Shown: piece after piece, positions 1 to 59,801 of the stretch
Layout: each line of letters starts with the position of its first letter
Position numbering within the stretch: position 1 is the first letter of the stretch
Assembly: GCA_964570965.1 (NCBI GenBank)
Contig: CAZNAX010000004.1
Location: forward strand, 1 to 59,801
Direction of reading: 5' to 3'
Length of the DNA: 59,801 nt
Source: an uncultured Desulfatibacillum sp.
GTDB lineage: Bacteria > Desulfobacterota > Desulfobacteria > Desulfobacterales > SpSt-501
Program-made: the position numbers and the translations under genes
The notes under the pieces: model-generated
Told to the model about the DNA's origin: nothing
Databases searched by the model: none
What the model saw: the letters and a program-made list of their open reading frames with translations, nothing else

Positions 1-1
1 C

Positions 2-442
2 ATGGAGCGTTTCCGCGAGAAGAGCCAAGGCCCGATCCTGAGAAAGGCATCGGAGATCTTCAACCGGATCACCTGCGGATCGTTCGAAGGCCTGCGGGCG
101 GAGCAAGGCCCCGACGGCCATCCGGTGCTGGTCGGAGTGCGCCGGCAGGGCAAAGAGGCCGTGGCGGTCGAGGGCATGAGCGATGGAACGGCCGATCAGC
201 TCTTCCTTTCCCTGCGCCTGGCCGGCCTCGATCACTATCTCGATGCGAACGAACCCATGCCGTTCATCGTTGACGATATCCTGATCAAGTTCGACAATGC
301 CCGCGCGGCCGCCGCCCTGCAGGCGCTTGCGGAGCTCTCCGGAAGAACCCAGGTGATCGTCTTCACCCACCACCGGCACCTGGCGGAACTGGCGGCAAGG
401 GACTTGCCCGGATCGGTTCTGATCGAGCATCATCTCAACTAA
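2..442 (+). CDS. C-terminal fragment of YhaN-family SMC/Rad50-like AAA ATPase (5' truncated by window)
   Basis: Signature-like MSDGTADQLFLSLRLA, Walker B PFIVDD, H-loop FTHH; ORF runs off the left edge. Confidence 0.8.
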   Translation: MERFREKSQGPILRKASEIFNRITCGSFEGLRAEQGPDGHPVLVGVRRQGKEAVAVEGMSDGTADQLFLSLRLAGLDHYLDANEPMPFIVDDILIKFDNARAAAALQALAELSGRTQVIVFTHHRHLAELAARDLPGSVLIEHHLN

Positions 443-539
443 ATCGGCGTCAAAAGCGTGCGGGCCCGGAAATACGCCCTGCGTACGGCGCCTGTGCCGG
501 ATCTGGAGAATCAACTCCGGCTTTTTTTAAGGAGCGCTG

Positions 540-1877
540 ATGCAACCCACCACGATTGAACAGATTTCGCACCGGATTTGTGCGTGGCGCCCCGAGGACA
601 TTCCGGATGCCGCCCTGGACCAAGGGGCATGGTGCGTATTGGATCTGCTGGGTGCGGCCATGGCCGGGTGGGAGCAGGGATCTGCGCGCGCGGCGCGCCA
701 TTTCGCCGGCCGGTTTTTCCCGAGCGGACCTGCCACCGTTTGGTTTTCTCGGGATCGTCTGGCGGCGCCGGGTGCGGCTTTCTGCAATGCGGCTGCCGCC
801 AGCGCTTTGGATCTGGACGACGGGAACCGGGCGGCCGGCGGGCATCCGGGCGCAGCGCTCGTTCCCGCAGCGATCGCCGTGGCTCAACACAACCATTCCA
901 GCGGTCACGACGTACTGGCCGCGCTGGTGATCGGTTACGAAACCGCGGTGCGGGCGGCCGCTGCGCGCCATCCAGCCACCCTGGACACGTTTTCGACCGG
1001 ACGCTGGTGCGGATACGGTGCGGCCGCCATCCGCTGCCGGCTGGAGGGCCGAGGGGCCGAGGTCCTGGCGCATGCCATGGCGATCAGCGGGATTCATGCG
1101 CCCCTGCAGTCGGCTTCGGCCTACAGCCGGTTCGGGCATCACACCAAAGAAGGCATCCCCTGGGGAACCCTGACCGGCTTGGCCGCGGTGGACCTGGCCG
1201 CCGTTGGCTTTGCCGGGCCTTTGGACATCTGGGATCACGCCGGCTATTACCGTCCGCAGGACATCTCGCAGGGCTTCGGCGAAGATTGGGCCATTTTAAA
1301 GACCTATTTCAAAGCATATGCCTGCTGCCGTTGGCTGCATGCCGCTCTGGATGCCTGGCAGGATCTGATCGGGCAGGGGCTCTGCGCCGGGGAGACGGAG
1401 CGGGTCGATGTTTTTACCTTCCAACGGGCCGTCGACCTCAACAACCTGCCAGACCCCGCCACGCTGGAGCAGGCCCAGTTTTCTCTGCCGTTCTGCCTGG
1501 CGGCGCTGGCGTTGAAAGGCCCTCATGCGCTATTGCCCCTGTCGGCCGATCTCTTGGGCCGGCCGGAGCTTGCGGCTTTCGCACGAAAGGTCAGCCTGTT
1601 TTGCGACCCGGCGATGGAGTCCGAGTTTCCGGTCCGCGCCGGGGCGCGCCTGGTGGTTCGCACGCCGAAGCGAACCTTCTCCAGAGAAGTGCTTAATCCG
1701 CGGGGAGACCCTGGAAATCCGCTTTCGACCGATGACCTGGTTGCCAAATTTCACAGATTGGCCGGCGTGCGTGCGGACCGCACGCAGGCGGAGGCCGTGC
1801 TGCAAGCGGTCCTGAAGTTGAAAAATGCGGGGATAGGAGAGCTGGCAACCGCATTGCAGGCACTTGAATACGATTGA
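540..1877 (+). CDS. MmgE/PrpD family protein (substrate unknown)
   Basis: NAAAASALDLDDG..GHPG and FKAYACCRWLH motifs, C-terminal PRGDPGNPLS; SD AAGGAG upstream. Confidence 0.85.
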   Translation: MQPTTIEQISHRICAWRPEDIPDAALDQGAWCVLDLLGAAMAGWEQGSARAARHFAGRFFPSGPATVWFSRDRLAAPGAAFCNAAAASALDLDDGNRAAGGHPGAALVPAAIAVAQHNHSSGHDVLAALVIGYETAVRAAAARHPATLDTFSTGRWCGYGAAAIRCRLEGRGAEVLAHAMAISGIHAPLQSASAYSRFGHHTKEGIPWGTLTGLAAVDLAAVGFAGPLDIWDHAGYYRPQDISQGFGEDWAILKTYFKAYACCRWLHAALDAWQDLIGQGLCAGETERVDVFTFQRAVDLNNLPDPATLEQAQFSLPFCLAALALKGPHALLPLSADLLGRPELAAFARKVSLFCDPAMESEFPVRAGARLVVRTPKRTFSREVLNPRGDPGNPLSTDDLVAKFHRLAGVRADRTQAEAVLQAVLKLKNAGIGELATALQALEYD

Positions 1878-2064
1878 CCAAAAGGCAACGAGCCGCGCAC
1901 CCGGAAACGGTTCGTATCCAGCTTGCGTCTGGGCGAGGGCGTCATTTCGCCAGCCACAGCGCGACGGCGAAAACAGATGACCCGGTCAGGAAGAGAAGAA
2001 ACGTCGGAATCAGCAGCAAGCGCTAGGTTCGGCCCATTTCAGCCCAATCATACTGCTCAGACGT

Positions 2065-2595
2065 TCAGCCATGTTCCGGGTCTCTCCGATCGGATCCGCT
2101 CGGGTATCGGATGGCGACAACCGTCAGTTCGACTTCGCCCGCCGGCCGTTTCCATGCCACCGTGTCACCCACCCGGGCCTCGGCCAGAGCCGCAGCCAGG
2201 GGCGAGACCCAGCTGATCTTCCCCTGGGATGCGTCGGCCTCGTCCTCGCCGACAATGGCAAAGGTCATGCGCCGGCCTTCAGATGTTTCCACCTCGACCC
2301 GCGCTCCGAAATGAACCTCATCCTCGGGCCGGCCGACCGGGCCGAACAGTACCGCCCGCCGGATCCGCTCTTCGACGTAACGTAGGTCTCGGTCGACGAC
2401 GCGCATCTCCCTTTTGTCTTCCGCCAGCGCCGAGCCGACCAGCGCGTTACGGCGGGCACGCAGCGCATTGAGGCGGTCGACCAGCTGCTGCAGTCCGACC
2501 GGCGTCACATAGTTCACGTGCGGGCTGTGCACCCGCTCCGGAAGCTCTTCGATGATCTGATCACCGTCCGGTTCTCTTACAAAGGCGCGGCTCAT
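2065..2595 (-). CDS. GreA/GreB-family transcription factor (MSRAFV-type, truncated coiled-coil tip)
   Basis: VHFGARV, IVGEDEAD, ISWVSPLAAAL, GDTV of the Gre C-terminal domain; start moved to MSRAF at 2595. Confidence 0.8.
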   Translation of the reverse strand: MSRAFVREPDGDQIIEELPERVHSPHVNYVTPVGLQQLVDRLNALRARRNALVGSALAEDKREMRVVDRDLRYVEERIRRAVLFGPVGRPEDEVHFGARVEVETSEGRRMTFAIVGEDEADASQGKISWVSPLAAALAEARVGDTVAWKRPAGEVELTVVAIRYPSGSDRRDPEHG

Positions 2596-2738
2596 TCGAC
2601 CCTCTGCATGCGTGCAGCCGGCGTCCGGCCGCAAACTTCAGCCGCCAGCCGGCGTTGTATCGAATCGTATCGAATTCTCATAAAACATGTAAGCCTTTTT
2701 TTTGGCAAAGCGACGACCAGTCTACTTCAACGTACAGC

Positions 2739-2767
2739 TTGTGAAATCGCAGGAGGCCGGGTAGAAT
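2739..2767 (+). promoter_or_regulatory. Candidate sigma70 promoter for transketolase-like gene
   Basis: TTGTGA-N17-TAGAAT about 90 nt upstream of ATG 2858, SD AAAGGAG. Confidence 0.5.
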
Positions 2768-2857
2768 CGAAATAAAAAACGACTCATCATTCCGGAGAGA
2801 TCCCCGGCGACCGGCAAAAACAGGCGCCATAGCGCCAACGGAAGAAAGGAGACCGGC

Positions 2858-5209
2858 ATGAGTTTTCAACTTGGCCCCAGACGCGGCGTCTTCATCGATA
2901 TCGGACAGGAAAATCGGCAACGGCCGCTAGCTGCAGATGACTTGGCCTATTTTGAGCAACTCGACCTGATGTATCGTTCGCTGTGCGCCATGCTGTACAA
3001 TTATGTTCCGATGTCCGGGCATCCCGGCGGTTCGATTTCTTCGGGCAGACTGGTGGCCGGGATCGTCTTCGACATGTTGGACTACGATCCCTCCCATCCG
3101 GATCGGGAAGACGCCGATATCGTATCCTACGGGGCGGGGCACAAGACCCTCGGTCTTTATGCCATGTGGGCGCTGCGCAATGAAGTGATGCGCCTCGGAG
3201 CGCCCGAGCTTCTCCCTGTGGATGAAAAACACCAGCTGCGACTGGAGGACCTGCTCGGCTTCCGGCGCAATTCACTGGCGAAGACCCCGCTTTTCCTCAA
3301 ATTCCGGACCAAGGCGTTGGACGGGCATCCGACCCCGGCCACCCCGTTTCTGCGGCTGGCCACCGGAGCGTCGGGGGTCGGGGTTGCGGCATCGCTCGGC
3401 CTGGCCTTCGGCGCGATGGATTATTACGGCGGCAATGCGCCGCGCGTTCATATCGTCGAAGGGGAGGGCGGGATGACGCCCGGCAGAGTCGGCGAAGCCA
3501 TGGCCGCCGCCGGGACGGCCTGTCTCAAGAACGCGATCCTGCATGTCGACTGGAATCAGGCCTCCATCGATTCCAACCGGGTTTGCCGGGACGGGGACTC
3601 CCCGGGTGAATACGTCCAGTGGAACCCGGTCGAATTCGCCCTGCTGCACGACTGGAACGCCATTCTGGTCCCGGACGGCATGAATTTCGAACAAGTCATC
3701 GCCGCCCAGCGGCGGGCCGGGGCCATGTCCAATGACCAGCCCACCGCCATCGTCTATCGCACCCATAAAGGCTGGCAGTACGGCATCGAGGGCCGTGCGT
3801 CGCACGGCGCCGGCCACGGCCTGTGCGCCGATGGTTTTTTCAAGGCGGTCGCACCCTTCATTACATCGACCGGAGCAACCCTGCCGCGCTGCGAAAGCGC
3901 CAACCAGCGCTGCCGGACCGGCCGATCTCCGGAAATTCTCGAAGAATGCTTCTGGGAGGCCTTGACGGTGATCCGCAGCGCCCTCGAAAAGAACCATTCC
4001 TTGGTGGCAGCGCTGGCGCAGCGGCTGCGCGATGCGCGGCGCCGGCTGGAAGACCGGTCCCGCCGCCCCCGCCCGCAGGCTCCGGCGGTTGAGGCTGTTT
4101 TCGATCTGGCCGCAGCAACCAAGATCCGCATACCGCCCGAGCTGACCCTGACACCGGGCCAGCCGGCCACCCTGAGAGGCGAGCTCGGCCGCGTCCTTCA
4201 GTATTATAATCTTGCCAGCCGGGGTGCCGTGCTGACGGCATCCGCCGACTTGTACGGTTCCACCAGCGTCAACACCATCGGCCAGGGTTTTGCGCAAGGC
4301 TGGTACAACGCCGCCTCGAATCCGAATTCGCGGATGCTGGTAACCGGTGGGATTTGCGAAGACGCCATGAGCGGCATTCTGGCCGGTATTTCAACATACG
4401 GGCGTCATCTGGGGGTAGGGTCTTCCTACGGCGCCTTCCTTGCCGGTCTCGGGCATGTCGCCGCCCGCCTGCACGCCATCGGCAATCAGGCCCGGCAGGC
4501 GGTCTTCCAGGAACCGTACCGGCCCTTTGTCCTGGTGTGTGCACACGCGGGCGTCAAGACCGGCGAGGACGGCCCTACGCACGCCGATCCCCAGGCCCTG
4601 CAACTCCTCCAGGGAAACTTTCCCCTCGGCACCATGATCACGCTCACGCCCTGGGACCCCCAGGAGATCTGGACCCTCATGTCGGTTGCCTTGGCTCAGC
4701 GCCCGGCGGTGATCGCGCCCTTTGTCACCCGGCCTTCGGAAACGGTGCTGGATCGGCAGGCGTTGGGGCTGGCACCGGCCACTGCCGCGGCCACGGGCGT
4801 GTATCTCCTGCGCCGGGCGGAAGGGAAACGCGACGGCTCGCTGGTGCTTCAGGGCAGTGATGTCGGCTATGCTTTCATTGAGCAAACGCTGCCGCTTCTC
4901 AAGGCCAATGGTATCGATCTGGATGTGTTCTATGTCGCCAGCGCGGAGCTTTTCGATCTCCTGCCTTCCGCGGAACGGGAAACGATCTATCCCGAGGCAT
5001 CCGCCCAGGAGGCCATGGGGATCACCGGGTTCACGCTTCCGACCATGGAGCGCTGGGTCTGCTCCGGTCGCGGCCGGCAAATGACCCTGCACCCGTTCCG
5101 CAAAGGTCATTTCCTCGGTAGCGGCCAGGCCGACCAGGTGCTGGCGGAGGCCGGGCTGGACGGGGAGAGCCAGTATCAGGCCATTCGACGCTATCTGGAG
5201 GAGGCTTAA
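2858..5209 (+). CDS. Divergent transketolase-like ThDP-dependent enzyme
   Basis: SGHPGGSIS, GHK, DGHP, GEG..WN (GDG..N variant), GICEDAM, GEDGPTH motifs; 783 aa. Confidence 0.75.
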   Translation: MSFQLGPRRGVFIDIGQENRQRPLAADDLAYFEQLDLMYRSLCAMLYNYVPMSGHPGGSISSGRLVAGIVFDMLDYDPSHPDREDADIVSYGAGHKTLGLYAMWALRNEVMRLGAPELLPVDEKHQLRLEDLLGFRRNSLAKTPLFLKFRTKALDGHPTPATPFLRLATGASGVGVAASLGLAFGAMDYYGGNAPRVHIVEGEGGMTPGRVGEAMAAAGTACLKNAILHVDWNQASIDSNRVCRDGDSPGEYVQWNPVEFALLHDWNAILVPDGMNFEQVIAAQRRAGAMSNDQPTAIVYRTHKGWQYGIEGRASHGAGHGLCADGFFKAVAPFITSTGATLPRCESANQRCRTGRSPEILEECFWEALTVIRSALEKNHSLVAALAQRLRDARRRLEDRSRRPRPQAPAVEAVFDLAAATKIRIPPELTLTPGQPATLRGELGRVLQYYNLASRGAVLTASADLYGSTSVNTIGQGFAQGWYNAASNPNSRMLVTGGICEDAMSGILAGISTYGRHLGVGSSYGAFLAGLGHVAARLHAIGNQARQAVFQEPYRPFVLVCAHAGVKTGEDGPTHADPQALQLLQGNFPLGTMITLTPWDPQEIWTLMSVALAQRPAVIAPFVTRPSETVLDRQALGLAPATAAATGVYLLRRAEGKRDGSLVLQGSDVGYAFIEQTLPLLKANGIDLDVFYVASAELFDLLPSAERETIYPEASAQEAMGITGFTLPTMERWVCSGRGRQMTLHPFRKGHFLGSGQADQVLAEAGLDGESQYQAIRRYLEEA

Positions 5210-5526
5210 AGCAACAGTCGATACCCAAAAAAAGCGCCGAGGCCGACGGCGATGGTCGCCAGCAGATTGCGGGTGCGGATTCCGGCGGCCGTGGTCACGA
5301 GTGCGGCAACCAGGTAAGGATTCGAAAAGGACAGATGCCACTCTCCTTTCGGCAGCAATACGGCAGGGAGAGTGATGGCGGTCAGGACGGCCGGAGGAAT
5401 GAACTTGAGCGAGGCTTCGATCCAGGGGGCCATTCGAATCCGGTCCGCCAGCGCAAAGAGAACGTAACGGATACCGAAGGTAACGGCCATCATTCCCGCT
5501 ATCAGGATGCATTCGCTCGCCGTCAT
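5206..5526 (-). CDS. azlD: AzlD-family branched-chain amino acid exporter small subunit
   Basis: [31 protein letters not shown]; ATGA overlap with azlC stop. Confidence 0.85.
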
Positions 5527-6284
5527 GACGCAAGCGCTCGTTTCGCTTTTTTCAAGTTGCGTTCGGTCATGAGGCCGGCAGCGATCCCCACGAACGCGGA
5601 TACAACGATCCCCAGTTTGTAGGGCAGGTTCAAGCTCAGCAGCGACGCCGCCCCGGCCGCCAAAATGCAGACCGCCACGGGAGTGGTTTTGACGAAAGGG
5701 ATGATCATGCCGATGAAGGTGATGGGCATGGCCACATCCAGCCCCCAATCGGAGGCATCCGGGATCTTTTTTCCCAGCATCAATCCACTCAAGCACCAGA
5801 ACTGCCAGTTCAGATACATGGCGACCGACGAGCCGAGCTGATACCAGTGCTTTTCGGCAGAGGCATCCCCCTGCCGAAACCGATGCACCGTCACGGCGAA
5901 GGTTTCATCCGTCAGCCAGAATGCCAGCGGAATGCGCCATTTTTGGGAGAGGTCTTTCAGGTAGGGCACTAGCGTGGCGCTGTAGAGCATGTGCCGTAGA
6001 TTGACGATCAGGGTCGTCAAGACGATGATTGCCACCGGCGTCTGAGCCGCCACCAGCCCCACCGCGATAAACTGCGAGGAGCCCGCAAAGACAAAGGCCG
6101 ACATCGCCATGGCTGCCGCCGGGGACAACCCCGACGTCGCGGCCACGGCACCGTAAATCAACCCGAACGGGAAGGCGCCCAGAAGCAGCGGCAGCGTATC
6201 CCGTACCCCCCGGATGAATTCCTGTTTTCGCAGTGACAGCGCCACCCCTCCCGGGTGGCTTTTTCCGGCGTCGGTCACAAGCAT
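5523..6284 (-). CDS. azlC: AzlC-family branched-chain amino acid exporter permease
   Basis: [23 protein letters not shown] motifs; start uncertain (ATG 6284 or a downstream GTG). Confidence 0.85.
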
Positions 6285-6466
6285 CTCCCCCGGCCTGCAG
6301 GCGGGAAATCCGGCTGCAGACGTCAGGCCTTGTTTCATTATAGCGGCAAATCCTAATTTTATAGCGCATTTCACCGCTGCCTCCAATTCAAATAATTATG
6401 GATAGTCAGCGTGCGCGATCCCCAAGGAACCCCTGCGAGCATCTGAGCGTACATTCGAATAGAGAT

Positions 6467-6482
6467 CGGTATGTAACTTGCA
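6467..6482 (+). promoter_or_regulatory. Candidate sigma54 (-24/-12) promoter for pilus ATPase operon
   Basis: CGGTATG-TAAC-TTGCA, exact GG-N10-GC spacing, about 95 nt upstream of ATG 6578. Confidence 0.5.
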
Positions 6483-6577
6483 TGGACCCGGGAGGGATTG
6501 AACGCACCTCCTCTCGGCATGATGCCGGCGGCTGGGGTGCCATCTTCTTCTTTCGAATCAAGCGGATGAGGGGGTCT

Positions 6578-8230
6578 ATGAAAAAACGCATAGGCGATAT
6601 TCTGATGGAGATGGGTTTTCTCGGCCAGGACCAGCTCAATATGGCCTTGATGGAGACCCAGAAGACGGGCATCATGCTCGGTGACGTCTTGCGCCGGCTG
6701 GACTGGGTCACCGAGGAAGACCTGCAGATGGCCATTGCCGTTCAAAGCGGTGCCCAAATCCTGGATACCGAAAAAGTGGCTGTCGATCCCAGTCTGGCTT
6801 CGAAAATTCCGATCGAAGTCGTCAACGAACACGGCATGTTACCATTTGCGATAGAGGACGGTACTCTCAACGTCGCCTGCAGCAACCCCTTCGATGTGAT
6901 TGCCCGCGACAAACTGGAGCGCCTGACCGGCTGCCGAGTCAAAACCTTTATCGCCCGCCGATCCTGGATCGCCGGTGCGACCGACCTCTATTACAAGACG
7001 GCCCAGAACATCGACCAGGAGATCGAAGCGATCACGTATTCCGGCAACGGTCAAAACGTCTTCAAGGACGACCAGATTGTGACGCTGTCCGATTTGCTGA
7101 TCGAAAAGGGAAACGTGCTCGGCGCCAGCGATATTCATGTCGTGCCGGACAGCAATCTGGTGCGCATCTATTATCGGATCGACGGGGTTCTTCACCAGAA
7201 GCATCTGTTCGCCCGAGCCTTCCTGCAACCGCTGCTCACCCGTTACAAAATCATGGCGGACATGGATATCTCCAATCCGAACATCCCCCACGACGGTCGC
7301 ATCCGGTACAAGGGCCGCGTGGGGGAATTCGACATCCGGGTGTCCACTTTTCCCACCCAGCTGGGGGAAACCGTCGTGATGCGGCTTCTGATCCACAATA
7401 AGCTGGCCAAGGATTTGAGGGATCTGGGGTTTGAAAACGAAGATCTGATGCGGTTTAAAGCCGCTATCCATCGGCCTCACGGCCTGATTCTGACGACCGG
7501 CCCGACCGGATCCGGCAAGACCACCACGTTGTATTGCGCCCTGATGACGGTGAACAGCCCCAGCATCAACTGCATGACCGTTGAAGATCCCATCGAATAC
7601 GGCATTCCGACCGTTCGGCAGACCGCTGTCAACCCCAAGGCCGGGTTGACGTTCGGCAATGCTTTGCGCTCGGCCCTGCGGCAAGACCCGGATGTCATTC
7701 TCGTGGGGGAGATCCGCGACAGGGAAACCGCGGATTTGGCGTTGCAGGCCTCATTGACCGGCCATCTCGTATTCTCCACGCTGCACACCAATGATGCGGC
7801 CGCGGCGATTAACCGCCTGCTCGACATCGGGGTGAACGCCGGAATTCTCGCCTCGGCCCTGTCGCTGGTCGTCGCCCAACGCCTGGTGAGGCTGCTGTGT
7901 CCCCAATGCATGCTTCGCCGGCCGATCCAAACGGAGGTTCTAAAACTGTTTCAAGACAGAGAGCTATCGCCGCCCACGGAGAGCGCTCATCCGGCCGGCT
8001 GCGACAGCTGCTACCACTCAGGCTATCGCGGGCGCAACGGCGTCTATGAGGTCATTCAGATCGACCGTGCGATCGCCGGCCTTATTTTCTCCGGAGCGCT
8101 GAACCAGGATATCAAAGATGCCGCCGTTCGGGCCGGCACCCATTTGATGTTCAAACAGGCCTTAAAAAAAGTGGCCCAACAGGTGACTTCGATTGAAGAA
8201 GTTTCCCGGGTGATCGCCGACCATGAGTAG
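6578..8230 (+). CDS. GspE/PilB/MshE-family pilus assembly ATPase with N-terminal MshEN domain
   Basis: RIGDIL..MG.L...QL..AL, Walker A GPTGSGKTT, EDPIE, LRQDPDVILVGEIRD, TGH..STLH, CPQC..CDSC zinc motif. Confidence 0.92.
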   Translation: MKKRIGDILMEMGFLGQDQLNMALMETQKTGIMLGDVLRRLDWVTEEDLQMAIAVQSGAQILDTEKVAVDPSLASKIPIEVVNEHGMLPFAIEDGTLNVACSNPFDVIARDKLERLTGCRVKTFIARRSWIAGATDLYYKTAQNIDQEIEAITYSGNGQNVFKDDQIVTLSDLLIEKGNVLGASDIHVVPDSNLVRIYYRIDGVLHQKHLFARAFLQPLLTRYKIMADMDISNPNIPHDGRIRYKGRVGEFDIRVSTFPTQLGETVVMRLLIHNKLAKDLRDLGFENEDLMRFKAAIHRPHGLILTTGPTGSGKTTTLYCALMTVNSPSINCMTVEDPIEYGIPTVRQTAVNPKAGLTFGNALRSALRQDPDVILVGEIRDRETADLALQASLTGHLVFSTLHTNDAAAAINRLLDIGVNAGILASALSLVVAQRLVRLLCPQCMLRRPIQTEVLKLFQDRELSPPTESAHPAGCDSCYHSGYRGRNGVYEVIQIDRAIAGLIFSGALNQDIKDAAVRAGTHLMFKQALKKVAQQVTSIEEVSRVIADHE

Positions 8231-9440
8231 CTACCATTACAAAGCCATCGACGACTCCGGTCGTGTGGTGAAGGGCCACGTGGCCGCGTTCAACGAGGCG
8301 GATGTCGAGCAGGAATTGAAGCGGCGCGGGCTTTTCCTGATTGAGAGCACGGCGCGCAGTGAAAGCCTGGGATCCAAATGGCTCAGCCGCCGGCGCATCC
8401 GGTCCAAGATGCTGATCGAGTTCTACCACCGGTTCGCCCAGACGCTTGAAATCGGACTGCCCATTTTATCCAGCCTGGAGGAAATCGGGCGTTCGCTGCC
8501 CTGCCGGGTATTAAAAGGCGTGGTCGGTGAAGTGCAGTTTGCCGTTGAAGCCGGCAGCAGCCTGCAGGAAGCCATGCACCGCTATCCCTGGGCGTTTCAA
8601 CCGCTCGATCTGGCGATGATCAGCATGGGCGAAAAGAGCGGGGTCCTGCCGAAGTGCCTCAGGGACTTGGCGACCTATCATGAGTGGAAGGCCGAAATTC
8701 GCGCGGTTTTCAAGAAAGCCTTGCTGTACCCGGCGTTCATCGGCTGCGCGATTGCCGCCGTGATCGGCGTGTGGATCGGCTACGTTTTGCCGCAGATGGT
8801 CAAGGTGTTGTCGGAATTGGGTGTGGCTCTGCCTTGGGTGACGACCCTCCTTCTGGACGCGAGCACTTTTTTAAAGGCTGAATGGATGTGGCTGGCCAGC
8901 GGCATGCTGCTTGGCGGCAGCGCTTTTTATCTCTATCAACGCACGGATTCCGGGCGACTGGCGGTTCACCGCCGCCTATTGGCGTTACCGGTCATCGGGG
9001 GCATCGTTCGCAATATGGCCCTCACACGCCTCTGTCATAATTTTGCCACCATGCTCGCCGCTGGCATGACGATCAACAGCATTTTTCAGACCTTGTCCCG
9101 TCGAGCCATGGGCAATCGCTATCTGGAAGAACGATTGGCTGCAGCACACCAAGAGATCGAACGGGGCGAGTCGATTGCAGGGGGCCTTGAGAAGGCGGGC
9201 GGCTTCCCGTCGCTTCTGCTGGGAGCCATCCGTAACGGCGAAACCACCGGAACGATCGATGCATCGTTCAAACGCATGGGCGAACATTATGATCGCGAGG
9301 TCAAGCGCACCATGCAGGTGCTGGTCAATGGCATTGAACCGGTCGCTATTTTTGCCCTTGGCGGAGTTTTCGGAATCATCGTGCTGTCGATCATGCTGCC
9401 GCTATATGACGTGATGGGTGATTTGGGCAAGGCCTACTGA
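8223..9440 (+). CDS. GspF/PilC/MshG-family inner membrane platform protein
   Basis: Two T2SSF repeats (GEKSG.L, LLYP, GETTG.ID, IEPVAI..LGG), three TM segments; overlaps ATPase stop. Confidence 0.92.
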   Translation: MSSYHYKAIDDSGRVVKGHVAAFNEADVEQELKRRGLFLIESTARSESLGSKWLSRRRIRSKMLIEFYHRFAQTLEIGLPILSSLEEIGRSLPCRVLKGVVGEVQFAVEAGSSLQEAMHRYPWAFQPLDLAMISMGEKSGVLPKCLRDLATYHEWKAEIRAVFKKALLYPAFIGCAIAAVIGVWIGYVLPQMVKVLSELGVALPWVTTLLLDASTFLKAEWMWLASGMLLGGSAFYLYQRTDSGRLAVHRRLLALPVIGGIVRNMALTRLCHNFATMLAAGMTINSIFQTLSRRAMGNRYLEERLAAAHQEIERGESIAGGLEKAGGFPSLLLGAIRNGETTGTIDASFKRMGEHYDREVKRTMQVLVNGIEPVAIFALGGVFGIIVLSIMLPLYDVMGDLGKAY

Positions 9441-9461
9441 AGAACCGCGGACCGGAGGCCA

Positions 9462-10346
9462 TTAGGGAAGGGTGATCGTGACGCCCCGGCCGGCGAGCGC
9501 GATGGGCGTGGGTGGATTCGAAGCGACCGGCGTGGCGCAACCGCCGGAGCCGCTGCAGAGCACTAAACGACTGCCGGAAAGAACGCTGTAAACGCTGGAG
9601 CTGCCGGTCGCCTGGCTCCCCAGATCCGACCCCTGGTTGGCATCGTAGACATATACGGTCGAGCCGCTGTGGTTGTTGACCGCCAGGGATAGATACTCGC
9701 AAAGGCAGCTGTAAAGCTCGTTGCCGCCCACATAGACGACCAGGTCGTCAAACCCGGCCACCGGAGGATGGCGAAGGTAGTTCGGGGTTCCATCCGTGTT
9801 GTCGCCTTGGTGGGTCCCGGCCGCCAGATCGTCAAAAACATTGCCGTCGCCATCGGCGTCCATGGGGCCGGCGCTGGCCAGGATCGCTGCAATCGGGAAC
9901 GTTGCCGCTGCCCCGTCGGCATCCACCACTTGAGGCGTTCCGGTCAACCCCGTGCGCAACGCGGAGCAAGCCGATGCGCGATTGGTCCCCAAGTTCGGGT
10001 TGAGCGCGTAACGCAGGGGTCTTTTATAGGCATCGGTCGGGGCGGTCACCAAGGTCCGGTAGGGCAGGGTGCCGCTGACCACCCCGCTGTTTTCAAGGCC
10101 GTCGCCGTCGCTGTCCGCATACGGCAGCCGTCCCGTCCGCTCGGCAAAGACGAGCAGGTTTGTGTGAGTGTCTTTCAGGTAGGACAGGGCTTCCGTACGG
10201 GCCTTGCGCTCGGTCAGCACGCGCATCAACGAGACGCCGCCGCCGGCCAGAATACCGATGATGACCATGACGACGGCGATTTCAATCAGCGTGAATCCGC
10301 GCAGATCCCCGCGAACCCTGGGACCGATCCTGATAGGCGCTTTCAT
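9462..10346 (-). CDS. Type IV prepilin-like protein (minor pilin/pseudopilin)
   Basis: Class III signal LRG|FTLIE with Glu5, hydrophobic helix, GRLPYAD..G.LPY..L..D motif. Confidence 0.88.
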   Translation of the reverse strand: MKAPIRIGPRVRGDLRGFTLIEIAVVMVIIGILAGGGVSLMRVLTERKARTEALSYLKDTHTNLLVFAERTGRLPYADSDGDGLENSGVVSGTLPYRTLVTAPTDAYKRPLRYALNPNLGTNRASACSALRTGLTGTPQVVDADGAAATFPIAAILASAGPMDADGDGNVFDDLAAGTHQGDNTDGTPNYLRHPPVAGFDDLVVYVGGNELYSCLCEYLSLAVNNHSGSTVYVYDANQGSDLGSQATGSSSVYSVLSGSRLVLCSGSGGCATPVASNPPTPIALAGRGVTITLP

Positions 10347-10387
10347 TCCGTGTCACCGGCCACCCGATCCCCGCCTCGGCGCAGCCA

Positions 10388-10969
10388 TCAGAAAAGCATG
10401 TAAAAAGTGGCCAGGTTGGTTCCATTCGTATAGGCCGCGCTGCCGGAAATCGACCCGGTCTGCCAGTTGCCGTCATCGTATTTGGTGTCAATTTCGAGGC
10501 AGACATCGGCCGGAAGGTTGTAGAACAGAAGATAGTGGGTCAGTGGGGTGGCGTTTCCCGGAGGGTTGACCCATTGGACCTCAACCGTATCTCCAAACGG
10601 ATGCGTGGGCGCGTTGGTTCCGTTGAAGGTCCCGGAGATCAATCCGGCCAGGCTCAGATCGCGAAAAACTTCGAAGCGTTCGGCAGCTTCGATCTGGCCG
10701 TTCCCGTTACCCTCCGCATCAGCGCCGTTGGGCGGGATGGGCGCCAGGTTTTCATCGCCGGGATAAACGCCATATTTGTCATAAAACGTCATGACCCCTG
10801 CACGCAATTCGTCGGCCAGCTTGACGACGCGCTTGACCTTGGCGTTCTGCACCATGGCCTGACCCTTCAGAACGCCGCCGATCAGCAGCCCAATGATCAC
10901 CAGAACGATAGCGATTTCAACCAGGGTAAACCCCGCCTGGTCCTTTCGAATTTTTCTGATCGTAGCCAT
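10388..10969 (-). CDS. Type IV prepilin (probable major pilin)
   Basis: QAG|FTLVEIAIVLVIIGLLIGGVLKGQ; three tandem ATGs (10975/10972/10969), last best spaced from SD AAAGGA. Confidence 0.88.
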   Translation of the reverse strand: MATIRKIRKDQAGFTLVEIAIVLVIIGLLIGGVLKGQAMVQNAKVKRVVKLADELRAGVMTFYDKYGVYPGDENLAPIPPNGADAEGNGNGQIEAAERFEVFRDLSLAGLISGTFNGTNAPTHPFGDTVEVQWVNPPGNATPLTHYLLFYNLPADVCLEIDTKYDDGNWQTGSISGSAAYTNGTNLATFYMLF

Positions 10970-11017
10970 CATCATGTTCCTTTCACGCTCTAAATGAATT
11001 GCCTTGGTACAAAATCC

Positions 11018-11045
11018 TTATCGGCCGACCCAGCGAAAAACTTTA
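11018..11045 (-). promoter_or_regulatory. Candidate sigma28 (FliA) promoter upstream of pilin
   Basis: TAAAGTTT-N12-GCCGATAA; both boxes match consensus, spacer 1 nt longer than the E. coli canon. Confidence 0.65.
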
Positions 11046-11083
11046 CCCAACAAAAATATTCGTATGGCGAGGGCCTGCGGCGC

Positions 11084-12598
11084 TCAACTGGTTTCTTTGA
11101 TGTAGGGTGTGATCAGGATGACCAGTTCAACGTTTTCTTCGGATGTTTCGATATGTTTGAACAGCCTTCCAAGAAACGGCAGATCCGCCAGCAGCGGCAA
11201 TCCCTCATGGTTGAGTTTGCGAAGCTTGCTGATTAAGCCGGCCAGCACCACGGATTGGCCGCCTCGCACCCGGACCGTGGTGGCCAGTTCCTGCAGATCG
11301 ATGACCGGATTGGAAATCGTCTGAGGGGCGCCCGCGCCCGAGGTCGGGATCTCCAGGACGACTTCACGTTGGATACGGGTCAGAGTGGGCACGATGTTCA
11401 TCGTCACCAGGCCGTCGCTTGAAATCAGGGGAGTGATCCCCAGTTGCAGGCCCAGGAGGGCTCTTTTGATCGAGGTACCGATGGTGACGACCCCGGTCTC
11501 GAGATCGCGATCCACCCCATCGATGTCGGTGTAAGGAAACTGGGAGCCGACCGTCAGCACGGCGGACTGCCGGTTGATCACCGAAATGTGGGGGTTGGCG
11601 AGGACGGCCACATCCCCTTGGGTGCGCAAGAAGTCCAGTACGGCTGAAAAACGGGACGTGTTGCTTTTCGCGATTTGCCCATCGCTGTTGAATTCCAGCG
11701 TGAAAATATCCGGCAGGAGGGACGAGCCGGAGGTGAAATCCACGTTGAGTTTGGTCCAGTCGATGCCGGTCTTTTGGTCGTCCTTTAAAATGACTTCCAT
11801 GATTTTGGCCTCGATAAAGACCTGCCGATGCAGCGATTCGCTCAGCGAATCCAGAAAACGCACCATCGCGGCGATCCGGCTCGGGGTGTCCGCCATGTAG
11901 ATCACGCCCGAGTTGCGATTGATGCGCAGGATGGCATCCGGCGATTTGAGACCCTCCAGCGCCTCGCCCAGCGCTCCCCACAGGTCCGAGCTTTGCTCGG
12001 GTTTTTTGGCCTTGACCTGATACTTCCCGGCGACACTCGTGCTGTTCACGCCGGACGCCAGCAAATCCCCGCCCACTTCGATATTGGTTTCACCGGTAAG
12101 ATCCAGATGATCGAGGTGATAAATCTTTTCCGCAAAGCGCTGAATATGCAGGGCGCCTTCACTGATACGCCATGCATAGCCGGCGCCGTTGACGACCATC
12201 ATGTCCAGCGCCTGGTTTAATGTCACCTTGTTGAGGCGCACGGTAATGCTGCGGGTCAGATCGATGTCGGCATCGACGATCAGGTTGTAATCGGAATCCT
12301 TCGTCAGCGCCGCCAAGGCCTCGCCGAGCGAGGCCTTTTGAAAGGTGATGGAGTAGAGCCGGGCGGACGGTTCAAGCTGCTGTTCGACCGGTAGCGGTTT
12401 CTCCTGAAGCGGCGCCGGCCTGGGAACCCGGAGGCGTTTCTCTTTTTCCAGGTCGCGCGCGGGCTGTTGCGCCTTGAGATCCTCTTGCACCACCGGACGG
12501 GGAGCCGGCAGGACGCATGCGCTGAGGACCAGTGTCAATCCGCAAAAGAGGAGCAGACGATGAATCCATAGTGATAGGGTCATTGCGTTTCGCATCAT
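11084..12598 (-). CDS. MshL-like lipoprotein secretin (GspD/PilQ family)
   Basis: Lipobox LSAC, STN-like domain, QVFIEAKIMEV, GLQLGITP, VVLAGLI, LPFLGRLF, ELVILITP. Confidence 0.9.
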   Translation of the reverse strand: MMRNAMTLSLWIHRLLLFCGLTLVLSACVLPAPRPVVQEDLKAQQPARDLEKEKRLRVPRPAPLQEKPLPVEQQLEPSARLYSITFQKASLGEALAALTKDSDYNLIVDADIDLTRSITVRLNKVTLNQALDMMVVNGAGYAWRISEGALHIQRFAEKIYHLDHLDLTGETNIEVGGDLLASGVNSTSVAGKYQVKAKKPEQSSDLWGALGEALEGLKSPDAILRINRNSGVIYMADTPSRIAAMVRFLDSLSESLHRQVFIEAKIMEVILKDDQKTGIDWTKLNVDFTSGSSLLPDIFTLEFNSDGQIAKSNTSRFSAVLDFLRTQGDVAVLANPHISVINRQSAVLTVGSQFPYTDIDGVDRDLETGVVTIGTSIKRALLGLQLGITPLISSDGLVTMNIVPTLTRIQREVVLEIPTSGAGAPQTISNPVIDLQELATTVRVRGGQSVVLAGLISKLRKLNHEGLPLLADLPFLGRLFKHIETSEENVELVILITPYIKETS

Positions 12599-12616
12599 TA
12601 CGGTCTCGAGGTTGGG

Positions 12617-13147
12617 TTAAGGCTTTTGGCTGATGGAATAGTAGACCTCCGGCGCCGGGATAAACCAGCGCTGGTCCCGCTGGCGCAGCACAACTCCTTG
12701 CGAGGATATCTCCTCGATGCGGCGTTCGGCGATGAATTCCTTTTCCGCATATACGGTTCCATCCAATACCGCGCGGTAATGCCCTGCACCCGTGCCGGTG
12801 GCCACCCGCAGGATACCCGTGAGCCGGGGAAGCAGCGCTGTGCCGGGCGGCGTATTTATTTCGTCGACACCGGCCGGAAGGGCGGGGGACGGAAGAGCGG
12901 TGGGTTGCTGCAGCCGGACCCAGGCGATCGGCGGTTCCAGAAATGGTTCGGAACCCATTCGCCGCGCGGACATGAGTTCATCGAAGTGGGAAAGGCGGAG
13001 TCGCAGCTGATTTACGATGGCCGGGCTTGCGGCCAGGGGTTGAAACTCGAGCCGGCTGAGCTTGAAAAGATTGGCTCCCAGCAAGATAAAGGCCGCCACC
13101 AGCCATGCGCCGATATACATTCGCCGGTTGTTCGCAACGATTCTCAT
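12617..13147 (-). CDS. MshK/PilP/GspC-like pilus assembly protein
   Basis: N-terminal TM, Pro-rich linker, beta domain LTGIL..AVLDG..IEEISSQGVVL; position directly before secretin. Confidence 0.55.
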   Translation of the reverse strand: MRIVANNRRMYIGAWLVAAFILLGANLFKLSRLEFQPLAASPAIVNQLRLRLSHFDELMSARRMGSEPFLEPPIAWVRLQQPTALPSPALPAGVDEINTPPGTALLPRLTGILRVATGTGAGHYRAVLDGTVYAEKEFIAERRIEEISSQGVVLRQRDQRWFIPAPEVYYSISQKP

Positions 13148-13160
13148 GATGAATCCGCCG

Positions 13161-13715
13161 TTAAAGAGCGGAGCGAGCCATCGGCTCGTTCGGCTTTGAT
13201 TCGTTCAGCGCGTCCGGGTGAATTCGGCAACGCAGCAACAGGGCCAGTTCGCAGGTGCCTGTCCCCTTTTTAGGATCGAATTTGAGGGTTATCTGCTTCT
13301 GGTGCAGGAAGCGCTGCGGGGTAAGGGCCGTTAAAAAATGGACGATTCTTTCGATGGGTCCGGAAAAAGACAAGTTCAGCGATAGCCTTTCAGATCCCTT
13401 TTGGGGCGGTGCCAGCGTCATCTGGCTCATGTTGAGCTCCAGCCGGGATGCCAGCTCGCCTATAATGCTTTTGGCGGTCAGCATGCCCAGCTGAACCGAT
13501 TCGGCCGCAATAAACAATTTCGCATGCTCTTCCTGGATGCGAGCCAGCTTGCGGGCGTTTTGCTGCTGGAAGATCAACTCTCTGCGCAATGCCTGGTTTT
13601 GAGCTTGGATGGATAATATGGTGTCGATCGCTTGGTGATTCCAAAAGGCACTAAACAGCGCGCCAGCCCAGATGACACCCGTCCACAGCCATCGGTTCTT
13701 GAGCAAAGCAGTCAT
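13161..13715 (-). CDS. MshJ/PilO/GspM-like alignment protein
   Basis: N-terminal TM, coiled coil, ferredoxin-like LSLNLSFSGP..IVHFL; ATGA overlap with upstream gene. Confidence 0.55.
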   Translation of the reverse strand: MTALLKNRWLWTGVIWAGALFSAFWNHQAIDTILSIQAQNQALRRELIFQQQNARKLARIQEEHAKLFIAAESVQLGMLTAKSIIGELASRLELNMSQMTLAPPQKGSERLSLNLSFSGPIERIVHFLTALTPQRFLHQKQITLKFDPKKGTGTCELALLLRCRIHPDALNESKPNEPMARSAL

Positions 13716-15085
13716 GGCAGGTTGATCTTCCAAGCAATCTTGTAGTGCGTTTGAACGGTTTGGCTTTTCGCCTCCTCCAGATTGAAAACCACGTCTTCAA
13801 TCGTAAGCGGCGGATCCAATTTGAGGTGTCGATTCATATTTTCAATCAGCGCTCTCAACCGATTCCGGAACTGGTCGACCGAATCTGCGGCTACGGTTGC
13901 GGCCAGGTCCAGACGCAATGCATCCGAATCCATTTTAAACTCGTCGATCAAGACCTCTTCCGGAAGCGCGGAAACAATTTTTAAAATCGTATCAGCACCG
14001 GAAGGTCGTTTGGCGTCTTCGGTCAGCTCGATCAGGGCCGCATCGTAGTCCGCGAGCGCCAGGGGCTGTTGGTAGCGCATTTGGCTGCGGGCTCCCATTT
14101 CGTCCTGCAGCCGTCGCTCCAGCCACAGATACTCTCCGATAAAAAAAAGAAACAGCAAGGCGGCGACCAGCATGCCCGCCCACTGAACCGGACGCCATTT
14201 CACCTCCTGTTGGATTCTGCGGTGGGTGACGCTGTAAGCATCGCCTGGCGCCGGAACATCCCCTGGTTCCAACAGATCTTCGAGATGCGCCAGTTCGCGC
14301 GGCAGAGCACTTGTTGCGCCGGTCCCGGCGATCCTCTGCACCGGCCGGCCCAAAAACTCGGACAGCCGCTGCTGGAATCCCGCAGCATCTCCGATCAGAT
14401 AAATCATGTTCAAATCGGATTTGGCTTTCTGAGAAAAAAGGTAGATCGACTGGTTGACCTCGAAGAGCAACGCGTCCCACCGCTCGGCAGACTCCGCTAG
14501 CGCCACCGCGCGCGAAAACAGAAAGTTTCCGTGAAAGTAAAAATAGAGAAACGCTTCATGCGGGTGAAGATGGATCAGCAAAGCTGCCTGGGTCGAGAAT
14601 TCGGTGCCCCGGCGCTTGAAACGCTCCTCCCACAGCAGCGCCGCGGTAGTGATCCAGCGCGGCGGTAGACCGGTTTTGCACAGAGCCTCATAAAGGCCAA
14701 AGGAACTTGGTTCGAAGAGGTGAAAGACTCTGACACCGGCGCCTTCCAAGTCTCTTTGCTGAAAGAGATAGCTGGAAAGATAGGGGGCCAACGGGAGGTG
14801 GGGGTAGGTGGTCTTAAGTTTTCGCTCGATGAACGGCTTGATCAAAGAATCTCTTTTGGACTTAAACGAAAAAAATTCATGCTTAAACCAGTGATCCGGA
14901 ACAATTAGAAGTATTTCAGAACGGGTTTGTTGGAAAGTTGATAACATCCGGGAATCGAACTCATGCGACACAAATTGCGGCAGGCTCAGTTCGACCCATC
15001 CGAAATCTCGATTCAGGCCGCAGGTCTCCGAGAAGAATATTTTCTTATCGGTGGCGGCAATCAGGCGATTTTTTTTATGGAACAT
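13712..15085 (-). CDS. MshI/GspL-like (PilM-PilN fusion type) assembly protein
   Basis: Cytoplasmic actin-like region (AFLYFYFHGNFLFSR, LLFEVNQSI.LF), TM near residue 305, periplasmic PilN-like tail. Confidence 0.6.
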   Translation of the reverse strand: MFHKKNRLIAATDKKIFFSETCGLNRDFGWVELSLPQFVSHEFDSRMLSTFQQTRSEILLIVPDHWFKHEFFSFKSKRDSLIKPFIERKLKTTYPHLPLAPYLSSYLFQQRDLEGAGVRVFHLFEPSSFGLYEALCKTGLPPRWITTAALLWEERFKRRGTEFSTQAALLIHLHPHEAFLYFYFHGNFLFSRAVALAESAERWDALLFEVNQSIYLFSQKAKSDLNMIYLIGDAAGFQQRLSEFLGRPVQRIAGTGATSALPRELAHLEDLLEPGDVPAPGDAYSVTHRRIQQEVKWRPVQWAGMLVAALLFLFFIGEYLWLERRLQDEMGARSQMRYQQPLALADYDAALIELTEDAKRPSGADTILKIVSALPEEVLIDEFKMDSDALRLDLAATVAADSVDQFRNRLRALIENMNRHLKLDPPLTIEDVVFNLEEAKSQTVQTHYKIAWKINLP

Positions 15086-15147
15086 CCCGGGTCGCTTTTC
15101 TGACGATCTGCTAAAAATGGATTATTTGAGCATGGTAAACTATCCAG

Positions 15148-15162
15148 GCAAAAATTATGCCA
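15148..15162 (-). promoter_or_regulatory. Candidate sigma54 promoter for mshI-J-K-L-like operon
   Basis: TGGCATA-ATTT-TTGC, near-consensus -24/-12, about 62 nt upstream of ATG 15085, AT-rich upstream DNA. Confidence 0.65.
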
Positions 15163-15367
15163 TATGCTGGTTGCGAATAAGAAAGATCAGGGCCGATCGT
15201 AAAAGGCCCGCTTTCGGATCGTTCCGAAGATTTATAACATTTTGTAATTGCTATTATTTTTAGGAAATAGACGCCTGCGGGCCGGCTCATTCAGCCGTTC
15301 GTCGCTGATCCGGTGGCTGTTTTTTTTGGGGAAGCGTCAAAAAACCGTGCACGCGATGACCGACGGG

Positions 15368-17245
15368 TTAGGTTGCAATGGCGGCTCGAACGACGTTCGA
15401 CAGTTCGGCCAGCTGGTAGGGCTTTTGGAGAAAACCGTCGGTATGTCGGAGCAAGTTCCCGCTTTCGACATGTGCCAGACTGTATCCGCTGGACAGGATG
15501 ACCTTGGTCGCGGGATGGTTTTTCCGGATGATTCCGAGCAACTGGTCCGCCCCGATGTCGGGCATCACCATATCCATGATCACCATGTCGATCTTGCTCG
15601 TATGCGGATGGAACCTGTCGGAGGCCTCCTGACCGGAACGGGCTACGATGACGGCGTAACCCAAGCGTTCCAGCATTTTGGTAACCGTTACGAGAACCAC
15701 TTCCTCATCGTCGATCACCATCACCGTTGCAATTGGCGGCGTCGCCGGCTGGGGAGCTTGCGCTCGATAACAACAGCATTTATTTCGGCCCGTATTCTTG
15801 GCTTCGTACAGCGCCTCATCGGCCTTTTTGATGAGGCCTTCCACATCCACTTCGCGAGCGCTCTCCATGGCCGCGACGCCGAAGCTCATGCTCACGGCGA
15901 TGGGCTTGTCATTGTAGCGCAGCTTCAGCGACTCAACGCCCTTGCGCAACCGTTCCGCCGCTTTCATGGCGTCGCCGGGTTCGGTCATCGGCAGGATAAT
16001 GGCGAATTCTTCACCGCCGTAGCGAGCGATTTGGTCCGATTCGCGCAGCATCAGTTTGAGCTGCGCCGAGACACACCGCAGGGCATGGTCACCGGCGAGA
16101 TGTCCAAAAAAATCATTGATGGATTTGAAATGGTCGATATCGGCCATGATGATCGAGAGCGGCGTGTTGTAGCGGATCGCACGCCTCATTTCGTGTTGAA
16201 GATTCTCCAAAAAGCGGTTGTGGTTGTTTAGCTGGGTCATGCTGTCCAGGCCGAGCTGCAGCTTGATTCTTTCCAGATCCTGACTCTGGGTGTGGACCTG
16301 ATCCACGAGTTCGGTGGTCAGCTCAGCCAGCTCGTTTCGGGACGTCTCGATGATGTCGATATACTCTTTTTCGTCGACCTGGATCTCAAAGATCGGGAAA
16401 ATACCTTTTATGTCCGCCAAAATCTGCTCTGCAATCGCATACGGGTCGACTGCCGATGTCATTCCATAGGCGCTCATTGCTTTTTCGATCGGGGCGTACG
16501 CCGAGCTTGGGTGGTGATTCGCATGATTAAACAAGTCGATGTACAAAGAAGACAGGTGCAGGATCTTAGCCTGGAATTCAATATCGCCGGAGGGTTGGCT
16601 CAACCGCTCGGGGGCATGATGCGCGCCGATTGGCGCTGAAAAAGCGGGGGGCAGCCCCCAGCCATGGGTGATGTACTCGCCCACCTCCATGTGGTTGAAT
16701 TTGAGCAGCGCGCTTTCGATTTCATGCAGGGCCGTCCCGTTCGACCGGGCCTTGGCCAGCACCTCGCCGTAGGCGGCGGGCATGGATTGGGACATGATCA
16801 ACATGCCGATGTCTTGCAGCAACCCCAGAAAAAAGGCGTTTTCGCCATGCTGTTTGTTGGCTTTTTCGGTAATCAGCCGGGCTGCGACTGCTCCGATGAG
16901 AGAATCCTTCCAAAACTGGACATGATCAAAACACCCATTGGTTTTATTCGAAAAATTATTGATCAGAGAAAAACTGAGGGCGAGGTTTTTGACCGCATTC
17001 ATGCCGAGGTACATCATCGCCTGATGAACGGAGGTGATCTGATTGGACAATCCGTAAAACGACGAATTCACCACTTGCAGCACTTTTGCACTCAGCGGTG
17101 CATCGGAGGAGATGATCTCCGAAATTTCCCGAATGTTGGGTATCTCGCGGCGCATCGCCTGCAAAATTCGAATGGCCACACCCGGCAGAGTGGGAAGCTT
17201 GCCAATTTTACGCGCAATGTCTTTGAGTGACGCATGTGCCTGCAT
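15368..17245 (-). CDS. HDOD-GGDEF-REC diguanylate cyclase
   Basis: LPTLP..A, ISSDAPLSAKVLQVVNS, GLLQDIG (HDOD); DIDHFKSIND.FGH.AGD, RESD I-site, GGEEF; C-terminal REC with DD, D, SSGY, KPY. Confidence 0.92.
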   Translation of the reverse strand: MQAHASLKDIARKIGKLPTLPGVAIRILQAMRREIPNIREISEIISSDAPLSAKVLQVVNSSFYGLSNQITSVHQAMMYLGMNAVKNLALSFSLINNFSNKTNGCFDHVQFWKDSLIGAVAARLITEKANKQHGENAFFLGLLQDIGMLIMSQSMPAAYGEVLAKARSNGTALHEIESALLKFNHMEVGEYITHGWGLPPAFSAPIGAHHAPERLSQPSGDIEFQAKILHLSSLYIDLFNHANHHPSSAYAPIEKAMSAYGMTSAVDPYAIAEQILADIKGIFPIFEIQVDEKEYIDIIETSRNELAELTTELVDQVHTQSQDLERIKLQLGLDSMTQLNNHNRFLENLQHEMRRAIRYNTPLSIIMADIDHFKSINDFFGHLAGDHALRCVSAQLKLMLRESDQIARYGGEEFAIILPMTEPGDAMKAAERLRKGVESLKLRYNDKPIAVSMSFGVAAMESAREVDVEGLIKKADEALYEAKNTGRNKCCCYRAQAPQPATPPIATVMVIDDEEVVLVTVTKMLERLGYAVIVARSGQEASDRFHPHTSKIDMVIMDMVMPDIGADQLLGIIRKNHPATKVILSSGYSLAHVESGNLLRHTDGFLQKPYQLAELSNVVRAAIAT

Positions 17246-17300
17246 CCAAGGTTCTCCCGTATGAAAGTCTGATTAGGATGAAACACTATGATCTAAGACA

Positions 17301-17328
17301 GTATCGGATGATTTGCTGAAAACCTTTA
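17301..17328 (-). promoter_or_regulatory. Weak candidate sigma28 promoter for HDOD-GGDEF-REC gene
   Basis: TAAAGGTT-N12-TCCGATAC, same spacing as the pilin promoter. Confidence 0.4.
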
Positions 17329-17525
17329 CCTGCGAATGCAGGGGGAGGGGTGGGGGGCGGATAAACGTGGCGAGAGAATCCGGACGTTGCGTGGAAATGT
17401 GGAGGCGATGTGCCGGCAGACCTGTTTCGGATCGACCGTGGCTGTGGTCGGAGAGAACAGCGCCTTTTGCCGGGTTCGGGCGTTGGGCTCGAGCTGGCTC
17501 AATGGCAGTTCATCTCGCATCGGGT

Positions 17526-17552
17526 TCAAGATCCTATGAAACCGGCCGATAG
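17526..17552 (+). promoter_or_regulatory. Candidate sigma28 promoter for unknown gene pair
   Basis: TCAA-N15-GCCGATAG, 35 nt upstream of ATG 17588. Confidence 0.6.
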
Positions 17553-17587
17553 TTTCACTTGAGCGTTCGTTCATATCGCACTTCAAT

Positions 17588-18922
17588 ATGACCGGTATGG
17601 AAACCGACTTCAAGACCGATTTTGAATCTCTGGAACCGAGCGACCTGAGATTCGGAGATGCCGAATCTCCGGAACCAGCCGGGCTGCCTCCCGCCGCTGC
17701 GGATTTTCCGGAACCCGCCGGAAAAACCCCCGCCAAACGCCGTCTTTTCCGCCCGGCGCTGGCCATGCTTGCCTTGGTTGGTGCGATTTCTGCCGGTGTC
17801 TGGCTGTATGCGCGCCCGCCGGGGCTGGCAGCAACCCGGGTTGCAAGCACATCTCCGTCCGAGTCGGCCATCGACGCTGCCAGCGCATCCGCCCCGGCGG
17901 CCGTTGCACCGAGCTCCGAAACAACCGAAGATTCAAGCGGTTGGGCGATCAAACTGAGAGAAGTCGATGAGGTGCGGCGCCTGCTTCACGTCAAGAAAGA
18001 TGCCATCCTGCGAGTGCAGCAGGATTACCGCTACGGCATCCTCGAACTCGAGGAAGAAACCAAGCATCTTCTGAAGCAGGCCCGCATCGATTCGCTGGTC
18101 CTCGCCCGCAAGAACAGCGAGGTCGATTTGCTGCTGCAAAACATCCAACGGCGTCAGATGTACAGTGAAGCGCTCGCTCAGCCGCTGCAGTGGATCGATG
18201 CGGCCAGCGAAGAGCTTCTATATCTGAAGCGCCGAGCGTCGATCGACCTTCTGGTGGCGGCAGTCGCGGAGGGCATCGATATGCAGCGGCATCTATACGA
18301 CATGGATCTGGCCCTGCAAAAGTTCCAGCCGACCGCGAGCCGGCTTGCAATCCATCCAGGGCCGATGACCGCAGCATCCCTGGACGTCATTGCCAAGCGG
18401 CTGATTGAACAATCCAAGCTCATGCAAGTGGTACCCGGCGACGACCGTAATCGGGAGATCGTGGCGGAGGTTTGCAGCGGAAACCTGACGGCGGCGGGAG
18501 AGTTGTCGAGGCTCAGCCTCAAGGGCGCCCGCTGCTTGGCGGAATCCGATGCGAAGCAACTGTTTCTGAATCGTGTGACGGAGCTGACTCCGCTCGCCGC
18601 ACAGAAGCTCTCGGAATGGCCGGGCGAATGGCTCTGCTTGAACGGCCTTGCCAAGCTCCAGGCGGATGTCGCCGCACACCTTTTTGCATGGCAGGGCGCC
18701 TGGATTTCTTTGAACGGGCTCGGCGAGCTATCGGTCGAAGCGGGCCAACACGTGGCCGGATGGAACGGCCGGCAATTGGAACTCATGGGGCTGCACAGCC
18801 CATTCAGTGCGGAGCACCTAATGCGGTGGGAGGCTGCCGGAGGCCGCTTGTTCGTTCCGGACACCCTCCGCCGCGCCATCGACCTTGCGGTCGGAAAAGC
18901 CCCTGGGAATTCGGACTCATGA
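17588..18922 (+). CDS. Hypothetical membrane-anchored protein: TM, coiled coil, 24-aa LRR-like repeats
   Basis: Acidic Pro-rich N-terminus, TM ALAMLALVGAISAGVWLY, repeats of L..L....A..L..W.G.WL.LNG. Confidence 0.75.
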   Translation: MTGMETDFKTDFESLEPSDLRFGDAESPEPAGLPPAAADFPEPAGKTPAKRRLFRPALAMLALVGAISAGVWLYARPPGLAATRVASTSPSESAIDAASASAPAAVAPSSETTEDSSGWAIKLREVDEVRRLLHVKKDAILRVQQDYRYGILELEEETKHLLKQARIDSLVLARKNSEVDLLLQNIQRRQMYSEALAQPLQWIDAASEELLYLKRRASIDLLVAAVAEGIDMQRHLYDMDLALQKFQPTASRLAIHPGPMTAASLDVIAKRLIEQSKLMQVVPGDDRNREIVAEVCSGNLTAAGELSRLSLKGARCLAESDAKQLFLNRVTELTPLAAQKLSEWPGEWLCLNGLAKLQADVAAHLFAWQGAWISLNGLGELSVEAGQHVAGWNGRQLELMGLHSPFSAEHLMRWEAAGGRLFVPDTLRRAIDLAVGKAPGNSDS

Positions 18923-19497
18923 TGGTCCTGCTCATCCGCAAGACGACGGAGATCGTCGGATGGATTCTGTTAGCGGTTTGCGCCTGCCTGGCATCCGACG
19001 GGGAACCCGGGGGGGAGCTCAACCGGGCCTTGGAGGAGATCAAGAGCACCGCCCGGCTCATCGACGACAGGTCCGCCACGGCGGCGGCGGTGCAGGGGCA
19101 GCTGCAAGTCCAGGCCGAAGCGCTATCGGCCGAAATCCGTCAGGAACGCCGCCGCTGCAGCGCCGGCAGCTTCCAACAGGCTCTTCAGATCAACCGCATC
19201 CGCTACGATTTGCTGGCGCTGCAACAGGTGACGGGCTATCTGGGTCAACTGGAAGAACGGCTCTCCCACCTGCGCACCGCCGCAAACACCTTGAACGTCT
19301 ACCGCGATCAGGTTCGGGATGATCGCCTCATCCTTCGGGCGTTAAATGACCTCGATAGCTCCGAGCTTCTGCGGCAGGTGCAGGAGGCCGTCGGCGAATA
19401 CCGTCGGCAGAGCGGCGCTCCGCTCCTGAAGGTTCCGGCCGCCCACCGTCCCCCCGAGCTTGAAATGCTGTGGAACGACCTCGTAAAGGCCCGTTGA
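18919..19497 (+). CDS. Hypothetical exported/membrane coiled-coil protein, paralogous to the upstream gene's helical domain
   Basis: ATGA overlap with upstream stop; hydrophobic N-terminus IVGWILLAVCACLA; helical repeats. Confidence 0.65.
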   Translation: MMVLLIRKTTEIVGWILLAVCACLASDGEPGGELNRALEEIKSTARLIDDRSATAAAVQGQLQVQAEALSAEIRQERRRCSAGSFQQALQINRIRYDLLALQQVTGYLGQLEERLSHLRTAANTLNVYRDQVRDDRLILRALNDLDSSELLRQVQEAVGEYRRQSGAPLLKVPAAHRPPELEMLWNDLVKAR

Positions 19498-19512
19498 CCG
19501 CCCTATCCCCCT

Positions 19513-19869
19513 TTACAGCAGCTTCTGGTCGATCAGGTGCTGCATGGCGCGTTGGCCGATGGTGGTCACGGCGCTGATGGCCTGGACCACGTGGTAGGTC
19601 GCCTCGGAGAGCACACCGGAGTTCATCATCACCAGCGCCGCGTTGAGGCTCTTGTCGATACTGCCCCACATCTCCGGCGACGTCATTTTCTTGGACAGAT
19701 GGATCTCGTTGGCGATCATCCCGATCAGCGGCCGAAGAAAGCGTTCCGCGGCATGGCGGTCATGTTCGGGCACCCCGTTGTAAATTTCAAGCAACTGGGA
19801 GACCATGAGCAGGCCGGCCTTGGCTTTCTCGCTTTGAGAGTAAGCTAAAATGGCATCTTTGGTTTCCAT
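19513..19869 (-). CDS. Hypothetical all-helical protein
   Basis: 118 aa, SD GAGG upstream, amphipathic helices, fits the gap between flanking genes. Confidence 0.7.
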   Translation of the reverse strand: METKDAILAYSQSEKAKAGLLMVSQLLEIYNGVPEHDRHAAERFLRPLIGMIANEIHLSKKMTSPEMWGSIDKSLNAALVMMNSGVLSEATYHVVQAISAVTTIGQRAMQHLIDQKLL

Positions 19870-19918
19870 GCGGTGGTTCCTCGAAAGGGGCCTTCCGTTG
19901 CGCGGTCGACGCCGCGGG

Positions 19919-20668
19919 TCAGGCCCGGTTGATCATGGCTGCCACGTAACCGGCTCCAAAACCATTGTCGATGTTGACGACGGCCACGTTGGAACTGCAG
20001 CTGTTCAACATGGCGAAAAGGGCGGTCAAACCACCCAGGCTGACACCGTAACCGATACTCGTCGGCACCGCAATGACCGGACGGCTGACCATGCCGGCCA
20101 CCACGCTGGGAAGTGCTCCCTCCATGCCGGCCACCACGATTAGGACGCTGGCTCTCTCCAGCATCTCCCGATGCCGAAAGAGCCGGTGGATGCCGGCGAC
20201 TCCCACATCGATGACCTTTTCCACCCGGTTGCCCATGGCCTGAGCGGTGATGACCGCTTCCATCGCCACCGGCAGATCGGAGGTTCCGGCGGCGATCACC
20301 AGGATGGTTCCTCGGCCCCGGGATGCCGGGCTCGCCGAGGACCATACGAGCATGCGTGCGTCGGGATGATACTGCGTGTCGGGCAGCCGCGCCTGGACCT
20401 CCCGGGCCTTGCCGGAGTCGACGCGCGTAGCGAGAATCAGGTTTTCTTGCGAACTCATGCACTGCATGATGCCGGCGATCTGTTCGGCGGATTTGCCTTC
20501 ACCGTAAATGACTTCGGGAAAGCCCTTGCGCAGACTGCGGTGATGGTCGACGTGGGCGTAGCCGAGGTCCTGGCAAGCCAGATGTTCGAGCTGCTGCGCA
20601 GCGCGCTGCGGCGTCTGAGCGCCGGCCGCAACCGCCTGGAGCAGTTTCAGCAGAGAGTCCTGGTTCAT
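19919..20668 (-). CDS. larB: Nickel pincer cofactor biosynthesis protein LarB (PurE-like)
   Basis: DHHRSLRKGFPEVIYGEGK, AGTSDLPVA.EA, DVGVAGIHRL, AGMEGALPSVV, PTSIGYG, VNIDNGFGA. Confidence 0.92.
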   Translation of the reverse strand: MNQDSLLKLLQAVAAGAQTPQRAAQQLEHLACQDLGYAHVDHHRSLRKGFPEVIYGEGKSAEQIAGIMQCMSSQENLILATRVDSGKAREVQARLPDTQYHPDARMLVWSSASPASRGRGTILVIAAGTSDLPVAMEAVITAQAMGNRVEKVIDVGVAGIHRLFRHREMLERASVLIVVAGMEGALPSVVAGMVSRPVIAVPTSIGYGVSLGGLTALFAMLNSCSSNVAVVNIDNGFGAGYVAAMINRA

Positions 20669-20716
20669 TTTCGCTGCGAGCTACCCTGGTTGGTCTGATA
20701 CCGCGGCCGGCACAGT

Positions 20717-21607
20717 TTATTCGACCGGTTGTTCCCGGATGCCACCGGTGAGCGGCGGAAGGGAAGGGGCCGCGGATGAAGACTTGGAGCCGAAGGCTCT
20801 TTCGACTTGTTCCAGACGCCGTTGGAATGTGTTGAGGCTCTTGTCGATTCGAGCGATTTCCTGATCGAGCGCAATCTGATAGAGGCGCTTGGCCTTGAGA
20901 ACCTCCAGCTCCAGGGCGTCCCGGTCCAGCTTGCGAGCCTGCAGACTGCCTAAATCGGATTTGATTTTATCCAGCTCGGCCCGGGAGCGATCCATAAAAC
21001 CGGCCAAGCCGGTGAGATCCTTGCCGAGGCTGCCTTCGAGCTTCTGCAGGCGCGCTGACAGCGCCTGCATGTCAGTCCGCAGGGTCGTGCTGACCCCGAG
21101 TTCTTCGCGAAACGGCGCCAAGGCCTGCAACTCCTTGGTGAGCCCCTGGACATTCTTGCTGATGGCGGCCAGGGCCTCCTCTTGACGTTTGGCGGCCTCT
21201 TCGATCTCCGTCTTGTCGGCTTTGGTGGCGTTCAGCTTTTGCATCGCCGCAGCACCCTGGCGCACTTCTTCCAGCAGCGCCTGCAGCTTGGTTTGCGCCT
21301 GACCCGTCTGCGCCAGCGCCGTCTCCATGTCGCTCAGCCGGGCGTTCATCGCCGCTGTCCTTTGATCGATATCGGCTGCAATACTTTCCACCGACCGAAG
21401 ATCGCTGCTCTGGGTGCGGAGCAAGCGGTCGGCCAAGTCTTGGTAGGCCACATAAATAACGATCGCGATCAGGCTCGGCAGCAGCAGCGTCACAAAGCTG
21501 ATTCGCTGACTCAGCCGATTCACTCGCTTTTTGAGTTCTTCGTCCGCTACGGCGAGTTCAGGTTCCTCGTCTTTCGGTTCGAAGCGAAATCGGTCTTGGC
21601 TGGCCAT
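20717..21607 (-). CDS. Hypothetical single-pass membrane long coiled-coil protein
   Basis: One TM (ISFVTLLLPSLIAIVIYVAY) then about 220 aa of heptad repeats. Confidence 0.75.
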   Translation of the reverse strand: MASQDRFRFEPKDEEPELAVADEELKKRVNRLSQRISFVTLLLPSLIAIVIYVAYQDLADRLLRTQSSDLRSVESIAADIDQRTAAMNARLSDMETALAQTGQAQTKLQALLEEVRQGAAAMQKLNATKADKTEIEEAAKRQEEALAAISKNVQGLTKELQALAPFREELGVSTTLRTDMQALSARLQKLEGSLGKDLTGLAGFMDRSRAELDKIKSDLGSLQARKLDRDALELEVLKAKRLYQIALDQEIARIDKSLNTFQRRLEQVERAFGSKSSSAAPSLPPLTGGIREQPVE

Positions 21608-21630
21608 CTAGCGTGCGGTTCCTCCGCAAG

Positions 21631-23160
21631 TCACTCCCATTCGATCGTGCTCGGCGGTTTGGAGCTGATATCGTAAACCACCCGATTCACTCCATCCACT
21701 TCGTTGATGATTCGATTGGAGACCCGAGCGAGCAATTCGTGCGGAAGACGGGCCCAATCGGCTGTCATCGCATCACGGCTGGTTACAGCTCGGATGGCGG
21801 CGATATTCTCGTACGTGCGGGCGTCGCCCATGACTCCCACGCTTTTGATCGGCAGCAGGACGGCAAAGGACTGCCACAGCTTTTGGTAAAGGCCATCGTT
21901 GCGGATTTCAGCGAGAAGGATTTCGTCGACATTGCGCAAAATGTTCAGACGGCGCGCCGTGATTTCTCCGAGGACGCGAATGGCCAAGCCGGGGCCGGGG
22001 AAGGGCTGTCGCCAGACCAGGTCTTCCGGCAATCCGACCTGCTTGCCCAGCTTGCGGACTTCGTCCTTGAAAAGATATTTGAGCGGTTCGATCAGCTTCA
22101 GTTTCATGCGTTTCGGCAGGCCGCCGACGTTATGGTGCGACTTGATCACCGCGGAGGGGCCTCCGAAAGCTGAAACCGATTCGATGACATCGGGGTACAG
22201 CGTTCCCTGAGCCAAAAATTCAGCCCCCTTGATCTTGCGGGCTTCGCTTTCGAACACCTCCATGAAGATTCGGCCGATGATTTTGCGCTTGCGTTCGGGG
22301 TCGGTCACGCCGCGCAGCGCCTGCAAAAAAAGGGGGGCGGCGTTTACGAAGCGAATGTTGATCTGCAAATGCTGCCGGAGAGTTTGCTTGAGCTGAGCGG
22401 CTTCATTTTTCCGCAACAGGCCGTTGTCGACGAAGATGCAGGTGAGTTGCCTCCCGATGCTCTGGTGAAGGAGCATCGCCGTCACCGAGGAATCCACTCC
22501 TCCGCTCAGCCCCAGCAGAACCTTCTTGTCGCCGACCGTCCGCTGGATGTCCGCGATGGCCTCTTTGGCGAACGACTTCATGGTCCAGGACCGCTTGCAG
22601 CCGCAGATGTCGAAAAGAAAATTCTTCAGCATGACCCGGCCCATCGGTGTGTGATCCACCTCGGGGTGGAATTGGACGCCCATGAGCTTGCGACGGTCGT
22701 CGCAGGCCGCGGCGAAGGCCGTATTGGCGGTAGACGCCGTGGCCGCGAAGCCCTCCGGCAATCGCTGGATGGAATCGCCATGGCTCATCCAGCAGGTCGT
22801 GGTGCGGTCGACTCCTTTGAACAACCCATCGACATCCTTGACGGAAAGCTCGGCGAACCCGTACTCCCGCTTCTGGGCGCGCTCGACGCGGCCGCCCAGG
22901 GCGGCCACCATGAACTGCATCCCGTAGCAGATTCCCAAAACGGGAATGCCCAGATCAAATAAAACCGGGTCGATCTTGGGGCTGCCGGCTCCATAAATGC
23001 TGGAAGGCCCGCCGGAGAGAATAATCCCCTGCGGCGAGTGGCGCCGGATGGCTTCCAAGGCAGCGCCCGGTGCCTCGATCTGGCAGAAGACGCGATTCTC
23101 CCTCACGCGGCGGGCAATCAATTGGTTGTATTGCGCTCCGAAATCGATGATGATGATCAT
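21631..23160 (-). CDS. guaA: GMP synthase (glutamine-hydrolysing)
   Basis: IDFGAQY, GICYGMQ, QFHPEV, LSGGVDSS, QGTLYPDVIES, KSHHNVGG, SKPPSTIEWE. Confidence 0.98.
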   Translation of the reverse strand: MIIIIDFGAQYNQLIARRVRENRVFCQIEAPGAALEAIRRHSPQGIILSGGPSSIYGAGSPKIDPVLFDLGIPVLGICYGMQFMVAALGGRVERAQKREYGFAELSVKDVDGLFKGVDRTTTCWMSHGDSIQRLPEGFAATASTANTAFAAACDDRRKLMGVQFHPEVDHTPMGRVMLKNFLFDICGCKRSWTMKSFAKEAIADIQRTVGDKKVLLGLSGGVDSSVTAMLLHQSIGRQLTCIFVDNGLLRKNEAAQLKQTLRQHLQINIRFVNAAPLFLQALRGVTDPERKRKIIGRIFMEVFESEARKIKGAEFLAQGTLYPDVIESVSAFGGPSAVIKSHHNVGGLPKRMKLKLIEPLKYLFKDEVRKLGKQVGLPEDLVWRQPFPGPGLAIRVLGEITARRLNILRNVDEILLAEIRNDGLYQKLWQSFAVLLPIKSVGVMGDARTYENIAAIRAVTSRDAMTADWARLPHELLARVSNRIINEVDGVNRVVYDISSKPPSTIEWE

Positions 23161-23224
23161 GATCGTGCTGCATCTCCCGAGGCATGCTGGATCTGGATCA
23201 ATTACCATTTGCGCTGAATTATCG

Positions 23225-23253
23225 AATATGGTAAACACGCCCGGAAAAGTCAA
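23225..23253 (-). promoter_or_regulatory. Candidate sigma70 promoter for guaA
   Basis: TTGACT-N17-CATATT on minus strand. Confidence 0.45.
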
Positions 23254-23329
23254 CCGCAAAATACATGGGGTGGTTCGCCCGCCGCGCTGAAATCCACTTA
23301 CGCTTCATCAACCGAGGGGAACAGGACTC

Positions 23330-23893
23330 ATGTTCGAGAGCAGTGATTTGCGAAAAGGCCTGAAAATCGAATACGAGGGCGATCCGTACATCGTCGTTCA
23401 GTTTGATTTCGTGAAACCGGGAAAGGGGCAGGCGCTCTACAAATGCCGCTTGAAGAATATGCTCAGCGGCATTCAGTTCGATCGAACCTTCCGGTCGGGT
23501 GAAAAATTCGGAGAGCCGAACCTGGAAGAAAAGCAGATGGAGTTTCTTTATAAAGACGGCGACAAATTTTGCTTTATGAACACCTCCACTTTTGAACAAG
23601 AGTTTGTGGGAGAGGATCAAGTGGGGGAGGCGCGAAATTTTCTCAAGGAAAATACCGTTTGCGCCGTCCTTTTTTACCGGGAGCGTCCGATTGGGATTAC
23701 GCTGCCCACCTTCATGAACTTGCGCATCCTCAAGGCGGATCCGTGGGTCAAGGGAGATACCGCCTCCGGCGACTCCAAACCGGCGACGCTGGAAACCGGT
23801 TATGTGGTGCAGGTACCGACTTTTCTGGAGGAAGGCCAGCTTATCAAAATTGACACGCGCACCGGGTCCTACGTGGAACGCGTTAAAGTTTAG
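23330..23893 (+). CDS. efp: Elongation factor P
   Basis: VKPGKGQA, KGDTASG..KPATLETG, IKIDTRTG.YVER. Confidence 0.98.
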   Translation: MFESSDLRKGLKIEYEGDPYIVVQFDFVKPGKGQALYKCRLKNMLSGIQFDRTFRSGEKFGEPNLEEKQMEFLYKDGDKFCFMNTSTFEQEFVGEDQVGEARNFLKENTVCAVLFYRERPIGITLPTFMNLRILKADPWVKGDTASGDSKPATLETGYVVQVPTFLEEGQLIKIDTRTGSYVERVKV

Positions 23894-23952
23894 GGGGCGG
23901 GAGGCAGACGCATCGACGGCGCGCCGCTGCCACGGTTTCGTGGCCCTTGCGG

Positions 23953-24714
23953 CTAGGCGGATGCGTCGTCGGCTCGTCCAACCGCGGCACCGGCGCTGCC
24001 GGATGATGCGGCCGACCGGTTGAAAAACTGAAGCTTCACCGATCCGATCGCGATGATATCCAGATCCCTCAGCATAACCGACTTCTTGATGGGCTGATCG
24101 TTAACCCGGGGCTTGCAAATCCCGCCGGCATAACTCAAGTAGTACCCGTCCGGCCGCTGACTGATGGTGGCGGCCGTCCAACCGACCAGCAACCCCTTGA
24201 CCACGATCTCGGAGGTCGGGGCCTTTCCGATTTTGATGAGCTTGCTGAAAAGATCCAGTTGGCCCTGGCCGCCGGACAAATACTCAAGATAGCCCGAGGC
24301 ATCGTCATGTCGCAGCAGCGGTTTCGGAACCACCGGAGCGCTTTTCTGCACCATCAAGCGGTAGTTGCTGGTATCCATCACCATGGTTTTGTCGATTTCA
24401 GCCGGAGTGCCGGCGGCGGCGTCCTCCTCGGTTGAAAAAACCAGAAAATGTTTTCCGATACTGACGATATCGCCATTTTTCAACCAATGGGAATTAACCA
24501 GGCGCTCGTTGACGAACGAACCGTTTTTGCTCTGAAGGTCCACCAGTACAAAGGCATCACCGACCGAATCGATCTTGGCATGATGCCCTGAGACCGCCAG
24601 GTTTTCGATGACGATGTCATTATCCTTGCGCCTGCCAATCGTCAGTGATTTGCCCTTGTCGACGAGATACCGGCCGAGAACGTTGTCTTTGAATTTGAGT
24701 GTAATGTTTGGCAT
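23953..24714 (-). CDS. Tandem FHA-domain protein
   Basis: FHA1 IGR..ND..VSGHHA..DLQSKNGS intact; FHA2 IGK..TS..VGWTAA degenerate; DKTMVM linker. Confidence 0.88.
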   Translation of the reverse strand: MPNITLKFKDNVLGRYLVDKGKSLTIGRRKDNDIVIENLAVSGHHAKIDSVGDAFVLVDLQSKNGSFVNERLVNSHWLKNGDIVSIGKHFLVFSTEEDAAAGTPAEIDKTMVMDTSNYRLMVQKSAPVVPKPLLRHDDASGYLEYLSGGQGQLDLFSKLIKIGKAPTSEIVVKGLLVGWTAATISQRPDGYYLSYAGGICKPRVNDQPIKKSVMLRDLDIIAIGSVKLQFFNRSAASSGSAGAAVGRADDASA

Positions 24715-24747
24715 TCGTAGCAATTTCCTGCAGACTTTCAAGCGATT

Positions 24748-25548
24748 TCAGTTAGCTGCTAGTCGCTGCCGCACCTGATAAACCCATTTTATGAAAACCG
24801 AGCGATGTTGGCGCCGCACGCCGGCCACTCGCAGAACGACGGCCGAAATATTGTCGTCACCGCCGCGTTCGTTGGCCAATTGCACCATCGCGCGACACGC
24901 GGAACCCGGAGGATGGGCGGTGGTGAGCGACATGATTTCCCGCGGCGCAACCTTGGTGCTCAATCCGTCCGAACAGATGACCAGTTGATCGTCCTTGAAG
25001 CAGTTCAATTCACAGATATCGGCCTCGACCAGGCTCTTCGGACCCACCGCGCGCGTCAGAATGTTGCCCATGGAGGGAACCTGCGCATCTGCCGGCAGCG
25101 CGGCCTGGAGGGTGTGGGGGACCGAGAGCAAATTAATCGTTCCGTTTCGCACCAGAAAGATCGGGCTGTCCCCTACGTTGGCCGCGATCACCGTGTCTTC
25201 GGAAAAATACACCGCGGCCACCGTTGATCCCATCCCGCGATAGTCGTCATGTTCGGTGGCGGTTTGGTGCACGACTCGGTTGGACCATTCGATTCCTGCC
25301 AGCAGTCGATGCGCCTGGGAAGAGAGGTTGCCAGGCAGGCCCGTATGGTTGTCTGGGTCCTGACCTTTGGCCAGAAAATCGCATATGGATTGCACGACCA
25401 AGGTGCTGGCGACTTCTCCGGCCCGGTGGCCACCCATTCCGTCGGCCACCAAATACAATCCCCGGGCATCATCGACAAGGATGCGGTCTTCGTTGGACTG
25501 CCTTTTCTTGCCAACGTCGGAAATGCCAGCTGATTCAACAATCACCAT
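24748..25548 (-). CDS. PP2C/Stp1-family Ser/Thr protein phosphatase
   Basis: DVGKKRQSNED, VADGMGGH, NVGDS, CSDGL, GGDDNIS. Confidence 0.93.
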   Translation of the reverse strand: MVIVESAGISDVGKKRQSNEDRILVDDARGLYLVADGMGGHRAGEVASTLVVQSICDFLAKGQDPDNHTGLPGNLSSQAHRLLAGIEWSNRVVHQTATEHDDYRGMGSTVAAVYFSEDTVIAANVGDSPIFLVRNGTINLLSVPHTLQAALPADAQVPSMGNILTRAVGPKSLVEADICELNCFKDDQLVICSDGLSTKVAPREIMSLTTAHPPGSACRAMVQLANERGGDDNISAVVLRVAGVRRQHRSVFIKWVYQVRQRLAAN

Positions 25549-25557
25549 ACCATCGTT

Positions 25558-25586
25558 ATTCTATTCGCAAACGGCTGTGAGGTCAA
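25558..25586 (-). promoter_or_regulatory. Candidate sigma70 promoter for PP2C-FHA operon (near-leaderless)
   Basis: TTGACC-N17-TAGAAT, -10 box 9 nt from ATG 25548. Confidence 0.6.
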
Positions 25587-25653
25587 GAAGCAGAGGCCTG
25601 AATATGGTTTTATCCTATTGTAATTTATAACAAACCTGCCAAGTTATCTGCTC

Positions 25654-25682
25654 TTGACAAAACCAAACGGTTTAAGTAGGTT
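25654..25682 (+). promoter_or_regulatory. Candidate sigma70 promoter for ihf-rec operon
   Basis: TTGACA-N17-TAGGTT. Confidence 0.6.
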
Positions 25683-25736
25683 TCGATCCACTCGACGTTA
25701 CGACCGAAACGTTTTTCACGCCTGGAACCGGCGCAC

Positions 25737-26030
25737 ATGACCCTGACCAAGGCCCAAATTGCGGATGTCATCCACCAGGATCTTGGTTTTCCCAAAAACC
25801 GGTCCGCCGAGGTTCTGGAGCTTCTGCTGGAGCTGATCAAGAACAAACTGGAGAATGGTGAAGACGTTCTCGTCAGCGGATTCGGAAAGTTTTGTGTCCG
25901 GTTGAAAAAAGAACGCCGGGGGCGGAATCCAGCGACCGGCCAAGACCTGCTCCTATCCGGCCGCAAGGTGATTACGTTCCGCTGCTCTCACTTGCTCCGA
26001 AAGAGAATCAACGACGATTTTCCCTCCTGA
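25737..26030 (+). CDS. ihfA: Integration host factor alpha-like subunit
   Basis: MTLTKA, VLVSGFGKF, GRNPATG, RKVITF. Confidence 0.88.
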   Translation: MTLTKAQIADVIHQDLGFPKNRSAEVLELLLELIKNKLENGEDVLVSGFGKFCVRLKKERRGRNPATGQDLLLSGRKVITFRCSHLLRKRINDDFPS

Positions 26031-26154
26031 AGCGGATCGCGTCAATCCTGGCTCTTAAATGCCGGTCATTGGGTTGAGCGCGGCCGGGTATGCCTTCGTC
26101 AGCAACACCGTTCGGCAGAAGAGGGCTTCCGCCATCATTCGTGGACAGAAACTC

Positions 26155-29100
26155 ATGTCGGGGTTTTTTATATTTACGAGCAACCGCATGGAGGCGTTGG
26201 TGGAACGCCTGGCGGAGGTGGTGCGAGCGCCCCTGTCCTCAGCCATGGCTCCCGAGGTCGTCATTGTCCAGAGCCGAGGCATGGAGCGCTGGTTGTCGAT
26301 GGAGCTGGCCCGCCTGAACGGCATCAGCGGAAATGTCCGGTTCCCATTCCCCAACGCTTTTCTGGAGACGGTGTTCCAAACCGTATCGGCCGTTGATCCG
26401 ACGGGGCCCTCAGCCTTCGACCCCGACGTCCTGGCTTTCCGCATCATGGGCTTCATCGGAGAGCATTCCGATCACCCCGATTTTGCGCCCTTGCGGCATT
26501 TTCTGGCGGGAGATTCGAAAGGGGGGAAGCGCTACCAGCTCGCGCGCAGGACCGCCGATCTCTTTGACCAGTACCTCGTTTTCCGCCCCGAGCTGATTGA
26601 TCGCTGGGAATCAGGGCAAATTCTAAATTCGACCCATCACCGCTGGCAGGCATTGATCTGGCGCGAGCTGGTGCGGCTCACACCGGGGGTGCACCGGATC
26701 TGTCGGCGTCGCCTGCTGGCCGAGGCCATTCGTAGAGGCGTCCACGGGTTGGCTGCGCTACCCCTACGGGTGTCGTTGTTCGGCGTCTCGTACCTTCCCC
26801 GATTTCACCTGGACATCTTCGCAGAGCTCTCCGGGGTCATCGATGTGCACGTGTTCTGCATGAACCCCTGCCGCGAATACTGGGCCGATATCGTCTCCGA
26901 ACGCGCCGTCCAAAAAGCTCAGCGGCGGATAGGAGAGAGCGAAAGCGTTGAGAGCCGCCTGCACCTGGAGCTCGGCAACCGGCTGCTGGCCTCGCTGGGG
27001 ACCCTCGGGCGGAATTTCTTAGACATCCTCACCGATTTTTCCGGCCAGCAGACCGACGTGTTTGTCGAGCCTGGCGGACAATCCCTTCTGGGCCGGATCC
27101 AGTCCGATATCCTGAACCTAAGAGACCCTCACCCGGACCCGGCGCCCTGCGCCGACGAATCCATACGGATTCACGCCTGCCACAGCCCCATGCGCGAGGT
27201 CGAAGTTCTGCAGGATCAACTGCTGGCGATGTTCGAGGCGGATCCGCAGCTGCAGCCCGACGACATCGTCGTCATGACCCCGGATATCGACGCCTACGCC
27301 CCCTTCATTTCAGCGGTGTTCGGCGCCCCGGCCAACCTCCGGCAGCACATCCCATTCGCCATCGCCGACCGCCGCCCCGACCGGGAAAGCGGCTGCCTTC
27401 GGGCCTTTTTCTTGCTGTTCGATCTCCTGGACAGTCGGTTCGGCGCCAGCGACGTGCTGCGCCTGCTGGAGGCCCCGGCGGTATTGAAGCGCTTCGGCCT
27501 GGAAAACGCCCATCGGCACCGTGTGGAGCAGTGGATCCGGGCGGCGCGCATCTGCTGGGGCGAGGACGAAGCCACCCAAATCGCACTGGGTCTTCCGGCG
27601 CATCCGCACAATACCTGGAGGGCCGGAATCGAACGTCTGCTTCTAGGCTATGCGCTGCCGTCCCGCGAAACCGAGGTGTTCCACGGAATTCGTGGCCATG
27701 ACGCCATCGAGGGCAGCGACGCACGCGTGATCGGCCCGTTCCTGGATTTCCTGGAGCAGGTGTTTGCCTTTTCCGGCCGGTTGCGCCGGGCCCGAGGGCT
27801 GGAGGAATGGCGCAGCGACATCCGTGATATGCTATCCGCCTTTTTTCCGGATGACGACGAAACTCAACCCGACCTGCAGCGCATCCGCCGGATGCTGGAT
27901 GAGATGGCCGACACCGCCGCAGCGGCCGGATTTACTACGGAAGTCTCTGCGGAAGTCGTGCGCGGGTTCCTGTCCGAGCGGCTCGAAGGGGAAGGCGCCG
28001 GCCGGGGGTTCATGGCGGGCGGGGTGACCTTTTGCGCCATGCTGCCAATGCGCTCCATCCCGTTCAAGGCGGTCTGCCTCATTGGAATGAACCATGATGC
28101 TTACCCCCGCGAAAGCCGGCTGCTGACCTTTGACCTGATCGGCCAGGCGCCGCGCCCGGGTGATCGTTCGCGGCGGGACGACGACAAATACCTCTTTCTC
28201 GAGTCGCTGCTGTCCGCTCGCCGCTGGTTCTACATCAGCTACGTGGGGCAGAGCATCCAGGACAACAGCCCCGTGCCGCCCTCCGTCGTCGTCAGCGAGC
28301 TTATCGATGTGCTCCAGTCGGGCTACGGTCTGGCCGCGGATGCTGCCGGCCGGGGCCTGGTCACCCGTCACCGGCTGCAGGCGTTTTCCAGCGACTATTT
28401 TCGGGAGGGGGCGGGCCTCTTCAGCTACTCCGCTGAGGACATGCAGGCGTGTGCCGCGGCGGCGGATGCCGCCGCACCCCAGCCGTTTGTGACCGGGCCG
28501 ATCCCATTGACGAACGAGGATGCGTCGTCCTGGAGCCGGTTGGACCTCGGACAGCTGGCAGTTTTCTTCGGGAACCCGGCCAGATTCCTCGTCCGGAACC
28601 GGTTGGCTGTGCGCCTCGATCCGCCGGAGGCGTCGGCGAAGGACAGCGAACCTTTTTCCCTGGAGGGGATCGAGCGGTTCGACATGGGCTGCCGCATGCT
28701 CGATCAGCGGCTGAGGGGCCTCCAACGCCGGGACGTTTTCCCGGCGCTGCGCGCCGACGGCCGACTGCCCCACGGGGCGATGGGCGAGGTGGAATTCAAC
28801 CGCCTATGGGCCGAGGTAGAAGGATTCGCCCGTCGTCTCGAGCCGCTGCGTCAGGCAGGCTCTCCGAAAATGATCGATACGCGGTGGGACATCGCCGGGT
28901 TCAGCCTGGCGGCGCGGGTTAACGGGGTGACGGACACCGGCTGCCTGCGCTACCGCTTCGGCAAGCTCCGCGCCAAGGACTATCTGGAACTTTGGCTGCA
29001 GCATCTGGCCCTCTGCCTGGCCGCCCCCGGGCAGGGCGAATGCGAAAGCGTTTACGTTTGCACCGACCGCACCCTGAGGCTGAGGCGGGTCCCGGACAGC

Positions 29101-29403
29101 CGGTCCATTTTGGAAGAGCTTCTGGGCATCTATCGGCAGGGCCTTGAGCGACCGCTGTGCTTTTTCCCGAAGTCATCGCTGGAGTATGCCCGCGTGCTGC
29201 GCACAACATCCTCCTCCCGCCGGGCGCTAGGATCTGCCCGCAGCATCTGGGACGGCAACGGGATCCAGGAGGGAGAAGGTGCGGACCCTTACTACCGGCG
29301 CTGTTTTGAAACCGACGATCCCCTGGGCGCGGAATTCGAGGAACTGAGCCGACGAGTATTTGATCCCCTTTTAGCGTTTGCCAAGAGCGAGAGACTGGCG
29401 TGA
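26155..29403 (+). CDS. recC: Exodeoxyribonuclease V gamma subunit
   Basis: SNRME.L, VQSRGMERWL, NPCREYW.DI, CHSPMREVEVL, VMTPDI, AMLPMRSIPF, RRDDDKYLFLE. Confidence 0.96.
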   Translation: MSGFFIFTSNRMEALVERLAEVVRAPLSSAMAPEVVIVQSRGMERWLSMELARLNGISGNVRFPFPNAFLETVFQTVSAVDPTGPSAFDPDVLAFRIMGFIGEHSDHPDFAPLRHFLAGDSKGGKRYQLARRTADLFDQYLVFRPELIDRWESGQILNSTHHRWQALIWRELVRLTPGVHRICRRRLLAEAIRRGVHGLAALPLRVSLFGVSYLPRFHLDIFAELSGVIDVHVFCMNPCREYWADIVSERAVQKAQRRIGESESVESRLHLELGNRLLASLGTLGRNFLDILTDFSGQQTDVFVEPGGQSLLGRIQSDILNLRDPHPDPAPCADESIRIHACHSPMREVEVLQDQLLAMFEADPQLQPDDIVVMTPDIDAYAPFISAVFGAPANLRQHIPFAIADRRPDRESGCLRAFFLLFDLLDSRFGASDVLRLLEAPAVLKRFGLENAHRHRVEQWIRAARICWGEDEATQIALGLPAHPHNTWRAGIERLLLGYALPSRETEVFHGIRGHDAIEGSDARVIGPFLDFLEQVFAFSGRLRRARGLEEWRSDIRDMLSAFFPDDDETQPDLQRIRRMLDEMADTAAAAGFTTEVSAEVVRGFLSERLEGEGAGRGFMAGGVTFCAMLPMRSIPFKAVCLIGMNHDAYPRESRLLTFDLIGQAPRPGDRSRRDDDKYLFLESLLSARRWFYISYVGQSIQDNSPVPPSVVVSELIDVLQSGYGLAADAAGRGLVTRHRLQAFSSDYFREGAGLFSYSAEDMQACAAAADAAAPQPFVTGPIPLTNEDASSWSRLDLGQLAVFFGNPARFLVRNRLAVRLDPPEASAKDSEPFSLEGIERFDMGCRMLDQRLRGLQRRDVFPALRADGRLPHGAMGEVEFNRLWAEVEGFARRLEPLRQAGSPKMIDTRWDIAGFSLAARVNGVTDTGCLRYRFGKLRAKDYLELWLQHLALCLAAPGQGECESVYVCTDRTLRLRRVPDSRSILEELLGIYRQGLERPLCFFPKSSLEYARVLRTTSSSRRALGSARSIWDGNGIQEGEGADPYYRRCFETDDPLGAEFEELSRRVFDPLLAFAKSERLA

Positions 29404-30557
29404 TGGAAAGCGGTTCGATCATAGGCATTCTGCGAAGCGTGCCGGAAACGGCCGCCCTGAAACCCGGAGACCGGCTGAACGTTAAGGTTTTGGAGGTCTT
29501 TGAAAACCAGCGCGCACTGGTGGACCTGGGTCGCTTCCGGGCGCTGGCCGATATCGCCTTCCCCGTGGCAGCAGGCGATGAGTTGCGGGTGCGGGTCCAG
29601 CAGACGGAGGGCCAGCTGCGGCTCCAGCTGCTGCCGGCTTCCGGTCCAGCTGCGCCCGAAGCCGCTGGCGCCGGCGGACCGGCGCGGGCGGCTTCGGCGG
29701 CAGCGCTCCAAACGGTTCATGTGCACATCGAGCAGCTGTCCGGTGCGATGCAGCGGCTGCCGAATGCGCCGCAGCTGCCGGCCGAATTCCGGCAAATGGT
29801 GGAAGCCTTGGGGATTTTTTTGAAGCCGCTCGATGCGGGTTCGCGCCCCGAGGCGCTGGCCCGCAAGCTCGGGGAATTCTGCGAGGATTCCGGGCTGTTC
29901 CTGGAACATCGGCTGGCAGGTGCCGTCAAGCGGACAGACGGCGAAGCCGGAGGGAAGTCGGCGCCGGAGTGTGGATCGGCGGGGGGATCGGAACGAATTC
30001 TGGCAACCGACCTCAAGTCCCGACTGCTTTTTCTTAAAGCCTTTTTTCAAAGCGAAGTCGGCCGGCAACTGATCCGTGACAGCCGGGAAGCGGCCGGCCT
30101 GGCTGGAGCGGCCGGTGAGCTGCTGGCCGATATCCGCGCCGGCCAGGAGCAGTTGACTCAGCCGGCCGGCGCGTCACACCCTTTCCAGATGGTGCATTTT
30201 GACCTGCCCATGGCGGGCGAACGTTGCCAGGCGGAATTGAAAATCGCCTATGCCCGGCGGGCGGGCGGCCGCAGGGATGAGGGGTATCGTGCAGCGATCC
30301 TGCTTGAACTCGATCAAATGGGAGCGGTCCGCGCCGATCTCATCCTGCAGGGCCATCGTCTTAACGTGTCCGTCTTTGTTTCCAACGCCCGGATGCGGGA
30401 TCTGGTCAACCGGCACGCGCCCGAGGTGCAACACGCACTGGCACCGTTTTTTGAACACGTAACCTTTCAAGTGTCGGTTTCGTCCCGGAAAATTGCCGGA
30501 TTTTTGAGCGAGGATTGGCGGTCCGCGGGTGAAACCCAAGTGGATGTGCGCGTATGA
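29400..30557 (+). CDS. FliK-like (flagellar hook-length control C-terminal domain) protein
   Basis: C-terminal LELDQMGAVRADL..LNVSVFV..LV..H..EV..AL; N-terminal small beta barrel; followed by FlhB_C gene; GTGA overlap with recC. Confidence 0.7.
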   Translation: MMESGSIIGILRSVPETAALKPGDRLNVKVLEVFENQRALVDLGRFRALADIAFPVAAGDELRVRVQQTEGQLRLQLLPASGPAAPEAAGAGGPARAASAAALQTVHVHIEQLSGAMQRLPNAPQLPAEFRQMVEALGIFLKPLDAGSRPEALARKLGEFCEDSGLFLEHRLAGAVKRTDGEAGGKSAPECGSAGGSERILATDLKSRLLFLKAFFQSEVGRQLIRDSREAAGLAGAAGELLADIRAGQEQLTQPAGASHPFQMVHFDLPMAGERCQAELKIAYARRAGGRRDEGYRAAILLELDQMGAVRADLILQGHRLNVSVFVSNARMRDLVNRHAPEVQHALAPFFEHVTFQVSVSSRKIAGFLSEDWRSAGETQVDVRV

Positions 30558-30829
30558 AACCGGAAAAGCCGATCCGAGCCGTAGCCCTGCGGTACGATCG
30601 CACCCAAAACGGAGCTCCCCGAGTGGTCGCCAAGGGCCGGGGGCAAGCGGCGGAAAACATCATCGCCCTCGCCCGGGAGCACGGGGTGCCGCTGCATGAA
30701 GATTCAAATCTGGCGGCCACGTTGAGCGCCCTTGATATCGAAACGGAGATCCCACCGGAGCTTTACCGGGCGGTGGCGGAAGTCCTGGCATTCATCTACC
30801 GATTGAACGGGAAGCACCCCCGGCCTTGA
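30554..30829 (+). CDS. Stand-alone FlhB C-terminal (EscU/YscU/HrcU, FlhX/YlqH-like) protein
   Basis: AVALRYD..GAPRVVAKG.G..AE.II.LA.EHGVP..ED, EIPPELYRAVAEVLAFIY. Confidence 0.92.
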   Translation: MKPEKPIRAVALRYDRTQNGAPRVVAKGRGQAAENIIALAREHGVPLHEDSNLAATLSALDIETEIPPELYRAVAEVLAFIYRLNGKHPRP

Positions 30830-33800
30830 CGCCCTTCGACCTCATTCGCACCCCCTTGAAGGGGGCCAGCCTCATCGAGGCGGCGGCCGGCACCGGCAAG
30901 ACGTTCACCATCGAGGGACTTTACGTCCGGCTGGTGCTCGAAAAGCAGCTGCCTGTCGAGCAGATCCTCGTGGTGACGTTCACCCGCGCGGCCACCGCCG
31001 AGCTGCGGGATAGGATCTACAAGCGCCTGGCCAAAGCGCGTGACGCTTTTGCCGGAGCCCCCGTCGACGACGACGAGCTCCTGCGACAGCTGGCTGCCGG
31101 CCACGTCAACCCCGTCCAGGCGGGGCGCCTGCTGCGCCAGGCGCTGATGGATTTCGACCGCGCTGCCATTTACACGATCCACGGGTTTTGCCAGCGGGTG
31201 CTATACGAAAACGCGTTCGAGACCGCCAGCGCTTTCAATGCGGAACTGCTCCGGGACCAGACCCCGATCCTGGTCGAAGTGGTGGAGGATTTCTGGCGCC
31301 GGTGGGTTTGCGGCCAAGCGCCGGAGTTCCTGCAATGGGCCCAAGGCACCCTGGGTGACCCGGGCTGCCTGCTGGAACTGGCCTGGAAATCGACCGCGGC
31401 TGAATTCGCGGTGACCCCCCGGCGTGATGAGCCTTGCCTGCGGGCCGCAACGCTTGATGCCTTTCGACAGCGGCGGCAAGAACTCGCGGCATGTTGGCGC
31501 GCCGGCCGCGACGATATCCGCCGCATTCTCATGAATGCGCCGCTGAACGGCGTTCGGTTCGGCAGCCTGACGCCCGGGGAAGGCGGCGGGCCGTCGGGGC
31601 GGGAGCGGGTCGTCCGGGGATTGGTCGATGCCATGGATGCTACCTGCGCGCACGAATCCTCCGATTTCCCGCCGGTGGCCGCGGTCTTGAAGCTAAGCTC
31701 GTCCCATCTTGCCCGCGCGACGCTCCGCCGCCGGCAGGCTCCGTCCCACTCGGTCTTCGACGCCTGCGAGGCGCTTCATCGGGCCGCACAGGCGCTGGCT
31801 CCGGAAATGACCGGGCAGCTGCACTATCTCAAATCGCGCTTGCTCGACGTTGTGCCAGCCGACTTGGAACGGCGCAAGTCCGAAAAGGGGTGGGTGTCCT
31901 TCGACGATCTGCTGCGGCGGCTGGCCCGGACGCTGGACACCGGCAGGGGCGAAGCGCTGGCCGATGCCGTGCGCCGGCGTTATCAGGCCGCACTGGTGGA
32001 CGAGTTCCAGGACACCGACGATCTCCAGTACGCTGTGTTCTCGCGGCTGTTTTCATCGCCGCACCACCTGCTCTTCATGATCGGCGACCCCAAGCAGGCC
32101 ATCTATGGATTTCGCGGGGCGGATATTTTTTCCTACCTACGCGCCGCCCAGGGAGCCGACGCGCGTTTCACCCTCATCCGCAACTGGCGGTCTTCACCCG
32201 GTCTGGTGCAGGCGGTCAACACGCTTTTTTCGCAATCGGCCGCGCCCTTTCTTTTTCCCGGGATCGACTTCGTCCCGGGCCAGGCCGCCCGGGACGAAGC
32301 GACAGCGATGGCGGCGGAGCCTGCGATGATCATCTGGCACTTAGATTCCCGACCGCACCGCGACGACGGCAAAGCCCTGACCAAGCCGCATGCGCAAGCG
32401 CTGATCGCCCGTGCCGTGACCCTGGAAATCCAGCGGCTGACCGCGTCCGGCCCCGCCGCCGTCCGGACCGGCGACATTGCCGTACTGGTGCGGACCAACA
32501 GCCAGGCCGCGTTGATGAAAGCGCATCTCTCTGCGGCCAGGGTCCCTTCGGTCATCTACAGCACGGCCAACGTGTTCGACTCGACCGATGCCCACGAACT
32601 GCTGGCCGTGCTATCCAGCATCGCCGAACCCCAGAGCGCGTCTAAACTGAAAACGGCGCTGGCCACTCATCTGCTGGGCCTTTCCGCCGGCGAAATCGCC
32701 GCCGGAGACCGGGCCGAGGATTCATGGGAGCCGCGCATCCGGAGGCATTGGGAGTATTTCCGCCTGTGGCACGAACGCGGGTTTCCATCCATGTTCCGGC
32801 AATTCCTGTCCGGTGAGGCGGTGAAGCGGCGCCTTCTCTGCCTGCCGGACGGCGAGCGCCGTCTGACCAACCTTCTGCACCTGGCCGAGATTGTCCACCG
32901 TGCCGCCGGTGAGGAAAACCTCGGTCTGGCCGGTCTGGTGACGTGGCTTGCCCGTCACGTCGATCCCCACGCGCAACGCTCCGAGGAAACCCAGCTGCGA
33001 CTGGAAAGCGATGAGCTCGCCGTCAAGATCGTCACCGTCCACCGCAGCAAGGGGCTGGAATATCCGGTGGTGTTTTGCCCGTTCGCCTGGTCCGGTTCCG
33101 CTTTGCGGGGCGGCGATGTCTTTTATCACGATCCCGCGAACGGTAATCGCCTGACGGCCGACATCAGCGGCGATATGGATTCGCCCCACCGGCTCCGCGC
33201 CCAAAACGAGATCCTGGCCGAAAATCTAAGAATGCTCTATGTTGCCGTGACCCGCGGGCGGGAGCGCTGCTATCTCGCCTGGGGCCGGATCAACTCCGCC
33301 GAAACATCGGCGCTGGCCTACCTGTTGCGCTCTGACGCCTCGGCGACGGACGCCGCCCTCGAAAGCGACTGGATCGGGCGGCTGAGGAAAGAATTCAATT
33401 CCATCGGAGACGATGAGGTTCGGAGCCGGCTGGACGATCTCGCCGCCGCCTCGGACGGCGCCATCGTGATCCGCCGGCTGCCGGAGCAGCCGCCATCGAA
33501 AAGCGCGGATGAAGCCCGGGTGTCCCTTCAGCTAGCCTGCCGCGAATTCCGCGGAACGATCGACCGCACTCGGTCCCTGACCAGCTATTCCGCTCTCGCG
33601 GCGGCAGGCCCCGCCGAAACACCGGACCGCGATGGCGGTTACCCGGCGGTGGCCGGCGGAGCCCCGGCGCAGGATTCCCGCCCCGCCGCCGCCGACGCCA
33701 ACGGTATGGCAGATTTCCCGACGGGCGCGCGGGCCGGTACGTTTTTTCACTCTATCTTCGAAACGATCGATTTCACCCGACCGGTTTGCCGGACGGTCGT

Positions 33801-34446
33801 TTCCCGAAAGCTCAGGGAGTTCGGATTCGAGCCGTCCTGGACGGAACCCGTCTGCCGCATGATCGCCGAAGTTCTTGAGGTGCCGCTGTTCGCCGGTGCA
33901 TCTGCGGTGCGCCTGGCCGAGGTGGGCCTCAGCCGGCGGGTCAGCGAGATGGAATTCTACTTCCCGCTGAACCTGGTGACTCCGGCGCTCCTGGAAGAGG
34001 TTTTCGCGCGCTACGGGACACCGCCGGCATTTGAGGAAACGCCGATGGCCGCCGGCATCGAGCCCCTGCACTTCGCGCCGACGCGCGGCTTTATGAAAGG
34101 CTTCATCGACCTGGTATTCGAACACGGCGGGCGGTACTACCTGGTTGACTGGAAATCGAATCGTTTGGGCGCAGCGCCGGAAGCATATCACCGCAACCAA
34201 CTGCGCGCCGTGATGTGCGAGCATCGCTACGACCTGCAGTATCACATCTACACCTTGGCGTTGCACCAGTACCTGCGATGGCGAGTTCGCGGCTACGAGT
34301 ATGCTCGAGACTTCGGCGGGGTATGCTATGTTTTTCTGCGCGGAGTCAGCTGCGATTACGGGCCGGATTACGGGCTTTTCTGCAACCGGCCCGAACCCCG
34401 GCTGGTCCACGCGTTGGGAGAGGCGCTGATACCGGACTATGTCTGA
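30826..34446 (+). CDS. recB: Exodeoxyribonuclease V beta subunit
   Basis: AAAGTGKT, VVTFTRAATAEL, VDEFQDTD, IGDPKQAIY.FRGAD, TVHRSKGLEY, GFIDL..LVDWKSN nuclease; TTG start. Confidence 0.97.
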   Translation: MTPFDLIRTPLKGASLIEAAAGTGKTFTIEGLYVRLVLEKQLPVEQILVVTFTRAATAELRDRIYKRLAKARDAFAGAPVDDDELLRQLAAGHVNPVQAGRLLRQALMDFDRAAIYTIHGFCQRVLYENAFETASAFNAELLRDQTPILVEVVEDFWRRWVCGQAPEFLQWAQGTLGDPGCLLELAWKSTAAEFAVTPRRDEPCLRAATLDAFRQRRQELAACWRAGRDDIRRILMNAPLNGVRFGSLTPGEGGGPSGRERVVRGLVDAMDATCAHESSDFPPVAAVLKLSSSHLARATLRRRQAPSHSVFDACEALHRAAQALAPEMTGQLHYLKSRLLDVVPADLERRKSEKGWVSFDDLLRRLARTLDTGRGEALADAVRRRYQAALVDEFQDTDDLQYAVFSRLFSSPHHLLFMIGDPKQAIYGFRGADIFSYLRAAQGADARFTLIRNWRSSPGLVQAVNTLFSQSAAPFLFPGIDFVPGQAARDEATAMAAEPAMIIWHLDSRPHRDDGKALTKPHAQALIARAVTLEIQRLTASGPAAVRTGDIAVLVRTNSQAALMKAHLSAARVPSVIYSTANVFDSTDAHELLAVLSSIAEPQSASKLKTALATHLLGLSAGEIAAGDRAEDSWEPRIRRHWEYFRLWHERGFPSMFRQFLSGEAVKRRLLCLPDGERRLTNLLHLAEIVHRAAGEENLGLAGLVTWLARHVDPHAQRSEETQLRLESDELAVKIVTVHRSKGLEYPVVFCPFAWSGSALRGGDVFYHDPANGNRLTADISGDMDSPHRLRAQNEILAENLRMLYVAVTRGRERCYLAWGRINSAETSALAYLLRSDASATDAALESDWIGRLRKEFNSIGDDEVRSRLDDLAAASDGAIVIRRLPEQPPSKSADEARVSLQLACREFRGTIDRTRSLTSYSALAAAGPAETPDRDGGYPAVAGGAPAQDSRPAAADANGMADFPTGARAGTFFHSIFETIDFTRPVCRTVVSRKLREFGFEPSWTEPVCRMIAEVLEVPLFAGASAVRLAEVGLSRRVSEMEFYFPLNLVTPALLEEVFARYGTPPAFEETPMAAGIEPLHFAPTRGFMKGFIDLVFEHGGRYYLVDWKSNRLGAAPEAYHRNQLRAVMCEHRYDLQYHIYTLALHQYLRWRVRGYEYARDFGGVCYVFLRGVSCDYGPDYGLFCNRPEPRLVHALGEALIPDYV

Positions 34447-36262
34447 TCGAATCGAGAACAAACTGTTTTCAGCCCTCGACCTGCACTTCGCCAGGTTCAT
34501 CAGCCGCTTCGGCGGAGCAGACACCGAGAGCCTGTACCCGGCAGCGGCGCTGGTCAGCCGCGCTACCGGCAACGGCGACGTCTGCCTGGATCTCCAAGCC
34601 TGGGCGGGAAAACCAGTCGATGGCCTACCGGGGGCGGCGGCGTGCCCGCCCGCGGACCGCTGGGCCTCCGCCCTGGGCACCTGCCCGGCGGTCGGGCGCC
34701 CGGGGGAGCGCCGGCCGCTGGTGCTGGACGAGGGCAACCGCCTCTACCTTTACCGCTACTGGGAATACGAAAACCGCCTGGCCGCCCGCATTCTAGAGCG
34801 CGCCGGCTGCCCGCCGGAGCACCTCGACCCCGCGTGCCTGCAGGCTGCCATCCGGTGTAATTTCGCCGACGGCGGACCGGAGACCGACTGGCAGGTGGTG
34901 GCCGTTGCCGTGGCTCTGCTCAAGCGCTTTGCCGTGATCACCGGCGGGCCGGGAACCGGCAAGACCACGACGGTCGCCAAGATCATCTCCGTGTGGGAGG
35001 ATATACACCAGGGGCGGTCGACCCGCGTGCTGCTGGCCGCGCCCACCGGCAAAGCCGCGGCCAGACTCAAGGAATCCCTGCGGCAGCGTCCGGCGCGGCC
35101 GGTGCGGACAGACGGCTGCGGTCCACTGCCGCCGCACGAGGTTTACACTCTGCATCGCCTTCTCAGGCCCGTGCCCGGCACCCCCCTGTTCCGCCACAAC
35201 GCCGAGAACCCTCTGCCGGTCGACCTGATGATCGTCGACGAAGTCTCCATGGTCGATCTGGCCCTTATGGCCAAGCTGGTGGACGCGCTGCCCGGATCGG
35301 CCCGACTGGTGCTGATCGGTGACAGAGACCAGCTCGCATCGGTGGAGGCCGGTTCGGTGTTGGGAGACATCTGCGGCCGGACGCACCGCCCGGGGTTCTC
35401 ACCTGAGTTCGGGGATTTGATTCGGCGCGTGACCGGTCAGGTCGTCCCCATCCAATCGGACCGCCGTCCGCTGCAGGATAGCATCGTAGAGCTGCAGACC
35501 AGCCATCGGTTTTCCGCCGACAGCGCCATCGGGGCCCTCAGCCGGGCTGTGAACCAGGGCGATGCGCCTGGCACGCTGGCCATTCTGGCGCGGACCGCAG
35601 ACGGAGCCCTCACCTGGCAGGAGCCGCAGCCCGGGCGCAACGGCATGGCCGAGTTGGAACAGCACCTGACGGCAGGCTACGCGGCGTACCGGGCACAGGG
35701 GGACCCCCACCGAATCCTGCAGGAACTCGGCCGGTTCAAGGTGCTCTGCGCCCACCGGGCCGGTTTCAACGGCGTGGAGGCGGTCAACCGGCTGGTGGAG
35801 CGGGTTCTGATGCGTCAGGGGAAAATCCGGATCAACCCGCGCCGCAGCAGCCCCTGGTATTCCGGCCGTCCGATCCTGGTCACCCAGAACGACTACAGTC
35901 TGGGGCTTTTCAACGGAGACATCGGAGTCACCCTGAGCGATTCGGCCGAGATCCCTGAACGTCTGGCCGTCTTTTTCGCGGATGCGGCCGGAGGCCTGCG
36001 CCGCTTCCTGCCGTACCGCCTGCCCGAACACGAAACGGTTTACGCCATGACGGTGCACAAAAGCCAGGGGTCTGAATTCGAAGACGTGCTGCTGATCCTG
36101 CCGGCCGAGGACTCTCCGGTGCTTTCCCGTGAACTATTATACACCGCCCTGACCCGGGCGCGGAAGCGTTTTACACTCTTCGGTCGGCGTGAGGTTCTCA
36201 CGACCGCCATTCACCGCCGCATCGAGCGCACCTCAGGTCTGCGCGAAGCGCTCTGGGGGTAG
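34439..36262 (+). CDS. recD: Exodeoxyribonuclease V alpha subunit
   Basis: GGPGTGKTT, LAAPTGKAAARL, VDEVSMVD, GDRDQLASV, NGDIG, MTVHKSQGSEF. Confidence 0.97.
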   Translation: MSDRIENKLFSALDLHFARFISRFGGADTESLYPAAALVSRATGNGDVCLDLQAWAGKPVDGLPGAAACPPADRWASALGTCPAVGRPGERRPLVLDEGNRLYLYRYWEYENRLAARILERAGCPPEHLDPACLQAAIRCNFADGGPETDWQVVAVAVALLKRFAVITGGPGTGKTTTVAKIISVWEDIHQGRSTRVLLAAPTGKAAARLKESLRQRPARPVRTDGCGPLPPHEVYTLHRLLRPVPGTPLFRHNAENPLPVDLMIVDEVSMVDLALMAKLVDALPGSARLVLIGDRDQLASVEAGSVLGDICGRTHRPGFSPEFGDLIRRVTGQVVPIQSDRRPLQDSIVELQTSHRFSADSAIGALSRAVNQGDAPGTLAILARTADGALTWQEPQPGRNGMAELEQHLTAGYAAYRAQGDPHRILQELGRFKVLCAHRAGFNGVEAVNRLVERVLMRQGKIRINPRRSSPWYSGRPILVTQNDYSLGLFNGDIGVTLSDSAEIPERLAVFFADAAGGLRRFLPYRLPEHETVYAMTVHKSQGSEFEDVLLILPAEDSPVLSRELLYTALTRARKRFTLFGRREVLTTAIHRRIERTSGLREALWG

Positions 36263-36409
36263 CTGCGGCCGGCGACCCTCGATCGGCGCTTCCAAGACGA
36301 AAAACTTCGCTGCTCCAAGAGCGGCTTGCGGCGGCCATATTTACCCGCTGCGCCGGGTGTGCTATTTTTGAACCAGCGATGGGCCATCGATGCATACAAG
36401 GAAACCAGA

Positions 36410-36925
36410 ATGATGAACGCTGGCATTAGAACAGGCATCGGGTTTGATTTCCACCGGCTGGTTGCGGGCCGCTCGCTCGTTCTGGGCGGAGTCCCGATTC
36501 CCTATGAAAAGGGACTCTTGGGTCATTCCGATGCGGATGTGTTGGTCCATGCCATTTGCGACGCCCTGCTCGGGGCCGGTGGTCTGGACGACATCGGCAT
36601 TCACTTCCCGGACAGCGATCCTGCCTACCAGGGGATTTCCAGCCTGGAGCTTCTAAGAAGGACCTGCACGCTCATCGCCGCCGACGGATTCCGGATCGTC
36701 AACGTAGATGCCGTCGTGCTGGCCGAAGCGCCCCAGATCATGCCGTTTCGCCGCGAGATATCGAGCCGGATTCTTCAGGCCATGCAGATCGCTGCCCCGC
36801 AGGCTTTCAATCTCAAGGCCACAACCACCGAAGGCTGCGGAATGATCGGGCGCGGAGAGGGAATCGGCGCCATGGCCACCGCGTTGATCGAACGCCGGCG
36901 GGCGGATCGGCACGGGGGGGCATGA
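36410..36925 (+). CDS. ispF: 2-C-methyl-D-erythritol 2,4-cyclodiphosphate synthase
   Basis: GIGFDFH, GHSDADV..HA..DALLGA, DIG.HFP, KATTTEG. Confidence 0.96.
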
Positions 36926-38916
36926 GCGCTTTTCAGCTGAAGTCCGCGTTCGAGCCGGCCGGCGACCAACCGTCCGCCATCGAAGCGCTCTACCGGCACC
37001 TGGCCGCCGGCCGAAAGCACAGCGTTCTTTTAGGGGTCACCGGCTCCGGCAAGACCTTCACGATGGCGCAGGTCATCGCACGGATCAACCGCCCGACGCT
37101 CGTGATTGCACCGAACAAGACCCTGGCGGCCCAGCTCTACAGCGAATTCCGCCTGCTGTTCCCCGATAATGCGGTCGAATATTTCGTCAGCTACTACGAC
37201 TACTACCAACCGGAGGCCTACATCCCGACTTCGGACACTTACATCGCCAAGGATTCCTCCATCAACGACATGATCGACAAGCTGCGGCACTCCGCCACGC
37301 GCTCCGTCCTATCGCGCCGCGATGTGCTGGTGGTGGCGAGCGTTTCCTGTATTTACGGTCTCGGCGCTCCGGAAGACTACCTGTCCATGCGGGTGGAGAT
37401 CGAGGCCGGTGCCGAGTTCAGCCGAGAACAGCTGCTGGCTGATCTCGTCGCCATGCATTATGAACGCAAAGATCATGATTTCTTTCGGGGAACCTTCCGG
37501 GTGCGGGGAGACCGCGTCGAAATTTTTCCAGCCTACGAAGAAGACCGGGCCGTCCGGGTGGATTTTTTCGGCGACACGGTGGAGGGCGTCGCCGAGATCG
37601 ATGCCCTGCGCAACACGGTCCTGCGTCGACTCCAGCGCGGCGTCATTTTTCCGGCCAGCCACTACGTCACCCAGAAGACCACCCAGCAAAAGGCCATGCA
37701 GACCATCCGCACCGAGCTGAGCCGCCGCATTGATTTTTTTCGCGACCAAGGCAAGCTGCTGGAGGCGCAGCGGATCGAGGAGCGCACGCATTTCGACCTG
37801 GAGATGATTCAAGAGTTGGGCTATTGCAACGGCATCGAAAACTACTCCAGACACTTGACCGGCCGCCGGGCGGGGGAGCCGCCGCCGACCCTGCTCGATT
37901 ACTTTCCGAGGGATTTTCTGCTGTTCATCGACGAGAGCCACATCGCCGTGCCCCAGCTCCGGGGGATGTACCGCGGGGATCGCTCGCGCAAGGAAACTCT
38001 GGTGGCGTACGGCTTCCGTCTGCCGTCGGCCCTGGACAACCGGCCGCTGATGTTCGAAGAGTCGCAGTCCCGCTTCAACCAGGTGGTCTACGTTTCCGCC
38101 ACCCCGGCGGAGCATGAGATGCGCCGATCGGGGGATGCCGTCGTCGAGCTCATCGTGCGGCCGACGGGACTGGTCGACCCCGTGATGGAGGTCCGCAGCG
38201 CACGCCACCAGGTCGACGACCTGCACGATGAAATCCGCATCCGGCAACAGCGCCGCGAGCGCGTGCTGGTGACCACCCTCACCAAGCGCATGGCGGAAGA
38301 CCTTACCGAATACTATGCGGACCTCGGGCTCAAGGTCCGCTACCTGCATTCGGACATCACCACCCTGGAGCGCATGGACATCATCCGGGATCTGCGGCTG
38401 GGACACTTTGACGTCCTGGTGGGCATCAACCTGCTGCGCGAAGGCCTCGACATCCCCGAAGTGTCCCTGGTGGCCATTCTGGACGCAGACAAAGAGGGAT
38501 TCCTGCGATCGACCCGGTCGCTCATTCAGACCTGCGGCCGCGCGGCGCGCAATGCCAACGGGCTGGTCATTCTCTACGCCGACAGGGTCACCCCCTCGAT
38601 GCAGCAGACCATCGACGAAACCAACCGCCGCCGCCAGATTCAACATGCTTACAATCAGGCCCACGGCATCACGCCCACATCGGTGCACAAGGCGATCGCC
38701 GGGGCCTTCGATTTCGCCGCCGGACCGCTGGCGCCGACGGCCGGCCGGGTCGGCGAAGAACCTGCTGTCTATGATTCCCTGGACGAGGTCGACGCCGAGA
38801 TCCGCCGGCTCGAAAACCAGATGCATCAGGCGGCCAAGGAGCTGGATTTCGAACGGGCGGCCGAGCTGCGGGACCGCATCCTGGGCTTGCAGCGGCTGAT
38901 CGTTCTGGAGACATGA
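36922..38916 (+). CDS. uvrB: Excinuclease ABC subunit B
   Basis: [63 protein letters not shown] domain. Confidence 0.98.
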
Positions 38917-40778
38917 ACGCGCCTTCGCAACCGCCGCCGCCCGCCGCCCCTGCCCAGAAGGCGGCCGCCGCCCCCTTGGAACCCGGTGTCTACCTGATGA
39001 AGGCGGCCGACGGCCGAATCTTGTATGTCGGCAAGGCGCGCAGTCTTCGCAAGCGCTTGTCGGCCTATTTCAAAACAAGCACTCATTCCGGCTCCAAGAT
39101 CCATGCGCTGGTGGCGCGGATCGCCGACATCGAGATCATCCTGACCCGCACCGAAAAAGAAGCTCTCATCCTCGAGTCCAACCTCATCAAGCGCCACCGG
39201 CCCCGCTTCAACGTGGTCCTCAAGGACGACAAGCGCTACCCCTCCCTGCGGCTGGATCCGAAAGAAGCCTATGCCCGCTTCAGCGTCGTGCGGAAGATCG
39301 GCGGGGATGAGGCGCTTTATTTCGGACCATTCGCCTCCGCGCAGGCCGTGCGCGCAACCCTCAAGGTGCTCAACCGAACCTTCAAACTGCGCAAGTGCAA
39401 GGCGAACGAATTCCGCACCCGCACCCGGCCCTGCCTGCACTGTCAGATGAACGGCTGTCTGGCGCCCTGCTGTCGGGATGTCGCCCCCGAGGTCTATCGT
39501 GAACACGTTCAGGAGGCGGTTCTCTTCCTGAAGGGACGCACCCAGGAGCTGCTGGGAAAGATTCGCGGGGATATGGAGGCGGCTGCCGCTGCTCAGGAAT
39601 ATGAAAAGGCGGCGCGGCTGAGGGACAAGCTGTTTGCGTTGCAGCGGACTACCGAGAAACAGGTTGCGGTGACCACCGACTTTATGGACCGGGACGTCTT
39701 CGCGGCGGCTTCCGCCGATGGCGCCGCCGTGATCACCTATCTGGAGGTTCGCGGCGGCTTTTTGACAGGCTCCCGCCACTTCGGCTTTCCCGAGAGCATG
39801 GCTGCCGAAGATGAGATGCTGGGCGTTTTCATCCGCCAGTTTTACGAGGACCGTGCGCTGGTGCCGGGGGAGCTTTTCGTGTCGCATGCGCTCGATGACC
39901 AGGAGTGGATCGAGCAATGGTTGACCGCACAGAAAGGCAAGCGGGTGCAGATTCACCGGCCGGAGCGCGGCGAAAAGGCACGCTTGCTGGAGATGGCCTT
40001 GAACAACGCCCGCACGGAACTCGACGCTCTGCTGTCCCGACGCTCCAGCGGGGCCGCGCTGTTGTTGCGGCTGCAACGTCGTCTGGAGCTCTTGCGCTGT
40101 CCGCAGCGCATCGAATGTGTCGACAACTCGACCCTCATGGGATCAGACCCCGTGGCCGGCCTCGTGGTGTTTGTGGACGGCCGGCCGGAACCGGCCGCCT
40201 ACCGCCGATACCGGATCACCGGCGTGGCCGTGCCGGATGATTATGCGTCCATGTCGGAGATTCTAAGGCGCCGACTGGGAAAGGGGCCGGCATCCGAGCC
40301 GTTTCCCGACCTGTTGATGGTGGACGGCGGCAAGGGGCAACTCGGCACGGCCATGGCGGTCATGAAGGATTTGCAAATCGAAGGGCGCATGGATGTCATC
40401 GGGATCGCCAAAAAGGACTCGGAGCGGGGGGAGGTGCAAGACAAAATTTTCCTCCCCGGACGGTCGAATCCGGTAAATTTCGGCCGCGAGGGCGATCTGC
40501 TGCTTTTTCTCCAGCGCATACGGGACGAAGCGCACCGCCACGCCGTTGCCTTCCATCGACGACGGCATCGGGCGACCGTCCTGACATCGGCGCTGGACGC
40601 GATCCCCGGCGTCGGCAAGGTGCGCAAAGCCCAGCTGATCGATCATTTCGGCAGCTTTGAAGCGATCCGGGCAGCACCGCTCGCTGAACTGAGCGCGCTG
40701 CCCGGTTTCAATCGGAAACTGGCCGAAGCGGTGAAGGCTGTACTTGGCTCGGACCTTGACGGCCGGAACGCAACGTGA
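38913..40778 (+). CDS. uvrC: Excinuclease ABC subunit C
   Basis: PGVYLM..YVGKA GIY-YIG, four-Cys cluster, [28 protein letters not shown], HhH. Confidence 0.97.
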
Positions 40779-40782
40779 GGAA

Positions 40783-41733
<951 letters not shown>

Positions 41734-42018
41734 TTACGGCCGTTGATGGAAGCTGGTGCAGCCGCCGCCGGGCGCCGCGGACCCGATGGCCGGCCTTACA
41801 TTTTAAACACGCAGCGGAACATCCAGGTGTCTACGCGCATATACGATCGGATCAGAGAGGAATTTTTGGTTACCACAATTCATGCGATTGTCAACAGAAT
41901 TCATGGGTTGAAAGGTCTGAAGCGTCCATGACGGCAAACGACTCCGATCAAAAAAAACGAAGCGTCGCGCGCTGCGGCGCCGGTTGCCGCGCGGTGCTAA
42001 GCCGCAGGGGTTTTTGCT

Positions 42019-42046
42019 TTGCGCCCATCAAACCTTGTGATATGAT
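42019..42046 (+). promoter_or_regulatory. Candidate extended -10 promoter, leaderless mglA
   Basis: TTGCGC-N16, TGnTATGAT ending 6 nt before ATG 42053; no SD. Confidence 0.5.
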
Positions 42047-42052
42047 GATAAA

Positions 42053-42661
42053 ATGGCTGTCGTAAATCTCAAGAAGCACCAGATCGAGTGCAAGATCGTC
42101 TACTATGGTCCGGCGCGGTGCGGCAAGACCACCAACCTGGAATATATCCATCGGACCTTCTCCCAGCATGTCCGGGGGCAAATGATCTCCATTGATACCG
42201 AGGGGGATCGGACCTTGTTTTTCGATTTCTTGCCGCTGGAACTTGGAAAGGTCAAAGGGTGCGATGTGCGCGTGCAGCTTTACACCGTGCCGGGACAGGT
42301 CCGGTACGCCTCCACCCGCAAGCTGGTCCTCCGCGGGGCGGACGGAGTGGTTTTCGTTGCCGACTCGCTTGAGGTGCGGCGTGAACAGAATATGTTGGCG
42401 TTGAAGGACCTTCAACAGAATCTGCGGGACTACCATCTGAGCATTTTTAAACTCCCATTGGTGATGCAGTTCAACAAACGCGATTTGGCCGAAGCCGATA
42501 TCCCGCTGATGCCGATCGAGCAGATGGCCCACGAGTTGAACCGCCAGCTGAAAGCGCCTGCTCTGCCGGCGGCGGCCCTGAACGGGAAGGGGGTCGGCAA
42601 GACACTGCAGGAATGCCTTCGGCTCGTGCTGCGCAAGCTTCAGCAGGAGTTGAATTTTTGA
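42053..42661 (+). CDS. mglA: MglA-family small GTPase
   Basis: KIVYYGPARCGKTTNL, DRTLFFDFLPL, QLYTVPGQV, GADGVVFVADS, QFNKRD. Confidence 0.9.
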   Translation: MAVVNLKKHQIECKIVYYGPARCGKTTNLEYIHRTFSQHVRGQMISIDTEGDRTLFFDFLPLELGKVKGCDVRVQLYTVPGQVRYASTRKLVLRGADGVVFVADSLEVRREQNMLALKDLQQNLRDYHLSIFKLPLVMQFNKRDLAEADIPLMPIEQMAHELNRQLKAPALPAAALNGKGVGKTLQECLRLVLRKLQQELNF

Positions 42662-42715
42662 ACGCCTCGGATCCCCCCGCCAACAAGGGCGTGAGCCCGC
42701 CTGCGTGCGAACTTT

Positions 42716-43909
42716 ATGGCGTCTGATTTCGATTTTTCCGGAAAGCTGAGCTTCCTGAACCTCGGCGAGCTGCTGCAACTGCTCGGCAGCAGCTCCGCCA
42801 CCGGCACCCTGCGGGTCTACAGTCCCTTCCGGGCGGAAGCCGGCCGGGTCGTTTTCGAAAACGGAAACCCCGTCGATGCAACGGACGGGGCCCAGTCCGG
42901 TGCGGCGGCTCTTTTCACCCTTTTCGGCTGGATGGAGGGACGATTCGAATTTACTCGGGAGAGGGTGGCGTGTAAGCGAACCATCCAAAAGGGCCGGATG
43001 GAGCTCATTTTAGACGGCCTGCGCCTGCTCGATGAAGGCAAGATCGCCAAGCTCGGACCGGCGCCTTCGACGGCAGCCTCCAGCCAAGTGGAAGCCCCGG
43101 TATCCGCCGGCCGCTCATCGGACATGCCCCCGATCATCAAGGGGCCCTTGGTCGACTACGCCTACGTCATCGACGAGGAGAGCTTTTACGACGGGGATGA
43201 AATCGTGCACGAGGGCGCCCACGGGAACTGGATCTGGGTGATCCTGGAAGGGGCCGCCGAAATCATCAAAACCACACCGAAGGGCCCGCTTAAGCTGCTG
43301 CGGGTGGGCGATGGCGCTTTTCTCGGCAGCGTGGCGTCTCTGCTCATCGGCGACAATGTCCGCAGCACCACCGTCGTCGCCTGCGGAAACGTTCAGCTGG
43401 GCATGCTGGACTCCCAGCTGCTGGCCGGTGAGCTGGCCAATCTTTCGGCGGATTTCAAAAGTCTGATCAAGAGCCTGGACAACCGTCTGAGGTGCGTGAC
43501 CGGGATCGGCGCCGACGCCCATGCGCGCACCACGACCTTCATGGATCTAATCAAGGGAAAAAAAATGGCCCTCAAGGAAGGCCAGCATGAGGAGCGGCTG
43601 TTCCGGATTCGCAACGGCGAAGTGATCGTCGCCCGCAGCCTGGGTGCTGGTCATGTCCCGCTGGCCCAGCTCCAGAAAGGCGATTTTTTCGGGCATATCC
43701 CGTTTCTGACGATCGGCCATGAGCCTTTCGCAGCGGCCGTGTTTTCCTCCCCCGACCTTAAATTGGCGGCGGTGGACTCACAGAAGATAACCGCCGAATA
43801 CAAACAGCTGTCGGCTACCCTGCGCAACATCATCGAGTACCTGGCCGCTTGCATCTCGGCGACAACCTTGGTAACTATCAATCGGGTCAGCCGGTCCGGC
43901 ATCCGGTAA
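42716..43909 (+). CDS. DUF4388 (PatA_N) domain plus two cNMP-binding-like domains
   Basis: FSGKL..L.LGELLQLL..TG.L..GRV.F..G.PVDA..L..W.EG.FEF; EG..G.W.WVILEG..FLG..RSTTV; second GDFFG domain. Confidence 0.85.
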   Translation: MASDFDFSGKLSFLNLGELLQLLGSSSATGTLRVYSPFRAEAGRVVFENGNPVDATDGAQSGAAALFTLFGWMEGRFEFTRERVACKRTIQKGRMELILDGLRLLDEGKIAKLGPAPSTAASSQVEAPVSAGRSSDMPPIIKGPLVDYAYVIDEESFYDGDEIVHEGAHGNWIWVILEGAAEIIKTTPKGPLKLLRVGDGAFLGSVASLLIGDNVRSTTVVACGNVQLGMLDSQLLAGELANLSADFKSLIKSLDNRLRCVTGIGADAHARTTTFMDLIKGKKMALKEGQHEERLFRIRNGEVIVARSLGAGHVPLAQLQKGDFFGHIPFLTIGHEPFAAAVFSSPDLKLAAVDSQKITAEYKQLSATLRNIIEYLAACISATTLVTINRVSRSGIR

Positions 43910-43943
43910 TCGGTCTGCGACCTTTGAGGAGCGCCCTAAACCA

Positions 43944-44288
43944 ATGAAGAACGAAGAAAAGCGCAAACATCAACGCTTCAGTTCGCTTAACCTCTCCTAT
44001 GTTTGCCTGGACGAGGACCAAAAAGCGGTGAAACAGGGCATGGGACGTACGTTGAACCTCTCTGAATCCGGGATTTTGCTGGAAACGCATTTCCCGATCG
44101 CAGAGGCCCATCACGTCATTCTCAGCATCGGCCTCGGCGATGACCTGGTAGATCTCCGGGGGCGGCCGGTGCATGTGCACGATGCGGGGCAGGGGACCTA
44201 TGAAATCGGGATCGAGTTCGTCGAACCCGACGAAAAAGCGCTGCGCGCCGTGAGGCAATTCGTTCAATCCCTCTCGCGGGAGGAATAG
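43944..44288 (+). CDS. Single-domain PilZ protein
   Basis: RKHQR (RxxxR) and NLSESG (D/NxSxxG), IGIEF. Confidence 0.9.
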
Positions 44289-44340
44289 CCGGCCTCTGCG
44301 GCGGAGCGGTGTCGTTCCAACTTCAGGAAGGGTGCGCGTG

Positions 44341-45237
44341 ATGAATCCAGTGATCAGCCGAACGGATTTCCCTGATCTGAAACTTTTGAAGCGCGGCAAA
44401 GTGCGGGACATGTATGATCTGGGCGAACACCTGCTGATGGTGGCGACCGATCGGATTTCCGCCTTCGATGTCGTCATGCACGAGCCGATCCCGGACAAAG
44501 GCATCATCCTGACTCAAATTTCGCTTTTCTGGTTCGAGATGATGCGGTCGACCGTTGCTAATCACGTCGTCGCCAGCGATGTGGACGAATACCCCAAGAT
44601 CTGCCGGCCTTACGCCGCTTCGCTAAAGGGCCGAAGCCTGCTGGTCAAGAAAGCCGTTCCGCTGCCCATTGAGTGCGTGGCCCGCGGGTATATTTCCGGC
44701 TCCGGCTGGAGCTCCTACCTGCAGTCCGGCGAGGTCTGCGGCATCCGCCTGCCGAGGGGATTAAAGGAATCCGACCGGCTGGCGGAGCCCATCTTCACCC
44801 CGGCCACCAAGGAGGAAGCCGGGATGCACGACATCAACGTCGATTTTGAGGAGGCACGCAAGCGCATCGGTTCGGAGTTGTCCGCGCGCGTGCGCGATTT
44901 GACCCTGACGCTTTACCGGAGAGGCGCTGCTTTTGCCGAAACGAAGGGGATCATTATCGCCGACACCAAATTCGAATTCGGCCTCGTCGGTGATGAGCTC
45001 ATCCTCATCGACGAGCTGCTGACCCCGGACTCATCCCGCTTCTGGCCGGAGGCTTCCTATCAACCGGGCGGCCCGCAACAAAGCTACGACAAACAGTACA
45101 TGCGCGATTACCTGATATCCACCCGCTGGAATAAAACTCCGCCGCCTCCGACCCTGCCGGAGGAGGTCATCCGCAACACCCGCCTCAAATACCTCGAAGC
45201 GCTCAGACAGCTGAGCGGCAGCAGCCATGGCCTCTGA
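44341..45237 (+). CDS. purC: Phosphoribosylaminoimidazole-succinocarboxamide synthase
   Basis: [57 protein letters not shown]. Confidence 0.97.
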
Positions 45238-46237
45238 GTGTCTCGGATCGGATGGAGAAGGCTCCCGCATCGTCCCATTGACGGATATCGACTCTGAAGA
45301 TGAGCGTTTCCGAATCACCACCCTCCGCGAAAGCGCTGGTTTGCAGAAATCCATCCACCGGTTTGGACTGTGCCCGCCGCCGCTGGTTGCACCGGATGAC
45401 GGCGGCTTTATCATCGTAAGCGGCTTTCGGCGGGTGAACGCCTGTCAGGCGCTGGGATGGAATTCGATCCCTGTGCGGCTTCTCCGATCGGCATCCGGCT
45501 ATGAGCTTGCCCTAAAAGCCGTTGCCGAAAATTCACTGGAACGACCGCTGAATCTCATCGAAACCTCCCGAGCCTTGAACCTGCTCGAGCAGGCCGCTGG
45601 CGACGGTCGACTCGCCGATGCGGACGCCTTGGCCCTCGGGCTCCCGACCCACCGGGGCGTGACGTCGCAGTTGAAGCGCCTCTGCCGGATGCCGGTCGAG
45701 GTTCAGGGCGGCGTCCTGGAGGGGGCGCTTTCCTTTGCCATGGCCTGTGAGCTCGGTTGCATGGAAGAGGGGCTCGCGACCGCCTTTGCCCGTCTGTTTC
45801 GCCGGCTCAAGCCTAGTCTGAACAAACAGCGGGAAATCGTAAGCCGGGTCGCGGAGATCGCCGTTCGGGAGAGAATCGATCCGCGGCAGGTCCTGGACGA
45901 ATGCGGGTTGATGCATACAACCGGACCCGCGGACCCGGAGCGCAACCAGCAGATTCATGCCATCCGCCGACGGCTGCGACAACGCCGCTATCCGGCGGTT
46001 GCGGCCGCGGAGGACAACTTCCTTGCCTTGCGGCAGCGGTTGAAGCTGGGTGAAATGATTCAACTGGCACCGCCCAGGGATTTCGAGGGAGCGGGCTTCA
46101 CCCTGACGCTGAACTTTCAGACTATCGCAGACGTTGCGCACCTGCGCGCCAAGCTGGATGAACTGATCGACCACCCGGACTTCAATCGTCTGCTGACCGG
46201 AAAGGGCAGGGGGTTCGAGGAGTCGTCGGGTTCATGA
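45227..46237 (+). CDS. Orphan ParB/Spo0J-family protein
   Basis: [51 protein letters not shown]; no parA nearby. Confidence 0.8.
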
Positions 46238-47337
46238 AAATCGCCGAGCTCTACGTCGATGCCGCGCTATCCGAACGGCCTGAAGTCGAGGCGGCCCGCC
46301 GCCGGTTCAAGGTGCCGGCCCGCATCGTGCGGAGCGCGGAGGAGGTTTATGCGGCCGTCGCCGCGGCGCAAGACCCCATCGGACACGGCAAACGCGTGCT
46401 CTATCTCACCCGCAACCGGGGCGCCTTCGTCAAGTCCTGCCCCGGCACGCGCCACTACACGTGCTGCGGGTATAAGATCCTGCATATCGGAACCTTCTGC
46501 AGCATGGACTGTTCCTATTGCATCCTGCAGGCGTATTTTCACCCGCCGGTTCTGCAATATTTTCTGAACCATGACGAGATGGACCAGGAGTTGGAACGTC
46601 TCTTCGCCACCCGAACGATCCACCGGCTGGGAACCGGCGAATTCACCGACAGCCTGATCTGGGAGCCCTGGACCGATCTCTCGGCGAGACTGATCCGCAA
46701 ATTTGCCGGTCAGGACAGCTGCGTCCTGGAGCTGAAGACCAAGACCACGGAGATCGACTCGCTGCTGGATCTGCCGCATCGACGTCGAACGATCCTGGCA
46801 TGGTCCCTGAACACCGCTGAGGTCATTCGGACCGAAGAACGGGGGACGACTTCGCTCGATGCACGCCTGAAAGCAGCTGCCCGCGGCGCCGCGCACGGCT
46901 ATCCCCTGGCGTTCCATTTCGATCCGATCGTCATCGCCGACGGCTGCGAGGCGGATTATCGCCGAACCGTCGAGCGTCTGTTCGCCGCCGTCGATCCGCG
47001 CCACATCGTTTGGATCAGCCTGGGAGCCCTGCGCTTCATGCCGGAACTCAAGGCCGTCCTTCGAAAGCGGTTTCAGCACTCACGGATCGTCTACGGCGAG
47101 TTTATCGGCGGCCTGGACGGAAAAATGCGCTACTTCAAGCCGCTGCGCATGAAGGTCTACCGAGACATCGCGGCCGCCATCCGTGCACGGGCGCCTTCGG
47201 TCTGCATCTATCTGTGCATGGAAGACGACGAGGTGTGGCAGCATGCGCTGGGGTTCCAGCCTGACTCCGGCGGCGGGCTGGCCCGCATGCTGGACGAGGC
47301 GGCGGCTCGGCAGTGCCATATGAATCCGGCCGGCTGA
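46234..47337 (+). CDS. Spore photoproduct lyase-like radical SAM enzyme
   Basis: CSMDCSYC, LKTK, WSLN..VI..EE.GT.SL..RL.AA..GYPL.F..DPI. Confidence 0.85.
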   Translation: MKIAELYVDAALSERPEVEAARRRFKVPARIVRSAEEVYAAVAAAQDPIGHGKRVLYLTRNRGAFVKSCPGTRHYTCCGYKILHIGTFCSMDCSYCILQAYFHPPVLQYFLNHDEMDQELERLFATRTIHRLGTGEFTDSLIWEPWTDLSARLIRKFAGQDSCVLELKTKTTEIDSLLDLPHRRRTILAWSLNTAEVIRTEERGTTSLDARLKAAARGAAHGYPLAFHFDPIVIADGCEADYRRTVERLFAAVDPRHIVWISLGALRFMPELKAVLRKRFQHSRIVYGEFIGGLDGKMRYFKPLRMKVYRDIAAAIRARAPSVCIYLCMEDDEVWQHALGFQPDSGGGLARMLDEAAARQCHMNPAG

Positions 47338-47346
47338 GGACGTCCG

Positions 47347-48018
47347 ATGACACGGTTCTGCCGAGAGCGCTTGCTGCATTCGGTTGGCTGGGTTCTGCTG
47401 GTGCTTCTGGGGCTCGCATTCGGGCCTGCTCCGCCGGCGGCGGCCGAAACTGTCCGCGTCAAACGTATCAACGACGGCGACACGGTGCAGTTGGCGGATG
47501 GACGGTTGCTGCGCTACATCGGTATCAACGCACCGGAAATCGACCATGCGCGGCACACGGCCCAACCGTGGGGCTTTGAAGCGCGCACGCAAAATGCCGA
47601 GCTGGTCGCAGGGCAATCGGTGCGGCTGGAATTTGATCTCGAGCGGCTGGACGACTACGGCCGGACCCTGGCTTACGTCTTTCTGTCGGACGGCACGATG
47701 GTCAACGAAAAGCTGCTGCGGTCGGGCGTGGCATTCTGCCTGTTCATGCTGCCGAACATCAAATACGAAAGCCGGCTGCTGGCGGCGCAGCGTGCTGCCA
47801 TGCGGGAGCGGCGGGGCCTGTGGCAGAACTGGCGCGAAGGAGAAGGCCGGTATGTCGGCAACCGCAATTCCCGGCGGTTCCATCTGGCAAGCTGCCCGGA
47901 AGCCAAGCGTATGGCTGCTCGAAACCGCGTGATGTTTTCGAGCCGCTGGGACGCCTTCTGGGCCGGCTACTCCCCCTCCCGTGAATGCCAAGCGGACTTT
48001 TTCATTCCTTCCGATTAA
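47347..48018 (+). CDS. Secreted thermonuclease (SNase) with C-terminal Ada-like metal-binding domain
   Basis: Signal peptide AAA|E, DGDT, RYIGINAPE, DDYGRTLAYV, YVGNRNSRRFH..SC..GY.P..EC. Confidence 0.9.
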   Translation: MTRFCRERLLHSVGWVLLVLLGLAFGPAPPAAAETVRVKRINDGDTVQLADGRLLRYIGINAPEIDHARHTAQPWGFEARTQNAELVAGQSVRLEFDLERLDDYGRTLAYVFLSDGTMVNEKLLRSGVAFCLFMLPNIKYESRLLAAQRAAMRERRGLWQNWREGEGRYVGNRNSRRFHLASCPEAKRMAARNRVMFSSRWDAFWAGYSPSRECQADFFIPSD

Positions 48019-50093
48019 TCTTTTTCCTTGGCCTTGGCCGCCGCCTCAATAATTTTCTGACCGATGTGCGCGGGCACTTCGTCATAGTGCGAGAATTCCA
48101 TCCGGTAGATGCCGCGTCCGCCGGTCATCGAGCGCAGGTCGGGCGCGTAGGTCTGAAATTCAGCCATCGGCACATAGGCGTTGATGATCTGGTTCTTACC
48201 GGCATTTTCCATGCCGAGCACTCGGCCGCGGCGGCTGTTCAGGTCGCCCATGATATCGCCCATGAATTCATCCGGGGCGACTACGGTCACCTTCATGACG
48301 GGTTCGAGCAAAACCGGATCGGCCTGTTCGGCAGCCTTGCGGAACGCCAGCGAGCCGGCGATCTTGAAGGCCATTTCCGAAGAATCCACCGCGTGATAGG
48401 AGCCGTCGTCTACCGTGGCCTTGAAGTCAACGCAGGGGAAGCCGGCCAGAACGCCGCGCTGGGCGGATTCGACGATCCCCTTTTCGACCGCCGGAATGTA
48501 CTGTCGCGGAATCGCCCCGCCCACGATGGCGTCCACATACTCGAATCCCTTGCCGCGGGGCTGAGGTTCGAATTGCACCCAGCAATCGCCGAACTGTCCG
48601 TGGCCGCCGGTTTGCTTCTTGTGGCGACCCTGGACACGGACTTTTTTCTTGATGGTTTCGCGGTACGGCACTTTGGGGATGTTGAGTTGGACTTCTACGT
48701 TGAACTTGCGTTTGAGCCGTTCGACCGTGGTTTCGATATGGATCTGGCCCTGACCGTGCAGAATGATCTCCTTGGTTTCGGCCAGCCGGTCGATCCGCAG
48801 CGAGGGGTCTTCCTCCAGAAGTTTTGACAGCGATATAAAAACCTTGTCTTCATCCCCTTTGGACTTGGGGGCCAACGCGTAGGAAATCAAGGTGGGCAGA
48901 GGAGGGGTGGCGGAGTAAAGAATTTTGTTGGCCTCGTCGCACAGCGTATCCCCCGTGCCGGTCTCTTTCAGCTTGGCGACCGCTACGATCGAACCCGGAC
49001 CTCCGCCGCCGGCCGGCTTCTGCTCCTTGCCGAGGATCACCAGCAGTTGGTTGTAACGTTCGCGCACTTCCTTCTTTGAATTGTAGAAAGTCCCATCCGT
49101 GCCGATGCTTCCGGAAAAGATTCTGAAAACGGTGAGTCGACCGGCGTATGGATCGGTGATGGTTTTGACAACCAGCGCCGAGAACGGAGCATTCGGGTCC
49201 GGCAGGCGCTCGGTTGGGCTAGCGCTAGTCGGATCGGTGCCAGTCCGCGCTCCGCCGTCGATAGGGGAGGGCATGGCGCCGGCGATGAAGTCTAAAAGCA
49301 GGTCGATGCCGATGTTGCCGGTGGCCGACCCGCAGAGGACGGGGGTGAAGGTCCGGGCCAGAATGCCCTTGCGCAGGGCTTGCCTGAGATCTTCCTCGGA
49401 AAGAGTTTCGCCCTCAAGATAGCGTTCGACCAGCGCATCGTCGGCTTCGGCAATGTTTTCAATCAGAGCCTCCCGTTCCGCCTCGACCGTATCTTTCATC
49501 TCCGGCGGGACATCCGTCGTTTTGGCCTTGCCGCCCTCGTCGTAGAGATAGGCCTTCAGGTTGATCAGGTCGACAATTCCCTTGAATTCAGCCTCCGAGC
49601 CGATCGGAAGCTGCAGAATGATCGGCTTGGGCTGGAACATTCCCTTGGCCTCTTCAAAGACCCGGCTAAAATCAGCGCGTTCACGATCCAGTTTGTTGAT
49701 GAAAATCGCCCGCGGCAGTTTGAAGTCCTCAATGAACTCCCATCCCATCTCGGTTTGAACTTTGACGCCGTCCACCGCGTCAATCACGACCACTGCAGCG
49801 TCAGCGGCCTGCAGACAGGTTTTGGTGTCTGAGAAGAAGTTCTGGTCTCCCGGTGTATCAATCAAGGTGACCGAGTGTTTTTTCCAATTCACCTGATGAA
49901 AGCCGGTGCTGATGCTGGAGGTGCGTTTGATCTCTTCGGGTTCGAAATCCAGCGCCGTGTTGCCCTCTTCGATGCGCCCCATGCGGTTGATCACGCCTGC
50001 GTCGAAAAGCATGGCCTCAGCCAGGGAGGTCTTGCCGGCCCCGCCATGGGCCACCAGTGCGATGTTGCGAATGCCTTCGACTTTCTCGCTCAT
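48015..50093 (-). CDS. fusA: Elongation factor G-like paralog (EF-G2 type)
   Basis: AHGGAGKTS, DTPGD, NKLD, EDPSL, GQIHIE, YRETI, KKQTGGHGQFG, GSYHAVDSSEMAF, LRSMTGGRG. Confidence 0.92.
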   Translation of the reverse strand: MSEKVEGIRNIALVAHGGAGKTSLAEAMLFDAGVINRMGRIEEGNTALDFEPEEIKRTSSISTGFHQVNWKKHSVTLIDTPGDQNFFSDTKTCLQAADAAVVVIDAVDGVKVQTEMGWEFIEDFKLPRAIFINKLDRERADFSRVFEEAKGMFQPKPIILQLPIGSEAEFKGIVDLINLKAYLYDEGGKAKTTDVPPEMKDTVEAEREALIENIAEADDALVERYLEGETLSEEDLRQALRKGILARTFTPVLCGSATGNIGIDLLLDFIAGAMPSPIDGGARTGTDPTSASPTERLPDPNAPFSALVVKTITDPYAGRLTVFRIFSGSIGTDGTFYNSKKEVRERYNQLLVILGKEQKPAGGGGPGSIVAVAKLKETGTGDTLCDEANKILYSATPPLPTLISYALAPKSKGDEDKVFISLSKLLEEDPSLRIDRLAETKEIILHGQGQIHIETTVERLKRKFNVEVQLNIPKVPYRETIKKKVRVQGRHKKQTGGHGQFGDCWVQFEPQPRGKGFEYVDAIVGGAIPRQYIPAVEKGIVESAQRGVLAGFPCVDFKATVDDGSYHAVDSSEMAFKIAGSLAFRKAAEQADPVLLEPVMKVTVVAPDEFMGDIMGDLNSRRGRVLGMENAGKNQIINAYVPMAEFQTYAPDLRSMTGGRGIYRMEFSHYDEVPAHIGQKIIEAAAKAKEKD

Positions 50094-50180
50094 TTAACAT
50101 CCTCTCCTCATTGGGTTTTTTACCGAAATCGGATCATAAAGCTTGACTTCTATCCATTTGATCTAAAAAAATCAAGCCCC

Positions 50181-50222
50181 AAAATAATAGGCCGCCCAAC
50201 CGCGGGCGGCCTATTATTTTTT
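50181..50222. terminator. Intrinsic terminator hairpin between tlyA and fusA2
   Basis: Perfect 17-bp inverted repeat AAAATAATAGGCCGCCC/GGGCGGCCTATTATTTT, 6-nt loop, T-run. Confidence 0.8.
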
Positions 50223-50259
50223 GTAATTTTACAGAAATAGACGCAAGCTTGGCACGCGT

Positions 50260-50997
50260 CTATGTGCGCAATAACATGAAAAATTCCTTGTTGCCTTTGG
50301 GACCTGCGAGAGGGGAGGGTGCCGCCTTTGAACATTCAAGGCCGAGGCTGCGGAAAAAATGAGCCAGCTCTTCGATCACCCGGGCGTGCTGTTCCGCGTC
50401 CCTGACAATGCCGCCTTTGCCCACTTGGCCCTTGCCGACCTCAAACTGCGGCTTGATCAAAGGCAAAAGGTGCCCGCCCGGTTTCAAAAACCGGATCACG
50501 GCAGGCACGACGATCTTGAGCGAAATGAACGATGCGTCGATGACGACGAGATCGACGGGATCAGGGATTCTTTCGGTCGGCATATGACGGATGTTGGTCC
50601 GTTCGATGACCACCACGCGCGGGTCCTGCCGGAGGCTCCAAGCCAACTGTCCGTAGCCCACATCGACGGCATAAACCCGGCTCGCCCCGCTTTGCAGGAG
50701 GCAGTCGGTGAAACCGCCGGTGGAGGCGCCGACATCCAGACAAATCCACCCCGACACATCCAGGCCGAAGGCGTTCAGTGCCCCTGCCAGTTTCAATCCA
50801 CCGCGGCTGACATACGTCAGGGGTTCGCCCTTGACTTCGATCCGGCTTTCGGAGCGGGTGGCGGCACCCGGCTTGTCGACGATCCGTCCGTCCACGACCA
50901 CGCTGCCGGACATGATCAGCGCCCGAGCGTGCTCGCGGCTCGGTGTGAGTCCTCTTGCAAGCATGACCAGATCGAGTCTTTGGCGTGAATGCTTCAC
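50260..50997 (-). CDS. tlyA: TlyA-family rRNA 2'-O-methyltransferase
   Basis: S4 domain RLD, YVSRGGLKL, LDVGASTGGFTD, VDVGYGQL, LIKPQFE, GPKGNKEF. Confidence 0.96.
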   Translation of the reverse strand: MKHSRQRLDLVMLARGLTPSREHARALIMSGSVVVDGRIVDKPGAATRSESRIEVKGEPLTYVSRGGLKLAGALNAFGLDVSGWICLDVGASTGGFTDCLLQSGASRVYAVDVGYGQLAWSLRQDPRVVVIERTNIRHMPTERIPDPVDLVVIDASFISLKIVVPAVIRFLKPGGHLLPLIKPQFEVGKGQVGKGGIVRDAEQHARVIEELAHFFRSLGLECSKAAPSPLAGPKGNKEFFMLLRT

Positions 50998-51005
50998 AGG
51001 GTCGG

Positions 51006-52955
51006 TTACGGGCGGACGGCGGCGAGTTGGGTTCGAAAGGAGCGATCGGCGTCGGGCGGAGAATCGTATTGCTGGAGCAAGCGGAGGGCGGCCTTGGAAA
51101 TGGCGGCAGCGTTCAGGCCATACTTGTTGCGCAGCAGCGGTTGAGGGCCGTGTTCCACGAATGCGTCCGGCAGCCCGATGCGCTCCACCGCGACCGAAAT
51201 CAGGCCCGCATCGTTAAACGCTTCGAGCACGGCACTGCCGAAGCCCCCTTGACGCACGTTCTCCTCGATCGTCAAGACCCGGGGAATCCGTCGGGCCAGA
51301 TCGACGGCGAGCGCCGCATCCAACGGTTTCACAAAACGGCAGTCTACCACCGTCGCCTGAACCCCCTGCTCCATCAGCAAGTCGTGAGCTTGGAGGGCCT
51401 CCACCACCGACGCGCCGACCGCCATGAGAACCACATCGCTCCCTTCCATCAGCACCTTGGCCTTGCCGATCGGAATCGGGGTGATGGCGGTGTCAAGAGG
51501 GTTTCCAACCGCCGCCCCTCTGGGGTACCGGAATGCGATCGGGCCGTCGTGCTGAAGCGCCGTGAGCATCATTCGGCGTAACTCGTTTTCGTCGCGGGGG
51601 GCCATGACGACCATGCCGGGCAGGCTGCGCAGATAGGAATAGTCGAAGATTCCGTGGTGGGTGGCGCCGTCCTCGCCGACGAGGCCGCCGCGGTCCAGCG
51701 CGAAGATCACCGGCAAGCGTTCCAGGCAGACATCGTGGAGGATTTGGTCATAGGCGCGCTGCAGGAAGGTGGAATAGATGGCCACGACCGGCCGAAAGCC
51801 TTCCGCCGCCATTCCGGCCGCAAAGGTGACCGCATGCTGCTCGGCGATGCCGACATCGAAAAACCGGTCAGGGTAAAGCCGGGCGAATTCTGAAAGCCCG
51901 GTGCCTTCCGGCATGGCCGCCGTGACCGCGACCAAACGCTCGTCCCGCTGCGCCAGTTCCACCAGCGTCCGGCCGAATACTTCGGTGTAGCTGGGGATGG
52001 GGGGCTTGCGGTCGAGGCAGGTGCCGGTGCCCACATCAAAGCAGCCGCAGCCGTGGAAATAGACGGGGTTTTTCTCTGCGGGTGCGTAGCCCTTGCCCTT
52101 GGTGGTGGTGACGTGCAGCAGGACCGGCTCTCTTATGTATTTGATATTGTTTAAAATATCTATCAAATGGTCGATTTTGTGTCCGTTGATGGGGCCGAAA
52201 TATTCGAAATTGAAAGCCTCGAAAAGCATTCCGGGCGTGACAAACGATTTGAACGATTCCTCGGTTCGCTTGGCGAGCTGGTAGATGTCCTCGCCGATGC
52301 GCGGCAGTTTTTTGAAGAAGAAGCCGAGTTCCCGCCGCAGCTCCTGGAGCTTCTTGGCGGAAAAGGTGCGGCTTAAGAAAGAGGACAACGCACCGACATT
52401 GCGCGAGATGGACATCTCGTTGTCGTTCAGGATCACAATTAGATCGCGCTTGAGGATTCCACCGGCCTGGTTCAACCCCTCGTAGGCCAGCCCGGCCGTG
52501 AGCGAGCCGTCGCCGATCACGGCCACCACCTTGGCGTCTTCTTTTTTTAGAAAGTTGGCGCAGGCCATCCCCAGGCCGGCCGAAATGGAGGTGCCGCTGT
52601 GGCCGGTGGAGAAGCTGTCATAGGGGCTTTCACTGCGGCGGGTGAAGCCCGAAAGCCCGCCGTGCTGCCGCAGGCTGGCAAAGGCGGCGCGGCGGCCGGT
52701 GAGGATCTTGTGGGCATACGCCTGGTGCCCGACATCCCAGATCACCTTGTCCTTGGGTGTTTGGAAGACGTAGTGGACGGCAATGGCGAGTTCGACGGCG
52801 CCCAGGCTCGACGCAAGGTGGCCGCCGGTGTGCGCTACGACTTCGACGATCAGGTTGCGGATTTCGGCGGCGAGCTGCGGCAGCTTCGCCCGCGGGAGGC
52901 TCCTCAGGTCGGCCGGCGAATGAATTTCATCCAGCAGGTTCACGGCTGACGGCAT
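51006..52955 (-). CDS. dxs: 1-deoxy-D-xylulose-5-phosphate synthase
   Basis: [59 protein letters not shown]; start ATG 52955 or GTG 52943. Confidence 0.98.
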
Positions 52956-52965
52956 CTCCTGGTTC

Positions 52966-53844
52966 TTACTTTTTTCTCGCGATGACATAGCTGGCGATGG
53001 CTCGCAGCGCTTCGGCTTCGCGGCCGAAGCCGCCAAGGGCTTCGATCGCCGCGCAGACCAGATTCTGAGCGAATTCCTTGGATTTTTCAAGACCCAATAG
53101 GGCGGGATAGGAATTTTTTCGGCGAGTCCGATCGGTGCCGGCCGCCTTGCCCATGACGGCCGGATCGCCTTCCACATTCAGGATGTCGTCCACCACCTGA
53201 AACGCGAGGCCGATCGCCCGTCCGTATTCCCGAATGGCGTCGACCTGGGCCGCGAGCCCGCCGGCGACGATGGCCCCGCAGGCCAGCGCCGCTTCGATCA
53301 TGGCGCCTGTTTTCAGCGTATGCAGCTTCTGAAGTTCTGCGCTGCTCAGCGTTCGGCCTTCAGACTGCATGTCCAGCATTTGGCCCTGAACCATGCCGGA
53401 TGGGCCGGCGGCGGCGGCAAGGATACGGACGGCTTCCAGAGCGCGTTCCGGCCGCCTGGCTTCCGTGGATGCGAGGACTTGAAAGGCCAGCGTGAGCAGC
53501 GCATCACCCGCCAGAATGGCCGTGGCCTCGTCGAAGGCCACATGGCAGGTCGGCTTGCCTCGCCGCAGCCGGTCGTCATCCATGGCTGGCAGATCGTCGT
53601 GGATCAGGGAGTAGGTGTGGATCATCTCCACGGCGCAGGCGACCGGGAGCACGCTTTGCGGATCTCCACCCACCGCTTCGCTGGCGGCCAGACAGAGATT
53701 GGGCCTCAAGCGTTTGCCGCCGGCCATAAGGGAATGCTGCATGGCTCCCAAAAGCCGGGAGCCGGCGGATGCTTCCAGATGCGCCAGCAGGCAGCGATCG
53801 AGCAGCGCGTTGTTTCGGGAAAGATAGGCGGCAAGATCGAACAT
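52966..53844 (-). CDS. ispA: Polyprenyl (farnesyl/geranylgeranyl) diphosphate synthase
   Basis: [38 protein letters not shown]. Confidence 0.96.
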
Positions 53845-53845
53845 T

Positions 53846-54091
53846 TCAGTCCGCATCCGTTGCATGGTTTTCGGTCGGAAAAGGCTTCTCGACAGATCGC
53901 CCGGCGCTGTCCTGCATCAATAGGGTGATCCTGCGTTCGGTCTCTTCCAGCTTCCGCGAACAGAACCGTGAAAGCTCCATTCCTTCCTCAAACTTCTTGA
54001 TGGCCTGTTCCAGAGGCAGCTCGCCGGACTCGAGCTCAGTCACGATCTGCTCCAGTTGCTTGATGGATTGTTCAAACGTTTTTTTCGCCAT
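53846..54091 (-). CDS. xseB: Exodeoxyribonuclease VII small subunit
   Basis: TFEQSI..LE.IV..LESG.LPLE.AI..FEEG..L. Confidence 0.96.
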   Translation of the reverse strand: MAKKTFEQSIKQLEQIVTELESGELPLEQAIKKFEEGMELSRFCSRKLEETERRITLLMQDSAGRSVEKPFPTENHATDAD

Positions 54092-55487
54092 GAGTGGATT
54101 TCCCCTTTATGTCGCATAACAAGACCCCGCCGGCCAGCAAGACTTCAACATTCTCGTGAATAGATACCTGCTCGGGGTGCGTGATGACGTGCTTTTCCAG
54201 AAGGGTGCGCGTAATGCTGTATCCCCGATCGAGAATCGCCAGGGGATTCAAAGCCTCCAGTTTGATCGTGCGCTCGCGTAGCATTGATTTTTTATTTGAA
54301 ATTACTATAGACAATAATTTTGATAAGTTATTAATATTTAGTTGAAGTTTAGAATGATACTTTTGAACCTGTAATCGGGGTGAAGCAGCGTCGAAGCGAT
54401 GGGAAAGCCAATTCAACCGATCGCCCGAGTGCTGAATCCGCAGCGCCAGCGATCGTTCGAGGCGCGCCCCCAGATCGTCGAGTCTGAGCCATGCCTCCTG
54501 AATTTTTTTTCTTGGATCTTGGAGTCTTAGGTTTAATTGTTTTAAGCTTTGGTTTAGTTTTTCAAGATGCTTCAAAAAGCTGCGATGCAAGGCCTTGTCG
54601 AGCTCGCTAACCTGGCGAAGCAAGGCATTTTTTTCAGGCGCAACCAACTCCGCGGCTGCGGACGGCGTCGGTGCCCGCAGATCCGCAATGAAATCCGCTA
54701 TGGTCACATCGGTTTCATGACCGACGGCCGAAACGACCGGGATTTCGGAATGAAAGATGGCCATGGCCACGGTTTCCGAATTGAACGCCTGCAGATCCTC
54801 GATCGAACCGCCGCCACGGGCCAGGATGATCACATCCGAGTCTGCGCGCTGGTTGACGAGGGTCAAGGCTGCTATGATTTCAGCTTCGGCCCGCGGACCT
54901 TGGACACTGACCGGAACAATTTCGATGCGGAGGTTGGCAAATCGCCGGTTCAGAACGGTGATGATGTCGTGCACCACAGCCCCGGACGGAGATGTGATGA
55001 CGCTGATCTTCGAGGGCATAAAAGGCAGCGGCTTTTTGTGCCGCGGGTCGAAATAACCTTCGGCAGCCAGTCGTCGCTTGAGTGTTTCAAAAGCAAGCTG
55101 CAGGGCACCCAGGCCGGCCGGCTCCAGGTATTCGAGGATCACCTGGTAATTGCCCCTCGGCTCATACACGCTGAGCCGGCCCAGTCCGATGATGCTCATG
55201 CCGTCGGCAACGGTGAAGCGGGCCTGGCGGTATTGCGCGCGAAAGACGACGGCCGCAATTTGCGCGTTTTCGTCCTTAAGAGTGAAATAGCAATGCCCGG
55301 AAGCAGGCATCCGAAAATTGGAAACTTCACCACAAATCCAGACGAAAGGAAAACTGGCCTCCAGAACCGATTTGATCTTGGCTGTTAGCTCCGAAACGGA
55401 ATAAATGGTCTTGGCGGCCTGATTCTGCGCAGGGGCCGCTGGACCCTCGAGCGCTCCAAAATCAAATGGTTTTTCCGGGGGGGTCAT
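54072..55487 (-). CDS. xseA: Exodeoxyribonuclease VII large subunit
   Basis: GEVSNF, SGHCYFTLKD, RGGGSIEDL.AFN, SAVGHETD.TIAD, APTPSAAAE, L.RGYSI. Confidence 0.97.
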   Translation of the reverse strand: MTPPEKPFDFGALEGPAAPAQNQAAKTIYSVSELTAKIKSVLEASFPFVWICGEVSNFRMPASGHCYFTLKDENAQIAAVVFRAQYRQARFTVADGMSIIGLGRLSVYEPRGNYQVILEYLEPAGLGALQLAFETLKRRLAAEGYFDPRHKKPLPFMPSKISVITSPSGAVVHDIITVLNRRFANLRIEIVPVSVQGPRAEAEIIAALTLVNQRADSDVIILARGGGSIEDLQAFNSETVAMAIFHSEIPVVSAVGHETDVTIADFIADLRAPTPSAAAELVAPEKNALLRQVSELDKALHRSFLKHLEKLNQSLKQLNLRLQDPRKKIQEAWLRLDDLGARLERSLALRIQHSGDRLNWLSHRFDAASPRLQVQKYHSKLQLNINNLSKLLSIVISNKKSMLRERTIKLEALNPLAILDRGYSITRTLLEKHVITHPEQVSIHENVEVLLAGGVLLCDIKGKSTHGEKNV

Positions 55488-55514
55488 GCAGGCAGATGAA
55501 TGGCTATTTTAGTT

Positions 55515-55542
55515 ATGTCTGATAAGTTATATTATGTAAACT
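55515..55542 (+). other. dif: Chromosomal dif site (XerCD recombination site)
   Basis: ATGTCTGATAA-GTTATA-TTATGTAAACT: 11-6-11 layout; right arm equals the B. subtilis XerD arm as recalled; intergenic; KOPS converge. Confidence 0.85.
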
Positions 55543-55577
55543 TTTAAAAACCCTTCGGCCTGATTTGAATCGATTCC

Positions 55578-55847
55578 CTATTCCTCCGCATACCGTGCAA
55601 TCATCTCGCGAACTGCAGGAACCAGGTAAACGTCATCATGGGGAAATTTTGAAAGCGCCGACGCCAGCGCGCCGATCTTCTTGCCTAACGGCTTGTGCTT
55701 GTCGATGATAACCAGATGCTTTCCGTGGACGATGCACGCGCCGCTTTTTACCCGAATACCGCTGTTGCGGAAATTATGCTCTTCAACCACAACACCCAGC
55801 CTTTCGGCGAGATCCTTAAGCTCCTGATAGATCTTTTCAGGCTTCAT
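55578..55847 (-). CDS. Hypothetical protein, possible degenerate ImmA/IrrE-like fold
   Basis: LAERLGV.V, SGAC..GK..IIID, GALASAL in place of HExxH. Confidence 0.65.
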   Translation of the reverse strand: MKPEKIYQELKDLAERLGVVVEEHNFRNSGIRVKSGACIVHGKHLVIIDKHKPLGKKIGALASALSKFPHDDVYLVPAVREMIARYAEE

Positions 55848-56000
55848 GATAATCCTTTCTATAGGAGTTGCAGCGCAAAATCAAGAAAGGCTTGCCATTC
55901 GCCCGGCGCCGAATCTTCTTCGAAACAGCTTGAAATATCCGCTGGATGTGTTATTTTTTTGCTCGAACTATAATCTCAAACCCAAACGCAGGAGGTATGG

Positions 56001-56708
56001 ATGGATTCTTTAACCCTTCAAAAGACCCAAGTTCAGGTAAGGGTTAATTCGTTTGTCCGGAGTGTCTACAACTGGATGGCTGTCGGCTTGGGGATAACCG
56101 GCCTGGTGGCGTATTCGGTTGCCAACATGCCGGAAATCCGCAACGTCATATTCGGCTCGGGGATCGTGTTCTTCGGTCTGATCATTGCGCAGTTGGCTCT
56201 GGTTTTTACACTCAGCGCGCGGATCCACCGCATGCAGGCGGGCACGGCGACCTTCCTGTTCGTCCTGTATTCGGCGTTAAACGGCGCCACGCTCTCCTCG
56301 ATTTTTCTGGTTTATGCCCAGTCCAGCATCGCCAGCACGTTTTTTGTTTGTTCCGCGACCTTTGTCGCTTGCAGCGTTTACGGCTGGACCACGCGCCGGG
56401 ATCTGACTTCCATGGGCGGGTTTATGACCATGGGATTGATCGGGATCGTTATCGCCTCCCTGGTCAACCTGTTCATACAGAGCAGCGCCGTGAGTACGAT
56501 TGTGAGCTATATCGGTGTGCTGGTTTTCGTCGGCCTTACCGCTTACGACACGCAAGCCATAAAGAACATGGCGCTAGCGCAGCCTGCTGATATCGATTCC
56601 GGCGCCGTGCGCAAAGGCGCCATCCTGGGCGCGCTGAAGCTCTACCTCGACTTCATCAATCTGTTTCTCATGCTGCTGAGGATATTCGGAGCCGGCCGCG
56701 ACAAGTAA
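56001..56708 (+). CDS. Bax inhibitor-1/YccA family membrane protein
   Basis: VYNWMAVGL, LYSALNG, RDLTSMG, TAYDTQ, GAL.LYLDFINLFL; SD AGGAGG. Confidence 0.93.
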   Translation: MDSLTLQKTQVQVRVNSFVRSVYNWMAVGLGITGLVAYSVANMPEIRNVIFGSGIVFFGLIIAQLALVFTLSARIHRMQAGTATFLFVLYSALNGATLSSIFLVYAQSSIASTFFVCSATFVACSVYGWTTRRDLTSMGGFMTMGLIGIVIASLVNLFIQSSAVSTIVSYIGVLVFVGLTAYDTQAIKNMALAQPADIDSGAVRKGAILGALKLYLDFINLFLMLLRIFGAGRDK

Positions 56709-56740
56709 TGACAAGCAATTTGAATTAGCCTCTGGAAGCT

Positions 56741-56772
56741 AAAAAGGCCTCGGTTTCCCGAGGCCTTTTTTT
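56741..56772. terminator. Bidirectional intrinsic terminator between yccA and glmM
   Basis: AAAAAGGCCTCGG-TTTC-CCGAGGCCTTTTTTT between convergent genes. Confidence 0.88.
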
Positions 56773-56814
56773 ACCCTGCCCGCCGTGCGAATGGATCGCC
56801 ACACGTCGGCGCCA

Positions 56815-58173
56815 TCAGCCGACTGCCTCTCTGATAGCCTTAGAGATGGCGCGTGCGAAGGCCTCGACATCTGCGCGGTCCGGACCCTCTACCATGACCC
56901 GGCACAAGGCTTCGGTGCCCGAGTAGCGCACGAGCACCCGGCCGCTCTCTCCCAAGCGCGATTCCACATCCCGGATGGCCTTTCGAACTCGAGGAAGGCC
57001 TTCCAAATCGGGCTTTGATTTGACGGCAACATTGACGAGGGTCTGAGGAAAGGGGATCATGACCTTTTTCAAGCGTGACAACGGCATGGCTTGCTGTTGG
57101 ATCGCTTGCACCAGCATGAGACCCGAGAGGATTCCGTCGCCGGTGGTATGGTGGTCTGCAAAGATCAGGTGCCCCGAGTCTTCGCCGCCGAGCGAGGCCC
57201 CGGAAGCCCGCATGCCTTCCATCACATAACGATCGCCGACGCGGGTGCTCAAATGCTGGATGCCCAGATTCTTCAAACAACGGCTCAAGCCCACGTTGCT
57301 CATCACGGTGCTGACCACGGTGTTGTTTTTCAGACGCGCTTGCACATGAAGATGCTGCGCGCAGACGGCCAGGACCCGGTCGCCGCTGAGCACCTCGCCT
57401 TGATCGTCGACGGCGATCAGGCGGTCGCCGTCGCCGTCAAATGCCAGCCCGAGGTCGGCGTGGTCCGCCGCGACCTGCCGGGCGAGCCCATCGGGATGCT
57501 GCGAGCCGCATTGGTGGTTGATGTTGATCCCGTCCGGCTGCACATTGATTGCGTGCACTCGGCACCCTACTTCAGCAAAAATACGCGGGGCGATCTCGTG
57601 GGTGGCGCCGTGAGCGCAGTCCAAAACGATCTTAAGGCCGTGGCCGGCGCCGCCGGCGGACGTTTCTGCGGCGCAACCCTTGAGGAAATCGGCGTACAGG
57701 CCGGCAGCTTCGGGATTATGGCAAACCCGGCCGGTTATCGCTTCGCGCGGTTTCAGGCCGGCTGCCGTTCCGGCCAGAACCAGGCCTTCGATTTCTGCTT
57801 CTTTCTCGTCCGACAGCTTGAAGCCGTCGGAACCGAATACCTTTATCCCATTGTCCTGGTAAGGGTTATGCGAGGCGGATACGACGATTCCCGCGCTCGC
57901 TCCGAGCTTTCTGGTTGCGAGCGCGATGCCGGGCGTCGGCAAAACTCCCACGAGTTGCGCGTCTACCCCGGCCGCGCAGATACCGGAAGCCAGGGCGTGC
58001 GCGAGCATGTCGCCCGACATGCGAGTGTCTTGGCCGATTATGACCCGCGGCCGCTCCCCCATCGTTTTGAACAACCAGCCAACCGCCTGGCCTATCTTAA
58101 CTGAAACTTCAGGAATTACAGGGTAACTATTTGCAATTCCACGGATACCATCTGTACCAAATAGCTTGCCCAT
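56815..58173 (-). CDS. glmM: Phosphoglucosamine mutase
   Basis: FGTDGIRG, DTRMSG, SASHNP, DGDGDR, GGEDSGH, RYSGTE..RVMVE. Confidence 0.97.
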   Translation of the reverse strand: MGKLFGTDGIRGIANSYPVIPEVSVKIGQAVGWLFKTMGERPRVIIGQDTRMSGDMLAHALASGICAAGVDAQLVGVLPTPGIALATRKLGASAGIVVSASHNPYQDNGIKVFGSDGFKLSDEKEAEIEGLVLAGTAAGLKPREAITGRVCHNPEAAGLYADFLKGCAAETSAGGAGHGLKIVLDCAHGATHEIAPRIFAEVGCRVHAINVQPDGININHQCGSQHPDGLARQVAADHADLGLAFDGDGDRLIAVDDQGEVLSGDRVLAVCAQHLHVQARLKNNTVVSTVMSNVGLSRCLKNLGIQHLSTRVGDRYVMEGMRASGASLGGEDSGHLIFADHHTTGDGILSGLMLVQAIQQQAMPLSRLKKVMIPFPQTLVNVAVKSKPDLEGLPRVRKAIRDVESRLGESGRVLVRYSGTEALCRVMVEGPDRADVEAFARAISKAIREAVG

Positions 58174-58262
58174 AGCCCCGTCTATAAGTTGGATGTGCTG
58201 GTTGGTCCCGGAGTCAAAACCGGCCCTGTTTCGAAGCCGCAGGCAAAAAAGCTTCCGGCACC

Positions 58263-59435
58263 CTACTCCACGGCCTTGAACGCTGCGGCGACCGCTTCAT
58301 CGACGATTCCCTGCAGCCAGGCCGTCCCTCGTTCGGCGGCTTCAACGTTCAACGCCTGGATTGTACGGATGTAGTCTTTGCCTTCGCGCGCAATAGTTGC
58401 TGACACGTTTTCCTTAAAGGAATCCAACAAGCGGAGCTCGCCCGCGCGTTCGCCCTGCCGAATAAGCCTTTCTTCAAGGACAGGCCAGGCGGCTGCAAGG
58501 GTCGAATCGCCCCCGCCCTTCATCTTCTCGCCCATTTCCCCGAGCCGCTGCAGGCGTTCACCGATCGCCGCCTGGACCGTGCGCAAAAGCCCATCGAGAA
58601 GTTCCTGCGGGAACTCGACGCCCACGAACAGAACGCGAACTTCCCGATACCAATACTTTAGAGCCAGCAGATTGCCGATATATATCAGATTGTTTTTGAT
58701 GATCCGGGAGGCACCTGAATATCTGCCCGACCGGAATTCGATGTTCCCCCCCCTGAGGGCTCCGCCGAAAATAAGGCGGTCCGGCCGCAGCTCGTCCTTG
58801 CGCAGGATGGTGCCGGCCGCAGCAGTGATCCCGTAATTGAGGCGGACCGGGCCGACCACGCCCCCCTGCCCTCCCAGGAATATCGGCCGCTGATTCAGCA
58901 TGACCCCGCGCGGAACATCGCCGATCAGGGAGGGAGTGGCCTTGTCCTGGTTGGGAGTGAAGTTGAAATGGATGTATGAACTTCCGACTTCGCTGTGGTC
59001 CTTGCGGCCCGTGCCGCCGGCCATGAGGCAGTCGCAGAAATTGATCAGGCTGCCGAGGGTGACGAACGGAAACAGAATGGTCTGCTTCAGGCCGACCGTG
59101 TGGGCGATGCTGGCGTATTCTTCCAGGATGGTGCCTTCGCGCACGTGGGCACCCGATCCGCAGCCAGCGCCGGTCAGGAAAACCGCGTCCTTGAAATATC
59201 CGCCCTTGAGCTCGACGTTCGCGCCGACGTAACAGTTCTCCATCGTCACGGGCGCTTCGGCTCCGATTCGGGCGCCTGGCAGAATCAGGGTCCGCTCCCC
59301 GAAAATCCGGCAGCCGGAATGAACGACCGTGCCCTCACCCGCTATCCGCTCAACGTCCACCTCCGGGCCGATTTCGATCCCGGCCGTTGCGGGCATTTGG
59401 ACGCCGCGGCGCAAGAGTTGATTGAGGATCTCCAT
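58263..59435 (-). CDS. Stand-alone GlmU-like left-handed beta-helix (acetyltransferase domain) with C-terminal helical extension
   Basis: Hexapeptide repeats, AHVREGT, FLGG..VVGPV, AAGTIL; no N-terminal uridyltransferase domain; directly upstream of glmM. Confidence 0.7.
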   Translation of the reverse strand: MEILNQLLRRGVQMPATAGIEIGPEVDVERIAGEGTVVHSGCRIFGERTLILPGARIGAEAPVTMENCYVGANVELKGGYFKDAVFLTGAGCGSGAHVREGTILEEYASIAHTVGLKQTILFPFVTLGSLINFCDCLMAGGTGRKDHSEVGSSYIHFNFTPNQDKATPSLIGDVPRGVMLNQRPIFLGGQGGVVGPVRLNYGITAAAGTILRKDELRPDRLIFGGALRGGNIEFRSGRYSGASRIIKNNLIYIGNLLALKYWYREVRVLFVGVEFPQELLDGLLRTVQAAIGERLQRLGEMGEKMKGGGDSTLAAAWPVLEERLIRQGERAGELRLLDSFKENVSATIAREGKDYIRTIQALNVEAAERGTAWLQGIVDEAVAAAFKAVE

Positions 59436-59438
59436 TAG

Positions 59439-59801
59439 CTATCCAAAAACCTCGCTCGCCAAAAAATCCGCAGGGTTCATAACCCATGTTCCATCGGAGA
59501 GCTTGTAGGCAACTTTCGTGCGGCATACCACAAACTTTTCTTTAATACGCCTCCGCTCCGCACCGGCCAAAGCGCGCAGACCGGATGCATCCGCAATATC
59601 GGGGTGCTCTTTGAATTTGCACTCGACGGCAACAATCTTCCCCCCGGCCTGCTCGATGACCAGGTCGACTTCCGGACCATTGGCCGTACGCCAGAAGTTG
59701 ACCGGCGCCAAATTTCCGCGAGATGCCGCCTGTTTCACGATTTGGCCAAAAACATGGGTCTCCCAGAAAGCGCCTGCATGCGACGAGGCGAACAGTTCTT
59801 C
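59439..59801 (-). CDS. C-terminal fragment of AAA_14/DUF4143 ATPase (truncated by window)
   Basis: GAFWETHV, FWRT..G.EVDLVIE, AVECK PD-(D/E)xK-like; frame open to right edge. Confidence 0.85.
   Translation of the reverse strand, partial: EELFASSHAGAFWETHVFGQIVKQAASRGNLAPVNFWRTANGPEVDLVIEQAGGKIVAVECKFKEHPDIADASGLRALAGAERRRIKEKFVVCRTKVAYKLSDGTWVMNPADFLASEVFG

What the first reader, a model, noticed from the sequence alone, without database searches (positions are those of the whole stretch)
10388..11045. Type IV pilin genes appear to be under the flagellar sigma factor (sigma28)
Seen: TAAAGTTT-N12-GCCGATAA in the 114-bp gap between secretin and pilin, about 50 nt upstream of the pilin start; both boxes match the FliA consensus. 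Known: deltaproteobacterial and pseudomonad major pilins are normally driven by sigma54/PilR. Inference: machinery is sigma54-driven while pilins are sigma28-driven, mimicking the flagellar class II/III cascade for a pilus.
Basis: partly seen in the sequence, partly recalled or inferred. Interest (0 to 1): 0.7.

Follow-up and report, generated by a model that had tools for sequence, protein, structure and literature searches.

The report
Sigma-28 promoter upstream of pilin gene
A perfect, evolutionarily conserved match to the promoter read by the flagellar sigma factor (sigma-28) sits in front of the pilin gene of an MSHA-like pilus in an uncultured sulfate-reducer relative, so the filament subunit is probably switched on with the motility programme; this wiring was already known in actinobacteria.

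Summary
TAAAGTTT-N12-GCCGATAA lies at window 11018-11045 on the minus strand. It sits in the 108-nt gap between a secretin gene and a 195-aa type IV pilin gene, and its -10 box ends 42 nt before the ATG. Chance expectation is about 0.01 per window.

The key evidence is comparative. In 21 orthologous Desulfobacterales loci, the positions T-A-A-A-G-T and C-C-G-A-T-A are near-invariant, while the 11-12 nt spacer and the flanks are scrambled. A sister clade carries a sigma-54 box (TGGCAT-N5-TTGCT) at the same place.

In the window's clade the machinery operon has a conserved sigma-54 box (15147-15162). Two weaker sigma-28-like boxes precede an adjacent diguanylate cyclase gene (17301-17328) and a divergent 444-aa gene (17526-17552).

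Two things remain unshown: a fliA gene in the same genome, which I could not trace, and the transcription start, because the RNA data were too sparse.

The "pilus-specific cascade" idea is speculation. Sigma-28-family control of type IV pilus clusters and linked cyclase genes is already documented in Rubrobacter and Actinoplanes. This is therefore a new member of a known kind, of moderate interest.

The parts
11018..11045 (-). Sigma-28-type promoter of the pilin operon: -35 TAAAGTTT (11038-11045), 12-nt spacer, -10 GCCGATAA (11018-11025). The predicted start is near 11010-11012 (inferred, not mapped).
   Evidence: Exact match. T/A/A/A/G/T and C/C/G/A/T/A are 18-21 of 21 conserved in orthologous loci while the spacer is not.
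10388..10975 (-). Pilin gene, 195 aa. It has a prepilin leader MMMATIRKIRKDQAG|FTLVEIA, and an AAAGGAA ribosome-binding site 5 nt before the ATG.
   Evidence: Pfam N_methyl. Best solved-structure matches are Neisseria PilE type IV pilins over the N-terminal 80 residues. More than 7000 homologues found.
9462..10346 (-). Second pilin-like gene, 294 aa, 41 nt downstream of the pilin with no terminator-like site between. It is probably co-transcribed.
   Evidence: Pfam N_methyl. Conserved downstream of the pilin in orthologous loci. Terminator scan.
11084..12598 (-). Secretin gene, 504 aa, the last gene of the machinery operon.
   Evidence: Pfam Secretin and STN. The best NCBIfam model is MshL TIGR02519, at 197.5 bits against a cut-off of 250.2.
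12617..15085 (-). Three machinery genes without firm family names: 457 aa (13712-15085), 190 aa (13161-13733, weak GspM-like) and 176 aa (12617-13147, weak T2SSB-like).
   Evidence: Synteny is conserved in orthologous loci.
15147..15162 (-). Sigma-54-type promoter TGGCATAATTTTTGCC, 61 nt upstream of the 457-aa gene.
   Evidence: It is the only conserved block in otherwise diverged upstream regions of the window and L001-L006, with GG-N10-GC invariant.
15368..17245 (-). HDOD-GGDEF-receiver protein, 625 aa. It has a GGEEF active site and an RESD I-site, so it is a likely diguanylate cyclase.
   Evidence: Pfam and motif check.
17301..17328 (-). Weaker sigma-28-like box TAAAGGTT-N12-TCCGATAC, 56 nt upstream of the cyclase gene.
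   Evidence: 3 mismatches. A box TAAAGAtTTT-N-CCGATGA is present in L001-L005 at 54-171 nt from the ATG.
17526..17552 (+). Third sigma-28-like box TCAAGATC-N11-GCCGATAG, 36 nt upstream of the divergent 444-aa gene (17588-18922; no family hit).
   Evidence: Conserved in L001 and L003, close relatives only, so this is weak evidence.
6398..9440 (+). Convergent pair. The extension ATPase (6398-8230) has an MshE-type c-di-GMP-binding N-terminus; the platform protein is GspF/PilC-like (8223-9440).
   Evidence: Pfam T2SSE, MshEN and T2SSF. NCBIfam NF053729 c-di-GMP motif at 50.3 bits against a cut-off of 38.

Best explanation
The box is a working promoter for RNA polymerase carrying a sigma-28-family factor (FliA/SigD/WhiG type). 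It transcribes the pilin gene and, most likely, the pilin-like gene behind it.

The assembly machinery is a 457-aa, a 190-aa and a 176-aa protein plus the secretin. In this clade it is transcribed separately from a sigma-54 promoter. Machine and filament subunit therefore answer to different sigma factors.

Two weaker sigma-28-like boxes precede the neighbouring diguanylate cyclase gene and a divergent gene of unknown function. The pilus ATPase carries the MshE-type c-di-GMP-binding motif. The likely logic is that the same sigma factor raises both subunit supply and the c-di-GMP signal that lets the ATPase extend the pilus.

The most probable sigma factor is the flagellar FliA. The pilus would then be a late product of the motile-cell programme, an attachment organelle of swimming cells.

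Shown:
- the motif and its significance;
- its position-specific conservation across diverged orthologues;
- the conserved sigma-54 box;
- the protein domains.

Inferred:
- that the boxes are used;
- the transcription start;
- co-transcription of the second gene;
- the identity of the sigma factor;
- the cyclase-to-ATPase link.
For: 1. Perfect 16/16 match, with 0.01 expected by chance.
2. Phylogenetic footprint. In 21 loci whose secretins are only about 50-90% identical, counts are T21 A18 A21 A21 G21 T19 and C20 C21 G21 A21 T20 A20. Spacer columns are unconstrained, and the distance to the ATG varies from 41 to 118 nt.
3. The core motif occurs 25 times in 504 kb against 2.2 expected. Twenty-two of these are at pilus-locus promoter positions.
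4. Sigma-28 and sigma-54 boxes are mutually exclusive at the same site in different clades of the secretin tree. This is expected if the site is the promoter.
5. In the Desulfosarcina-labelled clade a second sigma-28 box, TAAACTTC-N11-GCCGATAA, precedes the machinery operon in 8 of 8 loci.
6. All three window hits with at most one core mismatch are intergenic, correctly oriented and lie in the pilus neighbourhood.
7. No sigma-70-like or sigma-54-like site lies in the gap, and no Rfam element.
8. FliA/WhiG-family sigma genes exist in Desulfobacterales, inside flhA-flhF-flhG-fliA flagellar clusters. One such genome has 60% G+C, like the window.
9. The window itself carries a FlhB-like gene that is 54-60% identical to the one in those flagellar clusters, next to a Flg_hook-domain gene.
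10. Precedent: the same consensus marks pilus-cluster and cyclase promoters in Rubrobacter, with mapped starts, and in Actinoplanes (PMC8325347; PMC12871210).
Against: - No sigma-28 gene could be tied to any genome that carries this locus. At least one Desulfobacterales isolate lacks FliA altogether (Desulfotignum, PMC4046663).
- The one metatranscriptome fragment on the region (10780-11032, 98% identical) extends about 22 nt upstream of the predicted start. Some RNA, or contaminating DNA, therefore crosses the -10 box. No strong terminator separates the secretin from the pilin, so read-through from the sigma-54 operon is possible.
- The spacer is 12, not the canonical 11.
- The cyclase box has a weaker -10 (TCCGATAC, or CCGATGA in relatives).
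- The third box is conserved only among close relatives.
Confidence: 0.7

Rival explanations
1. The box is read by a sigma-28-family factor that is not tied to flagella. It would be a dedicated or retained paralogue that runs the pilus and c-di-GMP genes. That is how WhiG works in non-flagellated Rubrobacter, where a c-di-GMP-armed anti-sigma controls it.
For: - Sigma-28 boxes sit before both pilus genes and a linked cyclase gene, the same pairing as in Rubrobacter (PMC8325347; window).
- No flagellar cluster or fliA could be linked to these genomes.
- The only flagellar-type genes in the window sit oddly inside the recBCD operon.
Against: - The Desulfobacterales FliA genes recovered all lie in ordinary flagellar clusters.
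- No anti-sigma or sigma gene lies near the pilus locus in about 40 loci.
Confidence: 0.2
2. The pilin is made mainly from read-through transcripts of the sigma-54 machinery operon. The sigma-28 box would then be a minor, conditional or decaying internal promoter.
For: - No convincing terminator lies between the secretin and the pilin.
- An RNA-library fragment spans the -10 box.
- A related fragment lies in the machinery operon at 12657-12936.
Against: - Near-invariance of 12 promoter positions across clades, with a free spacer, is hard to explain for an unused site.
- Major pilins are needed in far greater amounts than machinery proteins, so an internal promoter is expected (general knowledge).
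- The RNA fragments are single, sparse molecules that cannot be told from DNA carry-over.
Confidence: 0.15
3. The conserved blocks are not a sigma-28 promoter. They would be a chance match, a sigma-70 promoter using TAAAGT as its -10 box, or the site of an unrelated DNA-binding protein.
For: - TAAAGT has 4 of 6 matches to TATAAT.
- The RNA fragment ends near 11033-11035, about where such a promoter would start transcription.
Against: - There is no acceptable -35 or TGn element upstream.
- G at position 5 of the upstream block is invariant in 21 of 21 loci, which a sigma-70 -10 box would not require.
- This model leaves the invariant CCGATA unexplained.
- Fragment ends in that library are ends of single molecules, not mapped starts.
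Confidence: 0.05

Closest known systems
WhiG (sigma-28 family) regulon of Rubrobacter radiotolerans / R. xylanophilus (PMC8325347)
   Same: [quoted passage not shown] One of those genes is linked to the pilus cluster.
   Different: That case is an actinobacterium without flagella or an outer-membrane secretin. [quoted passage not shown] Here the organism is a Desulfobacterales member and the pilus is MSHA-like with a secretin. The machinery is under sigma-54 in this clade, and no anti-sigma factor or mapped start is known.
Actinoplanes missouriensis zoospore pili and flagella under FliA-family sigma factors (cited in PMC8325347 and PMC12871210; PMC13083903)
   Same: A motile cell type makes flagella and type IV pili from the same class of promoter. 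This is the biological logic proposed here.
   Different: Actinoplanes has three FliA paralogues and a developmental regulator, TcrA. It is Gram-positive, and the evidence there is experimental.
Sigma-54/PilR-dependent major pilin promoters (Geobacter pilA, PMC2725144; Pseudomonas and Myxococcus pilA from general knowledge)
   Same: The promoter sits in the same place, directly upstream of the pilin. A sister clade of this very locus carries TGGCAT-N5-TTGCT there.
   Different: In the window and 20 other loci the sigma-54 element is replaced by a sigma-28 element.
Two-tier flagellar hierarchy with sigma-54 above sigma-28 (Vibrio, Campylobacter, Geobacter; PMC2725144)
   Same: The structural machine is under sigma-54 and the filament subunit under sigma-28.
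   Different: That hierarchy depends on export of the anti-sigma FlgM through the finished basal body. Nothing here shows any checkpoint linked to the pilus machine, and other clades of the locus use one sigma factor for both operons.
Vibrio cholerae MSHA pilus (PMC7098655; PMC4624772 seen by title and abstract only)
   Same: The ATPase has the MshE-type c-di-GMP-binding N-terminus, and the secretin is closest to MshL. In V. cholerae the pilus cooperates functionally with the flagellum during surface attachment.
   Different: Gene order and content differ. MshM- and MshN-like genes are absent from the window, though present in L041. I found no report that FliA transcribes mshA.
Synechocystis SigF and pilA1 (own knowledge, not checked here)
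   Same: A group-3 alternative sigma factor is needed for transcription of the major pilin in a non-flagellated bacterium.
   Different: The promoter consensus and the sigma subgroup are different.

Membership tests
Sigma-28 (FliA/SigD/WhiG) dependent promoter | -35 element TAAA(GTTT) | tested here: met
   TAAAGTTT at 11038-11045, an 8/8 match. T-A-A-A-G-T is 18-21 of 21 conserved in orthologues.
Sigma-28 (FliA/SigD/WhiG) dependent promoter | -10 element GCCGATAA | tested here: met
   GCCGATAA at 11018-11025, an 8/8 match. C-C-G-A-T-A is 20-21 of 21 conserved.
Sigma-28 (FliA/SigD/WhiG) dependent promoter | Fixed spacing (canonically 11 nt between the 8-mers, i.e. TAAA-N15-GCCGATAA) | tested here: inconclusive
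   The window has 12. Among orthologues, 16 have 12 and 5 have 11; all 8 machinery boxes have 11. That +1 is tolerated is my own knowledge, not tested here.
Sigma-28 (FliA/SigD/WhiG) dependent promoter | Lies in an intergenic region within about 200 nt upstream of a gene, on its strand | tested here: met
   The -10 box ends 42 nt before the pilin ATG; in orthologues the distance is 41-118 nt.
Sigma-28 (FliA/SigD/WhiG) dependent promoter | Transcription start a few nt downstream of the -10 element | tested here: inconclusive
   Only sparse metatranscriptome contigs exist. One fragment covers 10780-11032 and crosses the box.
Sigma-28 (FliA/SigD/WhiG) dependent promoter | A sigma-28-family gene in the same genome | tested here: inconclusive
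   None in the window or in about 40 pilus loci. The family is present in Desulfobacterales, but none could be traced to a genome with the locus.
Sigma-28 (FliA/SigD/WhiG) dependent promoter | Expression depends on the sigma factor | not testable with these tools
   This needs in vitro transcription or a mutant or reporter experiment.
Sigma-54 dependent promoter (machinery operon) | GG-N10-GC with a TGGCAC-N5-TTGCW context, conserved in orthologues | tested here: met
   TGGCATAATTTTTGCC at 15147-15162. It is not significant on its own (23 such hits against 29 expected). However, it is the only conserved block upstream of the operon in 7 loci.
Sigma-54 dependent promoter (machinery operon) | An enhancer-binding activator available | tested here: inconclusive
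   No Sigma54_activat-domain gene was found among the window ORFs scanned. The activator could be encoded elsewhere.
MSHA-type type IV pilus | Extension ATPase with an MshE-type c-di-GMP-binding N-terminal domain | tested here: met
   Pfam MshEN, 2.6e-16. NCBIfam NF053729 scores above its cut-off.
MSHA-type type IV pilus | MshL-type secretin | tested here: inconclusive
   TIGR02519 is the best model, but at 197.5 bits it is below the 250.2 cut-off.
MSHA-type type IV pilus | MshM (AAA) and MshN (TPR) accessory genes | tested here: not met
   Absent next to the ATPase in the window, where AzlC lies upstream. An AAA_16/22 and TPR gene pair is present in the related locus L041.
Type IV pilin | Prepilin leader ending in G, then F-x-x-x-E and a hydrophobic helix | tested here: met
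   ...DQAG|FTLVEIAIVLVIIGLL. Pfam N_methyl and TIGR02532. PDB matches to PilE.
Late (class III/IV) flagellar regulon member | Co-regulation with flagellin, motor and chemotaxis genes through FliA and FlgM | not testable with these tools

The most novel reading that the evidence does not exclude
The pilus may have its own two-step, assembly-coupled hierarchy. Sigma-54 would build the machine. Sigma-28 would then be released, either by export of an anti-sigma factor through the pilus machine or by a c-di-GMP-dependent anti-sigma fed by the adjacent cyclase. Once free, it would turn on the pilin and the cyclase. This would be a pilus counterpart of the flagellar FlgM checkpoint, evolved in Desulfobacterales.
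Probability: 0.07. Interest if true: 0.85.

Novelty: new member of a known kind. Interest (0 to 1): 0.4.

Why it matters
If the promoter works as predicted, widespread uncultured sulfate-reducer relatives in sediments and wetlands couple an adhesive MSHA-like pilus, and a c-di-GMP-making enzyme, to the sigma factor of the motility programme.

It would extend a wiring so far documented in actinobacteria to a Gram-negative phylum. The set of loci also forms a clean natural experiment. The same pilin gene carries a sigma-28 promoter in some clades and a sigma-54 promoter in others, and the machinery operon switches independently. That is useful for studying how promoters are swapped during evolution.

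It changes no general principle.

Tried and rejected
1. Tracing fliA to a genome that carries the locus did not succeed.
- tblastn of a remembered E. coli FliA against all pilus loci found nothing.
- Genome scans used a bait alignment, a deltaproteobacterial FliA and a seven-sequence alignment.
- Protein searches seeded with Desulfobacterales FliAs listed only the best 120.
- Look-ups of four hits gave unrelated records.
- A metagenome scan gave no usable link.

2. Transcription start. One wetland metatranscriptome holds a few isolated 150-280-nt contigs on the window. They are too sparse, and carry no strand information, so no start can be called.

3. Riboswitch or other known RNA in the leaders: no Rfam match.

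4. A sigma-70 promoter in the gap: none by the consensus scan.

5. A sigma-54 box before the window's pilin: none.

6. Literature search for FliA control of MSHA or other pilins in Proteobacteria found no direct report. Kimura et al. 2019 is not held in the library.

Full report
**What is there**

The finding covers a minus-strand pilin gene (10388-10975, 195 aa) and the gap upstream of it. Read on the minus strand, the gap holds TAAAGTTT-TTCGCTGGGTCG-GCCGATAA at 11045->11018.

The gap between the secretin stop and the pilin ATG is 108 nt. The -10 box ends 42 nt before the ATG, and an AAAGGAA ribosome-binding site lies 5 nt before the ATG.

By shuffling, 0.01 such matches are expected in the window. 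Allowing up to 3 mismatches, 0.13 are expected and 2 are found.

**The locus**

The window has 60% G+C. On the minus strand lies an operon of four genes:
- a 457-aa gene (13712-15085);
- a 190-aa gene (13161-13733);
- a 176-aa gene (12617-13147);
- a 504-aa secretin gene (11084-12598).

These are followed by the pilin gene and a 294-aa pilin-like gene (9462-10346). Convergent to them on the plus strand are an ATPase gene (6398-8230) and a platform-protein gene (8223-9440).

- The ATPase has the MshEN domain and passes NCBI's MshE-type c-di-GMP-motif model.
- The secretin's best model is MshL, but below the cut-off.
- The pilin has a standard prepilin leader and matches Neisseria PilE over its N-terminal 80 residues.

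The system is therefore an MSHA-like type IV filament system, not a classical PilA pilus. Upstream of the machinery operon lies an HDOD-GGDEF-receiver gene (15368-17245) with an intact GGEEF motif and an RESD I-site.

**Comparative test of the box**

A scan with the secretin gave 40 loci, nearly all Desulfobacterales metagenome-assembled genomes labelled Desulfatibacillum, Desulfosarcina or unnamed. One complete 5.66-Mb contig was added.

The secretin-pilin gap carries the box in 21 loci (the window included). Their secretins are only about 50-90% identical to the window's. Position counts are T21 A18 A21 A21 G21 T19 for the upstream block and C20 C21 G21 A21 T20 A20 for the downstream block. 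The spacer columns show no preference, the spacer is 11 or 12 nt, and the distance to the ATG ranges from 41 to 118 nt.

This pattern is what selection on a sigma-28 promoter predicts. It does not fit a leader RNA or a translational signal. Rfam finds nothing there, and the sigma-70 scan finds nothing in the gap.

Across 504 kb (window plus loci), the core TAAA-N15-17-CCGATA occurs 25 times against 2.2 +/- 1.4 in shuffles. Twenty-two of the 25 are at pilus-locus promoter positions.

**Promoter swapping between clades**

- Ten other orthologous loci carry TGGCAT-N5-TTGCT, a sigma-54 promoter with 1-2 mismatches, in the same gap and no sigma-28 box.
- Five loci carry neither. Four of these have CAAACAC-type repeats in the gap.
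- On a neighbour-joining tree of the secretins the types are clade-specific. At least two switches are needed to explain the distribution.

For the machinery operon:
- The window and L001-L006 share TGGCAY-N5-TTGCC 61-74 nt (12 nt in L006) before the start codon. It is the only conserved block in diverged upstream regions. The match alone is not significant in the window, so the conservation carries the argument.
- In the Desulfosarcina-labelled clade the machinery operon instead has TAAACTTC-N11-GCCGATAA in 8 of 8 loci. It lies only 1-13 nt before the ATG, so that mRNA would be nearly leaderless.

Three configurations therefore exist: sigma-54 machine with sigma-28 pilin (the window), sigma-28 with sigma-28, and sigma-54 with sigma-54.

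**More sigma-28-like boxes in the window**

Allowing one core mismatch, the window has exactly three hits. All are intergenic, all are correctly oriented, and all lie in the pilus neighbourhood:
- the pilin box;
- TAAAGGTT-N12-TCCGATAC at 17301-17328, which is 56 nt before the cyclase gene;
- TCAAGATC-N11-GCCGATAG at 17526-17552, which is 36 nt before a divergent 444-aa gene without family hits.

The cyclase box is present in L001-L005 as TAAAGAtTTT-N-CCGATGA, at distances of 54-171 nt from the ATG. The third box is conserved only in two close relatives, so it counts for little.

**Is there a sigma-28 factor?**

This is the weakest point. No sigma gene lies in the window or in the pilus loci. 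I used all four genome scans, all three protein searches and the single metagenome scan.

These searches recovered a large FliA/WhiG family in Desulfobacterales. Named examples include Desulfoluna, Desulfobacter and Desulfatiferula. The genes always sat in flhA-flhF-flhG-fliA flagellar clusters, one of them in a genome region of 60% G+C. None could be assigned to a genome that holds the pilus locus.

Indirect hints come from the window itself:
- A 91-aa FlhB-like protein (30554-30829) is 54-60% identical to the one in those flagellar clusters.
- Next to it lies a Flg_hook-domain protein (29400-30557).
- Oddly, this pair sits between recC and recB.

One Desulfobacterales isolate is reported to lack FliA (PMC4046663), so presence cannot be assumed.

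**RNA evidence**

One wetland metatranscriptome has a 256-nt contig on 10780-11032 (98% identical). It has no contig over most of the secretin gene. A wider look shows only a handful of isolated 150-280-nt contigs across 20 kb. These are single molecules of unknown strand that cannot be told from DNA carry-over.

The fragment crosses the -10 box. Read-through from the machinery operon is therefore possible, and no strong terminator separates the two genes. The start site remains untested.

**How it most likely works**

A sigma-28-family holoenzyme starts transcription near 11010 and makes the pilin and probably the 294-aa pilin-like protein. The machine is made separately under sigma-54 and an unknown activator.

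The same sigma factor probably raises the adjacent cyclase. Its c-di-GMP would activate the MshE-type ATPase, as shown for V. cholerae MshE (PMC7098655; PMC8325347).

In Geobacter the fliA operon is itself under sigma-54 (PMC2725144). The pilin would therefore come on late in the motility programme. I rate a functional sigma-28-type promoter at about 0.7. Within that, the flagellar FliA is more likely than a flagellum-independent paralogue.

**Comparison with what is known**

But sigma-28-family control of type IV pili is not new.
- In Rubrobacter, promoters matching TAAA/GCCGATAA, with mapped starts, lie in the pilus cluster and before cyclase/phosphodiesterase genes. One of those genes is linked to the pilus cluster.
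- In Actinoplanes, both flagella and zoospore pili use FliA-family factors (PMC8325347; PMC12871210; PMC13083903).

The present case repeats that pairing of pilus and cyclase in a Gram-negative phylum, with an MSHA-like machine. It adds the split sigma-54/sigma-28 control and the clade-wise promoter swaps. I found no report of it in Proteobacteria or Desulfobacterota.

**Verdict**

It is a new member of a known kind, with interest of about 0.4.

Noticed in passing
window 26059-36262 (+): The recC, recB and recD genes are interrupted. Between recC and recB sit two translationally coupled genes: a 385-aa protein with a Flg_hook (FliK-like) domain (29400-30557) and a 91-aa FlhB-C-terminus-like protein (30554-30829). 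The 91-aa protein is 54-60% identical to the gene found in Desulfobacterales flagellar clusters (L286, L287). This is an odd place for flagellar-type genes.
   Followed up: partly
window 17526-17552 (+) and 17588-18922 (+): A third sigma-28-like box (TCAAGATC-N11-GCCGATAG) precedes a 444-aa gene with a membrane helix and a coiled coil but no family hit. The box and the gene are conserved in L001 and L003. A metatranscriptome contig lies on 17610-17857.
   Followed up: partly
L021, L024-L031, about 3400-3500 in each locus: In the Desulfosarcina-labelled clade the sigma-28 box of the machinery operon ends only 1-13 nt before the ATG. That mRNA would be leaderless or nearly so.
   Followed up: no
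L017, L018, L033, L034, between secretin and pilin: Instead of a recognisable promoter, these loci carry long runs of CAAACAC/CCAAACA-type short repeats before the pilin gene. This could be a length-variable (phase-variable) control region.
   Followed up: no
window 42053-44288 (+): A small Ras/MglA-like GTPase, a DUF4388 plus cyclic-nucleotide-binding protein, and a PilZ-domain protein lie in a row. This looks like a motility or polarity and c-di-GMP signalling module.
   Followed up: no
window 11015: In several metagenomes this base is polymorphic (T>C and T>G on the plus strand). It lies between the -10 box and the predicted start, and assemblies break there.
   Followed up: no
L041 9834-10001: The complete-genome relative has TAAAGTTT-N12-GCCGAAAA (one -10 mismatch). 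It also has a second, isolated GCCGATAA about 15 nt before the ribosome-binding site, with no TAAA partner.
   Followed up: no
L006: This locus is labelled 'uncultured Desulfatibacillum sp.' but has 71% G+C against 55-60% for its neighbours in the tree. The label or the bin may be unreliable.
   Followed up: no
window 23953-25548 (-): An FHA-domain protein lies next to a PP2C phosphatase, a Ser/Thr phospho-signalling pair. It is unrelated to the finding.
   Followed up: no

Follow-up and report, generated by a model that had tools for sequence, protein, structure and literature searches.

We analyzed a 59,801-nt stretch of DNA, hereafter the window, from an uncultured Desulfatibacillum sp. (assembly GCA_964570965.1, contig CAZNAX010000004.1, positions 1 to 59,801 of the forward strand). 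Within the window, we focused on two consecutive plus-strand genes, which we call gene 1 (17588-18922, 444 aa) and gene 2 (18919-19497, 192 aa). Gene 1 is predicted to encode a bitopic membrane protein that contains both a helical-hairpin and an LRR domain. The translation of gene 2 has a putative Sec-type signal peptide (residues 1-25) followed by a helical-hairpin domain (residues 28-192). The initial annotation described the genes as coupled by an ATGA sequence, and this is what we found: the TGA stop of gene 1 (18920-18922) overlaps the ATG of gene 2 (18919-18921), giving a stop/start overlap at 18919-18922 on the plus strand that is suggestive of translational coupling. An overlap of 4 nt is also found in at least five related loci (L003, L017, L018, L037 and L057). 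Because the homologues of gene 1 start with METDFKTD, its true start is likely the ATG at 17597 and not the annotated one at 17588. Stretches 17610-17857 and 18689-18839 of gene 1 are covered by assembled contigs from wetland metatranscriptomes, and a search for terminator-like sites around the operon found none. An HDOD-GGDEF-REC gene (15368-17245) lies upstream on the minus strand, as does the pilus cluster, and the pair is thus indeed divergent from the cyclase/pilus cluster.

The sigma-28-type promoter

Promoters of the sigma-28 (FliA/SigD) type have the consensus -35 TAAA(G) and -10 GCCGATAA, spaced as TAAAGTTT-N11-GCCGATAA. On the plus strand at 17526-17552, we found a sigma-28 (FliA)-type promoter sequence consisting of a -35 element TCAAG (17526-17530), a 14-nt spacer and a -10 element GCCGATAG (17545-17552). 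This TCAAG-N14-GCCGATAG sequence ends 36 nt 5' of the annotated gene 1 ATG. We searched 1.4 Mb of related loci on both strands for the motif T[TCA]AAG-N13-15-GCCGATA and obtained 47 matches, 42 of which were either directly 5' of gene 1 (31 matches) or 5' of its preceding gene (11 matches). Among the matches elsewhere, the one in L024 at 8088 is within a coding region. A minus-strand site in L035 has no downstream ORF of at least 70 aa, and minus-strand sites resembling it also occur in L029 and L038.

Before gene 1, 28 distinct orthologous sites have T(T/C)AAG-N14-GCCGATA in common, with the same spacing and a variable spacer. At the equivalent position in other clades, we observed GCCGAAA and ACCGATA variants. 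The sites had PWM scores of 20 to 40, against a background in which the best score per 2.3 kb had a 95th percentile of 8.8 and a maximum of 12.9. With this conservation, the promoter called in the initial annotation stands. The motif also precedes genuine flagellar genes in related genomes: in L062, L063, L072 and L073, TAAAGTT-N-(G/A)CCGATA is located directly 3' of motB and upstream of fliL. Only one other sigma-28-type promoter was found in the window, a near-perfect TAAAGTTT-N12-GCCGATAA before the major pilin gene (10388-10975, minus strand), whose product carries a G/FTLVE leader.

Architecture and paralogy of the two proteins

The AlphaFold2 model of gene 1 had a mean pLDDT of 85, with values of 97-98 over residues 113-435. 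The protein begins with an acidic disordered tail, presumably cytoplasmic (residues 1-55, 17588-17752, plus strand; pLDDT <50), which contains the short motif DFESLEPSDL at residues 11-20 and KRRLFR at its end. The N-terminal tails of gene-1 relatives range from 20 to 375 aa in length and from 12 to 39% D/E, and a motif F-x-x-L-D/E recurs in distant clades. A CheY-binding 'LSQxEIDALL'-like motif was absent from the tails of all 120 gene-1 matches of our first homologue search (P0001-P0120) and present only in some distant relatives; the tails of the distant clade carry a repeated EQEKMDxLMAELQG motif. After the tail comes a single TM helix, PALAMLALVGAISAGVWLYA (residues 56-75, 17753-17812, plus strand), which AlphaFold2 modeled as a helix from 54 to 75. 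The 10 residues preceding this helix include four K/R, against one just after it, an excess that suggests an N-in/C-out topology.

The helical-hairpin domain that gene 1 has in common with gene 2 spans residues 113-278 (17924-18421, plus strand), with AlphaFold2 helices at 113-164, 177-195, 197-223, 232-245 and 265-277. It is followed by a cap helix and about five 24-residue LRRs (residues 279-435, 18422-18892, plus strand), an assignment that draws on the AlphaFold2 model, on invariant columns and on a profile search against the PDB. LRR proteins in general have tandem repeats of 20-30 residues with the pattern LxxLxLxxN(x)L, which build a solenoid of strands and helices. In the model, strands and helices alternate. 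The repeats have the pattern W-x-G-x-W-L-x-L-N-G-L, as in WLCLNGL, WISLNGL and QLELMGL, and their Asn, Trp and Gly are invariant. C296 and C316 are also invariant, and C350 is nearly so. When searched against the PDB, the LRR domain profile matched LRRC15 (E = 1.5e-5), variable lymphocyte receptors (E = 3.5e-4) and LGR5 (E = 1.3e-3), and 60 of the 60 PDB matches listed were LRR proteins or designed/engineered LRR scaffolds. Foldseek matches of gene 1 to LRR proteins were weak, and neither gene 1 nor any of 101 relatives matched a Pfam LRR family at E ≤ 0.01. The LRR domain, which accounts for the last ~150 aa of gene 1, had been overlooked in the initial annotation.

Gene 2 was modeled with a pLDDT of 90.5 and helices at 30-80, 92-142, 148-165 and 181-190. 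Its N-terminus reads MMVLLIRKTTE-IVGWILLAVCACLA/SDG, where the slash marks the cleavage site. With an RK pair, a 14-residue hydrophobic core and a CLA/S cleavage site, this segment resembles a cleavable Sec signal peptide, in which a positive n-region and a hydrophobic core of 10-15 residues come before a small-x-small site. Most of 92 gene-2 family members have typical AxA-type cleavage sites, as judged by eye, and gene 2 is therefore probably exported in soluble form and not anchored in the membrane. One family member has a lipobox (LSAC) and another (P0212) has a prepilin leader. We considered gene 2 as a lipoprotein and rejected this, because the lipobox around the conserved Cys is poor and this Cys is missing from many relatives, which makes a Sec/SPase I signal likelier.

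The initial annotation had called both products membrane coiled-coil proteins with N-terminal hydrophobic anchors. Hydrophobic segments are present in both, but the one in gene 1 is an internal TM helix after a 55-aa tail and the one in gene 2 is signal-peptide-like. The coiled-coil label is imprecise, a canonical coiled coil being made of long parallel heptad-repeat helices that pair between chains. Run on single chains, AlphaFold2 folded the 50-residue helices of each protein back on one another as an antiparallel hairpin or bundle, accompanied in gene 1 by the LRR solenoid. An extracytoplasmic location, as had been proposed, is consistent with the Sec signals of the gene-2 family, its lipobox variant and the K/R excess before the gene 1 TM helix.

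The two proteins had been called paralogs from 13 identities in an ungapped 71-aa segment, ELEEETK..SIDLLV of gene 1 (residues 153-223) against ALSAEIR..RDDRLI of gene 2 (residues 68-138). On recount the number was exact, but it is not above chance. In all 500 of 500 shuffled gene 2 sequences, some ungapped 71-aa window had 13 identities or more, the mean best window of the shuffles had 15.1 identities, and the best such window of the real proteins, at another place, had 15. BLASTP of gene 1 against gene 2 did not recover the register either; its best match, elsewhere, had E = 0.22. The profiles gave a different result. With 20 close gene-2 relatives in the profile, hhalign returned a probability of 89.7% (E = 1.8e-6), and with 92 diverse relatives, a probability of 99.5% (E = 2.3e-22) over 166 ungapped columns. 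This alignment spans residues 113-278 of gene 1 and 28-192 of gene 2, and it places E153 opposite A68, which is the register originally proposed. Reciprocal HMM matches between the gene-1 and gene-2 families reached E = 1e-22, and both proteins have a non-heptad motif, L-E-x-I/L-W, at the C-terminal end of the helical domain.

The pairwise values, taken by themselves, would fit two unrelated hypothetical proteins that are alike only in generic coiled-coil composition, an explanation that the initial annotation had itself named as its refutation. We reject this reading as hardly credible, because the real profile score was 160 whereas the reversed alignment scored 16, column shuffles 11-23 and 7-column block shuffles 14-29, and because the reciprocal matches and the non-heptad motif are found in both families. 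We conclude that gene 1 and gene 2 are true paralogs over one domain, as borne out by the family profiles and their negative controls and not by the pairwise count.

The pair had also been described as belonging to no named family, and our searches agree, except for the generic LRR similarity. Neither protein matched Pfam, NCBIfam or PADLOC. Pfam scans of 101 gene-1 and 92 gene-2 relatives gave no consistent family, with gene 1 and gene 2 unmatched to PF03748 (FliL) and the 92 gene-2 members unmatched to PF04012 or PF03357. Sequence profile searches of the PDB with the full gene-1 and gene-2 families returned only chance helical matches. Foldseek, run with both models against the PDB and with gene 1 also against viral models, gave nothing at E ≤ 0.001 and no significant structural relative for the helical domain. 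In literature searches, we found no description of the gene 1 or gene 2 proteins.

Distribution and genomic neighborhood

The gene-1 family comprises at least 129 homologous clusters at 90% identity, and the gene-2 family about 186 representative clusters at 50% identity (E ≤ 1e-3). Of 96 non-redundant loci, 90 have a gene-2-family ORF directly after gene 1. Where a source is named, it is nearly always a Desulfobacterota MAG, and the genome relatives that we found were all uncultured MAGs. The pair is flanked by housekeeping genes in conserved synteny, and no plasmid or phage relatives were matched; we thus rejected the possibility of a mobile element or defense island.

In seven distant loci (L062, L063, L068, L069, L071, L072 and L073), a fliL gene ends 8-15 nt before gene 1. 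The fliL assignment was made with PF03748 (E = 8.7e-24 and 5.6e-25). In four of these loci (L062, L063, L072 and L073), motA-motB is located upstream of fliL and gene 1, and L073 has an FlhB C-terminal-like gene downstream of gene 1. L072 and L073 lack gene 2; the ORF that comes after gene 1 there is a different one, of 403 aa. No conserved operon partners other than fliL and motAB were found. Neither the window nor most of the Desulfobacterales loci had a flagellar gene within ~10 kb of the pair; the neighbors there were housekeeping genes, an MSHA-like pilus cluster and c-di-GMP enzymes. The assignment to a motility regulon made in the initial annotation therefore gains from the fliL/motAB linkage in seven distant loci, whereas the lineage of the window itself has no nearby flagellar gene.

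Possible functions of the pair

We hypothesize that the pair forms a sigma-28-controlled periplasmic heteromer that is accessory to the flagellar motor, a tentative reading to which we assign a probability of about 0.45. In this model, gene 1 and gene 2 would form one translationally coupled operon whose transcription in vivo would depend on sigma-28 (FliA) acting at the promoter described above. Gene 1 would be a bitopic inner-membrane protein, with its acidic disordered tail in the cytoplasm and one TM helix, followed by a flexible Ala/Ser/Pro linker, a helical-hairpin domain of ~165 residues and a short LRR solenoid in the periplasm. Gene 2, consisting only of the paralogous helical domain, would be exported by Sec, and the two helical domains would most likely pair as a heteromeric stalk. 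The heteromer is a candidate that we infer from the paralogy, the adjacency in 90 of 96 loci and the frequent stop/start overlap. Such a stalk would hold the LRR some nanometers above the inner membrane, where a periplasmic partner could be bound. Given the promoter, and the gene order motA-motB-fliL-gene 1-gene 2 in the most distant clade, the likeliest partner would be the flagellar motor, through the stator, FliL, the rod or a periplasmic scaffold. In the lineage of the window, too, the pair may associate with the motor.

On this model, Desulfobacterota would have in the pair a motor accessory specific to their lineage, with a role like that of FliL, Vibrio MotX/MotY or Vibrio FlrP. FliL resembles the predicted gene 1 product in that it, too, is bitopic in the inner membrane and has a domain in the periplasm; it is encoded beside motA-motB. 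However, gene 1 has a helical hairpin with an LRR, an acidic cytoplasmic tail and a secreted paralog, and it does not match the FliL family. MotX and MotY form the T-ring of the polar motor in Vibrio, and their genes are sigma-28-dependent late genes. Like our pair, they are two exported proteins linked to the flagellar sigma factor, and the stator depends for its function on the periplasmic scaffold that they build. They differ from our pair in domain content, MotX being a Sel1-repeat protein and MotY containing an OmpA-like domain, and in being neither mutual paralogs nor membrane-anchored; neither showed a sequence or fold match to gene 1 or gene 2 (Pfam, Foldseek). FlrP of Vibrio (BCB49735.1), a Sec-exported periplasmic LRR protein, is built into the polar flagellar motor as a structural component and binds the rod and FliF loops there (PMC13626733). 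Its likeness to gene 1 would be one of role, and it differs in being a free 21.5-kDa LRR without a TM helix or a helical-hairpin domain. FlrP was not among the PDB matches of the gene 1 model or the LRR profile.

The pilin promoter may point to a different function. Apart from the promoter before gene 1, the window has one sigma-28-type promoter, that of a type IV pilin gene, and the regulon there may therefore concern pili or adhesion. The pair could be a motility-to-adhesion envelope module in which the sigma-28-type regulon covers surface appendages and the LRR stalk serves MSHA-like type IV pili or surface sensing, feeding the neighboring c-di-GMP enzymes. Such a regulon would have a parallel in Synechocystis, where pilA1 is under the control of a group-3 sigma factor (PMC2532724). 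The divergent arrangement of gene 1 with the HDOD-GGDEF-REC gene and the MSHA-like cluster, and the prepilin leader of P0212, are in keeping with this reading, as is the presence of c-di-GMP genes beside the pair in three clades, each time arranged differently (REC-HD-GYP, CheD-HDOD and HDOD/GGDEF/EAL). However, this recurrence may be due to chance because such genes are very common in these genomes, the adjacency to the pilus cluster is conserved only in the closest relatives, and the only conserved operon partners that we found are fliL and motAB. We therefore consider an adhesion module unlikely, though worth weighing against the motor accessory.

In 22 loci (16 genome and 6 metagenome), the gene directly upstream of the pair on the same strand encodes a 380-410-aa protein with pentapeptide repeats and a TIR domain, often with its own sigma-28-type motif. 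The TIR region matches defense TIR models and retains a W-V-x-x-E motif, which we take to be of the type that holds the catalytic Glu in TIR NADases. With its extracytoplasmic LRR and single TM helix, gene 1 is reminiscent of Toll-like receptors and bacterial TIR systems, and one could imagine a split sensor in which the periplasmic LRR and the paralog sense a ligand and the acidic tail signals to the cytoplasmic pentapeptide-repeat/TIR protein, in defense or NAD-based signaling. Yet the TIR domain is on a separate soluble protein, the gene for which is missing from the window and from its nearest and farthest clades, and the topology is reversed relative to Toll-like receptors (N-in, with a C-terminal LRR). 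In addition, the locus is a conserved chromosomal site and not an island, and the only PADLOC matches at related loci were of the upstream TIR protein, itself unrelated to gene 1 and gene 2, to generic TIR models. We regard a split sensor as improbable. The specific form in which the pair is the sensing half of a gene-split bacterial Toll-like receptor under flagellar sigma control, with the LRR on a heteromeric stalk acting via the tail on the TIR enzyme, is more improbable still; if true, it would couple envelope sensing to NAD-derived signaling in motile cells.

The hairpin of two ~50-residue helices followed by shorter ones resembles ESCRT-III/PspA/Vipp1 proteins in helix lengths, and the top Foldseek matches of gene 2 and of the helical part of gene 1 were Vipp1, CdvB2, IST1/CHMP1B and Snf7-family models, which could speak for an exported membrane-remodeling or membrane-stress module. 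We rejected this similarity as non-significant and consider the reading very improbable: E values were 0.03 or worse, TM-scores against solved Vipp1, CdvB2 and IST1/CHMP1B were ~0.2-0.45 with an rmsd of 10-31 Å, one viral Snf7-family model reached 0.50 only if normalized to its own length, and no member matched the PspA or Snf7 Pfam families. Moreover, the helical domain of our pair is predicted to be exported, whereas the characterized members of the superfamily, to our knowledge, act on the cytoplasmic face.

Flagellar motors of different phyla differ mainly by their periplasmic accessory structures. For Desulfobacterota, we know of no description of such an accessory, and our literature searches for one found none. 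As a motor accessory, the operon would be a concrete candidate of unusual build, with a membrane-anchored LRR on a helical stalk and a secreted paralog, and it is timely because an LRR protein was only recently found in the Vibrio polar motor (PMC13626733). Our analysis also defines two unannotated protein families joined by one new common domain. In addition, it yields a clean collection of sigma-28-type promoters, defined by phylogenetic footprinting, in a phylum for which there is almost no genetics. This promoter type is also found before the type IV pilin gene and before the TIR-domain gene of many relatives.

A coupled gene pair sharing a helical domain

The pair consists of gene 1 (17588-18922, + strand, an ORF of 444 aa) and gene 2 (18919-19497, + strand, 192 aa), and the sequence bears out the ATGA coupling noted in the initial annotation: the TGA stop of gene 1 overlaps the ATG of gene 2. 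Close homologues of gene 1 begin with METDFKTD, and its true start is therefore probably the ATG at 17597.

The initial annotation proposed that the two products are paralogs, based on an ungapped 71-residue pairing. We recounted the same 13 identities and found that all 500 shuffles of gene 2 reached at least 13 in some 71-residue window (mean best 15.1), so 13/71 identities alone are worthless as evidence. BLASTP of gene 1 against gene 2 gave a best E of 0.22, at another place in the proteins. We collected more than 129 clusters of the gene 1 family. For gene 2, a word search yielded 20 close clusters, and an exhaustive HMMER search raised this to 186 representatives at E≤1e-3. The gene-1 HMM matched gene-2 ORFs (best E 1e-22) and the gene-2 HMM matched gene-1 ORFs (best 7e-14), which hinted at homology. 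Profile-profile comparison gave a probability of 89.7% (E 1.8e-6) with the 20 close gene-2 sequences and 99.5% (E 2.3e-22, 166 ungapped columns) with 92 diverse ones. The latter alignment joins gene 1 residues 113-278 to gene 2 residues 28-192 and reproduces the original register exactly, with E153 opposite A68. Its score was 160, compared with 11-29 when the gene-2 alignment was reversed, column-shuffled or shuffled in seven-column blocks; the similarity is therefore not the generic coiled-coil resemblance named earlier as the alternative, and we put the likelihood of a chance similarity, which the same controls rule out, at practically nil. Judged by the family profiles, we conclude that the paralogy is genuine, although the statistic first offered for it did not show this.

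The statement that the pair belongs to no named family also held. Pfam, NCBIfam and PADLOC had no match for either gene, scanning 101 gene-1 and 92 gene-2 relatives singly gave no consistent family, and PDB sequence-profile searches with both families returned chance helical matches only. Foldseek found no match at E≤0.001 among PDB or viral models. The helical domain came closest to hairpins of the ESCRT-III/Vipp1 type and to microtubule inner proteins, but the rmsd was large and no E-value was better than 0.03; we consider an exported ESCRT-III-like module highly improbable. Neither family, nor their common domain, is described in the libraries and literature searched.

Domain architecture and export

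The AlphaFold2 model of gene 1, built with 101 sequences, has a disordered acidic tail (residues 1-55), a transmembrane (TM) helix PALAMLALVGAISAGVWLYA (54-75) with KRRLFR just before it, an Ala/Ser/Pro linker of low model confidence (76-112), and a helical part running from residue 113 to about 277, whose first helix spans 52 residues and precedes the others. After residue ~277 come a cap helix and about five strand-helix units that repeat every 24 residues; pLDDT is 97-98 over residues 113-435. The units follow the pattern W-x-G-x-W-L-x-L-N-G-L, in which Trp, Gly and Asn are invariant in the family. A PDB profile search with this domain alone matched solely leucine-rich repeat (LRR) proteins, the best being LRRC15 (1.5e-5), variable lymphocyte receptors (3.5e-4) and LGR5 (1.3e-3), and Foldseek gave weak matches of gene 1 to LRR proteins. 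We conclude that the C-terminal domain of gene 1 is an LRR domain, which the initial annotation overlooked. Two invariant cysteines on either side of the first repeat, C296 and C316, may form a disulfide that caps the domain, a feature of extracellular LRR proteins.

Gene 2 (pLDDT 90.5) is modeled as a hydrophobic N-terminal helix (3-23) followed by helices at 30-80, 92-142, 148-165 and 181-190. Hydrophobic anchors had been assigned to both proteins; the TM helix of gene 1 agrees with this, but most of the 92 gene-2 family members start with a canonical Sec signal peptide whose cleavage site is of the AxA type. A lipobox (LSAC) is present in one relative, and in the relative P0212 a prepilin leader, KGFTLVELMMIVVILGL, replaces the Sec signal peptide (Pfam N_methyl, E 2.6e-6), so the helical domain can sit on a pilin-like N-terminus. 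Elsewhere the domain follows an acidic tail and TM segment without an LRR, or a multi-TM region. These N-termini and TM-mounted architectures identify the helical domain as an exported module. Considered with the K/R cluster before its TM helix, gene 1 likely has a cytoplasmic tail and periplasmic helical and LRR domains. The protein P0083, from a 136-kb ENA contig, is a single 528-aa product in which a gene-1 homologue, ~60 unrelated residues and a gene-2 homologue follow one another; it probably reflects a frameshift or misassembly, not a natural fusion.

Near its N-terminus, gene 1 carries an acidic motif, F-x-x-L-(D/E)-x-x-(D/E)-L (DFESLEPSDL, residues 11-20, window 17618-17647), represented in diverged relatives by GFQALDSSDLSDM, FAALDPSDLSDL, AFTGLSSEETDDL and DDFNSLDDDE. 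A cytoplasmic partner may dock there. In distant gene-1 and gene-2-domain relatives, the cytoplasmic tails contain an amphipathic motif, for example (S/T)EQEKMD(R/H)LMAELQG, one to five times (loci L058:5062-7227, L061:2942-5032 and L057:4837-7014, the last with LNQDDISKLFGD; proteins P0180, P0266, P0286 and P0269). We take this motif to resemble the FliM N-terminal CheY-P-binding peptide LSQAEIDALL; it occurred in 0 of 97 tails in the window's clade.

A sigma-28-type promoter and flagellar neighbors

Gene 1 is preceded by TCAAG-N14-GCCGATAG (17526-17552, + strand); the consensus for sigma-28 (FliA), a flagellar-type sigma factor, is TAAAGTTT-N11-GCCGATAA. We searched both strands of related loci totaling 1.4 Mb for T[TCA]AAG-N13-15-GCCGATA; of 47 occurrences, 31 immediately precede gene 1 and 11 precede its upstream neighbor. 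Among the gene-1 sites, the 28 distinct sequences have both elements and the spacing in common, with variable spacers and flanks, and score 20-40 with a weight matrix. In control sequence, the best site per 2.3 kb scores at most 12.9, with 8.8 at the 95th percentile. Clades without the exact heptamer have GCCGAAA or ACCGATA at the equivalent position. From this conservation we conclude that the sites are the phylogenetic footprint of a sigma-28-type promoter, as first proposed. A search around the operon revealed neither a sigma-70-like promoter nor a terminator. Wetland metatranscriptome contigs, which do not resolve the start site, are identical to window 17610-17857 and 18689-18839, and gene 1 thus appears to be expressed. 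GCCGATA itself occurs 18 times in the window, against 6.3 expected from dinucleotide shuffles (0/100 reach 18); only 2 of the 18 have a -35 partner, and the remainder are probably a codon-usage effect.

Flagellar linkage appears in distant relatives. Two genomes of Desulfatiglandales, L062 and L063, with gene 1 at 28% identity, share the order lytic transglycosylase, motA, motB, a conserved motif CTAAAGTT-N-GACCGATAA, a 95-aa ORF, fliL (PF03748, E 8.7e-24), gene 1 starting 15 nt later, gene 2, DnaJ-domain genes, and then HD-GYP, HDOD and GGDEF genes. A metagenome scan tuned to this clade added five loci (L068, L069, L071, L072 and L073) with gene 1 40-44% identical to that of L062; in all five, fliL ends 8-15 nt before gene 1, which is therefore an operon neighbor of fliL in the most divergent clade. 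Two of them (L072 and L073) also have motA-motB, with TAAAGTTCT...GCCGATA straight after motB. The promoter type of gene 1 thus occurs in a bona fide flagellar cluster of the phylum. In these two loci gene 2 is absent, and a 403-aa ORF without a family takes the place after gene 1; in L073 (8281-9492) it lies ahead of an FlhB C-terminal-like gene (PF01312, 3.6e-23) two genes downstream of gene 1 and, by position, could encode a hook-length-control-like protein. The conserved 95-aa ORF (L062:4889-5176, L073:4478-4765) ends in ...YDGNGKLINMTPPGYVPL and has no Pfam match.

Our preferred reading, held at a little below even odds (about 0.45), is that the two genes would be expressed as a sigma-28-controlled, translationally coupled pair whose paralogous helical domains would assemble in the periplasm into a heteromeric stalk. 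Anchored by the TM helix of gene 1, the stalk would display the LRR to a partner located in the region of the flagellar motor. Such a role would be analogous to those of FliL, MotX/MotY and FlrP, a recently described LRR protein of the Vibrio motor (PMC13626733). A lineage-specific periplasmic accessory in a flagellar regulon would be of an already known kind; the two families and their domain are what is new.

Pilus, TIR and other neighbors

A somewhat unlikely alternative is that the pair serves pili, adhesion or surface sensing, in connection with c-di-GMP. As first described, the pair diverges from a cyclase/pilus cluster: an HDOD-GGDEF-receiver gene (15368-17245, - strand) lies upstream, and beyond it an MSHA-like type IV pilus cluster (MshE-type ATPase, T2SS-F, two N-methyl pilins, secretin, PilM-like). 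Apart from the gene-1 promoter, the window has a single sigma-28-type site, a near-perfect TAAAGTTT-N12-GCCGATAA (11045-11019, - strand). A type IV pilin gene of this cluster (10388-10975, - strand; leader ...KDQAG|FTLVEIAIVLVIIGLL, i.e. G|FTLVE) begins 44 nt beyond it, and a flagellar-type sigma factor may, from this site, drive the major pilin. The whole window has no flagellar or sigma factor genes. A link to motility is favored by fliL beside gene 1 in seven distant loci, whereas the pilin promoter and the lack of a flagellar neighbor in the window's lineage count against a motor role. Genes for c-di-GMP or receiver proteins recur near the pair: besides HDOD-GGDEF-REC in the window, these are REC-HD-GYP genes (L003, L044, L048 and L054), a CheD-HDOD fusion (L051) and HDOD/GGDEF/EAL genes (L062 and L073).

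In one large clade, the same-strand gene immediately before gene 1 encodes a soluble pentapeptide-repeat and TIR protein of ~380-410 aa (16 genome and 6 metagenome loci: L003:6772-7974, L005:6641-7789 and 20 more, e.g. L021, L034, L077 and L088) and often has its own T(T/A)AAG-N14/15-GCCGATA motif. This gene is absent from the window, and a split LRR/TIR receptor seems improbable. A ~131-aa ORF after gene 2 on the same strand (L003:10403-10801, L038:8030-8425, L047:5458-5853 and others), with no Pfam family and likewise absent from the window, may be a fourth operon member in this clade.

All 59 genome matches are MAGs, with no isolates, and nearly all are labeled Desulfobacterales, Desulfatiglandales, Thermodesulfobacteriota or 'delta proteobacterium', the Olavius symbionts Delta 1 and Delta 4 among them; two are labeled Hyphomicrobiales and Gammaproteobacteria. 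Of 96 non-redundant loci with enough downstream sequence, 90 have a gene-2-family ORF directly after gene 1, and the 4-nt overlap recurs in several lineages. Convergent genes follow the pair in the window: a 118-aa ORF (19513-19869, - strand, 15 nt from the gene 2 stop; no Pfam or NCBIfam match), LarB, a membrane coiled-coil protein, GuaA and EF-P. Because the block from the 118-aa ORF to GuaA is kept in most Desulfobacterales loci, the site is an old chromosomal one rather than an island; no plasmid or phage relatives of the pair were found. In L001 (3376-9821), a relative at 60% identity, an insertion of PHA synthase genes (PhaE and PhaC), a GAF-protein gene and a PhaR-like gene separates gene 1 from the HDOD-GGDEF-REC gene, with the sigma-28 motif retained. 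The remaining window is housekeeping (GreA, UvrB, UvrC, Mdh, PurC, EF-G, Dxs, XseA, GlmM and RecC), interspersed with signaling genes for an FHA-domain protein adjoining a PP2C phosphatase (23953-25548, - strand) and a DUF4388 and cyclic-nucleotide-binding protein (42716-43909, + strand).

Follow-up and report, generated by a model that had tools for sequence, protein, structure and literature searches.

What are two genes that resemble parts of the flagellar export switch doing inside the recBCD operon, and do they have a part in DNA repair there? RecBCD is among the best-studied repair machines and we know of no accessory of such a kind for it; FlhX and FliK2 belong to the flagellar gene set and are widespread but functionally obscure. 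The locus lies in the middle of the window analysed here, a stretch of 59,801 nucleotides from a contig of an uncultured Desulfatibacillum sp. This organism is present in samples of freshwater sediment or soil. A sequence-only reading of this DNA had named recC, a fliK-like gene (X in the following), a stand-alone flhB_C gene (flhX), recB and recD in this order, and these identifications were borne out by Pfam and NCBIfam matches as well as by PDB matches to FlhB_CC and T3S4 folds. The genes of the locus are:

23953–24741, minus strand: gene for an FHA-domain protein, divergent neighbour (Pfam)
24748–25548, minus strand: PP2C phosphatase gene, divergent neighbour (Pfam)
25737–26030, plus strand: hup, HU-type DNA-binding protein, 28 nt 5' of recC (PF00216, E 5e-24)
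26059–29403, plus strand: recC, exodeoxyribonuclease V gamma (TIGR01450, 966 bits, cut-off 583; PF04257 and PF17946)
29400 (GTG) or 29403 (ATG) to 30557, plus strand: X, FliK2-like protein (PF02120, homologues, AF2 model)
30554–30829, plus strand: flhX, stand-alone FlhB_CC of 91 aa (PF01312, E 8e-24; TIGR00789, 104 bits)
30826–34446, plus strand: recB, exodeoxyribonuclease V beta, TTG start (TIGR00609, 890 bits, cut-off 696)
34439–36262, plus strand: recD, exodeoxyribonuclease V alpha (TIGR01447, 524 bits, cut-off 310)

Apart from X-flhX, recC, recB and recD are contiguous on the plus strand and all three score above their curated NCBIfam cut-offs. Successive overlaps of 4, 4, 4 and 8 nt at recC/X, X/flhX, flhX/recB and recB/recD were seen in the ORF list and in the sequence, just as they had been described before, with GTGA serving as recC stop and X start, ATGA as X stop and flhX start and TTGA as flhX stop and recB start. 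For X the alternative ATG at 29403 (TGATG, 1-nt overlap with recC; 384 aa) is more likely to be the start than the GTG at 29400 (385 aa), because the homologues begin with MEIGS... and the database cluster has 384 aa. The N-terminus of recB, MTPFDLIRTPLKGASLIEAAAGTGKT, agrees with the RecB N-termini in relatives. Within the subclade, 10 related loci show the same overlaps, so that neither chance ORFs nor a faulty assembly explains the arrangement. Both X and flhX have GC and GC3 values inside the range of the neighbouring genes, and a horizontal insertion of the cassette was ruled out by the uniform GC and skew across it together with a GC3 within the window range. The surroundings of the locus are rich in repair genes (hup, uvrB, uvrC), and no flagellar or T3SS gene was found in the 59.8-kb window.

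Upstream of hup we located a conserved promoter-like element:

25654–25683, plus strand: promoter-like 30-mer TTGACA...TAAGTAGGTTT, 54 nt 5' of hup

In its degenerate form this 30-mer has a single exact match in the window (0 expected), it is found at the same position in 7 clade A/B loci, and it is the probable start of a hup-recC-X-flhX-recB-recD transcript. The hup-recC gap in clade A is only 23–28 nt, and no sigma-70-like site was found on the plus strand in 25400–36800. Metatranscriptome contigs, which are few, short, of low depth and strandless, cross recC/X (29364–29509) and flhX/recB (30642–30916), so that their coverage comprises these two junctions with X/flhX lying outside it. The TTG start of recB is preceded by a weak and distant SD-like GGGAAG, and flhX-recB overlaps of the ATGA/GTGA/TTGA type are shared by clades A and B and some of the branch D loci (these lineages are described below). 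Going by these signals, hup-recC...recB-recD would form one transcript without an internal sigma-70-like promoter, on which ribosomes ending recC, X and flhX would restart at the next gene, and RecB synthesis would depend on flhX translation, because the TTG start lies in the TTGA overlap and has only a weak SD. The earlier suggestion of a domesticated insertion tying RecB translation to the cassette fits the TTGA overlap, the weak SD, the recurring overlaps and the junction-spanning contigs, but such coupling is not universal, as in clade C the overlap is lost and a gap of 22–431 nt precedes recB, to which the pair is still adjacent.

The X protein appears to consist of four parts, namely an OB/S1-like barrel, a helical spacer, a switch domain of the FliK/YscP T3S4 type and a C-terminal strand:

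29418–29630, plus strand: N-terminal five-stranded beta-barrel, OB/S1-like (AF2 of the domain alone, pLDDT 76)
29679–30158, plus strand: helical spacer (AF2 helices 94–253, low confidence)
30183–30497, plus strand: T3S4-like substrate-specificity switch domain (pLDDT 80–88; Foldseek; PF02120 at residues 294–348)
30480–30554, plus strand: conserved tail with K364, I365, F368, E371, D372 ... D382, ending in VDVRV-COOH (alignment)

Against a gathering cut-off of 29.8 bits, PF02120 (Flg_hook) reached 29.2 bits on the 385-aa protein (residues 294–348) and 29.5 bits on its C-terminal third alone, and a precomputed PF02120 match is present in many X homologues. The top PDB match of the switch domain in Foldseek was the SS domain of PscP (5cuk; E 1.7e-3, prob 1.0), with a TM of 0.60 to the target and an rmsd of 1.8 Å over 67 columns, and the C-terminal domain of FliK (2rrl) was matched with prob 0.98. 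Follow-up protein homologue searches gave at least 120 matches (closest 120 of each), and 110 full-length, gap-poor X homologues with conserved motifs show 27–72% identity; at E<1e-30 the family includes 258 representative clusters. The best-conserved part of X is the N-domain with its VDxGxFRALA motif (alignments A1, A3). Nearly all of its Foldseek matches are OB folds (IF1, RNase II S1, exosome S1 and proteasomal ATPase OB), with E-values of 0.2–0.7 that are not significant. Neither the N-domain nor the spacer belongs to a recognisable Pfam family, as only sub-threshold S1/OB matches were obtained, and a PDB sequence profile search gave designed helical bundles only. Canonical FliK starts with a disordered export signal and ruler, whereas the N-terminus of X is predicted to be a folded OB-like barrel. 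In relatives of 1000–1873 aa (sequences P0236, P0248 and P0284; multi-stretch matches) the spacer module is present 5–9 times, a repetition that amounts to ruler-like modularity.

FlhB is the type III export-gate protein, and the flhX product corresponds only to the C-terminal half (FlhB_CC) of its cytoplasmic domain, making the cassette a putative gene pair of the fliK2-flhX type. FlhX covers positions 262–335 of 335 in the PF01312 profile, retains typical FlhB_CC motifs and matches PDB FlhB chains with E-values of 1e-12 to 2e-8 (about 1e-12 for the FlhB_CC chains 3b1s_B and 3b0z_B). With 104.2 bits it stays below the cut-off of TIGR00789 (flhB_rel, 117.35), but as this is the best-scoring NCBIfam model and 79 of its 84 positions are covered, we regard FlhX as a divergent member of the family and not as a non-member. 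In the PDB chain alignment residue 9 of FlhX pairs with residue 274 of FlhB, and the N-terminus MKPEKPIR, without the NPTH motif and without a membrane domain, stands where FlhB has NPTHY. All X family members end in [VIL]D[VIL]x[VIA]-stop, and the X tail plus FlhX could be aligned to Salmonella FlhB across the junction (DVRV/MKPEKPIRAVALRYD against DVIVTN/PTHYSVALQYD). Compared to a profile with the reversed tail, the profile with the real tail gained 0.6 to 3.5 bits on 11 of 11 PDB chains containing CN, and the gain was 0 on chains with CC only. We propose that the tail corresponds to the segment of FlhB_CN that leads up to the NPTH autocleavage site, its strand being placed where the FlhB_CN strand precedes this site in FlhB. 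Since X has both a T3S4 domain and a tail aligning before the NPTH site, X and FlhX together look like a pre-split FlhB_C tethered to its own switch partner. Most likely they fold as a soluble heterodimer, which would imitate auto-cleaved FlhB_C with the switch partner permanently attached. A programmed frameshift or read-through that fuses X to FlhX was ruled out by the differing junction frames; the X-flhX offsets vary by clade (-4, -1, +2, +3, +13 and +44), and the spacing is -4 to +47 nt in every context found except L036 (199 nt).

The sequence-only reading would have been refuted by an arrangement unique to this genome, and this is clearly not the case. Of 25 related species-level MAGs, 22 have X-flhX placed between recC and recB, which rules out a one-genome oddity, and the pair is found directly 5' of recB in four deep lineages, these being clades A, B and C (plus L035) and a fourth, deeper branch D. 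Genomes or MAGs with the pair beside recB include CAVOWH01, CAVQTH01, JAUQXK01, JACRCN01, CAWAUC01, JASFNW01 and GCA_041559255.1, and for branch D the contigs Ga0209270_1000127 and Ga0210123_1000192. In branch D (L037, L039, L040, L043 and L044) the genes run X-flhX-recB-recD and recC is not close by, as none was detected within the 3.6–7 kb 5' flank in L037, L039 and L043 or 3' of recD in L039 and L043. Because these loci keep X-flhX-recB-recD, recB is the constant neighbour of X-flhX, and a pair merely trapped between recC and recB was ruled out. Between pair-bearing lineages pairwise RecB identity ranges from 50% down to 39%, with E. coli RecB at 32–34%. FlhX is 52–95% identical among relatives, and 64–95% across the REC-context loci whose RecB is 43–81% identical. 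The RecB grouping ((A,B),C),D, derived from pairwise identities, agrees with the groups of X, and these matching groups indicate a long co-inheritance of the pair with recB; a single ancient event with later vertical descent inside one phylum-level group would account for all REC occurrences. In an NJ tree of X the non-rec contexts fall between the rec-context groups, with deep bootstraps of 2–37 and some without a value, and this tree has no power to separate single from independent insertions in clades A/B and clade C. The X-flhX-recB linkage across deeply diverged uncultured lineages of the sulfate-reducer type seems to be unreported and unexplained so far. No literature link between FlhB or FlhX and RecBCD was found, a Geobacter paper listing flhB and recB as separate mutation hotspots.

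As at least four related lineages carry X-flhX away from recB, the pair is an autonomous unit. It is located near HDOD/HD genes in L024 and L026, flanked by a cytochrome c3 gene and an S49 peptidase gene in L030 and L032 and followed by an RND efflux operon in L036, and in L031 and L038 X is present without an adjacent flhX. Among roughly ten distinct contexts (±10 kb of relatives) none is flagellar, with neither hook genes (flgD/flgE) nor other flagellar neighbours of the X family, and recB/recD and FHA genes alone recur as neighbours. The FHA and PP2C genes beside the locus are conserved in clades A and B, as is hup 5' of recC, and in L035 and all clade C loci recC and X are separated by a different FHA gene encoding 127 aa; the FHA/PP2C genes are possibly associated with the locus.

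The explanation that we tentatively prefer, at a little under even chances, is that X-flhX is an export accessory of the fliK2-flhX type that was captured by the recB operon long ago, is transcribed together with it and coupled to it in translation, and is not a DNA-repair factor. Like Helicobacter FlhX and Pseudomonas fliK2-flhX it would serve as an accessory of the type III (flagellar) export apparatus, it would have stood immediately 5' of recB since before the split of the four deep lineages, and the operon that captured it would be low-level and constitutive, as for ptrA in E. coli recC-ptrA-recB-recD. This explanation is supported by the identity of the parts, the published fliK2-flhX and FlhX cases, the occurrence of the pair in non-rec contexts, the ruler-like repeats, the ptrA precedent and the signs of co-transcription. 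Against it counts that the association has outlived the change of upstream context in branch D and the loss of the overlap in clade C, and indeed the recB association is far deeper than a neutral passenger would predict. The about ten contexts without a flagellar neighbour, the OB/S1-like head of X and the window without any flagellar or T3SS gene count against an export role. The same depth, with X-flhX-recB in four deep branches, RecB identity down to 39%, matching groups and recB staying as neighbour even without recC, would be in line with a true RecB/RecBCD module, accessory or regulatory in nature, exapted from a type III specificity switch, which we think rather unlikely. Here X-flhX-recB(-recD), often with an FHA gene, would be a conserved operon in a large uncultured group of Desulfobacterota, the OB/S1-like domain of X would act on, for example, single-stranded DNA or a RecBCD subunit, the T3S4/FlhB_C-like heterodimer would form a protein–protein clamp or switch, and control by Ser/Thr phosphorylation might possibly come from the neighbouring FHA and PP2C genes. 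The ATGA coupling to recB in clades A and B and part of branch D, the FHA gene between recC and X in all clade C loci and FHA plus PP2C in A and B, the OB-fold-like N-domain, the repair genes hup, uvrB and uvrC nearby and the zero flagellar neighbours in the contexts examined would all agree with such a role. However, no biochemical connection or literature link is known, FlhX still has typical FlhB_CC motifs, at least four lineages keep the pair away from recB and L031 and L038 have X without adjacent flhX, the OB assignment comes from non-significant Foldseek E-values, ptrA is a precedent at the same junction, and one ancient event with vertical descent is a single evolutionary observation and not repeated convergence. 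A link between double-strand-break repair and export switching, as the sequence-only reading had suggested, is a possible reading: the depth of the recB association speaks for some link, while the flagellar switch homology, the other contexts and the ptrA precedent speak against it.

RecBCD is also a hub of phage–host conflict, and the tight, ancient linkage to recB as well as the variable-length, repeat-rich relatives would suit a guard or defence module that monitors RecBCD, e.g. by sensing phage-encoded RecBCD inhibitors, and for this reason lies beside recB. We regard this as very improbable, since the pair has no effector-like domain (nuclease, toxin or membrane protein), FlhX with its 52–95% identity is unlike fast-evolving defence genes, and the surroundings are housekeeping genes of uniform composition. 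PADLOC gave no match for X, FlhX or the FHA proteins, and a known defence system was ruled out in this way. X falls just under its Pfam cut-off and FlhX under that of TIGR00789, as one might see for decaying remnants or mis-called ORFs kept only as a spacer for recB expression, a hardly credible idea that the conservation data in effect refute: conserved motifs are found in more than 100 full-length homologues with few gaps, at identities from 72% down to 27%, 258 representative clusters are found at E<1e-30, FlhX is 64–95% identical where RecB is 43–81%, the domains are confidently folded and there are transcript fragments.

In summary the locus offers a structural hypothesis for FliK2-FlhX, that is a pre-split FlhB_C whose T3S4 partner would be tethered by strand complementation, and it documents an ancient, conserved operon link of X-flhX to recB. 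This link would be one of two things: a striking example of long-term operon hitch-hiking with translational coupling, where the amount of RecB is set by how an unrelated gene is translated, or an initial sign of a RecBCD accessory and with it of a layer, accessory or regulatory, in the processing of double-strand breaks that was not known before.

Judged by their descriptions, the closest known systems are PP_4328-PP_4329 from P. putida, HP1575 from H. pylori, flhX-fliK from Campylobacterota and FlhX/YlqH from B. subtilis, which share with our pair a T3S4 gene followed by a gene for a FlhB_C-like protein of ~90 aa without a membrane domain. The fliK2-flhX operon of P. putida depends on FliA and belongs to the flagellar gene set, and FlhX from H. 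pylori partly replaces FlhB_CC (bioRxiv 10.1101/2021.08.29.457346). A location outside the main flagellar cluster is usual for the flhX-fliK pair (PMC9321776), and FlhX has been employed as an fT3SS query protein (PMC10746217). In contrast to these systems, the pair described here lies inside recC-recB-recD, is probably coupled to it in translation and keeps its linkage across deep lineages, and its X has an OB/S1-like N-domain. As in auto-cleaved FlhB_C, YscU_C and EscU_C (3b0z, 3b1s, 2jli), FlhX can be aligned to FlhB_CC, beginning with the residue that follows the PTH loop and continuing to the end, and as in the T3S4 domains of FliK, YscP and PscP (5cuk, 2rrl), X has a T3S4-like fold, with its end strand aligning to the CN strand. 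Unlike auto-cleaved FlhB_C, the pair has no NPTH and no autocleavage, a gene boundary replacing the cleavage, and as it lacks the transmembrane domain of FlhB the complex would be soluble. X also combines T3S4 and FlhB_CN-like parts in one polypeptide, whereas the contact between FliK and FlhB_C is only transient in real systems.

The position at the recC-recB junction has its own counterpart in E. coli K-12, where ptrA separates recC from recB and shares 8 nt at its 3' end with the start of recB. This gene, which is known only from enterobacteria and close relatives, encodes a periplasmic protease, and we know of no role for it in recombination. The recC-recB junction can thus accommodate a passenger with a translational link to recB, and in both cases unrelated gene(s) at this junction overlap the recB start. 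However, ptrA is a single gene, whereas the cassette described here is a two-gene module resembling a type III switch, which is linked to recB even without recC and over a RecB divergence down to 39% identity.

The sequence-only reading had placed a FliK-like/FlhB_C cassette within recC-recB, with start/stop overlaps at each junction. The ORF map and the sequence agree with this, as recC/X (X being the FliK-like gene) is joined by GTGA, X/flhX by ATGA and flhX/recB by TTGA, and recB and recD overlap by 8 nt. Together with the family matches and the loci of relatives, they show that the cassette is real and, beyond this, conserved and ancient. The five genes are:

26059-29403, + strand, recC (NCBIfam TIGR01450, 966 bits, above the curated cut-off)
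29400-30557, + strand, X, FliK-like, 385-aa product (PF02120, FliK Flg_hook, 29.2 bits, marginally under the cut-off of 29.8)
30554-30829, + strand, flhX, 91-aa product (PF01312, FlhB/YscU family, E 8e-24, covering the last 74 profile positions only; top NCBIfam match TIGR00789 'FlhB-like', 104 bits, under the cut-off of 117)
30826-34446, + strand, recB (TIGR00609, 890 bits, above the curated cut-off)
34439-36262, + strand, recD (TIGR01447, 524 bits, above the curated cut-off)

X more probably begins at the ATG at 29403 (TGATG), because homologues begin with MEIGS... and the database cluster of the protein has 384 aa. Base composition is even throughout the cassette, and the GC3 of X and flhX (0.69-0.72) lies inside the range for genes of the window.

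A search of the gene content of the window for flagellar, chemotaxis and T3SS genes found none. The left flank carries guaA, efp, an FHA gene, a PP2C gene and hup. At greater distance on this side are an HDOD-GGDEF-REC gene (15368-17245, -) and a type IV pilus/T2SS-like cluster. The cluster (6398-12598) comprises genes for a T2SSE ATPase that includes an MshEN domain (6398-8230), for T2SSF (8223-9440), for a pilin-like protein bearing an N-methylation motif (9462-10346, -) and for a secretin (11084-12598, -); E. coli recC is likewise preceded by prepilin-like genes, ppdC and ygdB. The right flank is rich in repair genes: straight after recD follow ispF, uvrB and uvrC (36326-40778), and then mdh, a Ras-like small GTPase gene with a gene for a DUF4388 and cyclic-nucleotide-binding protein behind it (42053-43909), purC, genes for ParB-like, spore-photoproduct-lyase-like radical SAM and staphylococcal-nuclease-like (SNase) proteins in a row (45227-48018), fusA and dxs.

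A scan of species-representative genomes yielded 25 X loci, whose neighbours were identified by tblastn with the window proteins. All loci with enough flank except three show recC-X-flhX-recB(-recD). The recB-linked loci (clades A to C, the window belonging to A, and a deepest branch D) and the other contexts are:

Clade A, the window and about 9 species: recC-X overlap -4/-1 (one locus +1), flhX-recB overlap -4, recB/recD -8
Clade B, 2 species (L003/L027, L012): recC-X +7 nt, flhX-recB overlap -4
Clade C, about 14 species: recC and X separated by an additional FHA-domain gene (127 aa), flhX-recB gaps of 22-431 nt
Branch D, L037: X-flhX-recB, with thiC and hemN upstream instead of recC
Exceptions L024 and L026: X-flhX close to HDOD/HD genes
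Exception L030: X-flhX flanked by genes for a cytochrome c3 and an S49 peptidase
More distant X, L035: FHA-X-flhX-recB
More distant X, L036: X-flhX, then an RND efflux operon
More distant X, L031: a long variant without flhX, then a Ser/Thr kinase gene
More distant X, L038: X with no flhX adjoining

A metagenome scan with the alignment of branch D gave eight loci. Four of them extend far enough downstream (L039, L040, L043, L044), and all four read X-flhX-recB; L039 and L043, the two that reach further, also have recD, and two loci have an ATGA flhX/recB overlap. recC was absent from the 3.6-7 kb upstream of X covered in L037, L039 and L043, and from the sequence after recD in L039 and L043. 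Pairwise RecB identities are 50% (A-B), 45% (A-C), 47% (B-C), 39% (A-D) and 41% (C-D), against 32-34% between any clade and E. coli. As four branches keep X-flhX-recB and the RecB grouping ((A,B),C),D that these identities imply is concordant with the X groups, X-flhX has an ancient linkage, inherited vertically for the most part, and recB is the gene to which it is specifically linked.

FHA-domain genes recur at these loci. In clades A and B genes for a 262-aa FHA protein and a PP2C phosphatase lie divergently upstream (window 23953-25548, -), and the different 127-aa FHA gene is found between recC and X in every clade C locus (e.g. L004 7337-7720) and in L035 (14-370). The HDOD/HD genes of the two non-rec contexts are located just upstream of X-flhX (L024 48-1610, L026 1578-2975). 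In branch D a conserved gene divergent from X (L037 2835-3269, L043 6293-6727 and L039 6397-6930, all -) encodes a 144-177-aa protein that is duplicated internally, with CQLG[LA]F at the end of both halves; a family search with it gave no significant match. In L028, from one clade A MAG, X (6001-6955) has 317 aa and so lacks about 67 residues although its flanking genes are intact, possibly by internal deletion or an assembly problem.

No sigma-70-like promoter was found on the + strand of 25400-36800. A 30-nt promoter-like element (25654-25683, TTGACAAAACCAAACGGTTTAAGTAGGTTT) is located 54 nt upstream of hup. Clades A and B have kept it, all copies fitting a degenerate 30-mer with three variable positions, although the intergenic sequence around it has diverged. 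Because of this element and the gap of 28 nt between hup and recC, a transcript hup-recC-X-flhX-recB-recD appears likely. In public metatranscriptome assemblies of wetland and soil samples, short contigs of low depth, without strand information and with possible DNA carry-over, cover 29364-29509 (recC/X, 0 mismatches), 30642-30916 (flhX/recB, 1 mismatch) and parts of X, giving supportive but thin evidence for transcription across both junctions. Within recB (32018-32081) about 50-60 nt are skipped in two such contigs or give way to another stretch of 86-101 nt, which suggests a segment variable among related strains. As recB starts with the TTG within TTGA and its sole SD-like sequence, GGGAAG, ends 11 nt upstream, RecB translation may reasonably be expected to depend on termination of flhX translation.

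FlhX aligns with the solved FlhB_CC fragments 3b1s_B and 3b0z_B (E about 1e-12) and matches full-length FlhB from residue 274 on, directly past the N269|P270-T-H autocleavage loop; compared with FlhB structures, its 91 aa lack the NPTH motif and the membrane domain. Among the recB-linked loci of the tblastn set it is the most conserved of the three proteins (FlhX 64-95%, RecB 43-81%, X 28-70% identity). Close homologues of X (n=110, 27-72% identity, all about 385 aa) stem from metagenomes or Desulfobacterales/'delta proteobacterium' MAGs, and among 1.84 billion representative proteins the X profile matches 258 clusters with E<1e-30 and 1829 with E<1e-3. The AlphaFold2 model of X (25-sequence alignment) is of modest confidence overall (pLDDT 60) and shows a beta-rich N-domain (residues 7-77), a helical middle (94-253) and an alpha/beta C-domain (262-366, pLDDT 80-88). 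In Foldseek against the PDB the first match is the substrate-specificity switch (T3S4) domain of PscP (5cuk, prob 1.0, rmsd 1.8 A over 67 columns), followed by the FliK C-terminal domain (2rrl, prob 0.98). Modelled by itself the N-domain reaches pLDDT 76, and its matches, weak at E 0.2-0.7, are almost all OB folds (IF1, RNase II S1 domain, exosome S1 subunits, proteasomal ATPase OB, cold-shock domain), consistent with faint Pfam S1 hints, so that the domain may be OB/S1-like. Long family members of 1000-1873 aa (P0236, P0248, P0284, P0245) combine the same N- and C-domain with 5-9 tandem copies of the helical module, and one member has the OB-like N-domain three times; this modularity and length variation is ruler-like. 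L031 is the sole long variant whose context was read, and neither flhX nor recB adjoins it.

In every branch X ends in exactly [VIL]-D-[VIL]-x-[VIA]-stop. The flhX start as a rule lies at -4 to +13 nt from this stop (about 45 nt in two branch D loci, about 200 nt in L036). If FlhX is fused to the C-terminal 45 residues of X, its alignment to Salmonella FlhB continues across the junction (DVRV|MKPEKPIRAVALRYD versus DVIVTN|PTHYSVALQYD). We compared profiles of 15 such joined sequences with a reversed-tail control. With the real tail the score rose by +0.6 to +3.5 bits on 11/11 PDB chains containing CN, the segment before the cleavage site (FlhB, YscU, PscU), with the alignment reaching 10-25 residues further upstream, and by exactly 0 on CC-only chains. 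This lends weak support to an X tail equivalent to FlhB_CN, given a small effect and chains that are not independent of each other by descent; the invariant tail residues K364, I365, F368, E371/D372 and D382, which lie outside the T3S4 match, are consistent with the gain. We propose, from sequence, a split FlhB_C, in which X would provide the CN strand. X and FlhX would then be an obligate heterodimer that corresponds to cleaved FlhB_C and has a T3S4 domain on the same chain. We found no such view of a fliK-like and flhX pair in the literature.

The explanation of the locus could be ordinary or surprising. We lean, tentatively, towards X-flhX being a type III (flagellar) export accessory captured by the recB operon and merely riding in it, because both proteins are homologous to switch proteins, the repeat variants of X are ruler-like and the pair also exists elsewhere in related genomes, and because of the published FlhX work and the E. 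coli ptrA precedent discussed below. An accessory of RecBCD with a true functional tie to RecB seems less likely to us, even if the deep X-flhX-recB linkage, which outlasts a non-adjacent recC and lost overlaps, the 0 flagellar neighbours in about ten contexts, the recurring FHA genes and the OB-like head of X speak for it; the recB-linked cases may all stem from one ancient event and would then count as one observation, not as repeated convergence. A defence or guard module is a distinctly improbable explanation, and that the genes are non-functional remnants we consider barely credible; the rest of the probability we assign to none of these four. Our literature search found no report linking FlhB, FlhX or FliK-like proteins to RecBCD, and PADLOC gave no match.

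Both a fliK-like and flhX pair and a passenger gene at the recC-recB junction have been described. The same kind of pair is present in P. putida as the FliA-dependent operon fliK2-flhX (PP_4328-PP_4329), and H. pylori FlhX can partially substitute for FlhB_CC (bioRxiv 10.1101/2021.08.29.457346). Nitratiruptor flhX-fliK is located outside the flagellar cluster (PMC9321776), and FlhX is counted among the fT3SS proteins (PMC10746217). E. coli K-12 has the order recC-ptrA-recB-recD with an 8-nt ptrA/recB overlap, ptrA being a passenger gene at the junction where X-flhX lies in the window. The fliK-like and flhX pair of the window is a variant of one already known, and its context in a recB operon is new and unexplained.

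Follow-up and report, generated by a model that had tools for sequence, protein, structure and literature searches.

A Noc/ParB-like protein and an SPL-fold radical SAM enzyme as a candidate two-component unit in Desulfobacterales

Noc and the chromosomal ParB proteins are CTP-dependent DNA clamps, and the CTP switches of the ParB family are active in chromosome segregation, nucleoid occlusion and transcription and as a cytoskeletal adaptor. Use of the ParB N-domain outside chromosome segregation, coupled to partner recruitment, is known from PadC, whose partners are ParA and bactofilin, and from KorB, which acts with KorA and in transcription. A further example is VirB, which acts in H-NS antisilencing (PMC10770331). 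In spore photoproduct (SP) lyase (SPL, SplB; TIGR04070; PDB 4fhc/4fhd), Cys140 (Cys141 in B. subtilis) is the catalytic H-atom donor. Clostridium SPLs carry an alternative H-donor Cys at the position of Ser76 in Gt SPL (PMC3467042), a situation mimicked by the C140A/S76C protein of PDB 4rh0. When the literature was searched for ParB together with radical SAM enzymes or SPL, or for 'SPL family radical SAM', no paper was found.

Here, a ParB-like gene and an SPL-like gene were studied that lie together on a stretch of 59,801 nt (the window) from a Desulfobacterales bacterium; the pair is probably a real, previously undescribed two-part system. Both open reading frames of the initial annotation were recovered from the window sequence on the forward strand. 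The first (45227..46237) encodes a ParB/Noc-like protein of 336 aa, assigned by profiles, a structural model and alignment to Noc, and the second (46234..47337) an SPL-fold radical SAM enzyme of 367 aa, assigned by Pfam SPL, TIGR04070, Foldseek and hhalign. As claimed there, the stop of the former and the start of the latter share the sequence ATGA (46234..46237, forward strand). Upstream, on the same strand, the 3' end of purC (SAICAR synthetase, 44332..45237; Pfam SAICAR_synt 244.9 bits, NF010568 411.9 bits) overlaps the start of the ParB-like gene by 11 nt; downstream, also on the forward strand, a gene for a secreted staphylococcal-nuclease-like protein (SNase, 47347..48018; Pfam SNase 81 bits) starts 9 nt past the end of the SPL-like gene. 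Tight packing is general in this four-gene array and not peculiar to the ParB-like/SPL-like pair, and no promoter- or terminator-like signals were found above shuffled background inside the array.

The descriptions of the wider surroundings were also borne out. The ParA-type deviant Walker A motif (KGGxGK[ST]) is absent from all frames of the window, in agreement with the claim that parA is not nearby, and no sporulation genes occur among the about 36 largest annotated ORFs across the window. The dif site, which had been placed about 8-10 kb away, corresponds to a plausible candidate, a dif-like 28-mer at 55515-55542 that differs from B. subtilis dif at 7 positions and is separated from the pair by 8.2-10.3 kb; a role of the pair in the terminus region would be speculative. 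Canonical parS was not found within 3 mismatches in the window. The DNA-repair genes recCBD and uvrBC are located in the window as well.

The ParB-like protein

The ParB-like protein consists of an N-domain, an HTH domain, a segment designated module X and a small alpha/beta C-terminal domain. It scores under all curated family cut-offs, just below in the case of Pfam ParB_N (24.3 bits, cut-off 26.3) and also for TIGR00180 (38.4 bits, cut-off 58.45) and TIGR04285 Noc (36.7 bits, cut-off 315). Nevertheless, the ParB/Srx N-domain followed by an HTH is shared with Noc and chromosomal ParB (PDB 7nfu, 7ol9, 7bnk, 6sdk, 6t1f): the AlphaFold model (pLDDT 88) matched these proteins over about 200 columns including the HTH (Foldseek E 2e-8), and the profile matched Noc/ParB chains of the PDB with E 3e-16 to 1e-10, the best value being obtained for Noc over positions 6-235. 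The ParB/Srx fold of the N-domain (residues ~11-125, 45257..45601, forward strand, delimited by alignments) is supported by Foldseek matches to Noc, ParB, PadC and sulfiredoxin; PadC (6ryk) and KorB (8qa8/8qa9) were among the structural matches. The 'EN..R..L' box was found at residues 100-112. The DNA-binding-domain region with the HTH (residues ~126-194, 45602..45808, forward strand) was mapped by Foldseek and by aligning the profile with Noc (7nfu/7ol9) and with Spo0J of H. pylori (4umk), and the Noc alignment includes the stretch LRLLKLPxEVQ....HARAL. The domain assignment of the initial annotation, comprising a ParB-type N-domain, the EN..R..L motif and an HTH-like region, is thus upheld by Foldseek and by the profile alignments to Noc/ParB.

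The nucleotide-binding residues R29, G66, R68, R69, N102 and R106, aligned to the Noc motifs, are invariant or nearly so in 44 family members. R29 corresponds to the QPR arginine, box II reads GFRR (R68, R69) and box III is represented by N102/R106, so that the Arg-Arg of box II and the N/R of box III are kept as in Noc and chromosomal ParB. By analogy with these proteins, the N-domain probably still binds nucleotide, presumably CTP. The residues of CTP hydrolysis gave a different picture. Roles have been assigned to Q52, E93 and R95 of MxParB, of which Q52 and E93 are catalytic in CTP hydrolysis (bioRxiv 10.1101/2021.05.05.442810). The position of E93 is F67 in the ParB-like protein and Phe in at least 90% of family members, and the position of Q52 is occupied by R, T, S, A, E, I, V or F in the family and by Gln in none. 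Judging from these replacements, efficient nucleotide hydrolysis is probably not possible, and because both hydrolysis residues are missing, a canonical CTP-cycling clamp is doubtful.

Unlike in Noc and chromosomal ParB, the C-terminal half is made up of module X and the small alpha/beta subdomain (residues ~271-325, 46037..46201, forward strand; motif PPxDFEG...HP), which was defined by secondary structure of the model and HMM positions. The subdomain is common to ParB-like proteins of other lineages (matched HMM positions in L249, L252, L244 and L254), was not found in the fusions of module X to SPL-like enzymes described below and possibly serves as a dimerisation domain. The genomic setting differs too, as neither parA nor a detectable parS-like site is nearby and the genomic partner is a radical SAM enzyme. 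PadC, KorB and VirB, in contrast, have no enzyme among their known partners and no module X.

In the searches made, the ParB-like family (~336 aa) was essentially confined to Desulfobacterales. It is fast-diverging, and a genome search with a single sequence reached only 3 loci; for the locus search an alignment of 9 sequences was used, an alignment of 18 being too diverse for patterns. No conserved palindromic loading site around the ParB-like gene recurred in 105 loci, though such a site may be located in another part of the genome. The best palindrome candidate, present in 7 loci, was rejected since it falls within the coding region of purC and probably represents a codon artefact. Comparison with the PADLOC anti-phage defence models gave only a 13-bit, chance-level match for the ParB-like protein.

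The SPL-like radical SAM enzyme

The SPL-like enzyme matched Pfam SPL with 83.6 bits, but the cut-offs of the equivalog model TIGR04070 (100.7 bits, cut-off 400) and of TIGR03886 (lyase_spl_fam; 33.5 bits, cut-off 437.55) were not reached. Its model superposes on Geobacillus SPL (4rh0/4fhc) over about 349 columns (TM 0.71/0.76, Foldseek E 2e-19), and local hhalign comparison with a Bacillaceae SPL profile, for which Bacillaceae splB genes were fetched, gave E 1.3e-39. Searches of the PDB with the N- or the C-terminal segment, either as sequence or as profile, did not recover SPL. At 50% identity, 691 representatives match the SPL-like enzyme with E<=1e-30 and by score stand nearer to its subfamily than true SPL stands.

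Besides the full-length fold, the enzyme shares with SplB the CxxxCxxC radical SAM cluster motif (C89-x3-C93-x2-C96 in the alignments, 46498..46521, forward strand), the SAM ligands K174/S195/R273 and the lesion-phosphate residue Lys309. These SAM and lesion-phosphate ligands (K174, S195, R273, K309) correspond to K170, S191, R267 and K297, which are kept in 116, 110, 116 and 114 of 116 subfamily representatives, respectively. Such features could be those of a plain SPL orthologue that repairs SP in DNA that is dry or in the A-form, in an organism that forms no spores, and does not need the ParB-like protein, the more so as relatives carry the annotation 'spore photoproduct lyase' or 'DNA photolyase' in the sources. 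This explanation is, however, very improbable in view of the residues that carry out the SPL reaction. At the position of Cys140, HMMER and hhalign alignments place Glu136 (codon 46639..46641, forward strand) of an invariant GTGEFTDS motif, with Glu in 113/116 subfamily representatives versus Cys in 40/40 true (Bacillaceae) SPLs. Y95 equals Gt Tyr96 and is kept, and I97 stands in place of Gt Tyr98, a position with Ile in 58, Phe in 33, Tyr in only 11 and Val in 10 of 116 representatives. The SPL-like hairpin (strands 290-292 and 298-300) has 6 residues fewer, and its tip reads G-x-D-G-K (alignment uncertain in the loop) where SplB has Arg304/Tyr305; Cys140, Tyr98 and the Arg-Tyr hairpin tip are all invariant in the 40 true SPLs. 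Further points against a plain orthologue are the low TIGR04070 score, the anaerobic Desulfobacterales host with no sporulation genes found in the window, and the association with module X, which was not seen for true SPL (80 Bacillaceae splB ORFs, all 341-397 aa). The SPL-like subfamily, found in non-sporulating anaerobes, goes with module X or ParB-like proteins.

The subfamily also has residues of its own. A cysteine motif, CPGTxxYxCC (C69, C77, C78; 46438..46467, forward strand, mapped by hhalign), is specific to it, C69 being conserved in 115, C77 in 95 and C78 in all of 116 representatives; C328 (115/116) and an H228-F-D-P motif are additional gains. In the hhalign alignment Gt Ser76 falls on S68, C69 is the next residue, and C77/C78 are within an insertion of 7 residues. 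The enzyme thereby resembles the clostridial SPLs, which also have no Cys140 and a Cys in the Ser76 loop; yet C69 is one residue past Ser76, position 140 is an invariant Glu and not Ala as in the clostridial proteins, Tyr98, strictly conserved in Clostridium, is lost, and the inserted loop has two more conserved Cys. Judged from its sequence and fold, the protein belongs to a large subfamily of SPL-fold radical SAM enzymes separate from canonical SP lyase. This accords with the initial annotation: the TIGR04070 cut-off is missed, and both Cys140 and Tyr98 are replaced.

Module X and gene neighbourhoods

Module X (residues ~195-270, about 75 aa; 45809..46036, forward strand; delimited by HMM, alignment and hhalign) is basic and helical with the motif LNKQRE..EI..RE....L..RRYP. 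No Pfam family was matched, and in the PDB the profile found nothing significant, the best matches being the Gogy protein (E 0.066) and the ribbon-helix-helix protein ORF56 (E 0.29), the latter at most a weak lead. Since no significant match to a Pfam family or solved structure exists, any role of module X is a guess.

The link between the two proteins became apparent from gene fusions. Among the 150 best SPL-like representatives (clusters at 50% identity), 20 carry an N-terminal extension, and an HMM of the C-terminal half of the ParB-like protein matched 18 of these 20 (E 4e-11 to 5e-5). When a profile of the extensions only was compared with one of Desulfobacterales ParB-like proteins only, hhalign gave a match with a probability of 98.9% (E 2.7e-17) at residues 193-266. 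One protein of 705 aa, P0257, combines a complete ParB-like protein, a linker and an SPL-like enzyme in one chain and is 28% identical to the ParB-like protein of the window over residues 18-313 (E 5e-22). This full fusion is a singleton on a single 7.3-kb metagenome contig, and fused X is missing in the other 130 of the 150 representatives. A homology search with the module-X profile (84 aa, weak word index) yielded 4 proteins from 359 candidates, which are split or stand-alone X beside SPL-like genes. Some lineages have module X without any ParB N-domain; the domain is missing in X-only fusions and in L249, and P0257 is without box III. The conserved partner element of the SPL-like enzyme is therefore the C-terminal helical module X and not the CTP-binding clamp domain, and since the N-domain is absent or degenerate in several lineages, the CTP-clamp aspect may be peripheral. 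PADLOC models did not match the SPL-like enzyme, P0257 or P0361.

Neighbourhoods were sampled for 8 of the 130 representatives without fused X. In 4 of these 8 other lineages a ParB-like or HTH-X gene lies immediately upstream of the SPL-like gene, in differing genomic contexts; in 3 of the 8, all on short contigs, no upstream X was found. The arrangements found outside the purC context include full ParB-like genes directly upstream in L252 and L255 (83 bits and 82 bits with the HMM); on the P0247 contig, an upstream gene of 327 aa that matches ParB_N weakly and overlaps by 4 nt; in L249, a 219-aa HTH-X-CTD gene without ParB N-domain, placed 8 nt upstream (E 1e-22); in L254, a partial C-terminus of a ParB-like protein that overlaps the SPL-like gene; and in L243, a split or stand-alone X at a distance of 9 nt upstream. 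In L244 a ParA/Soj AAA_31 gene is situated 3' of the ParB-X-SPL fusion gene.

Within Desulfobacterales the picture was less uniform. While purC is the constant neighbour upstream of the ParB-like gene (69/72 loci), the SPL-like gene came directly after it in 17 of 66 loci, separated by inserted genes in 23 and not within the flank in 26; in SPL-anchored loci the pair was adjacent or at most 5 kb apart in 38/72. Adjacent pairs account for no more than roughly one quarter to one third of the loci. In most loci either inserted TetR or cytidylate-kinase-like genes interrupt the junction or the two blocks are apart, whereas SPL-like, SNase and fusA genes mostly stay together, and in several genomes, e.g. 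JAUWOS01, JAUCGG01 and JAJSZO01, the two genes are unlinked, sometimes on different contigs. Because the pair is often non-adjacent, translational coupling is not required. No other module X was found near the SPL-like gene in the loci of genomes with unlinked copies, which is consistent with action in trans. The neighbourhood survey suggested by the initial annotation hence had a mixed outcome, with weak adjacency in Desulfobacterales and recurrent ParB-like or HTH-X genes upstream in half of the other lineages sampled. SNase follows the SPL-like gene in most Desulfobacterales loci and not in other lineages (contexts L243-L255), so it is probably not in the unit; both SNase and purC were rejected as members, as neither goes with the pair outside Desulfobacterales.

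The Desulfobacterales data could also mean that only synteny is seen: the ParB-like protein would be a Noc-like or regulatory paralogue of the purC operon, the SPL-like protein an independent housekeeping enzyme of the SNase/fusA block and the ATGA an accident of compaction. The constancy of purC, the mostly intact SPL-like/SNase/fusA block with its mostly broken junction to the ParB-like gene and the tight packing of the whole four-gene array are in line with this, but it leaves the ParB-like module fused to SPL-like enzymes in 20/150 representatives unexplained, as well as ParB-like or HTH-X genes translationally coupled to SPL-like genes with no purC, SNase or fusA nearby. A mere synteny junction was given up as the main reading once the X-SPL fusions were found, and we consider it distinctly unlikely. 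Since the domains are fused in some proteins and the genes recur in tight adjacency across unrelated genomic settings, it is very likely, on the genomic evidence, that the ParB-like and SPL-like proteins are functionally coupled.

A further group of neighbours concerns the substrate. In Elusimicrobia (23+ contigs) a PNP_UDP_1 nucleosidase with a weak HpnG-like match is fused to X-SPL, aldo-keto reductase (AKR) genes that belong to a single subfamily, with mutual identities of 34-36%, lie beside the unit in three contexts unrelated to one another, and in another lineage a glycosyltransferase gene is upstream; a metagenome scan for conservation of the pair in that lineage yielded nothing beyond a longer contig with the identical sequence. 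The PNP_UDP_1 fusion and the AKR genes can be regarded as accessory hints of SAM consumption. All three neighbours would also suit a small-molecule pathway, in which the substrate of the SPL-like enzyme would be a metabolite of nucleoside, sugar or lipid type and the reaction possibly a radical adenosylation like those known from HpnH/HpnG and MqnE/MqnB, with PNP and AKR as pathway enzymes and the ParB-like protein or X as scaffold or regulator. Disposal of 5'-deoxyadenosine, however, explains PNP and AKR equally, and both are missing from the window and from the Desulfobacterales loci. Moreover, the partner has the NTD+HTH architecture of Noc/ParB and the enzyme the whole SPL fold with the lesion-phosphate residues R267 and K297. 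A metabolite substrate is, altogether, unlikely, and the pair may plausibly have a DNA-directed role.

The proposed two-component unit

The explanation we favour, and rate as slightly on the probable side, is a two-component unit in which a Noc/ParB-family protein and an SPL-fold enzyme are coupled via module X on DNA. The first component would be the divergent Noc/ParB protein with N-domain, HTH, the undescribed module X and small C-terminal domain, and the second the SPL-fold radical SAM enzyme of a subfamily apart from SP lyase. Module X would be the coupling element, fused to the enzyme N-terminus elsewhere and here carried by the ParB-like protein and acting in trans. The ParB-like protein would sit on DNA via its HTH, possibly gated by nucleotide binding, and through a predicted physical contact between X and the enzyme would recruit, position or activate the latter. 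The enzyme would then use the SAM-derived 5'-deoxyadenosyl radical on a nucleic-acid target, presumably other than SP. Without the Cys140/Tyr98 relay of SPL, the enzyme probably uses up SAM stoichiometrically.

In favour of the two-component unit we count, besides the fusions and the gene neighbourhoods, the Noc/ParB NTD+HTH fold with its kept nucleotide-binding arginines, the conserved SAM and lesion-phosphate ligands K170, S191, R267 and K297, and the DNA-repair genes nearby in several contexts (recCBD and uvrBC in the window, AddAB and YbaB in L242/L243, SSB in L247). Counted against it are the adjacency that is not kept within Desulfobacterales, the absence of fused X in 130/150 representatives together with the singleton status of the full ParB-SPL fusion, and the lack of a conserved palindromic loading site in the 105 loci. 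A more specific version remains tentative and is rather doubtful: a ParB/Noc-type nucleotide switch that sits or slides on DNA would deliver the SPL-fold enzyme via X for repair or modification of a base or lesion other than SP, with C69, C78 and C328 maybe forming an auxiliary metal site. Of the original idea that a ParB clamp loads the radical SAM enzyme, functional coupling has gained support from fusions and recurrent adjacency; the clamp itself has lost it, as the hydrolysis residues are missing, the partner element is X and no parS-like site was found in the window or around the gene in the 105 loci.

Since the subfamily called 'spore photoproduct lyase' or 'DNA photolyase' lacks the SP-repair residues, many genomes are probably misannotated. 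The fusions turn guilt by adjacency into a concrete, testable interaction between module X and the enzyme, and the X-SPL fusions represent a minimal system that should be simpler for biochemistry than the two-protein version. A ParB-like protein with a dedicated enzyme partner would, if true, constitute a new functional class of ParB-family CTP switches. If it indeed delivers the enzyme, it would be the first ParB to do so and would define an oxygen-sensitive route of DNA repair or modification that is new and extends over at least three bacterial phyla.

Gene arrangement and surroundings of the pair

The 336-aa ORF of the ParB-like protein (45227-46237) and the 367-aa ORF of the SPL-like radical SAM enzyme (46234-47337) both lie on the plus strand, and the stop codon of the former shares an ATGA with the start codon of the latter. 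Directly upstream, purC (44332-45237, plus strand) overlaps the ParB-like gene by 11 nt, and the gene of a secreted SNase-type nuclease (47347-48018, plus strand) starts 9 nt past the SPL-like gene. Within this tightly packed same-strand array, from purC to the SNase gene, no promoter- or terminator-like signals were found above shuffled background. A ParA-type Walker A motif was absent from all frames of the window, and no sporulation genes were present among its ~36 largest annotated ORFs. A candidate dif-like 28-mer, ATGTCTGATAAGTTATATTATGTAAACT, is located at 55515-55542, ~8-10 kb from the pair. The ORF positions, the ATGA overlap, the absence of parA and sporulation genes and the dif-like site are thus in agreement with the initial annotation. 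The 28-mer differs from B. subtilis dif at 7 positions, its right arm is an exact TTATGTAAACT, and it is placed in an AT-rich intergenic stretch beside xseA; xerC and xerD were not detected among the annotated ORFs of the window.

Overall, the window represents ordinary Desulfobacterales chromosomal DNA, and its nearest relative is a MAG with 88% identity at the radical SAM protein. Its annotations include prpD, type II secretion/type IV pilus genes, guaA, recC-recB-recD, uvrB-uvrC, mdh, an MglA-like GTPase, a DUF4388/cNMP protein, a PilZ protein, an EF-G paralogue, dxs, ispA, xseA and glmM. DNA repair and recombination genes are dense at 26059-40778 and 54072-55487: recC, recB, recD, uvrB and uvrC precede the pair by 5-19 kb, and xseA follows it. 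Between recC and recB, a 385-aa ORF (29400-30557) overlaps the recC end by 4 nt, and its sole match was a weak FliK-like one (Flg_hook). The genes for the MglA-like small GTPase, the DUF4388/double cNMP-binding protein and the PilZ protein form a conserved block (42053-44288) that resembles a module for polarity or c-di-GMP signalling and stands upstream of purC in many Desulfobacterales loci; where it is replaced, purC is still upstream of the ParB-like gene. The SNase-type nuclease has a signal-peptide-like N-terminal segment and a C-terminal tail with Cys, and scored 61 bits against the PADLOC candidate model 'SNc+LTD'. Its gene follows the SPL-like gene in most Desulfobacterales loci, but not in other lineages. 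PADLOC defence models matched neither the ParB-like protein nor the SPL-like enzyme.

A distinct subfamily with the SPL fold

The enzyme has the complete fold of spore photoproduct lyase (SPL), with TM scores of 0.71/0.76 against Geobacillus SPL over ~349 columns (E 2e-19), and the next-best fold was 14 orders of magnitude weaker. A profile of 116 diverse relatives aligned with 40 of a reference set of 80 bona fide Bacillaceae splB genes at 100% probability (hhalign, E 1.3e-39, 316 columns). Its score against the SP lyase equivalog model, 100.7 bits, is far short of the 400-bit threshold, and the cut-off of another curated SPL-family model is likewise not reached (33.5 vs 437.55 bits). The CxxxCxxC cluster motif, Tyr96 (Y95), the SAM ligands K174, S195 and R273 (K170, S191 and R267) and the lesion-phosphate Lys309 (K297) are kept. 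In contrast, the H-atom donor Cys140 is replaced by Glu136 (Glu in 113/116 relatives), Tyr98 is lost (Tyr in just 11 of the 116), and the hairpin is 6 residues shorter and lacks the Arg304/Tyr305 tip. Cys140, Tyr98 and the Arg304/Tyr305 hairpin, the roles of which in SPL have been described (PMC3467042), are invariant in 40/40 true SPLs.

Several residues have been gained as well. C69 is present in 115/116 relatives, and the alignment places it one residue past Ser76, where Clostridium SPLs have their relocated H-donor Cys (PMC3467042). A 7-residue insertion brings C77 (95/116) and C78 (116/116), C328 is found in 115/116, and an H228-F-D-P motif is invariant. The three extra conserved cysteines might provide alternative H-donors, or else coordinate metal at a second site. 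Based on the pattern of kept, lost and gained residues, the enzyme belongs to a distinct subfamily, which shares the common fold with SPL but fails four defining SPL features. The subfamily is large, with 691 representatives (50% identity) at E<=1e-30 with its own profile, to which Geobacillus SPL gave 85.7 bits only (~E 1e-19 after scaling to library size). The original description as SPL-like is supported, and the thresholds and the lost residues separate the enzyme from true SP lyase.

The ParB-like protein and module X

The ParB-like protein fell just under the curated cut-offs (ParB_N 24.3 vs 26.3 bits; TIGR00180 38 vs 58 bits). Its confident AlphaFold model (pLDDT 88) matched Noc and chromosomal ParB over ~200 columns that span the N-domain as well as the DNA-binding HTH domain (Foldseek E 2e-8), and the family profile aligned with Noc over positions 6-235 (E 3e-16), which supports the N-domain and HTH-like region assigned at the outset. 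The nucleotide-binding arginines of ParB are invariant (QPR-motif Arg, box II Arg-Arg in GFRR, box III N/R). Gln52 and Glu93 are catalytic in CTP hydrolysis by M. xanthus ParB (bioRxiv 10.1101/2021.05.05.442810); the equivalent of Glu93 is a nearly invariant Phe67 in this family, and that of Gln52 is never Gln. With the binding arginines kept and both catalytic equivalents lost, the protein may bind CTP, and canonical ParB-type CTP cycling seems unlikely. It is predicted to work like, and to descend from, the Noc/ParB family, from which it differs by its scores below the curated thresholds and by the missing catalytic residues. A recurrent parS-like palindrome was not found near the ParB-like gene among 105 loci. 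Past the HTH, the model has four helices (residues ~195-270), followed by a small beta-beta-alpha-alpha domain; no Pfam family matched either region.

In Desulfobacterales, gene order alone showed poor conservation of the pair. Among 80 species-representative genomes, nearly all Desulfobacterales, 72 SPL-anchored loci had enough upstream DNA: the ParB-like gene was directly upstream of the SPL-like gene in 23, 0.2-4.9 kb away in 15, with TetR-family or cytidylate-kinase-like genes inserted, and absent from the flank in 34. In the ParB-anchored survey (78 loci, L084-L161; 72 scored for upstream, 66 for downstream), purC was immediately upstream in 69/72, and the SPL-like gene was directly downstream in 17/66, separated in 23 and absent downstream in 26. 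Where it was absent, no recurrent substitute partner was found in Desulfobacterales loci, and in several genomes the two genes were on different contigs or ~7 kb apart. Low adjacency, unlinked copies and the lack of a substitute led us to suspect a mere junction of two synteny blocks, a reading that became unlikely in view of fusion proteins.

These fusions emerged when 1.84 billion representatives were searched exhaustively with a profile of the radical SAM protein: 20 of the best 150 relatives carried N-terminal extensions. One of them, P0257 (705 aa), joins a complete, distant ParB-like protein (28% identity to that of the window over residues 18-313, E 5e-22) through a ~40-residue linker to the SPL-like enzyme; this full fusion is a singleton. 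The other extensions are usually ~100-130 aa long and contain a segment homologous to ParB-like residues ~195-270, here called module X, with the motif (L/G).NK..E..RL..EI..RE....L..RR(Y/F)P. When the C-terminal half of the ParB-like protein was used as an HMM, 18 of the 20 extensions matched (E 4e-11 to 5e-5), in each case immediately before the SPL domain, and an extension-only profile matched a Desulfobacterales ParB-like-only profile at 98.9% probability (E 2.7e-17, 74 columns). In Elusimicrobia, a PNP_UDP_1 nucleosidase precedes X and the SPL-like domain (P0343, P0361/P0392; L245/L246 5001-7007) on at least 23 contigs, with NCBI accessions present. The nucleosidase domain is divergent, with weak DeoD, AMP-nucleosidase, MTAN and HpnG-like matches, and the fusion suggests 5'-deoxyadenosine disposal or adenosylation-type chemistry.

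The first half of X (ParB-like ~195-235; window 45809-45931) gave a non-significant match to the ribbon-helix-helix protein ORF56 (E 0.29), and its first helix (LNKQRE) aligned with the LNVKQTE helix closing the Noc DNA-binding domain; X may thus have arisen from the ParB DNA-binding domain or prolong it. A ParA/Soj-type ATPase gene (L244 6029-7081; AAA_31, 183.8 bits; weak N-terminal HTH_17 match) directly downstream of the ParB-X-SPL fusion gene was the sole ParA-like gene beside such a system.

Association across lineages and possible function

Eight unfused SPL-like relatives from other lineages were sampled for context. A full ParB-like gene was directly upstream in L252/L255 (83 + 82 bits against the N- and C-terminal HMMs), a 327-aa gene with a weak ParB_N match overlapped the enzyme gene by 4 nt on the P0247 contig, and L249 encodes, 8 nt upstream, a 219-aa HTH-X-CTD protein without the ParB N-domain (E 1e-22). 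In L254, a partial ParB-like C-terminus is encoded in overlap with the enzyme gene. ParB-like/X was not seen upstream in three of the eight, and one more was left unassigned, all on short contigs. In L243, X is split or stands alone, 9 nt ahead of the enzyme. Since purC, SNase and fusA are missing from these contexts outside Desulfobacterales, which have a glycosyltransferase or aldo-keto reductase instead, ParB-like/X with the SPL-like enzyme is the sole association surviving across lineages. Conservation was thus seen for this link and was poor for adjacency in Desulfobacterales. No other X-coding ORF was found near SPL-like genes without an adjacent ParB-like gene in Desulfobacterales loci, which fits a partner acting in trans.

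In other lineages, a GT2 glycosyltransferase occupies the position of purC, and the linkage of purC to the ParB-like gene in Desulfobacterales may be functional or merely a retained gene order. Aldo/keto reductase genes (L242 4091-5017; L243 4094-5017; L245 6962-7909; L246 7013-7909; L255 6143-7123) flank the unit in three unrelated contexts, with 34-36% mutual identity, and none was found in the window or the 161 Desulfobacterales loci. X-SPL-like is preceded by AddAB-like and YbaB genes in L242/L243 and followed by an SSB gene in L247.

The explanation we propose starts from observed architectures, motif conservation and loss, fusions and neighbourhoods. X would be the element coupling the enzyme to its partner, delivered in the Desulfobacterales lineage by a Noc/ParB-type DNA-binding protein, and because of this carrier the target would probably be DNA. 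The circumstantial case for a DNA target has three props: the kept phosphate-binding residues, the HTH of the partner and nearby repair genes (recCBD and uvrBC in the window, AddAB and YbaB in L242/L243, SSB in L247). The CTP clamp first envisaged for loading the enzyme is weakened: conservation does not lie in the clamp domain, and no member of the family has the hydrolysis residues; the ParB N-domain is missing in X-only fusions and L249, and box III is degenerate in P0257. The lack of a recurrent parS-like palindrome in the 105 loci also weakens it, as does the singleton state of the full fusion, although a genuine ParA/Soj-type ATPase gene follows the latter. The Cys140/Tyr98 relay, with a suggested role in completing the catalytic cycle of SPL (PMC3467042), is absent, so SAM would be consumed as a co-substrate, and the fused purine-nucleosidase-type domain and recurring aldo-keto reductases could clear 5'-deoxyadenosine and 5-deoxyribose. 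These same fusions and neighbours also allow the main alternative, a small-molecule pathway instead of DNA chemistry. We consider functional coupling of ParB-like/X and the SPL-like enzyme as such likely, and our explanation as a whole is slightly favoured; its DNA-directed delivery mechanism is put forward only tentatively and may well not apply.

Full-text literature searches for ParB with radical SAM or SPL found no paper, and thus the association and module X are undescribed in the searched literature. Although not categorically new, the system would add a ParB-type adaptor that has an enzyme as its partner, together with a subfamily of the SPL fold whose active site differs.
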